From assembly GCA_039189765.1 (NCBI GenBank), contig JBCCYL010000006.1, positions 1 through 64,000 of the forward strand: a stretch of DNA of 64,000 bases, written 5' to 3'. Source of the stretch: Cyanobacteria bacterium P01_F01_bin.150. GTDB lineage: Bacteria; Cyanobacteriota; Cyanobacteriia; CAKZMO01. Shown piece after piece: positions 1-64,000 of this stretch. The notes below the pieces were generated by a model, which was given only the letters and a program-made list of their open reading frames with translations, was not told where the DNA came from and ran no database searches. The translations under genes were made by a program, and so were the position numbers. Within the stretch, counting starts at the first letter, position 1. The number at the start of each line of letters is the position of its first letter.

Positions 1-3252
<3,252 letters not shown>

Positions 3253-3283
3253 TATGGCAATTTACTGCTAATAGTTAAAAAAC

Positions 3284-3325
3284 TAGGGTGTCTCTCTCGT
3301 ATTGTGGGAGAGACACCCTAATTTT
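3284..3325 (+). terminator. Intrinsic terminator hairpin after the GH9 gene, possibly bidirectional
   Basis: Stem tagggtgtctctc ... gagagacacccta, followed by atttt and preceded by an A-run. Confidence 0.75.
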
Positions 3326-3447
3326 GGTTAGAGGTTGAATCTCCCACAATACTTCATAGGACGCTACTATTGTTGGGTGGGGTGGCCTGTGGTTAAACGT
3401 TGAATAGCGATCACGGCCCAGTGTTGTAAGTCGTTAAATGTATCGAA

Positions 3448-6400
3448 ATGAATGCTTCTAAACAGCTTCGTATCCACCTGTTGGGCAATTTTCGCATTAC
3501 ATTTGATGATCAACCCATCGAAAGTTTACAGGCAGATCGGTATCAGGCGCTGCTCGCCTTTTTGATACTGTGCGCCCAAACGCCTTACCCAAGAGCAAAA
3601 GTCGCCAGCCTATTCTGGCCCGACACCACTGATAAAAAAGCAAAGACTAACCTGCGGCGAGAGCTGCACCGCTTTAGGCAGCTTTGGCCGCAGGCAGATC
3701 AGTTTGTCCAAGTCACTGCGCAAACTCTGCAATGGCAGCCCCAATTTCCTTGCTGGTCAGATGTAGGGGAATTTGAGGCGCAAATTGCTCAAGCCGCAGA
3801 CGGTTCAACCCTTGATGATAAAAACAGATACTTACAGCAGGCCGTTGAACTTTACCAAGGGGAACTGTTACCCACCTGCTATGACGAGTGGATTGAATCG
3901 CAGCGGAATCGCCTACAACAGCTTTTGATGAATGCGTTAACCGATCTGAGTTTAGGATTAGCGGAAGCAGGGGACTATCGAGGGGCGATCGCCACCACCC
4001 AGCGCCTGCTCCAGCTTGATTCTCTTAACGAATCAGGCTATTTGTTCCTGATGAAGTGCCATGTCCAGCAGGGCGAACGGGCGACTGCCCTACAGGTCTA
4101 CCATCAGTGTATGACCCTGCTGCGGGAGGAAATGGGCATTGACCCCAGCGCAGAAACCCGCCAGTTTTATGAGAAATTGCTCTCGGATGAAACACCATTG
4201 GTGGTCCCCAAGCAGCCTGAAGTATTGTTTCAGCAAACAGACCTCCAGCCAGCCATCACTAAACCTATCGATACGCCAAAAAATAACGTCCAAATTGACT
4301 GGGGGGAATCGCCGGATATTCAATTTTTCTGTGGTCGCTCACAGGAGTCAGCCCAGCTACGGCAGTGGATTCAGCAGGACCGCTGTCGTCTGATCACCGT
4401 ATTTGGCATGGGGGGCATGGGTAAAACGTCTTTGGCGGCAAAAGTCATCCATGAGCTACAGGCAGACTTTGACTTTATTATTTGGCGATCGCTACGAAAT
4501 GCACCACCCCTAAACGCGCTATTAGACGACTTAGTTCCGTTTATCTCTAATCAGCAAGAGGATACCTGCTCGATCAATCGCCTGGTTCACTGGCTGCGTC
4601 AATCCAGATGTTTGGTGGTTTTGGACAATATGGAAACCTTGTACAAACGAGGAGAACGGGCGGGTCAGTATCGAGAGGGCTATGAAAACTACAGTGAGTT
4701 AGTATCCGTGGCGGGTCAGACCAACCACCAGAGCTGTCTGCTGCTGACCAGTCGCGAAAAGCCCGCAGAGGTGGCAACGATTTCAGAGGCCAATCCCGCT
4801 GTGCAGGTGCTACAGCTAGAGGGATCGCCTGAGGCGGCCCTAGCGCTGATTGAGGCCAAGCAGCTCCAGGGTAGTCTGGAGGAAAAGGAACGGCTGGGCG
4901 ATCGCTATGGCCACAGTCCCCTATCGCTGCAAATTATTAGCAGTTCAATTCGTGACATATTTGATGGTGAGATCTCGCTGTTTCTGGAGGAAGACACGCT
5001 GCTGTTTAACGGGGCAAGAAAGCTACTGGAGGTGCAGTTTGAACGGCTCTCTTCCCTTGAGAAAACAGTGATGACCTGGCTGGCGATTAATCGAGACTGG
5101 ACAACGATTGCTGAGCTAAAGGCCGATATTTATCCATCCTGCTATAAGACCAAACTACTGGAGGCACTGGAATCGTTGTGTTGGCGATCGCTGATTCAGC
5201 GGCGAGGCAACGCCTATACTCAACAGCCCGTGATTATGGAGTATGTCACTGATCAGCTAATTGAGCAGGTGAGTGAGGAATTACTGGAACCTGACTGTTT
5301 TGAGCATGAGCCGCAGACCGCTCTTGCCGTCGTTGCCTATGCCCTGCTGAAAACAACGGCAAAAGACTTTGTTCGGGAAAGTCAGGAACGGTTTATCCTA
5401 CGGGCGGTTGCGGAACAGTTAAGAGAAGCACAGCCTGTTCCAGCCGAAGCTATTTTGGCCCACCTTAGAGCGCTGCAGCAACTCCAAAAAAAGACAACTG
5501 GATACAGCGCGGGGAATCTAATTAACCTGGCATGGGCCTTAGAAATGGACCTCAAAGGGGCAGACTTGTCCGGGCTAACAATTTACCACGCCTATCTGCA
5601 GGATGTGTTGCTCCATGGGGTCAACGTTTCCCACTCTATTTTTAAGGAAACCGCATTTAATCAGCCGCTGGCCCCAATTTGCAGTGTGGCCTATTCCCCT
5701 GACGGTTCACTACTGGCAACTGGGGAAGGAGCGGGACGTATTGTGGTGTGGCGGACCGCTGATTATAGACCCGTCCTGGTTATAAACGAGGCTTCACTGA
5801 GCTGGATTATGACGCTGGATTTTATCCATAACGGCAAGCGCTTAGTCAGTGAGGGCAATATTGGCGAAATCAACGTTTGGGATGTGGCCACGGGTAACGT
5901 CGTTGGCATGCTAACTGGCCATGGCGGAATTTTGTGGACGATGCAGGCCAGTCCTACGGATCATCTCCTGGTGGGCGGCAGTTTTGATGCCGACGTGCTG
6001 GTGTGGGATTTGGATACCTATAAGCTGCGGTATCGCTTAACTGGACACACTCAGCAGATTAACTCAGCGGTCTTTAGTCCCGATAGCCAACGGATTGCTA
6101 GCGCTAGTGATGATAAAACCCTGCGGATTTGGAATAGTCAAACTGGGGAACTACAGTCAGTGTGGCAGTGTGAAGTGGCTCCTACTTCTGTTTGTTTTAG
6201 TCCCGATGGTAACCGCCTCGCTATTGGTCACGATAACGGCACCATTAGCATTTGGCATGTGCAGACTGAACGTGCGGATTTGATTTTTCAAGCCCATAAA
6301 TATGAGATTCAAGCCATTGCTTTTAGTCCCTGTGGAGACTATCTTGCCAGCGGTAGTGACGATACGACAACAAAGCTATGGAACGCTCAAACAGGGCAGC

Positions 6401-7524
6401 TATTGCGGACCGCTACGGTGTATACGAGTTTGGTCTGGTCTTTAAAATTTAGCCCAGATGGTCAGTATTTAGCTGTTGGCAGTAACGACCATGCCATTCG
6501 GCTATGGGAAATGCCAAAGCATCGTCTTCTTAGAACTCTAAAAGGATTTTCCGGTTGGGTTAATTCAGTACAGTGTCACCCCAGCACATCGCTTTTAGCT
6601 GCTGGGAGTAGCGATCGCACCGTGCGACTGTGGAATCGAGACACGGGGGGGCTAATCCAAACCTTGGAAGGACATAAGGATGCGGTTTCAGCGGTGGCCA
6701 TTAGTCCCTGTGGTCAGCAGCTAGCCAGTAGTAGCTTTGATAACATCATTAACGTATGGAATATTCAAACAGGCAGGCATTTAAAGACGCTACACGGACA
6801 GGAGTCTTCAGTCCAGTTTATAGATTTTAGCCCCAATAACCAGCTATTGCTAAGCGGAAGCTTTGACCACACTGTTCAACTTTGGGATATCACCGCTGGC
6901 AGTCTGGTTAAAACAATCGATGCTCATAACGGTTGGGTGTTTGCCGCTCGCTTTAGTCCCGATGGTCAATCCTTTGCCAGCGTCGGCATTGATGGAGTGA
7001 TTAAGCTATGGGATATCGCTACGGGAGACCTTCGCATTGCTTGGGAAAGTCAGCAGGGATCAACGTTGTCCGTGGCGTTTGATGCCGATGGGCAACGGCT
7101 GGCCAGCAGCGGCGACGATGGCACGATTAAGCTGTGGCATGCTGAAACGGGGAAACTGCTAAGCTTGTTGGAGGGTCATCAGGGCATTGTCTGGGTTGCT
7201 GAGTTTAGTCCTGATGGCAGGGTGCTGGCCAGCGGCAGTGATGATCAAACCGTTAAGCTGTGGGATACACAGACGGGAGAGCTATTACAAACGTTAGATC
7301 TGCACCGGGGCCGGGTTAATTCTGTCTCTTTTGCCTCTGATGGCCAAACCCTGGCCAGCGGTAGCGCCGATGAAACCATTCGCATTTGGCGAATAGCTAC
7401 GGGGGAGTGTTTAAGGACCTTGATGGCTCCGAGACCCTATGAGGGGATGAATATTACCGATGTGCAGGGGTTGACGGAAGCTCAAAAAGATTCTCTAAAG
7501 TCGTTAGGGGCGGTGGAGGGCTAA
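3448..7524 (+). CDS. STAND regulator: SARP-type wHTH + BTAD, NB-ARC NTPase, pentapeptide segment, ~14 WD40 repeats
   Basis: N-terminal LRIHLLGNFRI...ALLAFLIL...LFWPD...NLRRELHR. BTAD segment AVELYQGELL...LLQLDSLNE...EEMGIDPS. Walker A GMGGMGKT, Walker B LVVLDNME, and LLLTSRE. Repeated SPDG...ASGS.D.T..LW units. Confidence 0.92.
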   Translation: MNASKQLRIHLLGNFRITFDDQPIESLQADRYQALLAFLILCAQTPYPRAKVASLFWPDTTDKKAKTNLRRELHRFRQLWPQADQFVQVTAQTLQWQPQFPCWSDVGEFEAQIAQAADGSTLDDKNRYLQQAVELYQGELLPTCYDEWIESQRNRLQQLLMNALTDLSLGLAEAGDYRGAIATTQRLLQLDSLNESGYLFLMKCHVQQGERATALQVYHQCMTLLREEMGIDPSAETRQFYEKLLSDETPLVVPKQPEVLFQQTDLQPAITKPIDTPKNNVQIDWGESPDIQFFCGRSQESAQLRQWIQQDRCRLITVFGMGGMGKTSLAAKVIHELQADFDFIIWRSLRNAPPLNALLDDLVPFISNQQEDTCSINRLVHWLRQSRCLVVLDNMETLYKRGERAGQYREGYENYSELVSVAGQTNHQSCLLLTSREKPAEVATISEANPAVQVLQLEGSPEAALALIEAKQLQGSLEEKERLGDRYGHSPLSLQIISSSIRDIFDGEISLFLEEDTLLFNGARKLLEVQFERLSSLEKTVMTWLAINRDWTTIAELKADIYPSCYKTKLLEALESLCWRSLIQRRGNAYTQQPVIMEYVTDQLIEQVSEELLEPDCFEHEPQTALAVVAYALLKTTAKDFVRESQERFILRAVAEQLREAQPVPAEAILAHLRALQQLQKKTTGYSAGNLINLAWALEMDLKGADLSGLTIYHAYLQDVLLHGVNVSHSIFKETAFNQPLAPICSVAYSPDGSLLATGEGAGRIVVWRTADYRPVLVINEASLSWIMTLDFIHNGKRLVSEGNIGEINVWDVATGNVVGMLTGHGGILWTMQASPTDHLLVGGSFDADVLVWDLDTYKLRYRLTGHTQQINSAVFSPDSQRIASASDDKTLRIWNSQTGELQSVWQCEVAPTSVCFSPDGNRLAIGHDNGTISIWHVQTERADLIFQAHKYEIQAIAFSPCGDYLASGSDDTTTKLWNAQTGQLLRTATVYTSLVWSLKFSPDGQYLAVGSNDHAIRLWEMPKHRLLRTLKGFSGWVNSVQCHPSTSLLAAGSSDRTVRLWNRDTGGLIQTLEGHKDAVSAVAISPCGQQLASSSFDNIINVWNIQTGRHLKTLHGQESSVQFIDFSPNNQLLLSGSFDHTVQLWDITAGSLVKTIDAHNGWVFAARFSPDGQSFASVGIDGVIKLWDIATGDLRIAWESQQGSTLSVAFDADGQRLASSGDDGTIKLWHAETGKLLSLLEGHQGIVWVAEFSPDGRVLASGSDDQTVKLWDTQTGELLQTLDLHRGRVNSVSFASDGQTLASGSADETIRIWRIATGECLRTLMAPRPYEGMNITDVQGLTEAQKDSLKSLGAVEG

Positions 7525-7624
7525 TTTAATAGCAGTTGTTGATAGAAAGTTTATTTGGAGCTGTTGAGAGTGACAAAACCAGAAAAGAATCGGCTAATAA
7601 TGAAAAATTAAGATTTATCGCAAT

Positions 7625-9046
7625 ATGTTTAAACGGAAGTGGATGCATGAGTATGGGACTGAGAGTTGGAGAAGCCGCATAAAACTAGGGTTACTATTGG
7701 TTTCTACGTCAACTCTTGTGACATTGATGATGAATGGATTAACAGGGGTTGCTGTTAGCAAGAATCAGGGGTCAGTAAAAGCACTGAAAAAATCCGAAGG
7801 GCAAAAAGAGGATGTGCTTCTAACATTGACAAACCCAAAAGTTGCATCCCTGCCTGGAGGAATCCAATCAATGGAGCGATTAAGAGGGTTTTCAGCCTCG
7901 AAAACAGAAGAGAATCCATCTACACGATTGCCTAGAGAAAAATCCCGCATCGAGCATGAAGGGGCGGTCTTAGACGTGCGCTTCAGTCCTGATGGGCGAT
8001 ATGTAGTCAGTGGCAGTGTGGACAACACTGCGCGGGTGTGGGATATCATAGCCAATCGGGAAGTTGCCCGCATTGAGCATGAGGGGGCGGTCTTAGACGT
8101 GCGCTTTAGTCCCAATGGACGATACGTGGCGAGCGGAAGTTGGGATAAAACAGCGAGGGTGTGGGATATCATAGCCAATCGAGAGGTGGCCCGCATTGAG
8201 CATGAAGGAGAGATCTTAGACGTGCGATTCAGTCCTGATGGGCGATATGTGGCGAGCAGTGGTTTGGACAGCACGGCACGGGTGTGGGATATTGAGGCCA
8301 ATCGGGAGGTCGCCCGTATCGAGCATGAGAAAGAACTCTATGACATAGGCTTCAGCCCCGATGGGCGCTATTTGGCAAGCGGCAGCTTGGACAACACGGC
8401 ACGAGTTCTGGATATTGCGGCCAATCAGGAGGTGGCTCGTATCGAACATGAGTGGGAGGTCTTAAGCGTACGTTTTAGCCCCGACGGGCGCTACGTGGCC
8501 AGTGCCAGTTGGGATGACACGGCGCGGGTGTGGGATATCGAGGCCAATCGAGAGGTGGCCCGCATTGAGCACGAGGGAAATGTTTTTGACGTGCCCTTCA
8601 GCCCCGATGGGCGCTATGTGGCCAGTGCCAGTTGGGACAACACGGTGCGGCTATGGGATATCGTAGCCAATCGAGAAGTGGCCCACATCAGGCATCATCA
8701 TATAGTCTATGACGTGAGCTTTAGTCCTGATGGGCGCTATTTAGCTAGCGCCAGTCTGGACAACACGGCGCGGGTATGGGATGTTACGACCAATCGAGAG
8801 GTGGTCCGCATCAACCATGAGGAGGATGTCCATACCGTACGCTTCAGCCCTGATGGGCGCTATGTGGTTAGCGGCAGTGTGGATAACACGGCGCAAGTGT
8901 GGGCTATCGAGGCCAATCGAGAGGTGACTCGCATCGAGCATGAGGGGGATGTTTTAGACGTGAGCTTTAGCCCTGATGGACGCTATGTTGCGAGTAGCAG
9001 CAGTGACAACACGGCACGGGTTTGGGATATCTCAGCCAACCGCTAG
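7625..9046 (+). CDS. WD40-repeat protein with nine highly similar 41-aa repeats and an N-terminal hydrophobic (signal/TM) segment
   Basis: Nine copies of RIEHExxVxDVxFSPDGRYVASxSxDNTARVWDIxANRE. Hydrophobic stretch LGLLLVSTSTLVTLMMNGLTGVAVS. Confidence 0.92.
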   Translation: MFKRKWMHEYGTESWRSRIKLGLLLVSTSTLVTLMMNGLTGVAVSKNQGSVKALKKSEGQKEDVLLTLTNPKVASLPGGIQSMERLRGFSASKTEENPSTRLPREKSRIEHEGAVLDVRFSPDGRYVVSGSVDNTARVWDIIANREVARIEHEGAVLDVRFSPNGRYVASGSWDKTARVWDIIANREVARIEHEGEILDVRFSPDGRYVASSGLDSTARVWDIEANREVARIEHEKELYDIGFSPDGRYLASGSLDNTARVLDIAANQEVARIEHEWEVLSVRFSPDGRYVASASWDDTARVWDIEANREVARIEHEGNVFDVPFSPDGRYVASASWDNTVRLWDIVANREVAHIRHHHIVYDVSFSPDGRYLASASLDNTARVWDVTTNREVVRINHEEDVHTVRFSPDGRYVVSGSVDNTAQVWAIEANREVTRIEHEGDVLDVSFSPDGRYVASSSSDNTARVWDISANR

Positions 9047-9118
9047 GATCTAGCATCGAGTAAGATTTATTGATGATTGAAGGGACGCGATCGCCCTTAC
9101 GCGCACCTGGCAGAGACC

Positions 9119-9183
9119 AGATTCCGGGGTTCTGAAAAGATGTGTTGGCCAGCATCGAAGATACTCTAAGAACCCCAGAATCT
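9119..9183. repeat. 65-bp element with 15-bp terminal inverted repeats, copy 1
   Basis: agattccggggttct...agaaccccagaatct; four copies in the window. Confidence 0.85.
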
Positions 9184-9271
9184 TTGCGGGGCGCGATCGC
9201 GTTTAACGGGGGATGGGGAAGCGATCGCTTTTGGGTAGAAGGTGAGGGGGCGATCGCCCTTATGCTTAAGC

Positions 9272-9336
9272 AGATCCTGGGGTTCAGAAAAGATGTGTTG
9301 GCCAGCACCGAAGATGCTTTAAGAACCCAGGGATCT
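9272..9336. repeat. 65-bp inverted-repeat element, copy 2
   Basis: agatcctggggttca...agaacccagggatct with the same core aaaagatgtgttggccagca. Confidence 0.85.
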
Positions 9337-9470
9337 TTGTGGGGCGCAATCGCTTTTAACGGAAGGTGTTGAGGCGATCGCGTTTGAGTGGCAGGAGAGG
9401 GGGCGATCGCATGGTCAGGCAAAGCGACATCCCATAATTAATAGTAATCGAGCACCTGACGGAGGTTAAG

Positions 9471-9533
9471 ATGACGCTACAACTGATGATAAAGCCATCG
9501 GATAGGCGATGGTTTATTGTCGAGTCCATGTAA
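9471..9533 (+). pseudogene. 5' remnant of a paralog of the 10479 antitoxin-like gene, with its upstream region
   Basis: ATG ACG CTA CAA CTG ATG ATA AAG CCA TCG (MTLQLMIKPS) matches MTPQLMIQPS at 10479. About 120 bp upstream is also similar. Homology ends near 9501 and the frame stops at 9533. Confidence 0.7.
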
Positions 9534-9615
9534 CGGAGATGAAAATGGATAATCAAAGATCCGAACAGATAGTAGAGGTCAGCAGTAGTCCTTATCACCA
9601 ATTCTGAGGTTGGAT

Positions 9616-10050
9616 ATGGCTAGAGATTTATTTCATAATCAAGTCAAAGCTGCTTTAGTGAAAGATGGATGGACTGTTACCCATGATCCCTACTCCATAA
9701 AAATTAGTGAAGTCATTAAAGTCCAGATTGATTTAGGCGCAGAAAGTACGATCGCAGCCCAGCGTGGTCAAGACAAAATTGCCGTTGAAATCAAAAGCTT
9801 TGTGTCTGATTCAGATATTAATGAATTTCATGGCGCACTGGGTCAATACCTTAACTACGCCAGAGCACTAACCATTGAAGATCCAATCCGAACGCTTTAT
9901 CTAGCTGTCCCCGTTGATACATACACCGAGTTTTTCCAAGTCCCTTTTATTCAAGCTACCTTACAGGACTATCGAATTAACCTAATTGTTTATGAACCAA
10001 TCCAGGAGGTCATTCAACAATGGATAAACTTCAACACTACCGACAATTAA
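9616..10050 (+). CDS. xisH: XisH-family protein (PD-(D/E)XK fold)
   Basis: MARDLFHNQVKAALVKDGWTVTHDP...IDLGAE...KIAVEIKSF...ALGQYLNY...LYLAVP; overlaps xisI. Confidence 0.92.
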   Translation: MARDLFHNQVKAALVKDGWTVTHDPYSIKISEVIKVQIDLGAESTIAAQRGQDKIAVEIKSFVSDSDINEFHGALGQYLNYARALTIEDPIRTLYLAVPVDTYTEFFQVPFIQATLQDYRINLIVYEPIQEVIQQWINFNTTDN

Positions 10051-10355
10051 TTCGCACCATTCTGACCGAACAAGCCCAACCCGATAACCATGCTAATGAT
10101 GTGGAACCCACCATTATTTGCGACACCGAAGGAGATCATTATCAACTCGCCTATATTGGTTGGAAGGGCCAGAAACGTGTGTTTGGGATTTTGCTCCACT
10201 TCGATATCAAAGATGGCAAAATTTGGCTGCAATATAACGGTACGGAACTATCCATTGCCAAACGGCTAACCGATGAAGGCGTTCCGCCCAGCGATATTGT
10301 AATCGGCTTTCATTCGGAATTTAAGCGGCAGTTTAATGGATACGCAGTGGTCTAA
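10020..10355 (+). CDS. xisI: XisI-family protein
   Basis: MDKLQHYRQLIRTIL...DHYQL..IGW...HFDIKDGKIWLQYNGTE..IA..L...GVP.SDIVIGFH. Confidence 0.93.
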   Translation: MDKLQHYRQLIRTILTEQAQPDNHANDVEPTIICDTEGDHYQLAYIGWKGQKRVFGILLHFDIKDGKIWLQYNGTELSIAKRLTDEGVPPSDIVIGFHSEFKRQFNGYAVV

Positions 10356-10478
10356 GGCGATCGCTTTTGAACGGAAGGAGTGGGGGCGATCGCGCTGTAA
10401 GTTTGTGTGGGCGATCGCATGAGCAGGCAAAGCTACACCTTATAATTAATGGTGATCGAACACCTTACGGGAGTTAAG

Positions 10479-10799
10479 ATGACGCCACAACTGATGATAC
10501 AGCCATCGGCACTACTCCAATCAGGCATGGAAGCTCAATCTATCGGAGATTTTATGGTCTTCCGATTTACCCCAGAGCTTCAACAGCGCTCCGATATCCT
10601 CACCAAAAGAGCCAAAGATGGAGTATTGACAACAGAAGAAGAAGCTGAACTGGCTGGAATTTCTGAACTATCGCGTATTTTTACCTTTATCAACGCCCAA
10701 CTCAGTGCGACTGCAACATGGTGTCCGAGCAAACGAGACGATTGGTACAACGACGAGCCAACTTCCTCTGTGAATATTGTCACTCCCCCGAATACCTGA
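10479..10799 (+). CDS. Small helical protein of the type found upstream of cyanobacterial HNH genes (putative antitoxin)
   Basis: Motif F.FTPELQQR.D.L..RAK.G.LT.EEEAEL..I.EL.RIFT.INA. An RBS-like ggag precedes the ATG at 10479. Overlaps the HNH gene. Confidence 0.65.
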   Translation: MTPQLMIQPSALLQSGMEAQSIGDFMVFRFTPELQQRSDILTKRAKDGVLTTEEEAELAGISELSRIFTFINAQLSATATWCPSKRDDWYNDEPTSSVNIVTPPNT

Positions 10800-11164
10800 G
10801 TCCCGATCGCTTTGAAATCGATCATCTGCAGCCAAGATCTATAGGAGGAACTGATGAGTTGATAAATTTGGCGTTGGCATGTCGGCGTTGTAATTTACGA
10901 AGATACAATTTTACTCAAGGCATTGACCCAATTACCCAAACCACTGAACCACTATTCAATCCACGAATCGATAGTTGGACCGACCATTTCCAGTGGATAG
11001 ATAAGGGTCTCCGGATTAATAGTTTGACCGCAATGGGTCGGGCAACCTGTAAACGATTGGATATGAATGATGATGAGCACGATGCAGGAGATAATCAATT
11101 CCAGACGGTATTGGATTCAGGGAGGTTGGCATCCACCCAGTCAAGACATCAAGTAATTTATTGA
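10718..11164 (+). CDS. HNH endonuclease, probably with a frameshift near the C-terminus
   Basis: CEYC...FEIDHLQP..GG...NLALACRRCN...LFNPR..W..HF.W...GRAT. The family-like tail IINSRRYWIQGGWHPPSQDIK* lies in another frame (11091-11156). Confidence 0.85.
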   Translation: MVSEQTRRLVQRRANFLCEYCHSPEYLSPDRFEIDHLQPRSIGGTDELINLALACRRCNLRRYNFTQGIDPITQTTEPLFNPRIDSWTDHFQWIDKGLRINSLTAMGRATCKRLDMNDDEHDAGDNQFQTVLDSGRLASTQSRHQVIY

Positions 11165-11209
11165 TGATTAAAGGGATGCAATCGCCCTTACGCGCAACTG
11201 GCAGAGACC

Positions 11210-11274
11210 AGATCCTGGGGTTCTGAAAAGATGTGTTGGCCAGCACCGAAGCTTCTCTAAGAACCCCGGGATCT
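11210..11274. repeat. 65-bp inverted-repeat element, copy 3
   Basis: agatcctggggttct...agaaccccgggatct. Confidence 0.85.
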
Positions 11275-11315
11275 TTGCGGGGGGCGATCGCCCCTACCAT
11301 CTGCTGGCGGGGACT

Positions 11316-11380
11316 AGATCCCGGGGTTCTAAAAAGATGTGTTGGTCAGCACCGAAGCTTCTCTAAGAACCCCGGGATCT
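11316..11380. repeat. 65-bp inverted-repeat element, copy 4
   Basis: agatcccggggttct...agaaccccgggatct, a perfect 15-bp TIR pair. Confidence 0.85.
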
Positions 11381-11525
11381 TTGCGGGGGGCGATCGCTAT
11401 TACCCCTCTCACTAAAACGAATGAATTCAAGGTACGCTTGAACGTCTTCGCTGACCCTTCAGCCTCCGCTGCGGGCAAGTATTCTGGGCGCTGCGCATTA
11501 TCGTTGATCCTGTCTAGCAGGGGTT

Positions 11526-11568
11526 AGACGTTTTAGAGACGCTTAGGAGACGCTTTGTTGTCTAAAGT
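11526..11568 (+). promoter_or_regulatory. Triple AGACG direct repeat (11-bp period) followed by a -10-like TAAAGT
   Basis: AGACG at 11526, 11537 and 11548; TAAAGT at 11563-11568; upstream of the 11727 gene. Confidence 0.55.
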
Positions 11569-11726
11569 AAATGTATCGTTTTGCGGTTAACTGTTATATC
11601 TATATCGTTCGTAAGTGATGGCAGTGCTGATACACTCCCAAGGATTTAACCAAATTTGTGGATAGGCCCCTATCCCAGAATCTTGCTTTAAGACTTGGAA
11701 TATTTAAGCAAAAAAGGACAACAACT

Positions 11727-13019
11727 ATGTCTACATGCGTGGCTCTAAGTGCCCATAACAGTAAAAAAGAGGAGCTTGTCGCCTTAGCCAAAAAATATCA
11801 ATCTGTTCTCTCTCGTTATCACCTCATCGCCACCGATGATACTGGAAAATGTATTGAAGCCGAGACTGGATTGACGATTGAGCGTCTTGCCTCTACTGAG
11901 CAAGGGGGGAAAGTACAAATTGCCGCCCGAGTTGTGTCCGGTGATGTTGTCGGGGTTATCCTCCTATCGGATACCACTAACCCCCAACTTGAGGTCCCAG
12001 ATCACCAGGCTTTACTGCGGATTTGTGACCTTTACGATATTCCCTGCGCCACTAATGTTGCCACGGCTGAACTATCTATTCAGGGGGTTGCTAAGCGACG
12101 AGAAGCTTACCTAATCTTTAATCCAGTAGCGGGTCAAGGGAATCCCGATCGGGACTTGGCGATGATTCGTCAAATTCTGGAACCCCAGGTCAATCTCCAC
12201 ACTATTTTCACCCAGCCTGATATTGATCCTGTTGATCAAGCCAAAGAGGCCATTGCCGCTCTTCGCGATCTTCAAGATGAAGACACACCGGGCTGTATCA
12301 TTGCCTCGGGGGGAGATGGTACGGTGTCTGCGATCGCAGGTGTCACCCTAGAAACCGGTATTCCACTGGGCATTATTCCCCGAGGGACCGCCAATGCATT
12401 TGCCGTTGCCTTGGGTTTACCCACCGATCTAAAACGAGCATGTGAAACGATTGCAGCCGGAAATACGCGCATGGTAGACGCCGCCTATTGCAACAATATT
12501 CCCATGGTGCTGCTGGCGGGGGTGGGGTTTGAAGCAAGTATGGTGAGTAATGCCAATCGTGAATTAAAAGACAACTTTGGCCGCCTTGCCTATATTTTCT
12601 CCGCTGCACAACAGTTTTTCACCCAAGAAGAGTTCAACGTAAAAGTTGAGCTGGACGATCAGGTTTTAGAATTTAAGACCCCAGCGGTTACCGTTGCGAA
12701 TGCCGCTCCATCCACATCAGTTATGGCTCAAGGCTTTGGTGAAGTCATTCCCAATGATGGCTTGTTAGACGTTACGATTCCCTTTGCCAATACCTGGCGT
12801 GAGGGCATTAATGCCTCTGCGAGCCTATTGGGTTCTGCTTTGGCCCAGACTCAGATTAAAGATACAAATTTAGTCTGCCTGCGGACCAAGCACCTTAAAC
12901 TAACCACCGACCCGCCTCAGACATTAGTGGTGGATGGTGAAATCATGGAAGCCAACCCGATTGAATTTACCTGTATTCCCAAGGGGTTGACCATTTTTTC
13001 TCCACTCTCAACAATTTAG
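11727..13019 (+). CDS. Methylglyoxal-synthase-like domain fused to a YegS/BmrU-type lipid (diacylglycerol) kinase
   Basis: N-terminal VALSAHNSKKEELV...LIAT...ALLRICDLYDIPCATNVATA. Kinase motifs FNPVAG, ASGGDGTVS, GIIPRGTANAFA and VVDGE. RBS aagga before the ATG at 11727. Confidence 0.88.
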   Translation: MSTCVALSAHNSKKEELVALAKKYQSVLSRYHLIATDDTGKCIEAETGLTIERLASTEQGGKVQIAARVVSGDVVGVILLSDTTNPQLEVPDHQALLRICDLYDIPCATNVATAELSIQGVAKRREAYLIFNPVAGQGNPDRDLAMIRQILEPQVNLHTIFTQPDIDPVDQAKEAIAALRDLQDEDTPGCIIASGGDGTVSAIAGVTLETGIPLGIIPRGTANAFAVALGLPTDLKRACETIAAGNTRMVDAAYCNNIPMVLLAGVGFEASMVSNANRELKDNFGRLAYIFSAAQQFFTQEEFNVKVELDDQVLEFKTPAVTVANAAPSTSVMAQGFGEVIPNDGLLDVTIPFANTWREGINASASLLGSALAQTQIKDTNLVCLRTKHLKLTTDPPQTLVVDGEIMEANPIEFTCIPKGLTIFSPLSTI

Positions 13020-13077
13020 GGCTTATCTCTTAAAACGATACCGTTAGTAGTGATGAACCATGCAACCAAACCTGGGA

Positions 13078-16000
13078 CTACCCACTAATGGGTAGATGGA
13101 TGCAAAACTCAGTGCCTTTACCCAAGTCAGACCGTACTTCTAGTTGACCGCCATGCTTTTCTACAACAATTTGACGAGCGATCGCCAACCCTAACCCCGT
13201 CCCTTTACCGACTTCCTTAGTGGTGAATAAGTGGTCAAAAATATTCGCTTTAATATCTTCTGGAATACCCCGTCCATTGTCGGCGATCGCCACTTTGACC
13301 TGGTCATTTTCCATCGAAGTACGAATCATCATTCGGTGGGGAGTGGCTTCTATTTCATCAAAGCGACGATTCTGACTGGCATCATCTAGCGCATCAATGG
13401 CATTTGCCAGAATATTCATAAACACCTGATTAAGCTGGCCCGGAAAGCAGTTCACTTCCGGAATATTCCCATAGTCGGTAATCACTTCAATCGAAGGCCG
13501 TTGATCATTTGCTTTAAGGCGATGGCGCAGAATCAGAATCGTGCTATCAATCCCTTCATGCAGGTTAAACGCTTGTTTGGTGTCTTTGTCTGCCCGTGAG
13601 AAGATGCGTAAGCTTTTGCTGATGGCGGTGATGCGATCGCCACTATCTTTCATCGCACGAATCAATTTGGGCAGATCTGTTCGCACATATTCCAAATCCA
13701 CCGCCTCTAATTCATCTTTGAGATCTGAGCTTGGCTGCGGCAGTTCGTCGGCATACCGATCGAGTAACCTAATTAAAGTGCTAATGTACTCTTGGGTAGC
13801 CCCTACATTGCCGATAATACAGCCAACAGGGTTGTTAATTTCATGGGCTACTCCAGCGACTAAATTCCCTAAGGCAGACATTTTCTCGCTTTGGACAATC
13901 TGGAGCTGTGCCTGTTGGAGGTCAGCTAGGGCTTGCTCAGCCTGGTCATACAGCCGAGCATTTTCCAGAGAAATAGCTGCCTGAGTACACAGGCAATTAA
14001 GCACTAAAATCCGGTCTGTTGTAAACACATTGCTCGTTAGTTGATTGCTTAGATATAAAATACCGATGAGCTGCTTTTGGTTGAGAATCGGCAAACACAG
14101 CACACTGTTCGGCTGTGCCTGTCTAAGATAATCATCCACTACGGGCAATGCGGTTTCCAGATTGTCAATAGCAACGACATCCTGTGTATTTTTGACATAT
14201 TGAATCAGTTTGACCGGAAGCTTGGGATTATTGGCTAGTGGCTCAGCATAAAGCTCTATTTCATCTGCTGTAGCGATTTCTCTGTGGGCAGACTGCGCGA
14301 TCGCTCTAAGCGTCCATTCGCCCGTTTCATCCGGCAGGATAAGGGCACAGCGATCGCCCCCTGAATTATGCAGGATAGTTTGGGTGAGTTGACGCAGCAG
14401 TTCATCTATTTGAATCGTGCCAGAGATCGCCTGAGATGCTCTGAGAATGCTGGCAAAATCAAGGGCCTGATTAAAGCTAGCAAAATCAAGAGTCTGATTA
14501 AAACTGGTACTACTGGAACTGTGGTAAGTACTGGTATGAACTGAGGGGGGCGATACTGTTAAGGTCATCAGAGTGTTCAACACATCTTCTGATGACGCTG
14601 TGGGTTGCAAGATGGGCTGCAGCAGTTCTGAATAGAGGGTTTCTAAATTGGCGATTTTAGCTTTGGCCCCCCAGCGGGAGTAACAATAGTAAGCTTCTTG
14701 CATGTAGCCTGCGGCAACTTTTTCTTTGCCCCAATCCAAATAAAACTTGGCTGCGAGTTCGTTAGCCAACGCTTCTTCTTGAATAAAGCGATTTTCCTTT
14801 GCACCAGCAATGGCGCGATCGTATGATTCTATCGCTTCAAGTTTTTGATCTTGAACTCGACATAACTCAGCGATCACTAAGTCGTACTTATGGCGGTAGT
14901 TGATTGGAGAATCACAACACCATTGCTCAAGTTTAGCTCTAGCAATATCGACAATCTCAAGAACGGAATTTCGTCGTTCTGGGTCTGCATCTGGGCACGT
15001 TTGTAAATAGGCTAAGGCTTCGTAAAAATAAACCAAAGGAGGATACAGTAGCCCTAAAGCCTGCTCCATATTTGCCTTTGTGGTCTTAGCCAAAGCGATC
15101 GCCTGCGCATAGTTGCCCAGCAAGCAACAAAGGATCATCTCATGAAGAGCAATCTCAAACGCAGACATTCCTTTGATTTGATTGTTGGGTTCGAACATCT
15201 CCCCGTTGAGCACACACGCATCTTCAGCTTGACCTAGCAAATTTAAGATGGCTTGATAGTAAATGCAATGGGACTCTAAAATAGCATTCTGCTTGAGCTG
15301 ACGCATGACGTTGGCGTAGGTTTCCATTTCTACCACTAAATCTGGAAGTGCTCCACCACAGAAATAATTGTGAGCACAATAGACCTGGGCTGCCAATGCA
15401 GCTGTCTCAATATCTCCTATGGATAAACTCAGTTGATAGGCTCTCAAGAAGGGCGGAACCGTTAGATGAAGAGAATCTCTCCAATGGGTAATAAAGAGGT
15501 GGCAGTACAGTAAGGTCTTAGAAATAACTGTTGGGGATTGATTGGTTTCCAATAACCTGAGTGCCAATTGTGCAAATTCATATCCATCTTGGGTATTTGT
15601 CCCCTCTGAACACAAAATCATGCCATAGCAAGCGTAAGCAAATGGAGAGGTTTCCGTGACTCCATGTTCAAGAGAAAGGTTAATCTGTTTGATATTGATC
15701 AATGCTGAAAGCTGAGGGTTGATCAACATTGCCGTCATTGTCATGCGTGCGAGAAGACTTAGACCGGCTTTAATAGTTGGATCATGGGTTTCTGGAATTG
15801 TCGCCAACTCGGAAATAGAACAGGTTGCTAATTTCGCATTGGTAAATTCCTGTTCTTGAAGAAAGTCATCATGAGTCGGGTTTTCAGGGATATAAATCTT
15901 CAATTGCGCTAGCATCTCTCGTCCAGTCTTGATCGCTTCTGTAAAATTAAGTAGAGCTGAATGCGATTGAAGAATAAACTCATTAACTTTGACTTGATCT

Positions 16001-18534
16001 AACGCATCATTAGACTGCGTTAATAAGACCTGAGCACAAGCTTCCATCTCATTGAAATCACCCCTCAAAAAATTAATTTCCGTCGCCAATTCATAAATAT
16101 GATGGGTCAATGCATAGTCCTTGGACCAGGGGATGGCAGGGAGAAGACTAATGGCAAGATCAATATATTCTTTGGCTGCATTATAAGCAGTAGAATGTCT
16201 GGCCTTTAGTGCTGCATTCAGATTAAGCTGTAGAAGCTCTTGCCGGGCCTCCAGGGCTGTTACTAAATCAATTGCATAATTAAGCTGATTGACTATTCTA
16301 AAAAGGTTAGTCTCTGTTTGAATAGGAGAACGATTCTCTAAAAGACGTTGCCCAATCTTAAGGTGAGTCAGCTTTTTATCTTCTTCCTTTTCAATTAAAA
16401 AGTAGGCAGCCTGCTGGACGCGATCGTGCAAAAAGCGATACTCAACGGTAACCTGCTCAGTGTGAATATCCTTTTCTTCCCATTCTAGGAAAAACTTATA
16501 GGATTGGCTCTGGGGTAACACTAATCCTTCTTGTAGAGTACTCCACAACGTGACTGCCACTTCTTCCATTGGCATTGCACAGACAATGGCTAAGGTTTCC
16601 AAATCAAACTGATTGCCGATACACGCTGCAATTTTTAGAACGTCTTGAGTGGCCTGGGGTAATTTTCGCAGCCTCTCCACCATAAATGCCACTACATCAT
16701 CGGTTAAGGCTAGCTGCTTTACCTGGACTAGATTACATTGCCAATATCTATCTATCGAATCGAATACAATGCAATCTTCAGCGTAAAGTCCCCGCAAAAA
16801 TTGGATAGAAAAGAATGGATTACCTTTAGTTTTTTGATAAACCAAGGTTGATAAAGGTTCAGCTATTTTGGGAGGACACAACAACGTATCAGCGATAATC
16901 TGAGTGATATGGGTTTTCCCCAACGGCTCTAAGGTAATACTATTGCAGGTGGTGGCCTGTTTTTCCATTTCAGTCAATGCCAGTATCAGCGGGTGGCTGG
17001 GAAAAACCTCATTGTCGCGATAAGCCCCTAACACTAGGAGATACCCTGTATCTGCATTTATTTCTGATGCGTTCATCAACAGCTTCAATAGATCCAGTGA
17101 TGCCAGATCGATCCACTGTAAGTCGTCCAGAAAGATGACCAAGGGATGTGCTTTCCTGGTAAACACTCGAACGAACTGCCCAAAGAGCAACTTGAAGCGG
17201 TTTTGGGCGGCATTTCCTGACAGTTCTGGTGCAGGGGGCTGAGGACCCAAGATGATCTCTAGCTCTGGAATTAAGTTGATCAACACCTGAGCATTATCAC
17301 CCAACGCTGTTAGAAGTTGAGCCTTCCATAATTTCAACTCAGCATCGCCCTCACTCAATAATTGCCCAACTAAGTCTCGAAAGGCTTGAACAAATGCACT
17401 GAAGGGAATATTGCGGTTGAACTGGTCGAACTTCGCTTTAATAAAGTATCCTCGCTGTCGCACGATGGGCTTGTGAACTTCGTTAATGACCGCTGTCTTG
17501 CCAACACCAGAGAATCCAGCGACTAACATTAATTCCGGCTGTCCAGCGCTAGCCCGATTAAACGCTTCCAGCAGCGCCGTGACTTCGTTGTGGCGACCAT
17601 AGAGTTTTTCAGGAATGATAAAGCGATCGCTCACATCTCGCTGCCCTAACTGAAACGTTGGAATGGCCCCTTCTACTTGCCATTGACTGAAGCACTGTTC
17701 CAAATCGTGCTTTAGGCCAAGAGCACTCTGGTAGCGATTCTCGGCGTTTTTCTCCATTAGTTTTGACACAAGTGCCGACACCATAGGCGGCACTTGAGGA
17801 TTAACCTGATCCGCCATCTTGGGCTGTTGGGAAATATGACAATGGATTAACTCCAGCGGATCGTCACTGGTAAACGGGAGGTGTCCTGTCAGCAGCTCAT
17901 ACAGCGTTACGCCCAATGCATAAAAGTCCGTGCGATAGTCAATTGCGCGGTTCATCCGCCCCGTTTGTTCGGGCGCGAGGTAAGCCAAGGTTCCGTCTAA
18001 ACTACCGGGACTTTGAAGCGCCTGGGTCTCTTTTGGCAGCAGTGATGCGATGCTAAAGTCAATAAGCCAAATCTTCTTAGAGCCTGGATGAATCAGAATA
18101 TTGGCGGGTTTGATGTCTTTATGGATGACTCGTTGCTGGTGGAGGTTGTGGAGAATATCAACCAGTTGGAGGGCGATCGCCAGAACCTCTTCCACCTCAA
18201 GGGGCTGCTGTTGGCTATAGTCAGACAGCGCAACGCCTCCCACATCCTCCATGATTAATGCATAACTATTGCCGACGGATTCTAGCCCCAGCGGTTTAAC
18301 GAGGCCAGGGATCGATAGATTTTTCGTAATCGTATATTGATTGCGAAACCGCACCAGCTCTCCAAAACTGGGATAATTCTGATTGAGGCATTTGATCACT
18401 ACAGATTGGGCAGAAGTGTTTGCCCATGCACGATAGACCAACGTTCTTGTTCCCTGATAAAAGGATTCAATTTGGGTATATCCCAATACTTGAAGGCCAT
18501 TCTGCGCCAAAAGATTTTCATCTGTGATCTTCAT
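13078..18534 (-). CDS. Trifunctional Ser/Thr kinase - ATPase - GAF - histidine kinase
   Basis: [12 protein letters not shown] and [12 protein letters not shown] (kinase); GFSGVGKT and FLDDLQW (ATPase); GAF; H-box [19 protein letters not shown] and GKGTGLGL. Confidence 0.95.
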
Positions 18535-18887
18535 AAAACTCGATGGAAGAAGTTAGTATGATTTTCTCTTAGAATGCCCAGGCTGTAGATGATTATCGTA
18601 CAGACTGCGGGGGCAAACAGAATCACCTGCTAAATTGGTAGACCAATACAGCATTCAATACATTGGCCGATTTCCAATTACCTTTTCAACGTGCAACCGT
18701 GGGTATCGGAGACGATTTGGTGAGCAATCGCTTTTAAAGATAAGGAACATGGGCGATCGCGTTTACTGGGAGATGTAGAGGGCGATCGCATCATAAATTT
18801 ATAACATGCTGCGATCGATGAACTTCTGAGTCTGGTCATATTAAATTCTGGCATTATGGTCATATGGGTGCAGGTTTGAGACATTAG

Positions 18888-20237
18888 GTGGTCATCAATA
18901 AAATGGGCATGGATAACACTGACGCTACTTTAAAGTTCGCTGAAACCCTTATTTATAAGACAGCCGGTGCCTATTGCAGCGATTTGCAACGCCAAATTTT
19001 GCTAACCGCATTACAGGGTGAGCGTAAAACCTATGATCAGCTAGCAAAAGCTTCGGGGTATTCCAGTAGATATGTCAGACAAGATGTTGCCCCTAAGCTT
19101 TGGCAAATTTTGTCAGAGGCCTTGGGACAAAAGGTCAGCAAATCCAATATCCGGTTTCTGCTAGATCAGAAGATGAACGAGTCATCTTTAGCACCGTCAC
19201 GATCTGCTGACGATACCCCACCCCCGATCGTCAGCCTTTCTACCCCAATAGCTAAAGCAATATCGCCTCCAAGTGCAGAGCATAGTTTGACGACAGCCAG
19301 CATTCTATTGGTAGATGACGAACCTCAAAATTTACGGGTTTTGTCAGATTTGCTGGAGGAGCATGGGTACAGAGTTCGCCAAGCTATTAGTGGCCCGTTT
19401 GCGTTGGATGCGATCGCCCAAGAGAAGCCAGCCCTAGTGCTAATGGATATCCATATGCCAGAGATGGATGGGTATAGCGTCTGCCAACGCATCAAAGACA
19501 ATTCTACTACTGAAGATATTCCCGTTATTTTTGTGAGTTCGTTGGACGAAATCTGGGATAAGGTCAAAGCGTTTTCAGTGGGTGGCAGCGATTATATTAG
19601 TAAGCCATTTAAGGTGGTGGAGGTGCTAGCGCGGGTTGAAAATCAGCTAAAGCTGCGGCGGCTACAGCAAACACTAGATGAGCAGAATAGGGCGCTCCAG
19701 CAAGCGCTCCAGCGAGTACAGCAGCTAGCAGCTACGGATGAGGCAACTCAGGTAGCGAGTCGTCGCCAGTTTAATCAGTTTTTATTTGAAAGCTGGCAGC
19801 AGGGGTTAGAAGCGCAAACGCCTCTAACGTTGATGCTCTGCCAGATTGACAATTTTAAGTTTGAGGGAGAAGCGGCGACCCCGCGCCGGATGGATGACTG
19901 CCTCTATCAGGTGGCCCAAGCGATTAAGGACGCTGCAAGGGATGGGCTGGTTTGTCGGTATGGCGTGATTACGTTTACGGTTGTTTTGCCACAGCAAACA
20001 TTGGCGGCAGGAAAGACTGTGGCTCAAGCGATTTTGCAGCAGATGGAGAAGGAGGCGATGGCACAACGTCACTCTGTTAGGAGTATTGCGTCTCAACCTT
20101 TACCCCTCACCCTCAGCATTGGTCTGATGACGGTACACCCCACACCAGAGGTGGATGTGGAGGATGCACTACTTAAACCGTGTGAGTTACTGCTACAGAA
20201 GGCCCAGGGGAAGGGGGGCAATTGTTGGGTAAGTTGA
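18888..20237 (+). CDS. HTH - receiver - degenerate GGDEF response regulator (ATG at 18903 or 18909 is the more likely start)
   Basis: N-terminal SDLQRQIL...TYDQLA...GYS..YV...VAPKLW..LS..LG.KVSK.N (cyanobacterial HTH-like). REC motifs LVDDEP, LMDIHMP, KPF. The GGDEF site reads CRYGVITF. Confidence 0.88.
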   Translation: MVINKMGMDNTDATLKFAETLIYKTAGAYCSDLQRQILLTALQGERKTYDQLAKASGYSSRYVRQDVAPKLWQILSEALGQKVSKSNIRFLLDQKMNESSLAPSRSADDTPPPIVSLSTPIAKAISPPSAEHSLTTASILLVDDEPQNLRVLSDLLEEHGYRVRQAISGPFALDAIAQEKPALVLMDIHMPEMDGYSVCQRIKDNSTTEDIPVIFVSSLDEIWDKVKAFSVGGSDYISKPFKVVEVLARVENQLKLRRLQQTLDEQNRALQQALQRVQQLAATDEATQVASRRQFNQFLFESWQQGLEAQTPLTLMLCQIDNFKFEGEAATPRRMDDCLYQVAQAIKDAARDGLVCRYGVITFTVVLPQQTLAAGKTVAQAILQQMEKEAMAQRHSVRSIASQPLPLTLSIGLMTVHPTPEVDVEDALLKPCELLLQKAQGKGGNCWVS

Positions 20238-20472
20238 TAGAGGATATATTTATCCTGCAATCGTCCCTTACCAAACCGTCACAGCGATCGCACTTCCCCC
20301 TCAGCATTGGTCTAATGACTGTCCACCCCACACTGGATATCGATATGGCTTTATGCAAAAGCGATCGCGCCAGGTAAAGCGCGATCGCGTAGCGTCTCCA
20401 AAGGAGAACCACCCTCTTAAGTTTGACGTTAGCTCAATACCAGACGAGAACTAAAGATTCATCGTTTTGAAG

Positions 20473-20496
20473 GTAGGTGGGCAATGCCCACCTTAC
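20473..20496. repeat. Short GTAG-type REP-like palindrome
   Basis: gtaggtgggc aat gcccaccttac; a partial copy ggcaatgcccaccctac lies at 49064-49080. Both sit between convergent genes. Confidence 0.65.
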
Positions 20497-20529
20497 TGAT
20501 ACTTACCTATTATTTAGTGGTGATGAATG

Positions 20530-23057
20530 TTAGACATTATTCCAATTTCCAACCAGGTATTGACCTGAATTGCCAGTCGCAAAGGTGTGGAAGATATCGT
20601 GAGCACCATCACGATTGGTATCCATGTAGATGCCATTGCCATAACGAACCGCGATATCATCAATGCCATTACCATCCCAGTCACCGACAAGATATTCGTC
20701 ACTTGGGCTGCCGTTACCGTAAGAATGCAAGATATCGTGAACGCCATCACGATTGGTATCCATATAGATCTTGTTGCCTCGACGAAAAGCAATGTCATCA
20801 ATACCATTACCGTCCCAGTCACCTACGAGATACTGATCTTCTGAATTACCACGACCATAGCTGAGCAAGATATCGTGAACGCCATCACGATTGGTATTCA
20901 TATAAATCTTGTTGCCTCGACGAACAGCAATATTATCGGTGCCATCACCATTCCAGTCGCCTACAAGATACTGATCCTCTGAATTACCATTACCATAACT
21001 GAGCAAGATATCGTGATTGCCACCATTACCGGTATCCATATAGATATTGTTGCCCTGACGAATCGCAATGTCATCGAGACCATTACCATCCCAGTCGCCT
21101 ACGAGATACTCGTCATCTAAACTACCATTGCCATAAGAGAGAAAGCGTTCGACGTCAGCGTCACGATCAGTATCCATATGGATTACACCGTTTTGCTGCC
21201 AAGCAATGTATTGCTTAACCTCAAGATTGATTTCGTTTGCTTTGATAGAGGTATCTTTGAACTGCAAATTTTCGATGGATGTCAGCGTATCTTCGCCGTC
21301 TGTTCCCGTATTTGCAGTCACTGTAATGACACCATTGCTTTCTCTGAGAGTGTAATCACTGATTAGGCCAGAGAAAACGGCAGTATCACCCCCTGAACCT
21401 CCATCCAAGTCGTCGTTACCTGCCCCCCCTTTGAGGGTATCGTTGCCTGCCCCCCTTTGAGGGTATCGTTACCTGCACCACCATCGAGTTGATTTTTACT
21501 GCTATTACCAGTGATGTGATCCATCCGATCAGTGCCAATGATATTCTCGATACCATAGAGCCTGTCGAAGCTTGCAGTCTGTGTAACCAGATTTCCAGAT
21601 GGATCGACATTGACAAAATTATCATCAACTATTCCTGTAGTAAGGTTAGCTCTAATGCCTCTGCTAACATCGTAGGAATCAGGCCCCTGGTCATATCTCC
21701 GATCGTTACGATACTCGTAACCATTAGCGTTGGCATAGGACACCGTATCTGAACCACGACCGCCATAGTACTTGTCCGATCCAAAGTTGGCAATAAAGGT
21801 GTCATTGAGCTTGGTGCCAAACCGAAAGTCGTCGCTGTCTTTGTTTTCTTCCGTGAGTGTATATCCGTTGTAAGCGCCCAATATCATGAAGCGACCCTTC
21901 ATGCTGGCGAATTCATTTTTGAACCCGGTCGGCAGACTGGCCGTGATATCTTGACCCACTCGTGTGATGGTCGTATCGTTGTGGTCAAAACCGACCTGAA
22001 TTTTGTTACCGCCATTTGCATGACCGATCATGAGGGCGTTTTCTCTGAGAGCTGCCTTCGACGCTTCAATATAGGTAGTCTTATCAGCATCTGTCAGGCC
22101 AAATTCTCGCTTGGCGTTTGCCCAATCAAAATTCACGGTGGCAAAGGTTTTGTCGCCTGCTTGGGTGCCGCCATATTTGAAGGCCATTTCATCTTTGCCG
22201 TTAGTATCGTTGGAGATGAAGACGTTTAAGTCCCCCCCTGCGGCCAATGGAATAATGAGGATATCCTCTGCTGTACTAAAGTCTTCGACCGTGGCGTAAC
22301 CAGCGGCATTGGCATCGGGAATAGTTACAGTTTGAGCTTTATTCCAATCGTTGCCCAACAAAGCTTTCACTCCCTTAATAGCCATTGGTGCAACTGTCTT
22401 AGCAAGTCTAGCGGAAAATCCAGCAGGACCAAATCCAATGCCTACTTCAAAGACTAGGTTACTTAAATCGGTAGAAATATCCCAAGCTAGCTTACCAAAG
22501 TCAAACTTTCCGGCATCAATGGTCTGGGTTGTAGTTTGGGTAAATTCACCCAAAAAGAAGGTATCTGCATCGGCACCGCCCCAGAGCTTATCGCTGTAGT
22601 TGCTAGTTAGGTCACCCGAGAAGAGAATGTCATTGCCTTCATTTCCGTAGATGGTGTCGCTACCGTCACGGCCATCGATAATGTCACGGCCTCTCCCGCC
22701 TTTGAGCGTTTCCGTTAATCCAGGAATCGTGAAAGAACCTCGACGAACACCCCCTTCATACTCCGTGGCATACTGGGTCGTTTGGCCATAGATAATGTCA
22801 TCACCAGTTGTGCCTTGAACGTTTCCCTCGTAAATCCAGTCATAGTCCCAATGCCCCTTCCAAAAGTTAGGGAATTCATACTTTTCATGTTTTTCATTTG
22901 TGGAACCGTTGCTGTGTCTTAGCCATTCTTGAGCATTATTATGAAAAACAACGCCATTTCCTTGTAGAGCATAAATAGAATCATCTCTGTAAACATGGGC
23001 CTCGTAATTGACCGATGCGTTATCAGTAATAGTCCCGCGCCATAGTCTTGTTGCCAT
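20530..23057 (-). pseudogene. RTX (hemolysin-type Ca-binding) secreted protein with C-terminal 46-aa repeats, split by a 1-bp frameshift
   Basis: ORFs 21363-23057 and 20530-21408 join into one ~842-aa frame if one C is added to the C6 run at 21450-21455 (the adjacent repeat copy has C7). GGxGND repeats; about five LVGDWDGNGxDDIAxRxGNxIYMDT repeats. Confidence 0.85.
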
Positions 23058-23125
23058 TTTTGTTGTCTCCTGTAAAAATTGTGTGATTGAGTGGGGGTGT
23101 GGCTTGTACTCCTCGCTGTTGAACT

Positions 23126-23201
23126 CACTATCGCCAAACCCTCCAACAGAAAAAAGGCGGTTTGTGTCAGCTTTTGTCAGGAGAAAAAAGAATTTTGTCA
23201 G
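23126..23201 (-). promoter_or_regulatory. CTGACA-box promoter upstream of the RTX gene
   Basis: CTGACA boxes start (minus strand) at 23201, 23180 and 23170. GATAGTG begins at 23132. Confidence 0.6.
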
Positions 23202-23400
23202 ACCTTGAGAGTAAATTGCTGGCTTTTGTTACCTGGGTCATTCCCCTTGATGAGACAGATCACTAAAACGTGAAGTCGACCCCAACACTACAGATAAAAA
23301 TCGAGTCAACATCGCAAAAAATTGCTTTTGGTTGGAAATGCTTCCAAAAAAACTTTGCCTGATTTTGTAATATCAAGTCATCTTGAATGCCCTTAATATT

Positions 23401-23431
23401 TTTTGGAGCGGCGCGAAACGCCGCTCCAAAA
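23401..23431. other. Perfect 13-bp-stem hairpin between divergent genes
   Basis: ttttggagcggcg cgaaa cgccgctccaaaa. Confidence 0.7.
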
Positions 23432-23663
23432 GGTGGACTGATTTTTTATGGGTGTTTAGCTTGACATGATATAAAACAGCGATCGCTGCCCCTAAACTCT
23501 ATTGATTTAGAAAGAAAAGGCAGTTTGATTAGCTCTCGGTGCATCTCAGAGGACTGTAGCTCAACCACTGACCAACTGTGCGTAGGATGCCCGTAGGCGA
23601 CAGCCGTAACGCATCGGGTATCTGATTTCCACACAAATCCCTAGCCCCACTTGTCTACCAACA

Positions 23664-23731
23664 CCTGACGTTTACCTGACATTTACCCGACACTTTCTGT
23701 CTAGTTTCTGCCGTAAATTTTGATGATAGTG
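23664..23731 (+). promoter_or_regulatory. CYGAC-box promoter upstream of the DUF4347 gene
   Basis: CCTGAC/CCCGAC at 23664, 23675 and 23686 (11-bp period), then tttctgtctagtttctg, then GATAGTG at 23725. Confidence 0.65.
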
Positions 23732-23788
23732 GGAGTACAGGGAGGCATTAAGCATCGGCAATCACACGTATCAAAGAGGAACAGGAAG

Positions 23789-24370
23789 ATGCTAACTCAC
23801 AATTCTAGTTCCATGTCCGTCTCCTATGCCCCAGTCATACCCCCAATCCTTTTTATTGATCCTAATATTGACCAACCTCATTATCTGGTTGTAGGTGCTA
23901 GCCCCAAAGCTGAAGTAATCTTGCTCGACCCTGGGCAGGATGGCATTGAGCAAATTACCAAAGTCCTCCAACAACGTACCAACAGCCCTGACATTCACAT
24001 TATTGCCCACGGTGCCCCAGGCTGTCTCTATTTAGGCAACAGCGAGCTGAGCCTCGATACCCTAGCTAACTATGAAATGCAGCTAAAAAAATGGCAGGGG
24101 CAAATTTGCCTTTACGGCTGTCACGTTGCGGCAGGCGATACCGGTACCGAGTTTCTGAAAAAACTCTACCATCTCACGCAGTCTTCCATCTATGCGTCTA
24201 CGACTAAAATCGGTCATGCATGCTTTGGCGGCAACTGGCACCTTGATGTTCAAATCGGAGCAGGAACCCTAACCGATTCGCCCAATCCATATCCCTCCCT
24301 TCCGATCTCCCCAGTCACCTTAGCTACCTACCCCAGCACCTTGAAAAAATCTCATGACGTACCGCTATAA
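23789..24370 (+). CDS. Stand-alone DUF4347 domain protein
   Basis: ILFIDP...ILLDPGQDGIEQIT...IHIIAHGAPGCLYLG...ICLYGCHVAAG...FL..L...YAST..IG...GGNWHL. RBS gagga/aggaag before the ATG at 23789. Confidence 0.85.
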   Translation: MLTHNSSSMSVSYAPVIPPILFIDPNIDQPHYLVVGASPKAEVILLDPGQDGIEQITKVLQQRTNSPDIHIIAHGAPGCLYLGNSELSLDTLANYEMQLKKWQGQICLYGCHVAAGDTGTEFLKKLYHLTQSSIYASTTKIGHACFGGNWHLDVQIGAGTLTDSPNPYPSLPISPVTLATYPSTLKKSHDVPL

Positions 24371-27300
24371 CCAATTGCCCATCATTACAAACGGACTCCA
24401 ATAATAAGGCGTACTAAACCGAGGATCCTGCATTAGAGCTAGCTGCGCCTGGCGAAAGGCCTCGGCCTTAGTCGTTTCAGGCTCAGCCAGCGCCTTGTAA
24501 AAATAATCCATAAATACAGCCGTAGCCCGGTCGTCCAAAGGCCATAACCCGGCCAGGGCACTGCGCACTCCTGAGCGAATGGCCATCCCTGCAATGCCCA
24601 ACACCGCTCGACTATCCCCCGCTGCGGTTCTACAGGCGCTAAAGACCAGTAGCTCGATGGGAGTATTGCCCGTGCGATCGCGACTCTGCAACAACGTCCC
24701 CAGATCCTTAATATTTAGCTTGCCGTCCCAAGTCAAAATAAAAGTATCCTCCGCGCTCGCGCCAAAGGTGCCATGGGTAGCCAGATGAATCACGTCCGCT
24801 GGCGTGGTGGCCAAACTCTCGGCAAGATTGGCTCGGGTCAGCTCTTGATTAAATAGCACCTGGTGGTCGGGAATTTGGGTTGTAATTTGCTCAATCTCAT
24901 CACTGACAAAGGGCAAAGGAATAAACCCTGGTCGAGATTCGCTAATGCCTCCCGCTAGCATCTGTAAGCCCTCCCGTTCCAGGGGCTGGGGGTCCAACAA
25001 ATTAAGACCGGGAGAGAGCACCACGTTGTACTGCTCGACTAAATACTGGTCTCCAGTATGCAATGCGGTAAGGGGTAACGTTCGCAAGGCCCCATCGGCC
25101 ACAAATACCAGGGTCTCAATCTGCTGTTCCTTTAGTGCATCCTCTACCGGAGCAAGAATCCAGTCATATACCTGCTGTAGCTGCTGGGTTGTGCTGGGCT
25201 GCCCAGACCCCAGAGCAGTGGTGAGCGTCCCTAGTAACTGATTAGCCGTTTGCTCCACCTGTTCAGATGAAATCGATGTACTATGATGATGCGTTGGCTG
25301 GCCCGCCACGCTAACAATCACATCTAGGCGATCGTCCAGCACAATGGGGTAAATCACCGCCGCCGTTGGGTCAACCTCATCTGCAATAATTGGCGTTGTC
25401 TGTACACAGGCATCCTGAAAATAGTCCTGTAATTCCGCTAGCTGCAACTCTTCAATCAAGAGTCTGGCCTGGGTCAGCTGGGCTGGGTCTACCGACTGTC
25501 CTGACTCACTCTGTAGCAAAAGCTTGACCAGATCCCGATAGACTGGCTCCACCGTATCGCGGAAGGTAAACTGGACATCTTCACTGCTGGCAATTAAATC
25601 ACCCCGCAGCGTATCCAGGGCGTTTACGGCTTCGGTATAGGCGGCAATAGCTCCGGGGCGATCGCCCTGTTTTCGTCTTAACTGCCCCAACTGCTCCGCC
25701 CATCGATACACCATCACAGAATCATCTAGCTCTTGGGCCTGCTGCAGTGCCATTTCCGTCAATGCTTGAGCCTGGGTCCACTGCTGCGTTTGTTGGTAAA
25801 CCTGGGCCTGATAGCCAAGGATTTGGGTTTGGGCGATCGCATCACCCAAGACTTGGGCCTGCTGGCCAGCGATAAGCAGAAGGCCCATAATGTGGTCGGG
25901 TGACGCCAGATAAGCATTGGATTGCAAAAGGGTGTCCGCTAGATTTAGCTGAGCGTAGACTGCATCTCGACTGGCGGGTAGGGGATTAGCTTGAAAGGTG
26001 GGGGAGATTTCAGCCCAAAGGCTCTGGGCTGCTGCTACGTCTTGGGTAGCAAGAATATCTAGCTGGCTAACCTGCGCTTGAAACTGAGTTAGGGCAGTAG
26101 GAGAGACAGCCTCGGCCTGCTGATAATAGGTTAGGGCTTGGCCTGTATTTGCCTGAGCTTGAGCCGTATGCCCCAGATTGAGCAGAGTGGCACTAGCTAG
26201 AGCAGGTTCGCTTAGGGTTTGGGTCACCGTTAGTGCCGATTCCAGGGTCTGTTGGGATTTTTCAGTCTCGCCTCGCGATCGCAACACCGTCCCCAAGTTT
26301 AATAGGGTCATCGCCTGGACCGACGATGGGGGCTGATCGGCTAATACGGTGGCGATCGCCTCTAGCTCATTCTCCGCCTGGGGATAGAATCCCAGAGACT
26401 GCCATGCCTGGGTTTGATTCAGTCGGATCCGCAGTTCACCTCCACTATTTCCCGCTTGGGCATAGGCATTTGCCGCCTGCTGCCAGGTATTTAGGGCCGC
26501 TTCGGCATGGCCTTGGGCAAACTGTAGACTGGCCTGGGTATTAAAGGTTTGAGCCACTAGTCCGGGATGGGCAGCGGCGAGGTCGGGAGTAAGGATCTGT
26601 TGGGTAGTGGCGATCGCGCTTTGGGCTTGGTCCCACTCCCCCAGATGATGATGGGCCAACGCCAAATTGCTTAAAGTTGACGCATAGGCAAAGGGATCAC
26701 TGCCCTGTGCTAATGTCTCGATGGCTTTACTCCAGAGGGTTGCGGCGGTGCCATAGTCTGCTTGCTGATAGGCTTGTCGGGCGTCCCACAGCAGGTTATC
26801 CAAGGTATTCGCTGAACTGGCGGCCAGCAGAATATCCCCCGTAGTAGCGACACTCCAGGATTGGGCCTCTTGTAGAGCGGTGGTTGAAGTATCGGGTGGG
26901 GTGGTGGCCAACGGACCTAGATCGGGTAGGAGAAATATGCCTGTGGGGTAGCTGGTGGGTTGGGTGGGCAAGCCGCCGCGTCCGATGGCGACAAATTGCG
27001 ATCGCCCCTGTCCGCCATCCACAGGACAGGCATTGGCAATTAGACCACCAGCATCCACCAGACCTGTCGGTAGCTCCACCAGAGACTGAGAGGGGTCAAT
27101 ATCGGGAGACTCAATGGTGACCGAACCCTGTAAGCCAAACTCCGAAGAGGCGGCAATATTTAAAAATTGTTCTCCAAAAAGGGAGGTGGTCGCAATATTA
27201 ATATTGCCGCCGTTGCCCCTAAAGGCGTTGGCGATAATTTGATTGGCTCCATCTGGGAGAGCGACCACAAATTTAGACTGGATATTAATATCACCACCAT

Positions 27301-30300
27301 TGCCTGCGCCTTCATCAATGCCAGCTGTAGCCGTAATCTCACTGCGGCCAGATAACAGCAGAATCTCCCCCAGAGTCAGCGTGATATTGCCTCCATCACT
27401 GCTGGCAGTGGCGGCGTCAACTTCTGAGCCTTGCGCTAGGAAGAGTGAGTCTGCCACGACCTTTATTTCTCCACCAATTCCCTGCCCTTGGCTATTTACG
27501 GTCAGGTTGCTGTTGTTAATTTGAACCGTTCCAGCCTCGATTGAAATAATGCCTCCCCGGCCACTGGCAGTATCGCTCGCATTGGCGATGATGGTTCCCC
27601 GATCCAACGTCAACGTGTCGTCAATCGTCAGGGCGATGTTTCCAGCATCGCCACTGCCTGCGGTGCTGGTTTCCAATACTGCCCCATTCGTCAAGTTAAA
27701 GGTGTCTGCAAAGATATTAATATCGCCCGCATCCCCTGATTCTTGGACACCTGTGGGAGTAGATGTATCTTCAAACGTCGAGGCTGAAACTTCAACACCA
27801 TCCGTCAGGGTTAACCGTTGGGTCCGCACCTCAATATCACCGCCAGGTCCTGACTCACGAGTCTCTACCTCAAGGCGGCCAGGGCCTGCAATCGTAATCA
27901 TTTCTGGCGCAAAAATTGCTAGATCACCGCCTCGCGTTGGACTAAAGGTGGACGCGGAAATAGCAGCCCCTGGAGATAGGGTAATATTTAAATTGGGGGC
28001 TAATTGGGGGTCATCCTGGTCAACGTTGGCATCAAACGGCTGGATGATCAGGCTACCCGCTGGGGCTTCCCCCTTTGTTTCGGCAAGAATGGCCACCTCC
28101 CCAGCTAAATTGATGTTAGAGGCATTGAGAAAGATGCTTCCCCCACCTTCATCATTCGTGGCTGTTTCGGTGGCTGTGGCAATAATCTGAGCAGTATCTA
28201 AGAGGGTAAAGGAGAGGGTATTGATCCCAATATCTCCCCCCCTCCCGGCTCCACTCGTTTTGACTGAAATAACAGCGGTAAAATCCTCCACTCCTTCTCC
28301 CAAGTTCACGGCAGTGGATGCATTGACAATAATCTGACCACCCCCACCCGCTCCCGTTGATTCAGCCAAAATTTCACTGCCGTTGGCAATCGTTATGGTT
28401 TCGCCATTGAGCTGAATCATGCCCGCACCACCCGCCCCCGTCGCATCAGTGGAAATTTCTGCTCCTCGGTCCAAGGTAATATCAGGAGCATTTAAACGAA
28501 TACTGCCAGCATTGCCGTCGGCGGTGCTGATCGCTGACAGCAAAACCTCTGGGCCAGTAAGCACAATGCCACGGCCAGCTCCAATGGTCACTTCACCAGC
28601 ATCGCCCCTACCGTTCGTATTATTAAAAATCTGAGTATTCCCTTGAAGCGTCACAACCCCTGGACTGCTAATTAGAACATCACCGGCCGACTCAATCCCC
28701 TGGGCTGTTTCAAGACGACTGTTGTCAAAGGTCAAGTTTCCAGCCCCAGTCACAGTAATATTTCTCGATTGTCCAGCATTGTCGAAGTCAAAGGGAATTA
28801 GGCCAATAGATGGGATATCAAGCTCTATCGCTGTATCGGTCGCGGTGCTAATATCATCTAGAGTCAGGTCACCAAAACCAGTAATTTCAATGCTCCCGGC
28901 CTCTGCTCCAGAGGCGGCGGTAAAGATGTCTAGATTAGTAATCTGATTATTAGCGGACAAGGTAATACTGCCACTCTGACCCTCATTATTCCCATCATCA
29001 TTTCCATTTACAGAGCTGTCTTCAGATATAGAAGATGCATTGAGATTAGATGTGTCTAATTCCCCAGAAATGTTGCCATTCTCAGCCGTAATCAAAATAT
29101 TGCCACTATTTCCCGATGAACCATTGCGTGCAAATGTAAATGAGTCGATGGAATCTAAGATAGCTATATTGCCGTCTATGGTTGAGATTGCAACATCTCC
29201 GCCATCGCCTCCTGGGGAACGGGTATTGGATGGGCCAGAGAAAGAAAATGCGCTGCCACTCGCTGCCACATCCCCAGATGAGGTCGTTATCGTGATATCC
29301 CCTGCATTACCCCCCATGACCATGCCATCAAATCGGTCTGGAGTATCAACAATGGAGGATGAGTTGATCGATGGTGCGGTGATATCCCCAGAGACAGCGG
29401 CGATCGTAACGTTGCCACCACTGCCGCCTGTAGCCTCCATATCAGTCGCACTAGCATTAACGATCAATACATTTGAGGATGCATTTAGCTCTTCGGTAAC
29501 AACGTCCCCACGACTCGATATCAAAATATCGCCGCCATCCAGTCCAGTGATAGTCTCCCCCGTTGCGCTGGAGAGCGTTGTGCGGGTATCCACGGCCCTA
29601 ACTTGAATCGTGTCGGCTAGGGCTTCATCGGGGAAGAATTGCGTACTTAACGCTACTCGCCCCCCAGAGTTGGTAATGTCACCTGCCACAATATTGGCAC
29701 TCGTTGCCCCACTGGTCCCTGTTGCATTGCCAAACATCACCTGGGCATCGCTACGGTTCTCATTGCCTGGTGCCCCCCCCGGAAGCTGGCTCCACTCAAT
29801 CCCGGTCCGAATATCCAGCGTTGGTTCACCCGTGGCATTAACCGTAACGGTCTGAGTGCCTCCTACCCCATCGGTAATGGTGGCCGTTACGCTATCAGAT
29901 AGATCCTCCGCATCGGTAATATTGATATTGCCCGTACCGTCGTTGCCCACCGTGACCTGGCCCCCTGCCAGCACATACAGCGATCGCCCCTCATAGTCGT
30001 CACTAATTTGCACATTCCCATCCGCTCGAATCACATTTTCATGGGGAATTAGAAAATCAACATTAGTTCCAGCCAAGTTCTGGGTCAAGAAATACCCATC
30101 AGTAGTGAACCCTCCTGCCTCCAGACGACGCTCCTCCCCTCGAAGTGTAATATCCCCTCCAGCCTGTAGGTCTCCACTAATATCCAAAACGCCTGCGGCC
30201 AAAGTGAGGGCCTGATCCACCGATAAGGTTGACTGGTTAACTTCAAGCGCCCCTGGATTTGACCCCATCCCTAACCCCAGGGGCATATTGAACGTCAGCA

Positions 30301-30790
30301 GCGGTGGTGTATCGGTATCTGCCGCACTAAATGCGTAATCCTCAAAGAAAATGCTTTCCGCCGTGCTGCCTACAAAGGAGCCGCTGATATCCAGTTGGGC
30401 ATTGGGACCAAAGACAATGCCGTTGGGATTGATCAGAAATAAATCGGCACTCCCCACCACGCCCAATGTGCCGTCAATATTAGAACCATTGTCCCCCGTC
30501 ACCCGCGTCAGAATATTAAAGACGCCGTTTGCAGGAGTGAAGTACACGGCGCGATTGCTGCCGACATTAAATTCTTGAAAGCTATGGAAGAGGTTGCGAT
30601 CGCGTACTGTACCGCCCTCAATCAGATCGGCCGAAACTCCTTCGACTGATCCCCCAAACTGCACTTGAGTTCCCGTGGACCTATCGGGAATAAGCTGGGC
30701 CATAACGGGTTGTGAAGAAATGGAAACGTAGCCCAGGAGAAGGCTTGTTAGAAAAAATGCCTGTTTCTCAATCGGATGTAGATTCATCAT
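24365..30790 (-). CDS. Filamentous-hemagglutinin (TPS) exoprotein fused to TPR repeats and a CHAT (caspase-like) protease domain
   Basis: Signal peptide ending VMA-QLIPD. TPS motifs NLFHSFQEF and LFLINPNGIVFG. Beta-helix G.GG.I.I repeats. FHA tail GRGGLP...EAQSW. TPRs. CHAT motifs LVFVADGAL..LP, IHLATHG, LLVFSAC and SPFVMMGNWL. Confidence 0.92.
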   Translation of the reverse strand: MMNLHPIEKQAFFLTSLLLGYVSISSQPVMAQLIPDRSTGTQVQFGGSVEGVSADLIEGGTVRDRNLFHSFQEFNVGSNRAVYFTPANGVFNILTRVTGDNGSNIDGTLGVVGSADLFLINPNGIVFGPNAQLDISGSFVGSTAESIFFEDYAFSAADTDTPPLLTFNMPLGLGMGSNPGALEVNQSTLSVDQALTLAAGVLDISGDLQAGGDITLRGEERRLEAGGFTTDGYFLTQNLAGTNVDFLIPHENVIRADGNVQISDDYEGRSLYVLAGGQVTVGNDGTGNINITDAEDLSDSVTATITDGVGGTQTVTVNATGEPTLDIRTGIEWSQLPGGAPGNENRSDAQVMFGNATGTSGATSANIVAGDITNSGGRVALSTQFFPDEALADTIQVRAVDTRTTLSSATGETITGLDGGDILISSRGDVVTEELNASSNVLIVNASATDMEATGGSGGNVTIAAVSGDITAPSINSSSIVDTPDRFDGMVMGGNAGDITITTSSGDVAASGSAFSFSGPSNTRSPGGDGGDVAISTIDGNIAILDSIDSFTFARNGSSGNSGNILITAENGNISGELDTSNLNASSISEDSSVNGNDDGNNEGQSGSITLSANNQITNLDIFTAASGAEAGSIEITGFGDLTLDDISTATDTAIELDIPSIGLIPFDFDNAGQSRNITVTGAGNLTFDNSRLETAQGIESAGDVLISSPGVVTLQGNTQIFNNTNGRGDAGEVTIGAGRGIVLTGPEVLLSAISTADGNAGSIRLNAPDITLDRGAEISTDATGAGGAGMIQLNGETITIANGSEILAESTGAGGGGQIIVNASTAVNLGEGVEDFTAVISVKTSGAGRGGDIGINTLSFTLLDTAQIIATATETATNDEGGGSIFLNASNINLAGEVAILAETKGEAPAGSLIIQPFDANVDQDDPQLAPNLNITLSPGAAISASTFSPTRGGDLAIFAPEMITIAGPGRLEVETRESGPGGDIEVRTQRLTLTDGVEVSASTFEDTSTPTGVQESGDAGDINIFADTFNLTNGAVLETSTAGSGDAGNIALTIDDTLTLDRGTIIANASDTASGRGGIISIEAGTVQINNSNLTVNSQGQGIGGEIKVVADSLFLAQGSEVDAATASSDGGNITLTLGEILLLSGRSEITATAGIDEGAGNGGDINIQSKFVVALPDGANQIIANAFRGNGGNINIATTSLFGEQFLNIAASSEFGLQGSVTIESPDIDPSQSLVELPTGLVDAGGLIANACPVDGGQGRSQFVAIGRGGLPTQPTSYPTGIFLLPDLGPLATTPPDTSTTALQEAQSWSVATTGDILLAASSANTLDNLLWDARQAYQQADYGTAATLWSKAIETLAQGSDPFAYASTLSNLALAHHHLGEWDQAQSAIATTQQILTPDLAAAHPGLVAQTFNTQASLQFAQGHAEAALNTWQQAANAYAQAGNSGGELRIRLNQTQAWQSLGFYPQAENELEAIATVLADQPPSSVQAMTLLNLGTVLRSRGETEKSQQTLESALTVTQTLSEPALASATLLNLGHTAQAQANTGQALTYYQQAEAVSPTALTQFQAQVSQLDILATQDVAAAQSLWAEISPTFQANPLPASRDAVYAQLNLADTLLQSNAYLASPDHIMGLLLIAGQQAQVLGDAIAQTQILGYQAQVYQQTQQWTQAQALTEMALQQAQELDDSVMVYRWAEQLGQLRRKQGDRPGAIAAYTEAVNALDTLRGDLIASSEDVQFTFRDTVEPVYRDLVKLLLQSESGQSVDPAQLTQARLLIEELQLAELQDYFQDACVQTTPIIADEVDPTAAVIYPIVLDDRLDVIVSVAGQPTHHHSTSISSEQVEQTANQLLGTLTTALGSGQPSTTQQLQQVYDWILAPVEDALKEQQIETLVFVADGALRTLPLTALHTGDQYLVEQYNVVLSPGLNLLDPQPLEREGLQMLAGGISESRPGFIPLPFVSDEIEQITTQIPDHQVLFNQELTRANLAESLATTPADVIHLATHGTFGASAEDTFILTWDGKLNIKDLGTLLQSRDRTGNTPIELLVFSACRTAAGDSRAVLGIAGMAIRSGVRSALAGLWPLDDRATAVFMDYFYKALAEPETTKAEAFRQAQLALMQDPRFSTPYYWSPFVMMGNWL

Positions 30791-31065
30791 TATCGTGGGT
30801 TCGCTGTTAGGGGAAATTAAGCCATTTCAATCAGAGTTTCCTTAAAAAAGCAGTAGATACATCAATTTACTCCCCACGCTTGCCCGTTTCCGACAGCTGC
30901 GGGTTGATTAATTCTGCAATTTTCCGATACTCATACCCCTCGGCTAAGTTCATTAAATATTTCGTTACCGTTTTTAAGAGTCAGGCACAATTTCCAACAA
31001 CGCCTTCACCTGCCGACCATCTTATGGCGGTCGCAACTCGGGTTAGGACATTTTAGCCCTGCTTA

Positions 31066-31143
31066 CCTGACAAACCCTGACACTTTACCCGACAGAACCT
31101 GACACTTCCTGTCTAGTTTCTGCTGTGGATTTTGACGATAGTG
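31066..31143 (+). promoter_or_regulatory. CYGAC-box promoter upstream of the first FG-GAP gene
   Basis: CCTGAC/CCCGAC at 31066, 31076, 31088 and 31098, then ttcctgtctagtttctg, then GATAGTG at 31137. Homologous to 23664-23731. Confidence 0.65.
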
Positions 31144-31272
31144 GGGTCAACAGAAATAAGCAGTCAATTACGTTTGCATACATGGCGATCGCGTCAGCCT
31201 GGTATTTGGTGACTAAAATCGCAGCGACTAAAACGGCACACACACAACATCAATTTGATACGGGGAATTCCT

Positions 31273-34050
31273 ATGGCTTTTGCGGCAAGTTTCAATCTGG
31301 CGGCCTTAAATGGTCGAAACGGCTTCGTCATAAATGGCATCGATAATAATGACCAATCTGGTATTTCAGTGAGCAATGTAGGCGATGTCAATGGCGATGG
31401 CATTGACGATGTCATTATTGGAGCTGATCGCCTCGGTTCAAATGCCAGAAGCTATGTGGTGTTTGGGGCTAAAACACTCGTCCGTGACGATCTCAATCTA
31501 GCATCCCTCGACGGCAGCAATGGCTTTGTCATCGATAATATCAATAGCAGCTCAATAAACTTTGTTAGTAATGCTGGAGATATCAACGGAGATGGGATTG
31601 CTGATCTGATTATCGGTGCTCCCTTCACTGACAAGAGTGGAAAACCTTCGGTGGGCGAAAGCTACGTGGTGTTTGGAACCAAAGCAGGCTTTGGCTCAAG
31701 CCTCAATGTATCAACATTAAATGGCAGTAATGGGTTTGTTATCAATGGCATTGATGAAGGAGATCGTTTAGGTAGCTCCGTTAGCAATGCTGGCGATGTC
31801 AATGGCGACGGCATTGATGACCTGATTATCGGTGCAGCAGGAGCTGCCCCGAACGGAAATAGTGGTTCCGGCGAAAGCTATGTGGTATTTGGCACGAGAG
31901 CCGGATTCAATAGTGCATTAAACGTCGCAACCCTAGACGGTAACAATGGCTTTGTTATCAATGGCATTAATCAAAATGATTTTTCAGGTACTTCCGTCAG
32001 CAGGGCTGGAGATATCAATGGAGATGGCATCGACGACCTGATTATTGGTGCCACTTTTGCTGGCCTAAATGGCAACTCTAATGTGGGTGAAAGCTATGTG
32101 GTGTTTGGAAAGAGGGAAAAATCTCCAAGCATTAATCTCTCAAGCCTAAATGGTCTAAATGGCTTTGCCATTCAAGGAATTCGTCCTAATAACTTTTCTG
32201 CTAATTCAGTCAGCAACGCAGGTGATGTCAACGGAGATGGGATTGACGACCTGATTATCGGCACACTCCAAGATAGCCCGAATGGCAATGATAGCAGAGG
32301 GGAAAGCTATGTCATTTTTGGCTCCAAAGATGGCTTTAGCCCAAACCTCAATCTTGCTAATCTGAATGGCCAGAATGGATTTTCGATTCAAGGCATTGAT
32401 AGTGCATTTTTTGCACCCTCAGTCAGCAGTGCAGGGGATATTAATGGCGATGGTATTAGTGACATTATTATTGGTGCAGTAAGAGCTGTACAAGGTATAA
32501 ACCCTTCTGCAGGCAAAAGCTATGTCGTGTTTGGGTCTAAGCAAGGATTTAATGCCAGTCTCGATCTAGCCTCACTCAATGGAACCAATGGCTTTGTTAT
32601 CAACGGTATTGATGATGGCGATCTTTCAGGGGCTTCAGTGAGCAGTGCTGGAGATATCAATGGGGATGGGATTGCTGACCTGATTATTGGTGCTCCCCTC
32701 GCTGACCCAAATGGAAGCTCTGCGGCAGGGGAAAGCTACGTTATCTTTGGGATGCCGACCATCAGCCTAACGGCATCGGATCTGACGGCGATTGAGGGAG
32801 GCAAAGCTGCTCAGATCACCATATCGCGGGGTGTAGCATCCGTCGGCGACCTATCGGTGGCGCTGGCTCTTGGGGGGAGTGCTAGCAGTAGCGATTATCG
32901 CTTTAACACCGGAACCCTTAGAGCTAATGCGCTAACCGTAACCATCCCAGATGGACAAACCAGTGTAGCGGTGGAGGTAATGGCCACAGATGATGCCTTG
33001 ATTGAGGCCAATGAAACTTTGGCCCTAACAGTGGCAAATGATTTGGAATACAGTGTCAGTCCGACCAACAACCGCAGTAATTTAACCCTATTGAGTAATG
33101 ATGTCCCAGGCTTTACCCTAAACAAAACAACAGCGACGGTCAGCGAAACGGGCACTACGGACAATGTGACGGTGGTGCTGGATGCCCAACCCACCTCGGA
33201 CGTGGTCTTGAGTATCACCAGCAGTGATATCGGAGAAGTGACGCTCAATCCAACTACGCTCACCTTCACCGCCGCAAATTGGAATCAGGCCCAAACCGTT
33301 ACCCTCAAGGGAGTCGATGACACAGCCGTTGACCTGAATCAGTTGAGCACGGTCACTGTAAGTGTGGTGGATGCCAGCAGTGATGACACCTTTGATGCTC
33401 TGGTAGACCAAACGATCGCTGTGACCACTACCGACAACAATCCACTGGGCAATATGGGGACATTGCCACGGCGCAATCAGAAGGGCCGAAGGGGCGATCG
33501 CATCAGAGGCAGTAACAAGGCCGATAGACTCACAGGCACAAACGGTAAAGATGTCATCCTGGGCCGTAATGGCAGAGACAAGCTCAAAGGGGGCAACAGT
33601 CACGATGATATCCGAGGCGGAAAGGGGAATGACAAGCTCTTTGGCGGCAAGGGGAATGACGAGCTTAGGGGTGGCAAGGGTCGGGATCGACTGGTGGGTC
33701 AACAAGGCAACGATCGCTTAGTGGGCGGCTTAGGCAATGATGTTCTTATCGGTGGTCCAGGTCGGGACACCTATGTTTACCAGAGCCTCAGGGATGGTCA
33801 AGATAGCATCAGAAAATTCGAAGTGAATAAGGATGTCTTTGACCTCACTGAAATCTTCAAGAATCCAATCTTTACAGGTGATAACGATTTCCTCCGATTT
33901 ATCAACTATGTTGAGCTAGCAGAAGTCAACGGCAGCACTGAAGTCCGGGTTGATGCAGATGGCAGCGGCAGCAGCACTGCAATGATTACCCTGGCCGTTG
34001 TTGAAGGGCAAACCGGACTCAGTTCCACCAACTTTGTGCTCAGTGCGTAA
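31273..34050 (+). CDS. FG-GAP (integrin-alpha-like) beta-propeller + Calx-beta/Ig-like + RTX protein with a type I secretion-type C-terminus, paralog 1
   Basis: Seven GD(I/V)NGDGI.D.IIG repeats; DDALIEANET; GGxGND repeats; DTYVY...D.I..F....D.FDL tail. Confidence 0.9.
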   Translation: MAFAASFNLAALNGRNGFVINGIDNNDQSGISVSNVGDVNGDGIDDVIIGADRLGSNARSYVVFGAKTLVRDDLNLASLDGSNGFVIDNINSSSINFVSNAGDINGDGIADLIIGAPFTDKSGKPSVGESYVVFGTKAGFGSSLNVSTLNGSNGFVINGIDEGDRLGSSVSNAGDVNGDGIDDLIIGAAGAAPNGNSGSGESYVVFGTRAGFNSALNVATLDGNNGFVINGINQNDFSGTSVSRAGDINGDGIDDLIIGATFAGLNGNSNVGESYVVFGKREKSPSINLSSLNGLNGFAIQGIRPNNFSANSVSNAGDVNGDGIDDLIIGTLQDSPNGNDSRGESYVIFGSKDGFSPNLNLANLNGQNGFSIQGIDSAFFAPSVSSAGDINGDGISDIIIGAVRAVQGINPSAGKSYVVFGSKQGFNASLDLASLNGTNGFVINGIDDGDLSGASVSSAGDINGDGIADLIIGAPLADPNGSSAAGESYVIFGMPTISLTASDLTAIEGGKAAQITISRGVASVGDLSVALALGGSASSSDYRFNTGTLRANALTVTIPDGQTSVAVEVMATDDALIEANETLALTVANDLEYSVSPTNNRSNLTLLSNDVPGFTLNKTTATVSETGTTDNVTVVLDAQPTSDVVLSITSSDIGEVTLNPTTLTFTAANWNQAQTVTLKGVDDTAVDLNQLSTVTVSVVDASSDDTFDALVDQTIAVTTTDNNPLGNMGTLPRRNQKGRRGDRIRGSNKADRLTGTNGKDVILGRNGRDKLKGGNSHDDIRGGKGNDKLFGGKGNDELRGGKGRDRLVGQQGNDRLVGGLGNDVLIGGPGRDTYVYQSLRDGQDSIRKFEVNKDVFDLTEIFKNPIFTGDNDFLRFINYVELAEVNGSTEVRVDADGSGSSTAMITLAVVEGQTGLSSTNFVLSA

Positions 34051-34147
34051 TTGACTTTATTCATTTGATTGAAGGTCAGGGTACAGAAATCTCAGCAACG
34101 ACAAACAGTACACACACAACATACATTTGATACTAGGAGGAGTTCCC

Positions 34148-36934
34148 ATGGCTTTTGCCTCAAGTTTCAATCTGGTTAACCTGAATGGCAGTAACGGGTT
34201 TGTTATCAACGGCATTAATGCGGATGACGAATCTGGTTTTTCCGTCAGCGGGGCTGGCGATATTAATGGTGACGGCATTAGCGATCTGATTATTGGCGCG
34301 GATTATGCTGACCCAAATGGAAACTCCAAAGCAGGAGAAAGCTATGTCGTATTCGGTTCCCAAAACGGATTTAGCAATAGTCTGAATCTTTCAGCACTCA
34401 ATGGTAGTAACGGGTTCATCATCAACGGGATTGATCCTGATGATAGAGCTGGTTATTTTGTCAGCAGTGCAGGTGATGTTAATGGTGACGGCCTCAGTGA
34501 CCTGATTATCGGCGCACCTTATGCGGATCCCGACGGGAAGTCTGACGCAGGCGAAGGCTATGTCATATTTGGTTCCCGGAGTAGATTTGGTAGCCGTTTG
34601 AATCTTTCGGCACTCAATGGCAGTAACGGGTTTGTCATCAACGGTATAGACCCTGATGATAACGCCGGTATTGCGGTTAGCAGTGCGGGCGATGTTAATG
34701 GCGACGGCATTGATGACCTGATTATCGCAGCAGATTTTGCAGATCCCGGCGGAAAATCTAATGCAGGGGAAACCTATGTTGTCTTTGGCTCTCGAAGCGG
34801 ATTTGGCCGTAGTTTTAACCTGTCGGCACTCAATGGCAGTAATGGGTTCATCATCAATGGTATTGATGATGATGATAGATCTGGTATTGCTGTCAGCGGC
34901 GCGGGCGATATCAATGGTGACGGTATTAGTGACCTGATTATCGGTTCAGATTATGCTGATCCCAATGGAAAGTCGAACGCAGGGGAAAGCTATGTTGTAT
35001 TTGGCTCCCGGAACGGATTTAGTAATAGTCTGAACCTGTCGGAACTTAATGGTAGTAACGGATTTGTTATCAATGGTATTGATGCTGATGATAACGCGGG
35101 TATTGCTGTCAGCGGTGCGGGCGATATTAATGGTGACGGTATTAGTGATCTGATTATTGGAGCACAGTATGCGGATCCGAATGGAAAATCGAACGCAGGG
35201 GAAAGTTATGTCGTATTTGGGTCCCGGAGCGGATTTGGCCGTAGTCTGAATCTTTCGGCACTTAATGGCAGTAACGGGTTTGTTATCAATGGTATTGATG
35301 CTGATGATAACGCGGGTATTGCTGTCAGCGGCGCGGGCGATATTAATGGTGACGGTATTAGTGATCTAATTATTGGAGCAGATTATGCCGATCCCAATGG
35401 GAATTCCAAAGCAGGGGAAAGCTATGTTATATTTGGCTCCCGGAATGGATTTAGCAGTAGTCTAAACCTATCGACGCTCAATGGCAGTAACGGGTTTGTC
35501 ATCAATGGCATTAATGCTTCTGGCTTTTCTGGCGCTGCTGTCAGCAATGCTGGGGATATCAATAATGATGGGATTGATGACCTGATTATCGGAGCATATG
35601 GAGTTAATTTAGGGAGTAAAAGGAATGCTGGGGCCAGCTATGTGGTTTTTGGCTTGCCCACGGTCAGTATCATTCCGACGATCGCCACAGCAACCGAAGG
35701 CGGCACTCCAGCAAGCGTTACCATTTCTCGTGGGAAGGCCTTTGGGGGCAATTTAGCGGTGAAGCTGACGCTGGCGGGAACTGCTAGCAGCAGCGATTAC
35801 CGCTTTAGCACTGGGACCCTCAACGGTAATGAGCTAACCGTGACGATTCCAGATGGACAAACCAGTGTGGTAGTGGGGGTCACCGCTACAGATGATGCAT
35901 TGATTGAGGCCAACGAGACGTTGACCCTGACGGTGGCGAATAATGCGGCCTACAGTGTCAGTAACACCAATAACAGTAGTAGCCTGACCCTATCGAGTAA
36001 TGATGTCGCGGGGTTCACCCTGGACAAAACGACAGCGACAGTCAGCGAAGCGGGTACCACGGACAGCGTGACGGTGGTGCTGGATGCCCAACCCAGCGCG
36101 GATGTGGTCTTGAGCGTTACCAGTAGTGACACCACAGAAGTGGCGCTCAATCCAACCACACTGACCTTTACCTCCGCGAATTGGAATCAGGCCCAAACGG
36201 TGAATCTAAAGGGAGTCGATGATAACGACGTTGACGTTGACCAGTTGAGCACGGTCACCGTAAGCGTAGTGGATGGCAGCAGTGATGATGCCTTTGATGC
36301 ACTGGCAGACCAAACGATCGCTGTGACCACTACGCTAGCCAATATGGGGACGTTGCCACGGCGTAAGCAAAAGGGCCGAAGCGGCGATCGCATCAAAGGC
36401 ACCCAAAAAGCCGATCGACTCACGGGGACAAAGGATAAAGACATTATCCTGGGCCGTAATGGTAGAGACAAGCTCAAAGGGGGTAACAGTCACGATGATA
36501 TCCGAGGCGGCAAGGGGAATGACAAGCTCTTTGGCGGCAAGGGGAATGACGAGCTTAGGGGTGGCAAGGGTCGGGACCGACTGGTTGGCCAACAAGGCAA
36601 CGATCGTTTAGTGGGTGGTTTGGGCAATGATGTTCTTATCGGTGGTCCAGGTCGGGACACCTATGTTTACCAGAGCCTCAGGGATGGCGTAGATACGATT
36701 AGAAAGTTCGAGGCAAACAAAGATGTTTTCGATCTCACTGAAATCTTCAAGAATTCGATCTTTACAGGTGACAACGATTTCCTCCGGTTTATCAACTATG
36801 TTGAGCTAGCGGAAGTCAACGGCAGCACTGAAGTTCGGGTTGATGCCGATGGCAACGGCAGTGACACCGCAATGATGACCCTAGCGGTGGTCCAGGGTCG
36901 AACCGGACTCAGTTCCACAAACTTTATTCTGTAG
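34148..36934 (+). CDS. FG-GAP + Calx-beta/Ig-like + RTX protein, paralog 2 (tandem duplicate)
   Basis: Same architecture with seven FG-GAP repeats. RBS aggagg. The C-terminal part is nearly identical to paralog 1. Confidence 0.9.
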   Translation: MAFASSFNLVNLNGSNGFVINGINADDESGFSVSGAGDINGDGISDLIIGADYADPNGNSKAGESYVVFGSQNGFSNSLNLSALNGSNGFIINGIDPDDRAGYFVSSAGDVNGDGLSDLIIGAPYADPDGKSDAGEGYVIFGSRSRFGSRLNLSALNGSNGFVINGIDPDDNAGIAVSSAGDVNGDGIDDLIIAADFADPGGKSNAGETYVVFGSRSGFGRSFNLSALNGSNGFIINGIDDDDRSGIAVSGAGDINGDGISDLIIGSDYADPNGKSNAGESYVVFGSRNGFSNSLNLSELNGSNGFVINGIDADDNAGIAVSGAGDINGDGISDLIIGAQYADPNGKSNAGESYVVFGSRSGFGRSLNLSALNGSNGFVINGIDADDNAGIAVSGAGDINGDGISDLIIGADYADPNGNSKAGESYVIFGSRNGFSSSLNLSTLNGSNGFVINGINASGFSGAAVSNAGDINNDGIDDLIIGAYGVNLGSKRNAGASYVVFGLPTVSIIPTIATATEGGTPASVTISRGKAFGGNLAVKLTLAGTASSSDYRFSTGTLNGNELTVTIPDGQTSVVVGVTATDDALIEANETLTLTVANNAAYSVSNTNNSSSLTLSSNDVAGFTLDKTTATVSEAGTTDSVTVVLDAQPSADVVLSVTSSDTTEVALNPTTLTFTSANWNQAQTVNLKGVDDNDVDVDQLSTVTVSVVDGSSDDAFDALADQTIAVTTTLANMGTLPRRKQKGRSGDRIKGTQKADRLTGTKDKDIILGRNGRDKLKGGNSHDDIRGGKGNDKLFGGKGNDELRGGKGRDRLVGQQGNDRLVGGLGNDVLIGGPGRDTYVYQSLRDGVDTIRKFEANKDVFDLTEIFKNSIFTGDNDFLRFINYVELAEVNGSTEVRVDADGNGSDTAMMTLAVVQGRTGLSSTNFIL

Positions 36935-39260
36935 ACTCGTTATCTTCTGACAGGAGTGGTTCGAGCAATTCCGCAATCTTGCGATACTGATATCCCCTGG
37001 CTAAGTTCATCAGATATTTTGTTACCGCTGTATGGGGCTTAGGCATGGTTGCCAGTAAATCCTTTACCTGCTGACCATCTAACTTAAATGCGGCTAGATG
37101 TAGCTCATACCGCCAGTCATGGGGCATGGCAGTGAGTTGGGCTGCGATCGCTTTGGGGCTTAAGGGAACCGTTGTGATCACCCTTCTGACTCCTTGAGAC
37201 GCTGCTTTTGCGGCTGACTCAGCTTCGGCAGGGTCTACCTGAACGTTAGCGGTGAAGCTAAAGACAGTTCCTTTCCCCACCTGACTAGAAACCTTGATAT
37301 CTCCTCCCATCAGCTGTACAAGCTGTTTACTAATGGCTAAGCCTAATCCAGTTCCTGTTTTTGTATTTTCACCACTTTCCGTTTGCACAAAAGGCTCAAA
37401 AAGTTTGTGTAGCTCCGATGCTGCAATCCCGTCCCCCGTATCTTCTACTTCAAACCTTAACTCAAGTGCCTGTGGCAGCTGACGATCTTCCACTCGCAGA
37501 ACAATGGTTCCAGCGTGGGTAAATTTGAGGGCATTGCTCAGCAAGTTAATTAGGATCTGCCGCAGCTTGGGGGCATCGCCAATCAGCTTCTGGGGAATCG
37601 TTTGGGAAACCTCAACGACAAACGTCAGTCTCTTTTGTTCCATCCGGATCCGAAACAAGGCCTCAACGGTTTCAATCAAATCCTTCAGCTCAAAGGACTC
37701 TTTATTTAAGGTTTGTTTATCGGATTCCAGTTTCGTTAGGGTCAAAATATCGTTGATTAGCCCCAGGAAATGTTCTCCAGCACTATTAATTGAGCGCACG
37801 CGGCTTTGGTTATTCTCAGAGAGTGTGTGGTCTTGAGCCATGAGCTGACTGAACCCCAAAATAGCGTTGAGCGGAGTACGTAACTCATGACTCATCTGCG
37901 CTAAAAAACGACTCTTGGCTCGACTGGCAGCCTCAGCGGCCTCTCTAGCCTGGCCTAACTCAATATTCGATTGCTGAAGTTTGGCATTGGATTGTTGAAG
38001 TTCTGAGGTACGCTCAGCCACTTTAATTTCCAATTCTGACTTTGCCTGTTCCAGGAGCGCAACCATTTGCTGCTGCGCTTTGATTTTGGTTTGAATAACG
38101 CGATCATATTGATAAAAAGCCGCTAGCCCCGCACTATTCAAAATTAGCCCGGCAGCTGCGGGAACTAAAGGTATCCACCATCCCACCAACAGTGCTAAAT
38201 AGCTGATACCCGTCACCCCAACAGCGCTAATCGAGACCCAAAACAAACTTTGGAGGGGCGATCGCCCATATCTTGCAAACCCAATCCCTAGAAGTCCCCA
38301 GACTAAAATCCATAGATACTCGACCCATTCAGGCCAACTCTTAATCAGAGGACGTTGTTCAAGGGCTGCATGGACAATTTGGCTTGCGGCATGAGCCTGA
38401 ATTTCCACTCCATAGACAAAGTTATCGTCCTGGTTAACGGTGGAGGGGGTAGCGACATTAAAGTGATCCTGGATACTGGAGGCGGTGCTGCCGATTAGGA
38501 CAATGCGATCGCGCACCCATTCAGGGTCGACATTGCCTGCTAAAACATCTCGAAATGAAACCGCCCGAAAGGCATTGGCCCCCTTACGAAAGTTCAGCAG
38601 CATTTGCATATCAGCTCCCCCCGCATTCGTGCCAACGTAGCTACCAAAATTTGCATAAACTCGGGGCAACTCAGCCTTACCAAATCTCATGGTGGAGCGA
38701 TCGCGCACCCCACTTTCCAATGGAATCCCTTCAGCGTCTAAATACGCCTTGGCTAGCAATAGGCCCAGGGAAAATCGAAATCCCCCATCCGTCTGCACAC
38801 CTAACATCGCCCGCCGTAGTCGACCATCCTCATCTGGAGGAACATCAACAAACCCAATCTGATCAGAGGGGAGGTTGGGCGGTGGTGCAACTTTTGGCGG
38901 CAAAACCCGTTCAATCCCGATTAGGTTGTCCATCGACTGCATTGTCATCGCCAATTCAGAGTAGCCCGGCTCAACGGGCAAATCTCTAAATAAATCAAGG
39001 CCGATGGCACGGGGCTGATGGCGCTGCAGATTTTGCAGCACTAGGGCCAACTGTTGATCAGGAATCGGATAGGTCCCTACTGCTCGAATCGATTGCTCAT
39101 CAATGCCTACTAGCAAGAGCCGCTCGTCTGGGGATTCAGAGGGGTGCGATCTTAAAAAGGCATCCAAAATCCGCCACTCTAATAATTGAAACGCCCCGGC
39201 TAATCGTCCCCCTATAATCAGCAGCAAAAACAGCAAGCCGGATAGCAGCCCAAACTGCAT
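36924..39260 (-). CDS. CHASE2-domain sensor histidine kinase (start uncertain; frame open to 39482)
   Basis: CHASE2 motifs LLLVGIDE, IGLDLFRD, DGRLRR, VLIG, GVEIQAH. Three TM helices. H-box MSHELRTPLN. LRQILINLLSNA and GTGLGL. Confidence 0.9.
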   Translation of the reverse strand: MQFGLLSGLLFLLLIIGGRLAGAFQLLEWRILDAFLRSHPSESPDERLLLVGIDEQSIRAVGTYPIPDQQLALVLQNLQRHQPRAIGLDLFRDLPVEPGYSELAMTMQSMDNLIGIERVLPPKVAPPPNLPSDQIGFVDVPPDEDGRLRRAMLGVQTDGGFRFSLGLLLAKAYLDAEGIPLESGVRDRSTMRFGKAELPRVYANFGSYVGTNAGGADMQMLLNFRKGANAFRAVSFRDVLAGNVDPEWVRDRIVLIGSTASSIQDHFNVATPSTVNQDDNFVYGVEIQAHAASQIVHAALEQRPLIKSWPEWVEYLWILVWGLLGIGFARYGRSPLQSLFWVSISAVGVTGISYLALLVGWWIPLVPAAAGLILNSAGLAAFYQYDRVIQTKIKAQQQMVALLEQAKSELEIKVAERTSELQQSNAKLQQSNIELGQAREAAEAASRAKSRFLAQMSHELRTPLNAILGFSQLMAQDHTLSENNQSRVRSINSAGEHFLGLINDILTLTKLESDKQTLNKESFELKDLIETVEALFRIRMEQKRLTFVVEVSQTIPQKLIGDAPKLRQILINLLSNALKFTHAGTIVLRVEDRQLPQALELRFEVEDTGDGIAASELHKLFEPFVQTESGENTKTGTGLGLAISKQLVQLMGGDIKVSSQVGKGTVFSFTANVQVDPAEAESAAKAASQGVRRVITTVPLSPKAIAAQLTAMPHDWRYELHLAAFKLDGQQVKDLLATMPKPHTAVTKYLMNLARGYQYRKIAELLEPLLSEDNESTE

Positions 39261-39505
39261 CCCGTGACGACCTCCAGTCCGCTGATGTTTGCCCAATGAA
39301 AAACTCCAATGCCCAAATCGGATGTCAGTTGCCACAAGCACTTTAAAAAAATTTAAATCAAAAACCGGAATGGTCCCCAATACTCTGGAATTTATAAGGA
39401 AGCATCTAAAACACCAAAGATGAAGAGGACTATTCCCCCTTCTCTTCGCGATTCTCTGCACTACCCAATGATAGCTAACCATTTTAGCCCGTTAGGAGTT
39501 TAAAT

Positions 39506-40333
39506 TTGCGCAAGTTAATCTTAGATCTATTCCTTGGCCCCTCTGTTAAACGGTTATTTGGGTTCCGCATTAAGACGGACCGATTGAACGATGGTGTCGA
39601 TGCTTTGCGCCCACGCAATTGGCTTCAAGGTAGGCCCCGTCAACTGGCAGCAGGTCTATTCTTTACCTCTTTGACGATGGTTCCTGCCACTGCATGGGCT
39701 CAACCCTATCAACCCCCTACGGGAGATCCCCCGAGTGGTTCTATTTTATCGAGTGGAACCCGTGATAGCTGTGGCGAAAACTATGAGATTCCGCTAACGG
39801 TTTTGGCCCCAGCTCAGCACGTGGGGCAAACCAGTACCACGACTCCAACGCTCACTTGGTTTGTGCCAACCACCGATTCTTATCGCATCCAGCTTTCCCT
39901 TTACACGATTCATGACAATCAGCCGCCTGCATTACTACAGCAAATTCAGTACGTAGAAGATGACGCAGGAATCGTCAGTTTTACGCTGCCAGAGGAAGAG
40001 TTCCAGCTCAATCCAGGGCAGCGTTATCTGTGGGAGGTGAACCTTGCCTGCACGCCAGACGCTCCTATGTATAGCCAACTGTTTGTTTCCGAGTTAGAGA
40101 TCCAAGAACCGTCTGCCTCGCTGCTTTCGGGTATTGCGGCCGCTCAAACACCGCTGGAAAGAGCGGAAATTTATGCGGGTGCGGGGTACTGGTATGACAC
40201 CCTACGCGAAGCTTTAATTGCTGCCCAAAATCCAGATACTGATGATTTAGCAAGGTCTTTACTGTATCAGTTGGCTGAGTCTGAAGGGGGTATACATGGT
40301 CAGTTTTTAACCCAAATCGCAGACACAATGTAA
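39506..40333 (+). CDS. DUF928 domain protein
   Basis: YQPPTGDPPSG...SSGTR...LTVLAP...GQT.TT.PTL.WFVP...Y.W...C...YA.AG.WYDTL; sits next to a CHASE2 gene. Confidence 0.85.
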   Translation: MRKLILDLFLGPSVKRLFGFRIKTDRLNDGVDALRPRNWLQGRPRQLAAGLFFTSLTMVPATAWAQPYQPPTGDPPSGSILSSGTRDSCGENYEIPLTVLAPAQHVGQTSTTTPTLTWFVPTTDSYRIQLSLYTIHDNQPPALLQQIQYVEDDAGIVSFTLPEEEFQLNPGQRYLWEVNLACTPDAPMYSQLFVSELEIQEPSASLLSGIAAAQTPLERAEIYAGAGYWYDTLREALIAAQNPDTDDLARSLLYQLAESEGGIHGQFLTQIADTM

Positions 40334-40696
40334 ATGTAGTGGTTCCTCAGGCGAGGAAAAAGATTTATCTGTCGCGGCAGGTGGATCAGCAGTTGCGGCA
40401 ATTGTGTCGGGAAGGGGAGTTTGCTTCCACCCAGTCAAGATATCAAGTAATTTATTGATGATTAAAGGGTCGCGATCGCTTGTGGCGATTCAGATGGAGG
40501 CGATCGTCTTTGGGTGAAAGAGGGGGCGATCGCCTCTTAAGGATTAGGTGCAGCCCAGAACCTCCGCTTCTTTCAGGCCAAAGACTATCAGGGGATCTTC
40601 TCTCATCGCTAGGAGGCGTGATCGCCCATCTTTATCAGCTAATTCTTCTCATCCAACCAAACCCTCTCTGGATTTGGCACCAAAGAACTGGCAGCC

Positions 40697-41038
40697 TTAC
40701 CTGCGGACATTGTGTAGCATCAAACTCATGTTACTACCAGTTCCCCCTGTGGGTGGTGGCGTCCCTGCATCGGGAGGTGGAACATAGGGTACGCTTTTAT
40801 TTTGGATATGAGTAGCTGAGATATGAGTAGCTGGGATATTTCCGAGAAGGATCGCATGAACGGGTAGGGCAAATGATGACATTCCTAAAAGGGAAACGCT
40901 AGAGGCGATCGCCCTACCCGTAATCCATCGTAGGCTGGGCTGAAGAGTTGGCTTGATTGCGGAGGTTACATTGATTGCTTTGGGCAAACACGATGTAGAC
41001 ATGGAGGCTAAGGGATTAGATGGAATGTTAATGACCAT
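40697..41038 (-). CDS. Small putative secreted protein with a DUF928-like N-terminal Pro/Gly motif
   Basis: Hydrophobic AIASSVSLLGMSSFALPVHA, then YVPPPDAGTPPPTGGTGS. RBS-like spacing is unclear. Confidence 0.5.
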   Translation of the reverse strand: MVINIPSNPLASMSTSCLPKAINVTSAIKPTLQPSLRWITGRAIASSVSLLGMSSFALPVHAILLGNIPATHISATHIQNKSVPYVPPPDAGTPPPTGGTGSNMSLMLHNVRR

Positions 41039-41444
41039 TTTTTGGCAACAAAGAAAGAGAACCTTCGAACTCAGTGTCCAAGAAGATGGAATCAGTCTGT
41101 CTTGTTCTAACTGTAGTGGGACTCGATAGCAGAAACCTCATAAAACTCATCCCCTGACCCCATAAGAAATCTCATAAATAGGTTTTGACCTTAACCGAAA
41201 CGAAATAACGGAAAATCAGTGAGCTTCGCCACGAGAAAGCAGCCAATTTTTGCGTAGGATGGGTTACGCTGTCGCTAACACACCCTACGCTGTAGATAAA
41301 CTAATTTTTTCGAGGTACGGACATAATGGCTAACGAGAAAGTAAATAAATATCTCGTTTGGGCTATCCATTACTGTGTAAGGATATATGGTCGTAAGTAG
41401 AATCAAATATAGCCCTTACCATCTAAAGTGTGTCCTAAAATTCC

Positions 41445-42788
41445 ATGAATCTCGATTCGCTCCTTGAGGTTGTTAATTGCAACTTGATAGAGGGCAACAG
41501 TCGTCCTCTGAGTTCTCCAGAGGTAATAATTCTGCGAGGTGTTTGGCAGTACCAAACCTATACCCAGATTGCATTAGAGGAAGGTTATAGTTCTGGTTAC
41601 TTTACTAATGTAGTGGCTCCAGAACTGTGGAAGCGCTTGTCTCAGCTAACGGGGCAACATATCACCAAAAAAAATTGCCGCAAGTTGCTAGAGGGCTATG
41701 CTGAAGCCCAGCAGAATCGACCAGTGACGCTGGTAGAAACTAGCGACAACGCACCTAGAGTGGAGCATCAGGGTAATAGTGGTGTCGTTCGATATCCGAG
41801 TGGTTCTGTTCCCCTGGATTCTCCCCATTACATGGAGCGATCGCCCGTTGAGACCCAAGCCTATGACGAAATCCAAAAACCGGGAGCACTTATCCGCATT
41901 AAAGCCCCCCAGGAGATGGGAAAAACATCATTGCTTCTACGAATTTTAGATCGAGCCAATGCGTTAGGCTATCGCACGGTGAGTCTAAATGTGCAGCAGG
42001 TGGATGAGTCGATTCTTCAAGACCTCAACCGCTTTTTGCGATGGCTTTGTGCCAATGTCACCCGTCAACTCAAGTTAACCTCAAAGCTAGATGACTATTG
42101 GGATGAAGATATTGGCGGCAAAATTAGCTGTACGCTTTATTTCCAAGACTATTTACTGGAGGACGTGAAAGAGCCGTTTGTGCTGGCGTTGGATGAGGTC
42201 AATCAGCTTTTTGAACATCCACAGGTGGCTAAAGATGTATTGCCATTGTTGCGATCGTGGTATGAAGAGGCGAAGCGATTGCCCATTTGGCGCAAGTTGC
42301 GATTGGTTGTGGTGCATTCCACCGAAATTTATGTGCCCCTGAATCTAAAGCAGTCCCCCTTTAATGTGGGGTTACCGCTACAGTTAGAGTGTTTCAATCC
42401 AGACCAAATTGAACAATTAGCTCAGCAGTATGGGTTGAATTGGCAAAACGATGAGGCTCAACAGTTAATGACCCTGGTGGGCGGACATCCGGCCCTCGTT
42501 AATATTGCCCTGTATCATCTCAGTTGTAATGAGATTACCCTAGAACAACTGTTGGAAACAGCTAATCAAACGACGGGGATTTATCATTCCCATCTCCAGC
42601 GGCATCGGGCACGATTAGAGGAGCAGCCTGAATTACGCCTCAGTTTAGATGCGATTACTGCGGCGGCGGAGCCTGTTTCGTTAGAACCCATGATTACCTA
42701 TCAGCTATACAGCATGGGGTTGATTAAACAGGTGGGCGATAAGGTGATGCCAAGCTGTGAGTTATATCGATCGTCGTTCGCGCATTAG
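41445..42788 (+). CDS. HTH + AAA_35 (AAA-like) ATPase protein
   Basis: N-terminal LS..E..IL.GVWQ..TY.QIA...GYS..Y....APELW..LS...G..ITKKN. AAA_35 motifs GSVPLDSPHYMER, IKAPQEMGKTSL, LALDEVN, SPFNVG and GGHPAL. Confidence 0.88.
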   Translation: MNLDSLLEVVNCNLIEGNSRPLSSPEVIILRGVWQYQTYTQIALEEGYSSGYFTNVVAPELWKRLSQLTGQHITKKNCRKLLEGYAEAQQNRPVTLVETSDNAPRVEHQGNSGVVRYPSGSVPLDSPHYMERSPVETQAYDEIQKPGALIRIKAPQEMGKTSLLLRILDRANALGYRTVSLNVQQVDESILQDLNRFLRWLCANVTRQLKLTSKLDDYWDEDIGGKISCTLYFQDYLLEDVKEPFVLALDEVNQLFEHPQVAKDVLPLLRSWYEEAKRLPIWRKLRLVVVHSTEIYVPLNLKQSPFNVGLPLQLECFNPDQIEQLAQQYGLNWQNDEAQQLMTLVGGHPALVNIALYHLSCNEITLEQLLETANQTTGIYHSHLQRHRARLEEQPELRLSLDAITAAAEPVSLEPMITYQLYSMGLIKQVGDKVMPSCELYRSSFAH

Positions 42789-42899
42789 GGATGTGCGGGG
42801 AAATCACATACCAATGTTGCGTAGGATGGGCAAAACGAATGTGTGCCCATCAGCCAAACGTTTTGATGGGCACGTCCTATCGTCCTTTGCCCATCCTAC
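42786..42899. repeat. Partial MITE-like element containing a 79-bp GTAG REP-like nested palindrome
   Basis: gtaggatgggcaaa...tttgcccatcctac (42821-42899) is nearly identical to 62344-62422. The left flank tagggatgtgcggggaaatcacatacc matches 62309-62336. Confidence 0.8.
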
Positions 42900-42948
42900 T
42901 CCCGGTACTAGCCCACCTAAACGATACACAACAGCTCAAATTAGGATC

Positions 42949-45900
42949 ATGCTAAAACTTCAAGGGATTCAGATCAGGGAAACACTTTTCTCCAGTGATA
43001 AAACAGTGGTTTATCGAGGGATGAGCACAAAAGATGAGCGATCGCTCATCCTCAAGTTTCTGAACCTTCAGTACCCCTCTTTGAATAACCTGGCTCAGTA
43101 TAGACAAGAGCATAGCATTCTTAACTCTTTAAATTCTGACAGTGTCATAAAGACTTATGGCATTCAAGAGTACGAAAATAGTTTGGTGATCTTTTTAGAA
43201 GATTTTGGCGGCAGTTCCTTAAAAGAGATCGTCTCAGAAACAACATTCGGTTTAGATGATTTTCTGTCGATCGGAATTGACCTGGCGCAGGGCTTAGCGG
43301 ATATTCACAGCGCTAACATTATTCATAAAGATATTAATCCATCTAATATCGTTTACAACCCTGACACTAAGCAAGCAAAGCTCATTGACTTTGGCATTTC
43401 TACGATCTTATCCAACGAAGCCTCTGTTGCATGTCCCCCACGCAAAATACAGGGAACGTTGCCTTATATTTCTCCTGAACAGACGGGGCGAATGAATCGA
43501 GTTATTGACTATCGAACGGATTTTTATTCCCTGGGGATCAGCCTATATGAACTGTTGACCTGCCAACTGCCCTTTCAGACCAATGACGTCATGGAATTGG
43601 TGCATTGTCATATTGCCAAATCCCCTGAGCCTCCCCATCGTTTAATCGGAGAAGAGCGGTGCCCCAGAATCGTTTCAGATATTATTATGAAGCTGCTCTC
43701 GAAGACTGCTGAGGACCGTTATCAAAGTGCCTTGGGTCTGAAAGCTGACCTGGAAAGTTGCCTGGAACAGCTCCGCCAAAGCGGCCATATTTCCAGTTTT
43801 GTCCTCGCTAGTCGTGATATGGTGAGCACGTTTCAGATTCCCCAGAAGCTTTACGGGCGAGAGCCGGAGGTTCAGGCTCTTTTAGCGAGCTTTGAGAGTG
43901 CGAGTCAAGGACAATCTGAGACCGTCTTGATTGCAGGCTATTCAGGAATTGGTAAATCCGCATTAGTCAATGAAATTCATAAACCCATTCTTCAAAAGAA
44001 GGGATATTTTATTGCGGGTAAGTTTGATCAAGTGAATCGAGATACGCCGTATGATGGGTTTGTTCATGCCTTCAAAGATTTAATCCATCAGCTATTAACG
44101 GAGAGTGAAGATCAGATTGATGCCTGGAGAGATCAAATTTTAGAAGCCCTTGGCGATAATGTTCAGGTTATTTTAGGCGTGATCTCTGAGCTGGAATTAA
44201 TTCTGGGGCCGCAACAATATACTCCAGCATTAGAGGTGATTGAAGACCAAAATCGATTCAATTTATTTTTCCAAAAAATCATTCAAGTCTTTGCGACAGA
44301 TACCCATCCTCTCGTCATTTTTTTAGATGATCTACAGTGGGCAGATTCAGCGTCTTTAAGATTACTGAAATTATTGGCGACGAATCACATTGAGAGTAAG
44401 TCTTTACTGATTATTGGAGCTTATAGAGATAATGAAGTGTCGGAAAATAGTCTTGTGGGTATCACCTTAAATGATATTTTTCAGGACTCCACTACCGTCA
44501 AGACCATTACGCTGGCTCCTCTCAAAATTAATGAAGTCAATCGTCTAGTGGCCGATACCCTGAAGTCACCACCCGAAAGAATAGGGTTATTGGCTGACAT
44601 CATCTTTAGTAAAGCCAATGGGAACCCATTTTTCACTATTCAGTTGCTAAAGTCACTTTACGACGATAACAGCATCTTTTTTGGACTGTCTGATGCAGGG
44701 GAAACCCAAAACGCTTGGCAATGGAATCTTGAACAAATCCAACAAGCAAGTATTACCGATAATGTGGTCGATCTTTTATTAAAGAGGATCGCCAAACTAG
44801 ATGAGAAAGGACAACATCTTTTAAGCGTAGCGGCGTGTATTGGCAATCACTTTACCCTTGATACATTGTCATCTGTTACAGAGGCTGCTGTTACAGATGA
44901 CCCTTTGCCCTCTTTACTCGCTGGCCTTTGGCAATCTATTCAGGATGAGTTGATTATCCCGTTAGACAATGCAAAAGAACTTTCCGTACTATTGAACTCC
45001 AGTAGAGATCAACGTATAGAGTTATTGGGTGACCCAGATCCCAGGGTTCTTAAAGAACCCTGGGATCTAAATCCGGCCTATGTCAGTGCCATTGATCTGA
45101 GCTCTGTTTCATATAAATTTTTGCATGATAGAGTGCAGCAAGCGGCCTATACGCTCTCCTCTGATTCCTATCACAAAGAAATTCATTATAGAATTGGCAT
45201 CTTTTTACTGAATAAATATAGAAATAACAATCTCAACAAACATATATTTGATGTTGTAAATCACCTCAATATCGGCGTTGATCATCTTTCTGAAAGGGAA
45301 AGAGCAGAACTTGTTGAGTTGAATCTGACGGCGGCTAAAAAAGCGAAATCGACAACCGCCTACGAACTAGCCCTCGAATATTGTCAGGCCAGCTTAGCCC
45401 TCCTCAAGGTGGATTCTTGGTTAACTCAATACCCATTGACCTTAGAAATATACATCAACACGATAGAGACCCAGGTATTGACCGGAGATTACCATGATGC
45501 AGATACTCTTTTAGAGATTGTCTTAGATCATGTTAGAGATAAACTAGACGAAATTAGAATCTACGAAATTAAAATAAAGTCATTATTTTCACAATACTTC
45601 TTGGAAGAGGCTATAGACGTTTCCCTTATCGCCTTAGAAAAGTTAGGGTTTATTAAGATAAAGCCAGTAGAAAATCCATCAATTTTAGTAGGGACATTAC
45701 GTAGACGGTTGACGTTGAAGAATCAGGAAATAGAGGACTTAGAACACTTCCCCTCTATGGACAATCCCTATCAGATTGCATCTCTTAGAATTGTCTTAAC
45801 GGTTATGCCTCCCCTATATCTTATTAAGGCAGACCTGCTTCCTTCGGCCATCTGTTCAATGGCGACGCTTTGTATAAAGTATGGAAATTCTTCCCTCTCT

Positions 45901-48798
45901 CCTGTTGTTTATGCTTGGCTTGCTTTGTATCTGTGTGGAACTTTTGGGGATATTGATTCTGGAATACGGCTCTCAACCGTATCTTTAAAATTACTGAGAA
46001 AGAATCGCCATCCAAGTATTGTTACCAAAGTTTTATCTATGATCCCTGGCGCTGTTACTCATTGGAAAGAACCTATTCAGACAACCATTACCCCTTTGCG
46101 GGAAGCCTTTCTAACAGGCATTGAGGTGGGTGATATCGAATATGCTTCTCAGGCATCTATTATATATTGCCAAAGCCTTGTTTTTGCGGGTGAGCCATTG
46201 GATTTTGTTTATGGACAATATCAAGAGCACTTTGCTTTTGTGAATAAGTTCAAGCAATCTTATTTTATTTTATACATCAAGATAATTCAAGAAATAGTAA
46301 TAAGTTTGGTCGATGAGGCCCATTCTGATGACAGGATAGATTTAGATGATGCCATCGAAATGGTGAAAGGGAATGGAGGTGGAGGTACACTAACAGCAAC
46401 TTATTTGTCTTTAATAATTATAAACTACTTTTCGAAAGCATATACTTGTTCTTTGAACTCTGCTTTAGAAGGAAAAAAGTATAAGAACTATGCTATGGAG
46501 CTTAGTATGAGACCTCAAACTAATTTTTATTCTTCCCTTTCAATCTTGGCATATTGTGCCATGGAGCAAGCATCTCACAATAGGAATGACTTGCTAAAAG
46601 AAGTACTCTCCAACCAAAAAGATATGCGTCGTTGGGCAAAGCATTCTCCCGAGAACTTCCAGCACAAGCATGATTTGGTTGAAGCCGAAAAAGCAAGGGT
46701 TTTAGGAAAAATATTAAAGGCTGAAGAACTGTATGAGAAATCAATTCAAGGCGCGAAAAAGAATAAATTTATTCATGAAGAGGCGTTAGCCTATGAACGA
46801 GCGGGTGAGTTTTATCTCTCTTTAGATCGAGAAGAAATTGGCAGGCTTTACTTAAAAAAATCCCATCACTGCTATTCCCGCTGGGGCGCAACCGCGAAAG
46901 TAAAGCAAATGGAAGCCGAATACCCCCATTATTTTGTCGGTTCATCCCAAAAAGGACTCTCTCGTTATAGTCGTACAACCACCACCACTACAACGACAGA
47001 AACCGAGGGCACAGATTTAGATTTAGCGACGATTCTTAAGGCCTCTCAAACGATTTCTAGTGAAATAAGGCTAGCCAGCCTTCTAGAGAAATTGATTGCG
47101 ATTTTAATTGAAAATGCAGGGGCACAAACAGGCATTCTCATCTTAAATAGTGATGGCAATTGGTATATCGAAGCGAAAGGAAGCCTCAATGAGGATACGA
47201 CGCTTCTCCAATCGATCCCCATACACTGGATCGATCCTGAGACATCGGCACCTACTTTACCTGCAACCATCATTAATTACATTAGTCATACTCAAGAAAC
47301 GATTGTTTTAGACGATGCGGTAAATCAAGGACAATTTACGACTGATCCCTATATTGTCGCTCATCAAAGTCAGTCAATCCTGTGTACCCCGTTGCTCAAC
47401 CAAGGGCAGTTAAAAGGGATGATCTATTTGGAAAATAACGTAACCACTGGAGCCTTTACCGCAGACCGGGTCGAATTGCTCAATATCTTGGCAGCTCAAG
47501 CGGCGATCGCCATCGATAATTCCAGACTCTACCAAACCCTAGAACAACGGGTAGAAGAGCGCACCAAAGAATTATCCCAAACCTTGGATGTTTTGAAAGC
47601 AACCCAGGCCGAACTGATCTTTGAAAATGACCTGCTCAGAGACGATAGCCAACCCTCAACCTTCAATTACCAAGTCGGGGGCAGTCTGCCGATGGATTCT
47701 CCAACCTATGTCGTCCGCTCCGCCGATCGCACCCTCTACAAAACCCTTAGCCAAGGGGAATTTTGTTATGTCCTCAATGCGCGGCAGATGGGCAAATCCA
47801 GTCTGATGGTGCGGATGATGAATCATCTCCAAAGCGAAGGCGTGAATTGTGCCGCCATTGATATGACGCGGATTGGTAGCGAAAACATCACCCCTGAGCA
47901 ATGGTATAAAGGACTGGCCGTAGAACTCTGGCGGAGCTTCGGCTTACTGCGAAAAGTGAACCTGAAAAAGTGGTGGGGCGATCGCCTCGATATTTCCCCC
48001 ATTCAGCGCTTAGGCCAGTTTATAGAAGAAGTGATCCTCGTCGAGGTCAGCAAAGACGCTGAAGACGCCCCCTCTTCCCAAAAGATTGTCTTATTTATCG
48101 ATGAAATTGACAGCGTTTTGGGCTTAGATTTCCCCGTCAGCGACTTCTTCCGCCTGATTCGCTCCTGCTACAACCAACGCACGCTGATGCCGGAGTATCA
48201 GCGATTAACCTTTGCCTTCTTTGGAGTCGCTACCCCATCGGAATTGATTAGCGATCGCCGCCTTACCCCCTTCAATATTGGCCAAGCGATTCAACTCGAC
48301 GGCTTTAAAGAACATGAAGCCCAGCCCCTGCTCAACGGCCTCACCGATAAAGTCACCAATCCCCAAGTCCTCTTAAAAGAAATCCTGCACTGGACCGGAG
48401 GACAACCCTTCCTCACCCAAAAAGTCTGTGAATTCATTCGCCAATCCTCTGAACCCATCCCCATCAACCAAGAAGCCGCCTGGGTTGAAGCCCTAGTGCG
48501 AAAAAATATCATCGAAAATTGGGAAGCCCAGGATGAACCGGAGCATTTAAAGACGATACGCGATCGCATCCTTAAAAACGACCAATATACCCCCCAACTC
48601 CTGACCCTCTATCAACAAGTCCTCAACCAACCAGAGGTGATAGCAACTGATAGCGCAGAAGAGAAGGAGCTAGTGTTATCAGGCTTGGTGATCAAGGAAG
48701 ATAGTATTCTGAAGGTCCGTAACCAAATTTATCTAGAAATCTTTAATCGACCATGGATAGAGAATGCATTATTCGTCTTCGCTTTAACTCTCGATTGA
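42949..48798 (+). CDS. Ser/Thr kinase - ATPase - GAF protein with a C-terminal AAA_35 domain in place of a histidine kinase
   Basis: HKDINPSN, IDFG and [20 protein letters not shown] and FLDDLQW; GAF; then YQVGGSL..DSPTYVVRSAD, NARQMGKSSL, FIDEID, TPFNIG, WTGGQPFLTQ. The ATG at 42949 is preferred because the upstream extension is repeat DNA. Confidence 0.92.
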   Translation: MLKLQGIQIRETLFSSDKTVVYRGMSTKDERSLILKFLNLQYPSLNNLAQYRQEHSILNSLNSDSVIKTYGIQEYENSLVIFLEDFGGSSLKEIVSETTFGLDDFLSIGIDLAQGLADIHSANIIHKDINPSNIVYNPDTKQAKLIDFGISTILSNEASVACPPRKIQGTLPYISPEQTGRMNRVIDYRTDFYSLGISLYELLTCQLPFQTNDVMELVHCHIAKSPEPPHRLIGEERCPRIVSDIIMKLLSKTAEDRYQSALGLKADLESCLEQLRQSGHISSFVLASRDMVSTFQIPQKLYGREPEVQALLASFESASQGQSETVLIAGYSGIGKSALVNEIHKPILQKKGYFIAGKFDQVNRDTPYDGFVHAFKDLIHQLLTESEDQIDAWRDQILEALGDNVQVILGVISELELILGPQQYTPALEVIEDQNRFNLFFQKIIQVFATDTHPLVIFLDDLQWADSASLRLLKLLATNHIESKSLLIIGAYRDNEVSENSLVGITLNDIFQDSTTVKTITLAPLKINEVNRLVADTLKSPPERIGLLADIIFSKANGNPFFTIQLLKSLYDDNSIFFGLSDAGETQNAWQWNLEQIQQASITDNVVDLLLKRIAKLDEKGQHLLSVAACIGNHFTLDTLSSVTEAAVTDDPLPSLLAGLWQSIQDELIIPLDNAKELSVLLNSSRDQRIELLGDPDPRVLKEPWDLNPAYVSAIDLSSVSYKFLHDRVQQAAYTLSSDSYHKEIHYRIGIFLLNKYRNNNLNKHIFDVVNHLNIGVDHLSERERAELVELNLTAAKKAKSTTAYELALEYCQASLALLKVDSWLTQYPLTLEIYINTIETQVLTGDYHDADTLLEIVLDHVRDKLDEIRIYEIKIKSLFSQYFLEEAIDVSLIALEKLGFIKIKPVENPSILVGTLRRRLTLKNQEIEDLEHFPSMDNPYQIASLRIVLTVMPPLYLIKADLLPSAICSMATLCIKYGNSSLSPVVYAWLALYLCGTFGDIDSGIRLSTVSLKLLRKNRHPSIVTKVLSMIPGAVTHWKEPIQTTITPLREAFLTGIEVGDIEYASQASIIYCQSLVFAGEPLDFVYGQYQEHFAFVNKFKQSYFILYIKIIQEIVISLVDEAHSDDRIDLDDAIEMVKGNGGGGTLTATYLSLIIINYFSKAYTCSLNSALEGKKYKNYAMELSMRPQTNFYSSLSILAYCAMEQASHNRNDLLKEVLSNQKDMRRWAKHSPENFQHKHDLVEAEKARVLGKILKAEELYEKSIQGAKKNKFIHEEALAYERAGEFYLSLDREEIGRLYLKKSHHCYSRWGATAKVKQMEAEYPHYFVGSSQKGLSRYSRTTTTTTTTETEGTDLDLATILKASQTISSEIRLASLLEKLIAILIENAGAQTGILILNSDGNWYIEAKGSLNEDTTLLQSIPIHWIDPETSAPTLPATIINYISHTQETIVLDDAVNQGQFTTDPYIVAHQSQSILCTPLLNQGQLKGMIYLENNVTTGAFTADRVELLNILAAQAAIAIDNSRLYQTLEQRVEERTKELSQTLDVLKATQAELIFENDLLRDDSQPSTFNYQVGGSLPMDSPTYVVRSADRTLYKTLSQGEFCYVLNARQMGKSSLMVRMMNHLQSEGVNCAAIDMTRIGSENITPEQWYKGLAVELWRSFGLLRKVNLKKWWGDRLDISPIQRLGQFIEEVILVEVSKDAEDAPSSQKIVLFIDEIDSVLGLDFPVSDFFRLIRSCYNQRTLMPEYQRLTFAFFGVATPSELISDRRLTPFNIGQAIQLDGFKEHEAQPLLNGLTDKVTNPQVLLKEILHWTGGQPFLTQKVCEFIRQSSEPIPINQEAAWVEALVRKNIIENWEAQDEPEHLKTIRDRILKNDQYTPQLLTLYQQVLNQPEVIATDSAEEKELVLSGLVIKEDSILKVRNQIYLEIFNRPWIENALFVFALTLD

Positions 48799-49005
48799 CC
48801 CACCCCTAACCCCTCCCGATTGACCCACCCCTAACCCCTCCCGAGAGGGGAACCGGACATGTATGGAGACTTCAGCTACGTTCCGATCCCCCCTCCTTGG
48901 AGGGGGTTAGGGGGTGGGTTAATCCTTGGAGGGGGTTAGGGGGTGGGTTAATCCTTGGAGGGGGTTAGGGGGTGGGTTAATCCTTGGAGGGGCTAGGAGT
49001 GGGTT
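48792..49005. repeat. G/C-rich palindromic element with tandemly amplified arms
   Basis: cgattgacccacccctaacccctcc x2 (25 bp), then tccttggagggggttagggggtgggttaa x3 plus one degenerate copy (29 bp). The arms are mutually complementary. Confidence 0.9.
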
Positions 49006-49088
49006 CCGAAACAAAAGCTGTATGAATGGCTTGCTGTTAAAACGGCTCAGAATGAACATCCCAGGCAATGCCCACCCTACGTAATGCC

Positions 49089-51569
49089 TCAAGCTTCGAC
49101 AAGCGGTTCGATCAACCGTAAAATCGACTCAAATTCAAAATGTTCAATTAGGTTAGCCAGGGGCGATCGCAGATGAGTTGCATGGGATGGTAACGTTGTC
49201 AGCAAGGTCTGCATCGTCTGTTCATCCAAATCAATTAGAGCTGCCTTCATTGCCATACACCAGTCTTTAGGAACCGCTTGGAAATCGTCGGGCTTTAGTG
49301 GTCTGGCTAAGGTATCAGAATTGGGTAGAGCATTTGACTCAATATCCTGGCCTATTGGCTCTATGGGCGCATCATTCTCTCTGTAGCAATACTCTACGCC
49401 AAGAAGCTGCTGAATTTTCTCCAGCAGGTCAGCCGCCTTAAAGGGTTTTCGCAAATAGCCATCACATCCCGCCGCCAGGATAGTTGATTGGTCATCTTCA
49501 AAGACACTGGCCGTTAGCGCTAAGATTTTAGTCTGCACCGCCAGATCCTGCTCCTTCACTTGACGCTTAATTTGTTGCTTAATATGGCGAGTCGCCTGAT
49601 AGCCATCCATGCCGGGCATGCGTAAATCCATACAAATTAAGTGGGGTTTCCATACTTGCCAAAGGGCAATCGCCTCTTCTCCACTACCCGCTTCTTGCAC
49701 CTCAAACCCCAGGGGCGTCAGTAAATCAACCACCAATCGCCGACTTTGCCAAATATCGTCCACCACTAAAATTCGATAGGTGGGCTGAGTGGTAGCCAGT
49801 CCTACAACCTCAAGGGCAGGCGTGGTGGACTCAACAGCGGTGGTGACAGTGGTGGGCAGGGTAAAGCTAAAGGTTGTCCCCTGGCCAACCGTGCTGCTAA
49901 CGTCAAGAACTCCCCCTAAACAGTCGATAAATCGGCGGCTAATAGATAAGCCCAATCCCGTTCCCTGATGGGCATGCTTTCCAGCTTCGCTTTGGGTAAA
50001 GGGGGTAAAAATAGTGGCTAGGTCAGTGGTCGGAATGCCGGGACCCGTATCCGCCACTTCAAACTTGAGGGTGAGATCAGCTGTTGATCTCCAATCGCTG
50101 ACGCCGACATGGACCATGACCTGGCCCGTTTTTGTAAACTTCATAGCATTGCCCACCAGATTAATCAACACCTGCCGGAGCTTCCGGCAGTCGGTACAAA
50201 TCGCCTGGGGGACATCCGGATCTCGTTCTACGACCCAGCCCAGATTTTTAGTTTGGGCCTTGATTTGAAATAGGTGATCAATGGTTGTTAGCAAATGATG
50301 CAGATCTACAGGCGCTAGATCAATGGAGAGTTCGCCAGCCTCGATTTTGGAGAGTTCCAGCACTTCATCAATCATCTCCAGCAGATGTTCACCGCTGTGG
50401 TTGATAATATCGACGGTTTCCGTGTGGTTTGGGGAAAGGGTGCGATCGCGATGCATTAACTGACTAAACCCAATAATGGCATTGAGGGGCGTACGCAGTT
50501 CGTGACTCATCTTAGCCAGAAAGGCACTTTTGGCTTGATTGGCAGTGTCTGCTGCTTGCTTGGCGGCATCGGCGGCTTCCTTGGCCGTGGCCAACTCGGC
50601 GGTCTTCTCTGTGACCGCCTGCTGTAAATCCTGTTCGCGATTGATCAAGATTTGCAGCATATATTGAAAGGTGCGAGCAAGCTGCCCCAGCTCATCCCGA
50701 CGCTGCCCCAGCCGATCGAGTCGATTTTCATACCATTGACCGTACCCCTGGGCCACCTGGAGAGCAGGGTCGCTTAACTGTTTGGCAATGGAGGTGACCT
50801 GCAAAATGGGGCGAATAATTTTGCGCCTCAGCACTTGGTTTACTAAAAGAGTCAGCCCTAAAAAGACTCCCAGATTAATCGGTAGCCAGCGCCCCAGTTC
50901 GTTAAGGGTTTGGGTGATCAGGCTATTGGCCGGAAGATACACCGTTTGGGCCGCAATCACCTCGTTGAGCTGCCAGTTAAACCCATTCTGATCGCCATAC
51001 ATATCAATCATGGCTTTGGGGGCCATTTCAGGAGTACTGTGACACTCTAGACAGCTTGGCCGATCAACGACGAGGGGACGGGCCACAAAATAAACCCGCT
51101 GCTTAGGATTATCGGGCATGGGCAGGGTGCGATAGCCAGAGATTTGCTCCTGCTGAGTTTGACGAAAGGTTTGAATTAGCTTCTGTTCATACTCATCAGC
51201 CTGGTCCCGCAGATTGGTGGGGTTAATGGTGGCTTCCTTGTAATAAATTGGATTTTGACCAACGGCTGCGGTCACAAAATCCTCAAAGGTCTGGTGGGCA
51301 GCATAGGACGGAACCAATTCGGGGACAAAATAATCCTGATCTTGCTGGCCCTCCATCAAGCGTTGCTGCACATGGTCGCTGGTATAGTTGCGGTTACTCT
51401 GCATCACATTCAGCAGCAGCATAACCTGTCGATCCATATTGCGTTCTACCTCACCATAAAGCCATGTGGAGAGGAACGCTCCCGTTGTTAGGACGCTAAT
51501 CAGAAATGTAATCACCAAGATAACGTTGAACTGGTGAGTCAGTTTAGTGGTCCAACGGCGCATAGTCAC
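49089..51569 (-). CDS. Hybrid histidine kinase with a periplasmic DUF3365/Tll0287-like c-type heme domain, HAMP and receiver
   Basis: TM; YKEATINPTNLRDQAD and CLECH (CxxCH); TM; DELGQLARTF; MSHELRTPLN; GTGLGL; REC ILVVDD...MDLRMP...KPF. Confidence 0.9.
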   Translation of the reverse strand: MTMRRWTTKLTHQFNVILVITFLISVLTTGAFLSTWLYGEVERNMDRQVMLLLNVMQSNRNYTSDHVQQRLMEGQQDQDYFVPELVPSYAAHQTFEDFVTAAVGQNPIYYKEATINPTNLRDQADEYEQKLIQTFRQTQQEQISGYRTLPMPDNPKQRVYFVARPLVVDRPSCLECHSTPEMAPKAMIDMYGDQNGFNWQLNEVIAAQTVYLPANSLITQTLNELGRWLPINLGVFLGLTLLVNQVLRRKIIRPILQVTSIAKQLSDPALQVAQGYGQWYENRLDRLGQRRDELGQLARTFQYMLQILINREQDLQQAVTEKTAELATAKEAADAAKQAADTANQAKSAFLAKMSHELRTPLNAIIGFSQLMHRDRTLSPNHTETVDIINHSGEHLLEMIDEVLELSKIEAGELSIDLAPVDLHHLLTTIDHLFQIKAQTKNLGWVVERDPDVPQAICTDCRKLRQVLINLVGNAMKFTKTGQVMVHVGVSDWRSTADLTLKFEVADTGPGIPTTDLATIFTPFTQSEAGKHAHQGTGLGLSISRRFIDCLGGVLDVSSTVGQGTTFSFTLPTTVTTAVESTTPALEVVGLATTQPTYRILVVDDIWQSRRLVVDLLTPLGFEVQEAGSGEEAIALWQVWKPHLICMDLRMPGMDGYQATRHIKQQIKRQVKEQDLAVQTKILALTASVFEDDQSTILAAGCDGYLRKPFKAADLLEKIQQLLGVEYCYRENDAPIEPIGQDIESNALPNSDTLARPLKPDDFQAVPKDWCMAMKAALIDLDEQTMQTLLTTLPSHATHLRSPLANLIEHFEFESILRLIEPLVEA

Positions 51570-51575
51570 AGGCTC

Positions 51576-52259
51576 TCAACTGGTATGACGTAAGACATAA
51601 CCGACACCGCGCACGGTTTGCAGGATGCGTTCCTGCTGGGATGACTCCAGCTTTTTACGCAAGCGACGGACATAAATTTCTACCACACTGTCGTCATTGC
51701 CGTGGCCCCATTGCCACACCTGCTCCAGAATCGTTTGGCGGCTCACCACTTTTTCCGGGTGGAGCAAAAAGTATTCCAGCAGGTTAAATTCTTTGGTGGT
51801 TAATTCAATTTCGTGGCGATCGCGATAGGCCAGTCGGCGATATCGATCGAGCTTTAGGTCATTATATTCAAGAATCTCGCTGGCCTCAACAGCATTGGTC
51901 CGTCGCAGATTACAGCGGACCCTGGCCAGTAGCTCATCCATGCTAAAGGGTTTGGTGACATAATCATCGGCCCCTGCATCTAAGCCTGCGATGCGATCGC
52001 TCACCTCTGCTTGGGAGGTCAGAAATACAATAGGGATGGCCTGATCGGTTTTACGGATGCGCTGACAAATTTCCACGCCAGTGACTCCTGGGAGCATCCA
52101 ATCCAATAAAATCAGATCAAAGGAATGAGTACGGGCAGTTTCCAGCCCGGCAAATCCATCATAGGCCGTGGTGACATCATAGCCCTCGGCCCTCAGCTCT
52201 AGCTTAAGGAGGTTGGCGATTGTAATTTCATCTTCTATCACCAAAATTGACTGTCCCAT
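51576..52259 (-). CDS. OmpR-family DNA-binding response regulator
   Basis: ILVIEDE, LLDWMLP, GADDYVTKPF, LTTKEFNLL, VVEIYVRRLRKKL, TVRGVGY. Confidence 0.95.
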   Translation of the reverse strand: MGQSILVIEDEITIANLLKLELRAEGYDVTTAYDGFAGLETARTHSFDLILLDWMLPGVTGVEICQRIRKTDQAIPIVFLTSQAEVSDRIAGLDAGADDYVTKPFSMDELLARVRCNLRRTNAVEASEILEYNDLKLDRYRRLAYRDRHEIELTTKEFNLLEYFLLHPEKVVSRQTILEQVWQWGHGNDDSVVEIYVRRLRKKLESSQQERILQTVRGVGYVLRHTS

Positions 52260-52444
52260 TCTGCAATCATCCCGTAATGCAACTCTTAGGCCGATAGCTC
52301 GGCAATATAAGCTTTTGCCACCGTTTTTCCGCCGTACGTTATGGCGGAATCTTTAACTCTCAGCATAAGAGAAACCACAGGGCCAAAGTGAGATCAAACT
52401 GAGAGGCCCTTTAAAATCATCCCAATGTTCCAATAAAAGCCGCT

Positions 52445-53533
52445 ATGTCTGCTGCCCAGATCCATTCTTCCCAGCCCCGCCTGCTGATTGTCGATGATCA
52501 GCCCGATAATTTACGGCTGCTGTCCACAATGCTGATGGACCAAGGCTATGAAGTCCGACGAGCCTTAAGTGGGACCCTGGCCCTGCGTAATGTGCAGGCC
52601 CACCCACCGGACTTAATTTTACTGGATATCAATATGCCAGAACTGAGTGGCTACGACGTCTGTCAAACTCTTAAGGCGGATGCCAAAACCCGCTCGATTC
52701 CGATTATTTTTTTGAGTGCATCCAATAGCGAGCAGGATAAGGTACAGGCGTTTGAAATGGGCGGAGTCGATTACATTACCAAACCCTTTCAGGTGCGGGA
52801 GGTGCTGGCGCGGGTGGCCACCCAGCTGAAGCTCCAACAGCTTAATCGTCTTAGGGAAAGCCTTTCTCGGATGCTAGTACACGATCTGCGTGCGCCTCTC
52901 ACCAGTATTAGCTTGGGTAGCAGCATGCTTTTGCGACGCGACTACATTCAGCCCAGTGACCACAATGTTATAGAAACCATTTACGCGACGAGCCAACGCC
53001 TTAATCATATGCTGAATGATTTGTTAATCACGGCGAAGCTGGATGCAGGGCAGTTGACTTTAAAGCGAGAGACGGTGGCAATTCAAGGATTAGTTGATGA
53101 GGCAATTCAGGGATTAATGAACGAAGCTGAGGCAAAACAGGTCAAGTTAGTCGGCAAAGTACCCGAAATCCCCTGCGCACTCTCCCTGGACGTCAATTTA
53201 TTTCGGCGGGTGATGGAAAACTTAATCACCAACGCCATTAAGTTTTCACCGATTGGGGGAACCATTACCGTCCTGTTTGAGATCCATACCGATCAAAGTT
53301 GTGATAGCACAGCCATTCTCAAAGTTATGGATATGGGGATGGGAGTGCCAGAGAATCAGCGGCAAAATATTTTTGACTCCTATCAAACGGGGCAGCATGT
53401 TGATGGAGTATCACAGATTGGGCTGGGATTAAGCTTCTGCAAATTAGTGGTTGATGCCCACGGAGGACAAATTTCTGTCATAGATAATGAACCCACTGGC
53501 GCAATATTTATGGTCGTTTTACCCCAGAAATAG
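52445..53533 (+). CDS. Receiver - histidine kinase hybrid
   Basis: LIVDDQP, LLDINMP, KPF; H-box LVHDLRAPL; NLITNAIKFS, GLGL. Confidence 0.92.
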   Translation: MSAAQIHSSQPRLLIVDDQPDNLRLLSTMLMDQGYEVRRALSGTLALRNVQAHPPDLILLDINMPELSGYDVCQTLKADAKTRSIPIIFLSASNSEQDKVQAFEMGGVDYITKPFQVREVLARVATQLKLQQLNRLRESLSRMLVHDLRAPLTSISLGSSMLLRRDYIQPSDHNVIETIYATSQRLNHMLNDLLITAKLDAGQLTLKRETVAIQGLVDEAIQGLMNEAEAKQVKLVGKVPEIPCALSLDVNLFRRVMENLITNAIKFSPIGGTITVLFEIHTDQSCDSTAILKVMDMGMGVPENQRQNIFDSYQTGQHVDGVSQIGLGLSFCKLVVDAHGGQISVIDNEPTGAIFMVVLPQK

Positions 53534-53578
53534 TATGGAAGGGCAAAACGAACGTGTCCCCATTAGCTAAACGTGACG

Positions 53579-55378
53579 CTATTTCTGATTGAAGAGGCGA
53601 TCGCCATCAGTCGGCTCTCCCAGAAGATAGCCTTGGCCAAACTCACAGCCTAACGCAGTGGCGGCTTCTAATTGTTCAAGTGATTCAATGCCTTCGGCAG
53701 TCACTGTCATATCTAGATCATGGGCTAGATTAATAATGGCACTTAACACTTTTTGATTACCTTGAGCATTCTCTATTTTTTGAATAAAAGATTTATCAAT
53801 TTTAATGTTTTCAACACGAAGCTGATTTAAATAGCTCAAACAGGAATATCCGGTACCAAAATCATCAATACTGACATTAATCTGAGAGCGTTTTAGATAC
53901 TCTAAGTTTGTTAAGATCACCGTATTTTGCTGCATTAATCCATATTCAGTAATTTCTAGCGCTAAGTGTTCAGGCTTGGCTTGTGTTTGTTCGAAAATAT
54001 GGCAAAGGTAGTCAATAAAATCTGTCTGTATCAGTTGCAATGACGACAAGTTAACCTGGAGCCGAAAAGAGGGCGGCAGTACTCCACTCTCCTGCCATGT
54101 TCTGAGCTGATAGCAGGCTTGCCGTATCACCAGTCGATCTAAATTCACTATCAGTGCGGTTTCTTCAGCAATGGGAATAAAGCGATCGGGTGAAAGCACT
54201 CCCATTGTGGGATGATGCCACCTGACTAGCGCCTCAGCACCTTTCAAGGCGTTCGTCTCCAGAGAGATAATTGGTTGGTATACCAATTGGAGTTCCTGCT
54301 GCTCTAACGCACGATGTAAATCATTTTGAGTTTCAAAAAAAGACAGTGCTCTATGGTACATTTCAGAATTAAACACTTGAATTTTTTCAAATCTCTGAGC
54401 CTCGGCTTGAGATAGGGCTGTCGTTGCATCTCTCAATATGTGTGTAGCTTTCTCATAGCCTTTTGAGGCAAGAACAATCCCCATGCAAATTTGAACATAG
54501 ACTGGGCAACGATCAATATGAAACGGTGAGAGCATCTCTTGGCGCAGTCGTTGTGCTAGCTCCAATATATTGGCTTGGTCTATGGGATATTCAATTAGTA
54601 AGGCAAATGTTTCTTCCCCATAAAAGGCTAAAAGAATACCGTCATCTAAACATGATTCTAAACGACGCTGCATGGAAATCAGTAGCTGATCCACTGCATG
54701 GTGACCCAAAGAATTATTAATCGTTTTTAACTGATTCCCCTTGAGTAAAATCAGCGCTGTCGGTTGATGGGGATTTTGATTCAAGATTTGGCTCAGTCGC
54801 TGGGATAAAAACACACGAGAGGGCAACCCGGTGAGGTTATCATGGGTAGCCATATACAACACTTTTTGCTGAATACGGAGACGTTCACCAATCTCTTGTT
54901 CTAGCTGTGCCGTTCTTTGAGTGACGCGTCGTTCTAGTTCCGTATTCAGAGTTTGAACCTGTATTTGAGCTGCACGTAAAGCGATATGAGTACCCACTCT
55001 AGCCAGTAATTCTTCAGCTTGAAAGGGTTTAGAAATATAGTCCACTCCTCCGACTTCAAGCGCCTTGACCTTATCCTGGGTTTGATCGAGAGCACTGAGA
55101 AAAATAATCGGGATATCCTGCGTTAACGGATCGACTTTCAAACGATTACAGACTTGGTATCCATTCATCTCAGGCATCTTGATATCTAGCAAAATTAAAT
55201 TTGGTTGTGCCGCTCTAGCGACGTTCAAGGCCACTTGCCCCGTCAGCGCATTGCGGACTTTATAGCCATGTTCACGTAAAATTTTGGATAAAAATGCAAG
55301 ATTTTCGGGCACATCATCAACAACCAGAATGTCTCCTAACGGAGAGGGGGATGGATCGTGATTAAATGGGTCGCTCAT
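53579..55378 (-). CDS. Receiver - degenerate GGDEF - EAL c-di-GMP phosphodiesterase
   Basis: REC; HDNLTGLP but the GGDEF site reads FYGEETF; EAL motifs YQPI, AEALVRW, LEITE, DDFGTGYS, KIDKSF, AEGIE and QGY are intact. Confidence 0.9.
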   Translation of the reverse strand: MSDPFNHDPSPSPLGDILVVDDVPENLAFLSKILREHGYKVRNALTGQVALNVARAAQPNLILLDIKMPEMNGYQVCNRLKVDPLTQDIPIIFLSALDQTQDKVKALEVGGVDYISKPFQAEELLARVGTHIALRAAQIQVQTLNTELERRVTQRTAQLEQEIGERLRIQQKVLYMATHDNLTGLPSRVFLSQRLSQILNQNPHQPTALILLKGNQLKTINNSLGHHAVDQLLISMQRRLESCLDDGILLAFYGEETFALLIEYPIDQANILELAQRLRQEMLSPFHIDRCPVYVQICMGIVLASKGYEKATHILRDATTALSQAEAQRFEKIQVFNSEMYHRALSFFETQNDLHRALEQQELQLVYQPIISLETNALKGAEALVRWHHPTMGVLSPDRFIPIAEETALIVNLDRLVIRQACYQLRTWQESGVLPPSFRLQVNLSSLQLIQTDFIDYLCHIFEQTQAKPEHLALEITEYGLMQQNTVILTNLEYLKRSQINVSIDDFGTGYSCLSYLNQLRVENIKIDKSFIQKIENAQGNQKVLSAIINLAHDLDMTVTAEGIESLEQLEAATALGCEFGQGYLLGEPTDGDRLFNQK

Positions 55379-55407
55379 GAGTTTCCCTGGTAGTAAGCCG
55401 AGTCTAT

Positions 55408-58400
55408 TTAGTTTACCGTCATGCGGATCGCACCTTCTGCCAGCGTTTGTATGCGATCGCAACGAAAGCTCTGAACTAATTGATAAAGCCCTTTGATAAC
55501 CTCTGGATCAGAATTGGGTAGGTCATGGAGAAGTTGCATTATCCATTCTTCATCAGCGACGGTAGCCGCCTCATAGAGCTGTCTCAGCCATTCTCTAGGG
55601 CAGGCAGCTAGCTGTTCATCTGTTAACTGCTGTTCGTCTTCTCTAAGGGTGTTGCTTTCAGCACCGGGGTCCTCCTCATAGATATAGGTTACCCCCAAGT
55701 ACTGGTGTAATTTTTCAAAAATAACGGCGTCTTGAAAAGGCTTCCGAACAAAATCATCGCAGCCGACGGAGAGAATCATCTGTTTTTCTGGCTCTAGAGC
55801 GCTAGCAGTTAAAGCAATAATCGCCGTGGCTTGCCCCCGGATATGAGCACGAATCCGCTGGGTCGCCTCGTAGCCATCCATAATCGGCATCCTCATGTCC
55901 ATCCAAATTAAATGCGGCTGCCACTCTTCCCATATTTGAATGGCCACTTGACCATTTTCGGCTTCTCGAACATCAAAGCCCATGGGTGTTAACAGTCTGA
56001 CCAGCAGGGTCCGACTTTCCCATTTATCCTCCACCACCAAGATACGGTAGATGGGTTGACCAGGCGCTAGGCGCATGACACCGAGGAAAGGATGATGCGG
56101 CTTTGTCTCTCTGGCGTCTGTCACGATTATGGGTAATGCAAGATGAAAGACCGACCCTTGTTCCAAGGTACTATCAGCGGTCAGTCTCCCATCCAACAGA
56201 TCCACGTAGTGTTTACAAATGGCTAATCCCAAACCAGTGCCAGATTGACGCTTTTGTCCAGCATCAGCTTGATAGAATTCATTGAAAAGGTGTTGAAGCT
56301 GATCAGGAGCAATGCCCGGTCCAGTATCTTCTATATCAATCTGAAGCGTCTCTGCGACTTTGATTCTAACGGTGATCCGACCGATTTCAGTAAATTTTAA
56401 GGCATTGCCAAGCAGATTGATCAGAATTTGCCGTAGTTTCGCTTCATCTGTTTTTATAGATTGGGGAATATCGGATTGTTGCTCAAAGATCAGAGTTAAT
56501 CCTTTAGTTTGAGCTTTAAGCTGGAACATGTCTTCCAGCGATCGCAGCAGTTCTGACAAGTTAAAAGACTGAATGGTGACCTCAACCCGCCCCGCCTCAA
56601 TTTTGGCCATGTTGAGAATATCGTTAATCAACGCCAGCAAGTGATCGCCGCTATTTTGAATGATGCGGAGGTACTCAGCAGATTCCTGGGAAAAACGATC
56701 GCGATCGGACTTTAGCAGTCTTTGCTGGATTTGAGTAAACCCCAGAATAACGTTGAGAGGTGTGCGTAATTCATGGCTCATATTTGCTAGAAACTGGCTT
56801 TTAAACTGATTAGCCCGTTCCGCCACTTGCTTTGCCTCTTCTAAGGACGCCGCCGCCAGTTTGCGCTCGGTAACATCCAGCACCGTCCCAAAGATGCGAA
56901 TCACTCGGCCCGATTTATCTTGAGTCCCTTTTCCTCGGCATTCAATATAGCGCAATTTACCATTGGATAACGTGATCCGCAGATCAACGTCATAGGGCAC
57001 TCCAGTGGTAATTAAACGGCGAGAAACCCGCGTCCATTGCCCATAATCATCGGGGTGAAGACGCCGAAAGACTTCTGCATAGCTGGGGGGCGAACCATTG
57101 GGATCAACCTCAAACATCCGCAATAGTTCCGCCGACCAGATCGTTTTTTTAGTCATCAAGTCAATTTCCCAATTGCCGACATGGGCTAACGTCTGGGCCA
57201 GTTTAAGCTGTTCGCTGGTCCTGTAGAGCTGCTGGGCAGACTGTTGAAATTTCTGTTGGCTGGCTCGTAATGCCTGGGTCCGTTCTTCCACCAGGGTATC
57301 TAAATGCTGAACATGAAGATTAAGCTGCGATCGCGACTCGGCTAAGTCTGCTCCCATGTGGTTAAAGCTTTGCACCAGCAGATTCAACTCATAAATGGGG
57401 GAGGCGGAGATCGGTTGATGGGGCGCTCCTTGGGCAATGGCCTGACTTGCTCGCCCCAATCGCACAATCGGTTGATCAATCCACCGCGCCAAAGCCAAGC
57501 TCATGCCGATGGACCCCATCAAGGTCAGCAGACTCAATAAAATTGTATTGCGGCTATTAGCTTGAATTTGAGTCGTCAGATCCGCTTCCGCAATCAGAGA
57601 CACGCCGACCCACTCTAAGCCATAGTCATCAGCAAAGGGCGTTAAGCGAATCCAATATCGTTCGTCACTGATCCGCACGCTAAACTGCCTTGGCAAGTCT
57701 TGAAACGTCTCAAATTGGCAAAGAGCATACGCCGCTACTCGATGCTTAAGGGAATAGGGATGGACGTTTGAAAGCGTTGGGTCCCGATCGTCGCTGACGG
57801 CTTTAAGGCTGCTGTTTTCCGTTTGCCCACTCTTGGTGTTGCAGTCTCCAGCTTTAATGGTTGGGACATCTAGCAAAGCACCGGAGTCTTCTGAGGTCGC
57901 AACAATGGAACCATCGGGGTCCATAATAAAAAGCATGCTGACGTAGGTTGTTTTTGCGTCAGCCAGAAATTTATTGATGGCCGTTAAGGTAAAGTCGGCC
58001 CCCGTCACTCCCTGTAAGGTTCCATCACGGCCAAAAGAGGGCTGTACAAAGCTAATCCCAAATTCTTGCACCCCTGCAAATTGATAAATATCGGTCCAAA
58101 GCGGTTTTCCCTCGGATGCAGCGGATTGGAACCAAGGTCTTTGGCGAGGATCATAAATCATCGATTCCACTTCTGGCCCCAATGTCCCATCATTTTTCAT
58201 GGAGTAGGTTCTCAGCAGATCCTCAGCGCTCCGTTTAATGCCGAATTCTAGACGACCATCAGGTAAACGAACCAGATATACATGCTCACGTTGTAGATTT
58301 CCATAGTAAAAATAGGTGACGTCCGGGAACTGCTGACTTTGGATAAACAGATGGGAGCGCCAATGTTCCAAGTTGAATGGATTGAGCTGACCCAATGCCA

Positions 58401-58623
58401 ACAGCGTTAAATTCTGTTGGGTCACCTGGGGAGGACTCGACGTGTAGTGCTGTAATTGACGAATAAGCTGCTTACCGGTATCGTCCAATAGCTGATCGGC
58501 AATTTCCTCAATTGCTTGTCGCCCATTCCAATGGGCTAACCAACCTGTGATGGACGTTACCACCACCACTTGCATCACCAGGGGAATCAATAACAGTGTG
58601 CGAAGCGATAGTTTCATCAGCAC
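55408..58623 (-). CDS. Cache - HAMP - PAS - histidine kinase - receiver hybrid sensor
   Basis: TM; YDPRQRPWF (Cache); TM; ELNLLVQSFNHM (HAMP); AHVGNWE...LHPDD (PAS); MSHELRTPLN; GTGLGL; REC WMDMRMP. Confidence 0.92.
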   Translation of the reverse strand: MLMKLSLRTLLLIPLVMQVVVVTSITGWLAHWNGRQAIEEIADQLLDDTGKQLIRQLQHYTSSPPQVTQQNLTLLALGQLNPFNLEHWRSHLFIQSQQFPDVTYFYYGNLQREHVYLVRLPDGRLEFGIKRSAEDLLRTYSMKNDGTLGPEVESMIYDPRQRPWFQSAASEGKPLWTDIYQFAGVQEFGISFVQPSFGRDGTLQGVTGADFTLTAINKFLADAKTTYVSMLFIMDPDGSIVATSEDSGALLDVPTIKAGDCNTKSGQTENSSLKAVSDDRDPTLSNVHPYSLKHRVAAYALCQFETFQDLPRQFSVRISDERYWIRLTPFADDYGLEWVGVSLIAEADLTTQIQANSRNTILLSLLTLMGSIGMSLALARWIDQPIVRLGRASQAIAQGAPHQPISASPIYELNLLVQSFNHMGADLAESRSQLNLHVQHLDTLVEERTQALRASQQKFQQSAQQLYRTSEQLKLAQTLAHVGNWEIDLMTKKTIWSAELLRMFEVDPNGSPPSYAEVFRRLHPDDYGQWTRVSRRLITTGVPYDVDLRITLSNGKLRYIECRGKGTQDKSGRVIRIFGTVLDVTERKLAAASLEEAKQVAERANQFKSQFLANMSHELRTPLNVILGFTQIQQRLLKSDRDRFSQESAEYLRIIQNSGDHLLALINDILNMAKIEAGRVEVTIQSFNLSELLRSLEDMFQLKAQTKGLTLIFEQQSDIPQSIKTDEAKLRQILINLLGNALKFTEIGRITVRIKVAETLQIDIEDTGPGIAPDQLQHLFNEFYQADAGQKRQSGTGLGLAICKHYVDLLDGRLTADSTLEQGSVFHLALPIIVTDARETKPHHPFLGVMRLAPGQPIYRILVVEDKWESRTLLVRLLTPMGFDVREAENGQVAIQIWEEWQPHLIWMDMRMPIMDGYEATQRIRAHIRGQATAIIALTASALEPEKQMILSVGCDDFVRKPFQDAVIFEKLHQYLGVTYIYEEDPGAESNTLREDEQQLTDEQLAACPREWLRQLYEAATVADEEWIMQLLHDLPNSDPEVIKGLYQLVQSFRCDRIQTLAEGAIRMTVN

Positions 58624-58758
58624 TCTCTTCAGATTAGATTCTTATATTCCTTGCACTCATCCTACCCTCAGGACTCTATTTCTGGGCAAGTCCTCAGCAC
58701 CAAGTCGGCGATTGGGACACGTTACTCGATCCCCATGCCTAAAAGCACGACTCCAAAG

Positions 58759-58806
58759 AAAAGCCCCAGCTAGATCTCGGAACACGTAAGGAGATCTAGC
58801 TGAGGC
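58759..58806 (-). terminator. Intrinsic terminator for the 58890-62003 gene
   Basis: Stem gccccagctagatctc / gagatctagctgaggc. An A-run on the + strand gives a U-tail on the minus strand. Confidence 0.7.
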
Positions 58807-58889
58807 GATTTAACCACTACTGGCAATAGAGGGTGAGCGATAACAGTTCACCCCAATCCTGCATTGCAATATAAATAAGAATGAAGTTT

Positions 58890-61800
58890 TTAGACAATGT
58901 CCGCACTGGTAATCAAACTTGCGTCCACATCTTCAAGGATTGCTAGCAAATCGTTGCCAGCGCTGATAAAGGTGCCTCGGTTACGTTGGATAATCGATAA
59001 ATCGGCAAAGCCTAGACCATTGGCAAGGCTGAGGCGATCGCTTCCATCCGTAAAGTCCGTAATAATATCGCGGCCACCGCCCGTGGAAAGAACAAACACG
59101 TCCTGACCCCGACCGCCAGTGATTTGATCGCTACCGTTACCTCCGTCAATCGTGTCGCGACCGCCGCCACCGTTAATCGTATCGCGGCCACCATTACCGT
59201 TAAGGGTGTCACGGCCACCGTTACCGTTGAGCGTATCGCGACCGGCACCGCCACTAAAGGTATCGGCACCGCCATTCCCAGTCAAAACGTCCTGGCCCTG
59301 GTTCCCCACCAAGATATCCTGGCCACCGCCACCCGTTAGGGCATCAGCACCGCTACCACCGGTGAGCTGATCATTGCCGCTGCCACCGCGTAGAACATCT
59401 TCGCCATCGTCACCGAACAGACTATCCGTGCCCGTACCCCCTAGCAGGGTATCGTTGCCACTGCCGCCTTCAAGGGTATCATCGCCAGCGCCTCCATTGA
59501 GGCGATCGCTCCCCCCCACAACCTGGGTGATATCGATTTGAAACAAGAGCTGATCTGGATTAGCCGTAAAGTCGCCGATGGTGGGGTCCACCACCGTACC
59601 CGCTGCCGTTGTCCCACCTAGAACATTGACGGGTGTGGCGTCAGGATTACCCACCGAGCCATTAAAGCCGGGATGGGTGGCCACTACGCCATTTTCATCG
59701 GTGCCCGTATCCCGAGCCGTTTGGTTGAGAAAGGCCGCATCTAATTCATTGTTGACCTCGGTACCTGCATCCAAGACATCACTGCCAAAGCGCTGAATCG
59801 TCAGGGGTGTAAAATTACCGTTTTCATCAAAGATGGGATCGGCCAAGGGATTATCCGGTACGGACAGAAAGGCATCATTTGATGGAATCACCATGGTAGC
59901 CCAGGTAAAGAAGCCGCGACCCACCTGACTTGGATCAACGTTTAGGGTAAAGCTAGTGGACTCGCCGGGGTCAATGGGACCAGGAGCACCGGACCCGCCG
60001 ATTACGGTAGCATCAATGCCATTGCCGTTGACCTGGGCATTAAATTCTGCGGCAATCCCTTCCACGGAGCCATCTTCCGCCAATCGCTCCAGCCCCTGGC
60101 TAGCGGCTTGGCCTGCGGTAAATAAATCGAAGGCCGCACCATCGTGGAAGCCAAACCAGACCGGCGTAAAGAAGGTGCCCCCGGCGGCTTGGGCATTGGT
60201 AATGGTCACCACCACCGCTTCACCGTCTCCCACTGCGTCTCCGCGCAGGATATCATTGCCTGCACCACCGGACAGCGTATCGTTGCCTGCACCGCCAGCA
60301 ATTAAGTTATCGCCATTATCTCCTTCCAAAGAATCATCATTTTCAGACCCGGTGAGGTTTTCAATATTGGTCAGCTGGTCTTGGACATTGGCTCCGCTGG
60401 GAGCAACATAGGCCGCAGTGCCGGTGGCCAAGCTTGCGATGACCCCTGCGGTGGCGGGATTAGTCGCCCCAGCATTGATATCGGAGAAATCCGCCGTATC
60501 AATTCCTTCTCCACCATCGTTAATATCGGCACCACCGCCCCCCCGCAGGGTATCGTTGCCGAGTCCACCCCTAAGGGTGTCACCGCCGCCGCGACCGACC
60601 AGTAGATCATCACCATCGGCACCGTCTAGCTCATTGGCATTACCATCGCCAAAAAGCTGGTCATTATTGGCAGACCCAAGTAAATTTTCAAAGTTGGAGA
60701 AATTTTCAAAGACGGTGGTGGTGGCATTGGGCTGATAGGAGGCACTGCCAGAGCCTAAATCCGCCACCACGGGGGCACCAATATTTTGAAAGCTATTGGT
60801 GTCAAGGCCCTCACCACCATCCAGAGTATCACTGCCCCCAGCTCCGGCAATTACGTCATTGCCCGCCCCGCCGTTAATCACGTTTGCTGCGGCTCCGGAA
60901 GCAATAATGGTGTCATCATTCACTGAACCGGTAATATTTTCAATCCCGGTAAAGCTCTCCGAAACGGTAGGATTCCCGGCAATACCCCCGGCCAGATATT
61001 CCGCCGTTCCGGTACCATCGGCGTTTAGGGTAACCGTCACCCCGGCAATGCTGGCATCCGCCGCACTGGCATTAATGGTGGCAAAGCTATTGGTATCGCT
61101 GCCTTCGCCGCCGTCAATAATGTCTGTGCCGCCGCTGCCCGTGAGGATATCGTCGCCCGCACCTCCGCTTAGGGTGTTCGCTGCTGCTCCAGTGGCGGTA
61201 ATGATGTCCGCATCATTGGAGCCAATAATATTTTCAATCGAGATCAGGGTATCGGTTTCAACCACTTCCACAAAGACATTGCCATCTCCGGTGTCTGCGC
61301 TTGAAGTAAGAGCCAAGCCATTAACATCACCGCCTGCATCCTGAACCACATCCAAAATCACTGGACCGTTAGTGCCTGCGGGGGCGTTGTGTAAATGAAT
61401 GGAACTCACCCCAGCCACGGGCAGCAGATCGGAGGTAGCGAGTCCAGAAATACTTAGGTTTGAGCTATAGGTCACGGTACCGTCTGCGGCCACAACCAGA
61501 GTCACTTCACCTGTGCCTGTAGCGGTGGAGTCAGAGGTGGGACCGGGTTCTTGGGCTGCATCGAGGGTGGCGGAGAGAACAATGGTGCGCACTCCGCTGC
61601 CGTCAGTAGTATCGCTAACGACGGTGCTTAACTGTCCCCGAATTTCACCGCCGTTAAAGTCGTTGGTGTGGACGTTAAAGTACAGGTTACCCGCTACGGC
61701 TTCCGTGACGATTTGAGCTGGGGTCTGGTCAGTGGTCAACGAGGCAACGGCTGCATCGGTGACGGTCAGGGAAAATCCCGTTTCACGGGTGGCAGTGCCG

Positions 61801-62003
61801 TTGCCATCGGCGTCAATGGTGACGGTGACCGGAACGTCGATATCGGAAAAGTCGGCGGTGTCGCTGCCGGGGCCGCCATCGAGGGTATCATTTCCTAACC
61901 CTCCGCTAAGGGTGTCGTTACCATCGAGGCCATTGAGGGTTTCGCTGGCTGCGGTGCCGTTAAGGGTTTCTGCGTTTGCGGTACCGTTTAGAATTTCGTC
62001 CAT
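58890..62003 (-). CDS. Secreted RTX Ca-binding protein with CHRD-like and spondin_N domains
   Basis: GGxGND repeats. CHRD motifs YFNVHT...GEIRGQL and IHLHNAPAGTNGPV. Spondin motifs FTPVWFGFHDG, LAEDG, MVIPSNDAF and DAGTEVN. C-terminal DIITDFTDGSDRL. Confidence 0.88.
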   Translation of the reverse strand: MDEILNGTANAETLNGTAASETLNGLDGNDTLSGGLGNDTLDGGPGSDTADFSDIDVPVTVTIDADGNGTATRETGFSLTVTDAAVASLTTDQTPAQIVTEAVAGNLYFNVHTNDFNGGEIRGQLSTVVSDTTDGSGVRTIVLSATLDAAQEPGPTSDSTATGTGEVTLVVAADGTVTYSSNLSISGLATSDLLPVAGVSSIHLHNAPAGTNGPVILDVVQDAGGDVNGLALTSSADTGDGNVFVEVVETDTLISIENIIGSNDADIITATGAAANTLSGGAGDDILTGSGGTDIIDGGEGSDTNSFATINASAADASIAGVTVTLNADGTGTAEYLAGGIAGNPTVSESFTGIENITGSVNDDTIIASGAAANVINGGAGNDVIAGAGGSDTLDGGEGLDTNSFQNIGAPVVADLGSGSASYQPNATTTVFENFSNFENLLGSANNDQLFGDGNANELDGADGDDLLVGRGGGDTLRGGLGNDTLRGGGGADINDGGEGIDTADFSDINAGATNPATAGVIASLATGTAAYVAPSGANVQDQLTNIENLTGSENDDSLEGDNGDNLIAGGAGNDTLSGGAGNDILRGDAVGDGEAVVVTITNAQAAGGTFFTPVWFGFHDGAAFDLFTAGQAASQGLERLAEDGSVEGIAAEFNAQVNGNGIDATVIGGSGAPGPIDPGESTSFTLNVDPSQVGRGFFTWATMVIPSNDAFLSVPDNPLADPIFDENGNFTPLTIQRFGSDVLDAGTEVNNELDAAFLNQTARDTGTDENGVVATHPGFNGSVGNPDATPVNVLGGTTAAGTVVDPTIGDFTANPDQLLFQIDITQVVGGSDRLNGGAGDDTLEGGSGNDTLLGGTGTDSLFGDDGEDVLRGGSGNDQLTGGSGADALTGGGGQDILVGNQGQDVLTGNGGADTFSGGAGRDTLNGNGGRDTLNGNGGRDTINGGGGRDTIDGGNGSDQITGGRGQDVFVLSTGGGRDIITDFTDGSDRLSLANGLGFADLSIIQRNRGTFISAGNDLLAILEDVDASLITSADIV

Positions 62004-62155
62004 GATATGTCTCCAAGTTCAAATGTTGTGGGCAATAGGGCTATGACCTATGTGTGTTTGCAAGTTCCATAGTGAAGGCCCTGGCTGAGAATGGAGGTGT
62101 ATAGCAAACGACAAAATCGTCGCGGTGCTCTCATGGAGTTCTAAGGTTGGCGGAC

Positions 62156-62187
62156 AAAAAATAGGGATGAGAAAGCGCCCATCCCTA
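62156..62187 (-). terminator. Probable intrinsic terminator downstream of the Thr-rich gene
   Basis: Minus strand reads tagggatg ggcgctttct catcccta tttttt. Confidence 0.6.
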
Positions 62188-62309
62188 ATCGGAAATTACC
62201 CCAGGTTACTGAACATCAATCGATTACTAACGTGTTGTGTCGGCGATGCCGATACAACACGTTCAAAGTTAAAGAAACACGTCGTGTTTCTTAGAAGTTA
62301 CTAGTGATT

Positions 62310-62452
62310 AGGGAATTGCGGGAAAATAACATACCAATTTGGCGTAGGATGGGCAAAACGAACGTGTGCCCATCAGCTCAACGTTTAGATGGTCACGTCC
62401 TATCGTCCTTTGCCCATCCTACGTCCGGTGTCTTATTTCTTTGCAAGTCCCT
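62310..62452. mobile_element. MITE-like element (~143 bp) with imperfect TIRs enclosing a GTAG REP-like nested palindrome
   Basis: Left end agggaattgcgggaaaataa versus reverse complement of the right end agggacttgcaaagaaataa. The internal 79-bp palindrome is shared with 42821-42899. No transposase in the window. Confidence 0.6.
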
Positions 62453-63213
62453 TAATTCACTGTGTTAGTCGTTGTGTGCGATCGCCCACGCGGACCTCGG
62501 CGAGTGGTCGTTACTTCTCCCTCACTGGCGGTGGTTGTGGTGGTATGAGCGCGCCCACCAGGACCTCGGCGAGTAGTCGTTACCTCACCCTCACTGGCAG
62601 TAGTCGTAGTTGTATATTCATTGCCATTCGGATCGGTACGAGTAGTTGTTACCTCACCATCACTAGCAGTGGTCGTAGTGGTGACATCATTGCCATTGGG
62701 ATCGGTACGAGTGGTGGTTACCTGACCATCGCTTGCAGTGGTCGTGGTCGTATGGTCGTTGCCATTCGGATCGGTACGAGTAGTTGTTACCTCACCATCG
62801 CTAGCAGTGGTCGTAGTGGTGACATCATTGCCATTGGGATCGGTCCGAGTGGTGGTGACTTCACCATCACTGGCGGTGGTCGTCGTTGAGTGAGAACGGC
62901 CCCTGGGACCATTACGGGTAGTCGTTACCGCACCATCACTGGCGGTGGTCGTAGTGGTGACATCATTGCCATTCGGATCGGTACGAGTGGTAGTTACTTC
63001 ACCCTCACTGGCGGTGGTCGTCGTTGAGTGAGAACGGCCCCTGGGACCGTTACGGGTAGTTGTTACTTCACCATCGTTGACAGTGGTAGTGGTTGCGTGA
63101 GAACGTCCGTTGGGACCGTTACGGGTGGTGGTGAGTTGTGCGGAGGCGGGGCCACCTGTACTGAGAATGGCCAATCCAAGGGCGCAGGAAAGACTAAGAA
63201 TTGATTTACGCAT
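62452..63213 (-). CDS. Secreted Thr-rich protein made of ten 23-aa repeats
   Basis: RBS aagga; signal peptide MRKSILSLSCALGLAILSTGGPASA; repeats TTTR(NGPRGRSH|TDPNGNDV)xTTTTAS(D/E)GEV. Confidence 0.85.
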   Translation of the reverse strand: MRKSILSLSCALGLAILSTGGPASAQLTTTRNGPNGRSHATTTTVNDGEVTTTRNGPRGRSHSTTTTASEGEVTTTRTDPNGNDVTTTTTASDGAVTTTRNGPRGRSHSTTTTASDGEVTTTRTDPNGNDVTTTTTASDGEVTTTRTDPNGNDHTTTTTASDGQVTTTRTDPNGNDVTTTTTASDGEVTTTRTDPNGNEYTTTTTASEGEVTTTRRGPGGRAHTTTTTASEGEVTTTRRGPRGRSHTTTNTVN

Positions 63214-63604
63214 TATGCATTCCTTGTTCGTTGTATGTGTGACTAAAGGATAAAAACTTAGATGCCCCTTTTGGTTGATGTCTATACGATAGGGGCTATG
63301 TTGGCGATCGCAGTAGAGGACAATGTCCTGACCTTGGGGGACTTTAGTCCCAGGATTTCTGGCTCGTTTTTTGCCGTAGCGATTGAAATTGCGGCTAGGC
63401 GAACGAAGTCCACCTGCATGGACTAGCAGATGGTGAATTGTCACACACCTTACGAAAAGATGCCTACTTCATGTTGAATGATACAGTAGGTCTATATTCG
63501 TTACTCCAACAATCAAGAATGGTTACCCAGAAACTAATCCATATGAAACTGAATAAAATTCCAAACGATGTCACCGAATTTTAAGTGTGGACAGGCCATT
63601 GTGA

Positions 63605-63949
63605 ATGTCTAACGAGTCATCCGTCGATCCTAAATTTCAAGAACAGTTTCAACGCTACACTGAAACTGAGCGAGCTGAGATTCAGCAATATCTTTTAGAA
63701 TGGGATGCGGGTACCTATGAGAGTGTGACACAAAGTGTTACCGATCATGCCCAGAGGAAAGGGTTTGACGTTCTCAAGTATTTACGTAAAGCTCATAATT
63801 TTTCCAAGAGGGGAGCTAGAAGGATCCCTAAATCAGGATATCGATCAGATGTGTCTGCGGTTTATCGAAAAGGCAACGAATTTTTGATTGTACGGATTGA
63901 TCAGAGCGGCGTTGAGAAAATTGTGACCTATGGAGTAAATGAGGGATAG
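63605..63949 (+). CDS. Hypothetical protein, possibly an RNase-type toxin
   Basis: Clean 114-aa ORF. The basic pattern W..GTY....S..DH..RKG....YLRKA.NF...KIVTYG is reminiscent of small RNase toxin domains. Another ATG follows at 63955. Confidence 0.55.
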   Translation: MSNESSVDPKFQEQFQRYTETERAEIQQYLLEWDAGTYESVTQSVTDHAQRKGFDVLKYLRKAHNFSKRGARRIPKSGYRSDVSAVYRKGNEFLIVRIDQSGVEKIVTYGVNEG

Positions 63950-63954
63950 TCAAA

Positions 63955-64000
63955 ATGGCACAATCAGGATATTTGGCTCTTCAACGAGATTACATTACTC
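63955..64000 (+). CDS. Start of a downstream gene, truncated by the window edge
   Basis: ATG GCA CAA TCA GGA TAT... begins 5 bp after the previous stop, is preceded by gaggg, and is open to the end of the window. Confidence 0.45.
   Translation, partial: MAQSGYLALQRDYIT

What the first reader, a model, noticed from the sequence alone, without database searches (positions are those of the whole stretch)
41445..48798. AAA_35/AAA_35 pair replacing HisKA/REC: a possible ATPase-coupled two-component-like system
Seen: the window holds two parallel modules with the same input (Ser/Thr kinase-ATPase-GAF-coiled coil) and the same N-terminal HTH on the partner. Module A (13078-20237) has HisKA-HATPase on the sensor and REC on the partner. 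Module B has an AAA_35 domain at the position of the His kinase (after LEQRVEERTKEL) and a second AAA_35 on the HTH partner. Both AAA_35 domains keep Walker A/B motifs (RQMGKSS/FIDEID and QEMGKTS/LDEVN). Known: AAA_35 is a STAND-like domain of unknown function that is common in cyanobacteria. Inference: paired AAA_35 domains act as transmitter and receiver through hetero-oligomerisation, controlling a DNA-binding output. I know of no description of this, but could not search.
Basis: partly seen in the sequence, partly recalled or inferred. Interest (0 to 1): 0.78.

Follow-up and report, generated by a model that had tools for sequence, protein, structure and literature searches.

The report
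Giant kinase wired to paired STAND ATPases
Two neighbouring cyanobacterial genes, a small DNA-binding ATPase and a 1,950-residue sensor kinase that ends in a related ATPase instead of a histidine kinase, belong to a widespread but unstudied two-protein switch that resembles paired immune receptors more than a classical two-component system.

Summary
Gene 41445-42788 encodes a LuxR-like HTH plus a high-scoring AAA_35 domain ("class A"). Gene 42950-48798 encodes Ser/Thr kinase, AAA_16, GAF, a coiled coil and a divergent AAA_35 ("class B"). Its homology to the His-kinase paralogue at 13078-18534 stops exactly at the end of GAF.

The pair is not a one-off. In 20 related genomes, 34 of 40 class-A genes have a class-B gene directly downstream. 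Class A carries outputs (HTH, TIR, CHAT, cyclase-TIR). Class B carries sensors (WD40, GAF, CHASE2, kinase). The fold is STAND/NLR-like.

The kinase-linked class B is a conserved cyanobacterial orthogroup. Its class-A partners mostly form one clade, and variable enzyme genes often lie between the two genes.

In five Nostoc loci a full His-kinase paralogue is followed by REC-PAS-AAA_35(B). There AAA_35(B) acts downstream of HisKA/REC and is not their equivalent.

Predicted A-B binding has weak support (0.55; controls 0.00).

Best reading: a split sensor/helper STAND relay with a transcriptional output. This is a new variant of a known kind. This scan met the same A/B pair before on other DNA.

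The parts
41445..42788 (+). Class-A gene (P0001, 447 aa): HTH-AAA_35 output protein
   Evidence: ORF. Pfam AAA_35 at 494 bits. AF2 model with mean pLDDT 88.7.
41445..41714 (+). N-terminal five-helix domain (residues 1-90), LuxR/NarL-like HTH ('N-dom1')
   Evidence: AF2 model of the domain alone, pLDDT 93.8. VIA-align top rows are RcsB (Z 7.6), ChrA (7.4), NarL (7.2) and TraR (7.2), followed by sigma region 4. Foldseek found nothing at E <= 0.001. The domain is homologous to the N-terminus of P0004.
41793..42782 (+). Class-A AAA_35 NTPase module (P-loop, helical domain, C-terminal winged helix)
   Evidence: Walker A is MGKTS and Walker B is LDEV. Foldseek top hits are 2qen and 2fna, followed by ORC/Cdc6, NLR resistosomes, Avs3/4 and CED-4.
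42789..42949 (+). 161-nt spacer between the two genes. It holds a nested perfect hairpin at 42821-42899 that is a copy of a dispersed palindromic repeat.
   Evidence: Inverted repeats found. The motif GTAGGATGGGCAAA occurs 100 times in the genome against about 0.08 expected, and a 100-nt stretch around the hairpin (42811-42910) folds at -46 kcal/mol. No terminator-like site was flagged here.
42950..48798 (+). Class-B gene (P0002, about 1949 aa from ATG 42950): giant sensor kinase ending in AAA_35
43006..43725 (+). Ser/Thr protein kinase domain (HKD, DFG and SPE motifs present)
   Evidence: Pfam Pkinase E 1.1e-36. Motifs read from the sequence.
43846..44415 (+). AAA_16 NTPase domain, followed by about 870 residues of helical scaffold shared with the paralogue
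   Evidence: Pfam AAA_16 E 3.8e-45. Collinear alignment to P0003.
47071..47514 (+). GAF domain
   Evidence: Pfam GAF E 3.6e-14. This is the last region homologous to P0003.
47545..47679 (+).
   Evidence: Homology to P0003 stops at residue 1597. The linker is conserved among orthologues.
47680..48747 (+). Class-B AAA_35 NTPase module
   Evidence: Walker A RQMGKSS and Walker B DEID are invariant in 29 orthologues.
13078..18534 (-). Comparison module: HstK-type paralogue (Pkinase-AAA_16-GAF-HisKA-HATPase)
18888..20237 (+). Comparison module: N-dom1 HTH-REC-GGDEF partner, divergent from the paralogue

Best explanation
P0001 and P0002 form a split, NLR-like STAND relay with a transcriptional output.

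P0002 is the sensor half. Its kinase-AAA_16-scaffold-GAF part integrates a signal and passes it through the linker after GAF to its C-terminal class-B AAA_35 NTPase. P0001 is the output half, a class-A AAA_35 NTPase with a LuxR-like HTH at the effector position.

On activation, the class-B module is proposed to exchange or bind nucleotide and to nucleate a hetero-oligomer with class-A modules, as a sensor NLR does with a helper NLR. This would cluster the HTH domains and switch transcription of target genes.

In many relatives the likely targets are variable enzyme genes lying between the two genes. In this window no such cargo is present, so the target is unknown.

Shown: domain anatomy, fold class, intact NTP-binding motifs, conserved linkage, clade pairing and natural fusions.
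Inferred: the direction of signalling, hetero-oligomerisation, DNA binding and the identity of the targets.
For: 1. Conserved pairing. In 20 related genomes 34 of 40 class-A matches have a class-B match within 6 kb, all on the same strand with B downstream, and 34 of 38 class-B matches have an A. In the own genome the figure is 11 of 21 (10 real), including a second kinase-type pair on contig C121.

2. Division of labour.
- Class A carries HTH, TIR, CHAT-TIR, cyclase-TIR, CHAT or Pkinase at its N-terminus.
- Class B carries WD40, CHASE2, cyclase-CHASE2 or three GAFs, or sits behind kinase-GAF, REC-PAS, GAF or cNMP-binding domains.

3. STAND fold. The top Foldseek hits are 2qen and 2fna (E 2e-10 and 1e-9). 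ORC/Cdc6, NRC4 and ZAR1 resistosomes, Avs3/4 and CED-4 follow at about 1e-7 to 1e-6.

4. Motifs. Walker A and B are invariant in 29 kinase-type class-B sequences. The Walker A lysine is invariant and the first Walker B aspartate nearly invariant in 27 class-A sequences.

5. Clade pairing. 16 of 20 class-A proteins that neighbour a kinase-type class B fall in one clade of 19 (SH-aLRT 97), and P0001 lies inside it. Kinase-type class B is separated from 27 N-terminal-type class B (support 98).

6. Natural fusions.
- B-A in one ORF in two genomes (L079:5383-7569 and L080:16685-19411).
- XRE-A-A tandems in 10 of 119 top P0001 relatives.

7. Signalling position. In five Nostoc loci an HstK kinase with HisKA-HATPase is followed by REC-PAS-AAA_35(B), whose AAA_35 is 65-66% identical to that of P0002.

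8. Output domain. N-dom1 matches LuxR/NarL HTH domains best (Z 7.6-6.5). It also heads REC, NB-ARC/NACHT and WD40 proteins in this genome, that is, it sits in front of switch modules such as REC and NB-ARC/NACHT.

9. Cargo. Between class A and the kinase gene lie YcaO-ThiF plus amidohydrolase (in the closest relative, L061), two lipoxygenases, TP_methylase plus TPR proteins, an ECF sigma factor, or RPE65.

10. Complex prediction. Weak support: ipSAE 0.55 (runs 0.57, 0.54, 0.55) against a best control of 0.00. Contact agreement is at least 79% and partner pLDDT at least 82. By the tool's calibration, 116 of 157 solved complexes and 2 of 215 mismatched pairs reach the pass mark, but a score of 0.60 or under was reached by only 18 of those solved complexes and by both passing mismatches.
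Against: - Binding rests on a weak computational pass only. No experiment exists, and no RNA run was listed.
- Linkage is looser for kinase-type class B than for ordinary pairs. Only 19 of 48 loci with a complete kinase-AAA_35 ORF have a class-A gene inside the stored flanks.
- Five of the 29 loci without a class-A gene were checked genome-wide. Two have a class A 6-8 kb upstream and three have none nearby, among them a complete Moorena chromosome.
- The own genome has 10 class-A and 9 class-B genes without a partner within 6 kb.
- Four kinase-partnered class-A proteins fall outside the main clade, including the one at own C121.
- The B half of the B-A fusions belongs to a different class-B clade from P0002.
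- This window has no cargo between the genes, and a naive word search found no shared operator upstream of 14 orthologous class-A genes.
- The HTH fold match is of middling strength for a small helical domain (Z under 8; Foldseek found nothing at E <= 0.001).
Confidence: 0.55

Rival explanations
1. Kinase-substrate relay. The AAA_35-AAA_35 contact, or mere co-expression, only brings P0001 to the Ser/Thr kinase domain of P0002. Phosphorylation of P0001, not templated oligomerisation, is then the switching event.
For: - The kinase domain keeps its catalytic motifs and is conserved in the orthogroup.
- P0001 has a disordered linker at residues 93-112 between the HTH and the NTPase.
- A Pkinase-AAA_35 class-A protein exists (L138).
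Against: - The same class-B clade works behind REC-PAS, GAF or cNMP-binding domains that have no kinase.
- Most A/B pairs have no kinase at all.
- The His-kinase paralogues keep the same Ser/Thr kinase, so that domain looks like part of the input rather than the output.
Confidence: 0.15
2. Independent neighbours. P0001 is a self-contained STAND transcription factor and P0002 is a self-contained sensor kinase. They are adjacent through duplication or co-regulation and make no physical contact.
For: - Many solo class-A and class-B genes exist: 10 class-A and 9 class-B genes without a partner in the own genome.
- 29 of 48 kinase-type loci lack a class-A gene in the flanks.
- The geometry is variable: upstream, downstream, convergent or divergent.
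- The complex prediction is only weak.
Against: - 34 of 40 class-A genes in relatives have a class-B gene directly downstream on the same strand.
- P0001-type class A has no sensor domain of its own.
- Partners cluster into clades.
- B-A and A-A fusions exist.
- Controls in the complex test scored 0.00.
Confidence: 0.15
3. Conflict or immunity system. The pair is an NLR-like defence or programmed-cell-death module, and the HTH is an accessory to a defensive response.
For: - Other class-A proteins carry TIR, CHAT, CHAT-TIR or cyclase-TIR.
- One kinase-type class B (L099) is paired with a CHAT class A.
- The fold is closest to NLR, Avs and CED-4 after the archaeal ATPases.
Against: - The kinase-type class-B AAA_35 is 57-89% identical across many cyanobacterial families, with mean column identity 71%. 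P0001 orthologues are 61-71% identical. That is unusually conserved for a defence gene.
- The output here is an HTH, and the cargo in relatives is metabolic.
- PADLOC matched only the TIR, CHAT, WD40-repeat and kinase regions, never an AAA_35 module.
Confidence: 0.12

Closest known systems
[quoted passage not shown]
   Same: P-loop NTPase followed by a helical domain and a winged helix. These two structures are the best structural matches. Several AAA_35 proteins give weak Pfam ATPase_2 hits. The family name itself refers to two adjacent Nostoc punctiforme genes (passage of PMC8195603, citing Leipe 2004).
   Different: The archaeal proteins are single genes without the output/sensor split. That 2qen and 2fna belong to Pfam ATPase_2 is recalled, not tested.
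Sensor/helper NLR pairs (NAIP-NLRC4; plant sensor NLRs with NRC helpers)
   Same: Two paralogous NOD proteins, one bearing the sensor and the other the effector. Activation by hetero-oligomerisation is the working model. NRC resistosomes are among the fold matches.
   Different: The NOD family is different (AAA_35, not NACHT or NB-ARC). The genes form a bacterial operon. The output here is an HTH and not a death domain. The interaction is only weakly predicted. The NAIP/NRC mechanism is recalled from the literature and was not read here.
MalT / AfsR / LAL-type STAND transcription activators
   Same: A STAND NTPase controls a LuxR-type HTH, and signal-dependent oligomerisation switches transcription.
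   Different: Those carry NOD, sensor and a C-terminal HTH in one polypeptide. Here the HTH is N-terminal, the sensor sits on a second protein, and the NOD family differs. The comparison is recalled from memory, and no MalT-family model matched.
HstK-type dual Ser/Thr-His kinases and two-component systems (cbSTKIII of Zhang et al. 2007, PMC2176072)
   Same: P0002 shares the whole kinase-AAA_16-scaffold-GAF input with HstK paralogues (36% identity). The partner carries the same N-terminal HTH as the REC partner of the paralogue.
   Different: P0002 and P0001 have no HisKA, HATPase or REC. In Nostoc the AAA_35(B) module lies after HisKA and REC and does not stand in their place. Passages of the 2007 survey list STK-GAF proteins without HisKA (for example Tery_3863) inside the HstK cluster but do not name AAA_35. 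That Tery_3863 is the orthologue is my guess.
Two-gene nSTAND2 system (Kaur et al. 2021, PMC8195603, legend of Figure 6C)
   Same: A predicted two-gene system in which each gene encodes a STAND NTPase.
   Different: The NTPase family is different (nSTAND2) and the context is counter-invader. I saw only the legend passage.

Membership tests
Pfam AAA_35 (PF14516) | Score above the curated cut-off of 27 bits | tested here: met
   P0001 scores 494 bits and the P0002 C-terminus 118 bits. The genome search gave 494.7 and 121.9 bits.
STAND NTPases | P-loop NTPase with Walker A and Walker B motifs | tested here: met
   MGKT/S with LDEV in class A, and RQMGKSS with DEID in class B. The motifs are conserved in alignments A1 and A2 and in all own-genome copies.
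STAND NTPases | NTPase followed by a helical domain and a winged helix, with a fold like Apaf-1, CED-4, NLRs or ORC | tested here: met
   The AF2 model (pLDDT 88.7) has a C-terminal helix-strand-strand-helix unit. Foldseek matches 2qen and 2fna at E 2e-10 and 1e-9, and CED-4, NRC4, Avs3 and ORC at 1e-7 to 1e-6.
STAND NTPases | Fusion to variable effector and sensor or repeat domains | tested here: met
   Effectors sit on class A and sensors on class B, split over two genes.
STAND NTPases | Nucleotide-dependent oligomerisation | not testable with these tools
   This needs biochemistry.
Sensor/helper (paired) NLR-like systems | Two paralogous NOD genes linked in the genome, one with the sensor and one with the effector | tested here: met
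   34 of 40 class-A matches in relatives have a class-B match downstream.
Sensor/helper (paired) NLR-like systems | Physical hetero-oligomer of the two NODs | tested here: inconclusive
   The complex prediction gave weak support: 0.55 against a best control of 0.00. B-A fusions point the same way.
Two-component systems | HisKA/HATPase transmitter and REC receiver | tested here: not met
   No HisKA, HATPase_c or REC hit in P0001 or P0002 at E <= 0.01. The paralogous module P0003/P0004 has them.
HstK dual kinases | N-terminal Ser/Thr kinase, GAF and a C-terminal His kinase | tested here: not met
   P0002 has the kinase and GAF, but AAA_35 takes the place of HisKA-HATPase.
LuxR/NarL/GerE-type HTH (N-terminal domain of P0001) | Tetrahelical HTH fold | tested here: inconclusive
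   In the VIA-align list nearly all of the top 15 rows are LuxR-type DNA-binding domains: Z 7.6-6.4, rmsd 1.9-3.8 A over 63-82 residues. Z is under 8 and Foldseek found nothing at E <= 0.001. There was no Pfam GerE hit. Precomputed annotation gives PF26355, which is not in the local library.
Known anti-phage defence systems (PADLOC-DB v2) | Match of the AAA_35 modules to a defence-system model | tested here: not met
   P0001 and three of the four class-B partners scanned matched no family; the fourth (L044) matched only in its WD40 region. P0002 matched only through its kinase domain.

The most novel reading that the evidence does not exclude
Class-B AAA_35 is a portable 'transmitter' module. 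It can be plugged behind almost any input: directly after GAF, PAS or cNMP-binding domains, after a phospho-accepting REC, or in front of WD40 or CHASE2 sensors. It passes the signal on by templating the assembly of a class-A AAA_35 protein that carries the output (HTH, TIR, protease or cyclase). That would make the A/B pair a third general signalling logic in cyanobacteria, beside one-component and two-component systems, and a prokaryotic sensor/helper-NLR relay that serves routine gene regulation as well as cell death.
Probability: 0.35. Interest if true: 0.8.

Novelty: new variant of a known kind. Interest (0 to 1): 0.6.

Why it matters
Giant Ser/Thr kinase-GAF proteins and AAA_35 proteins are both abundant in filamentous and colonial cyanobacteria, and their function is unknown. 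Searches found thousands of relatives of each protein (5604 and 6094 proteins passed the E-value limits among the candidates scored).

If the two AAA_35 modules form a sensor/helper relay, several things follow:
- It explains how these kinases reach the genome without a His-Asp phosphorelay.
- It links them to variable secondary-metabolism cassettes (YcaO, lipoxygenase, carotenoid oxygenase).
- It shows that the paired-NLR logic of plant and animal immunity is used in bacteria for ordinary transcription control.

The natural series gives a ready-made set of constructs to test the direction of signalling: a fused GAF-AAA_35, a split HisKA / REC-PAS-AAA_35, and fused B-A proteins.

Tried and rejected
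- N-dom1 as a docking domain for giant kinases: rejected. The second kinase-type pair in this genome (C121) has an XRE-type HTH on its class A. N-dom1 also heads REC, NB-ARC/NACHT and WD40 proteins.
- A specific operator in the A-B spacer: rejected. The hairpin at 42821-42899 is a dispersed repeat whose motif occurs 100 times in the genome.
- A shared operator upstream of 14 orthologous class-A genes: a naive shared-word count gave only AT-rich words and words shared by close relatives. A proper motif finder was not available.
- Cargo in this genome: the only YcaO-ThiF homologue of the L061 cargo is on C19 (49% identity) with no kinase or AAA_35 gene nearby.
- Expression: no RNA holder was listed, and read laying was not used.
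- Sequence search of solved structures with P0001: no match at E <= 1.
- NCBIfam: no family for P0001.
- Literature:
  - 'PF14516' in 0 papers.
  - 'PF26355' in 0 papers.
  - 'AAA_35' returned only unrelated token matches among the 20 rows shown of 317.
  - 'Npun2340' and 'MNS clade' each occur in only PMC8195603.
- PF26355 could not be looked up in the local Pfam copy.
- Strict co-phylogeny of class A and class B was not tested. A mirror-tree test would be confounded by shared species history.
Full report
**Observation.**
- P0001 (41445-42788, 447 aa) has an unassigned N-terminal region of about 110 residues and an AAA_35 domain at 494 bits.
- All quoted motifs are present.
- The paralogous module is real. 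P0003 (13078-18534, minus strand) is Pkinase-AAA_16-GAF-HisKA-HATPase, and P0004 (18888-20237) is N-terminal domain-REC-GGDEF. Its signature reads RYGVITF, so it looks degenerate.
- P0002 and P0003 align collinearly at 36% identity. The homology stops at the last GAF helix, P0002 residue 1597 and P0003 residue 1534. AAA_35 therefore sits exactly where HisKA sits in the paralogue.
- The true start of P0002 is probably ATG 42950. This leaves a 161-nt spacer that holds a copy of a dispersed palindromic repeat.

**The pair is one case of a general two-gene module.** The window's genome (10.6 Mb, 350 contigs) has 49 matches to PF14516, and they fall into two score classes.
- Class A scores about 290-496 bits and lies in ORFs of about 450-760 aa.
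- Class B scores about 70-126 bits and lies in ORFs of 500-2000 aa.

From the listing I kept the 119 highest-scoring rows, those of 59.6 bits or more. I dropped the rows below that, including a 53.6-bit class-B fragment at a contig end. The counts are:

| Set | Class A with class B within 6 kb | Class B with class A within 6 kb |
|---|---|---|
| 20 related genomes | 34 of 40 (all 34 on the same strand, B downstream) | 34 of 38 |
| Own genome | 11 of 21 (one, on C54, is two fragments of a broken gene) | 11 of 20 |

Several unpaired cases lie at contig ends.

**Division of labour.**
- Class-B proteins in this genome carry AAA_35 at the N-terminus followed by one of these: 5-14 WD40 repeats (6 proteins), CHASE2 (2), cyclase plus CHASE2 (1), three GAFs (1), or regions with no Pfam hit (7). 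Only two, P0002 and C121:12202-17691, have it at the C-terminus of Pkinase-AAA_16-GAF.
- Class-A proteins carry a variable N-terminus. The P0001-type domain ('N-dom1') is in 12 of the 20 class-A N-termini tested. An XRE-type HTH is in 3; TIR in 3, one of them only a weak hit; and CHAT-TIR in 1.
- In other genomes class A also carries CHAT, cyclase-TIR or a protein kinase.

Outputs therefore sit on class A and sensors on class B.

**The kinase-linked class B.**
- A search with P0002 residues 1600-2013 among long proteins gave 6094 proteins at E <= 1e-10 among 8000 scored. By my count by eye, roughly 100 of the 120 listed rows combine Pkinase, AAA_16, GAF and AAA_35 at 1880-2110 aa. They come from Nostoc, Moorena, Scytonema, Fischerella, Leptolyngbya, Pleurocapsa, Symploca and others.
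- In an even sample of the phylum, class-B-like matches at E <= 1e-100 occur in 41 of 52 genomes of the same class and in 0 of 98 of the rest of the sample. Full-length kinase-type matches occur in 12-13 of the 52.
- Twenty-nine orthologous C-terminal modules have a mean column identity of 71%, with invariant RQMGKSS and DEID.
- Of the 80 fetched loci, 48 hold a complete kinase-AAA_35 ORF, and 19 of those 48 have a class-A gene inside the stored flanks:

| Position of class A relative to the kinase gene | Loci |
|---|---|
| Upstream, same strand | 11 |
| Upstream, divergent | 2 |
| Downstream, convergent | 4 |
| Downstream, same strand | 2 |

- Only one of the 48 (L099) shows the tight arrangement seen in this window. 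A fragmentary locus outside the 48 (L104) shows it too. The other 10 upstream same-strand cases have a gap of 2-4.8 kb.
- The stored upstream flank reaches only about 5.4 kb. Of five 'none' loci checked genome-wide, two have a class A 6-8 kb upstream on the same strand and three have none nearby.
- The gaps hold variable enzyme genes:
  - YcaO-ThiF plus amidohydrolase in L061, the closest relative, whose class A is 90% and class B 87-89% identical.
  - Two lipoxygenases.
  - TP_methylase plus TPR proteins.
  - An ECF sigma factor.
  - RPE65.
- This window has no such cargo. The genome's only related YcaO gene lies elsewhere, without a kinase or AAA_35 neighbour.

**Relation to HisKA/REC.** In five Nostoc loci (L105, L108, L112, L113, L116) a kinase ORF of 1824 aa is followed on the same strand by a 732-740 aa ORF ending in class-B AAA_35. 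That AAA_35 is 65-66% identical to P0002's.
- Pfam, run on the kinase ORFs of L105 and L112 and the downstream ORF of L105, reads the first as Pkinase-AAA_16-GAF-HisKA-HATPase and the second as REC-PAS-AAA_35(B).
- In the genome of L112, a class A lies 4.9 kb upstream of the kinase.
- The same class-B clade also occurs behind GAF alone and behind a cNMP-binding domain.

This places class-B AAA_35 downstream of a phosphorelay. In P0002 the relay step is bypassed by direct fusion. So the position is the same as HisKA, but the role is a further relay step and not an equivalent of HisKA/REC.

**Fold and motifs.**
- The AF2 model of P0001 (pLDDT 88.7) shows a five-helix N-domain, a disordered linker (residues 93-112), a P-loop domain, a helical domain and a C-terminal winged helix.
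- Foldseek ranks the archaeal ATPases 2qen and 2fna first. ORC/Cdc6, NRC4, ZAR1 and Sr35 resistosomes, Avs3/4, CED-4 and Apaf-1 follow.
- The N-domain alone (pLDDT 93.8) matches LuxR/NarL/GerE DNA-binding domains best (Z 7.6-6.5), then sigma region 4. This is a middling score for a small helical domain, and Foldseek gave nothing at E <= 0.001.
- N-dom1 heads about 27 ORFs in this genome, always at the N-terminus. They include REC-GGDEF, REC, NB-ARC/NACHT and WD40 proteins.
- Class-B Walker motifs are strictly kept in every own-genome copy where the region is present. In class A the second acidic residue of Walker B varies (DE, DD, DN, EE, NE, DT), and P0001 has DE.

**Evidence that class A and class B work together.**
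- Synteny, as described above.
- In a tree of 46 class-A domains, 16 of 20 that neighbour a kinase-type class B fall in one clade of 19 (SH-aLRT 97), with P0001 inside. The exceptions are own C121, L124, and the downstream class A of L079 and L080. These loci were chosen through class B, so part of this signal is shared vertical descent.
- In a tree of 101 class-B domains, 27 N-terminal-type sequences form one starred set (support 98), apart from the kinase-type sequences.
- Two genomes encode B-A fusions in one ORF. Their A half is the nearest relative of P0001, but their B half belongs to another class-B clade.
- Ten of 119 top relatives of P0001 are XRE-A-A tandems.
- The complex prediction gave weak support: 0.55 (runs 0.57, 0.54, 0.55) against a best control of 0.00, with contact agreement of at least 79% and partner pLDDT of at least 82. 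In the tool's calibration, scores of 0.60 or below are more often wrong than right unless the pairing was likely beforehand.

**Mechanism proposed.** Input is sensed by the kinase-scaffold-GAF part of P0002 and passes through the linker after GAF to class-B AAA_35. Class B nucleates assembly with class-A AAA_35 of P0001. The clustered LuxR-like HTH domains then switch transcription.
- Shown: anatomy, fold, motifs, linkage, clade pairing, fusions.
- Inferred: direction of signalling, hetero-oligomerisation, DNA binding, targets.

**Known or new.** I found no paper that holds PF14516.
- The eLife paper PMC8195603 (passages read) names an 'MNS clade (Npun2340/2341 family)' of STAND NTPases, citing Leipe 2004, and a two-gene nSTAND2 system. 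I did not verify that AAA_35 is that family.
- The 2007 kinase survey PMC2176072 (passages read) lists STK-GAF proteins without HisKA inside the HstK cluster but does not name the C-terminal domain.
- NCBI names several P0001 orthologues 'serine/threonine protein kinase' although they have no kinase domain.
- Earlier notes of this scan describe the same A/B pair on other DNA with other sensors and outputs, and a kinase-linked YcaO cassette. My checks agree with them.
- What this window adds is the fused kinase-GAF-AAA_35 form beside its His-kinase paralogue, and its link to the Nostoc HisKA / REC-PAS-AAA_35 form.

**Limits.**
- There are no experimental or expression data.
- The kinase-type census depends on 10-kb flanks.
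- The trees are quick or FastTree builds.
- The supplements of the papers were not opened.

Noticed in passing
window 42821-42899; also 62344-62413 and 41252-41290: A nested, perfect hairpin of about 80 nt lies in the spacer between the two genes. Its arm motif GTAGGATGGGCAAA occurs 100 times in the genome (both strands) against about 0.08 expected, so it is a dispersed REP- or MITE-like palindromic element. The long GTG-started ORF of P0002 reads through it.
   Followed up: partly
window 18888-20237: The REC partner of the His-kinase paralogue also has a GGDEF domain whose signature reads RYGVITF instead of GGDEF/GGEEF. It is probably not an active cyclase.
   Followed up: no
own genome, about 27 ORFs (e.g. 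C29:57268-58851, C93:29022-30428, C118:21210-24842): The LuxR-like N-terminal domain of P0001 and P0004 heads many proteins, always at the N-terminus, in front of AAA_35, REC, REC-GGDEF, NB-ARC/NACHT, WD40 arrays and TPR. Precomputed annotation calls it PF26355, which is absent from the local Pfam copy, so I did not see its name.
   Followed up: partly
L105, L108, L112, L113, L116 (Nostoc loci): An HstK-type kinase (Pkinase-AAA_16-GAF-HisKA-HATPase, 1824 aa) is followed by REC-PAS-AAA_35(B) (732-740 aa). This is a natural split form in which a phosphorelay feeds the AAA_35 module.
   Followed up: partly
L079:5383-7569, L080:16685-19411; proteins P0145, P0149, P0151 and others: Single polypeptides join class-B and class-A AAA_35 domains (two genomes). 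Others join an XRE HTH to two class-A AAA_35 domains in tandem (10 of 119 top relatives of P0001).
   Followed up: partly
own genome C121:10420-17691: A second kinase-type pair in the same genome, in convergent orientation. Its class A has an XRE-type HTH and falls outside the P0001 clade.
   Followed up: partly
own genome C85:10667-12327, C80:3870-5333, C199:887-2128, C54:7410-9003: Several class-A copies look broken: the N-dom1 and AAA_35 parts lie in separate frames, contain internal stops, or are truncated. This suggests turnover within the expanded family.
   Followed up: no
window 24365-40333: Upstream neighbours are a 2141-aa TPS-TPR-CHAT protein, two FG-GAP/RTX proteins, a CHASE2 His kinase and a DUF928 protein. 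Downstream lies a run of hybrid His kinases, response regulators and a REC-GGDEF-EAL protein. None shows a tie to the pair.
   Followed up: no
listing (P0133, P0171, P0205 and others): Orthologues of P0001 are named 'serine/threonine protein kinase' by NCBI or 'AraC-like DNA-binding protein' by JGI although they contain only PF26355 and AAA_35. This is probably annotation carried over from the neighbouring kinase.
   Followed up: no
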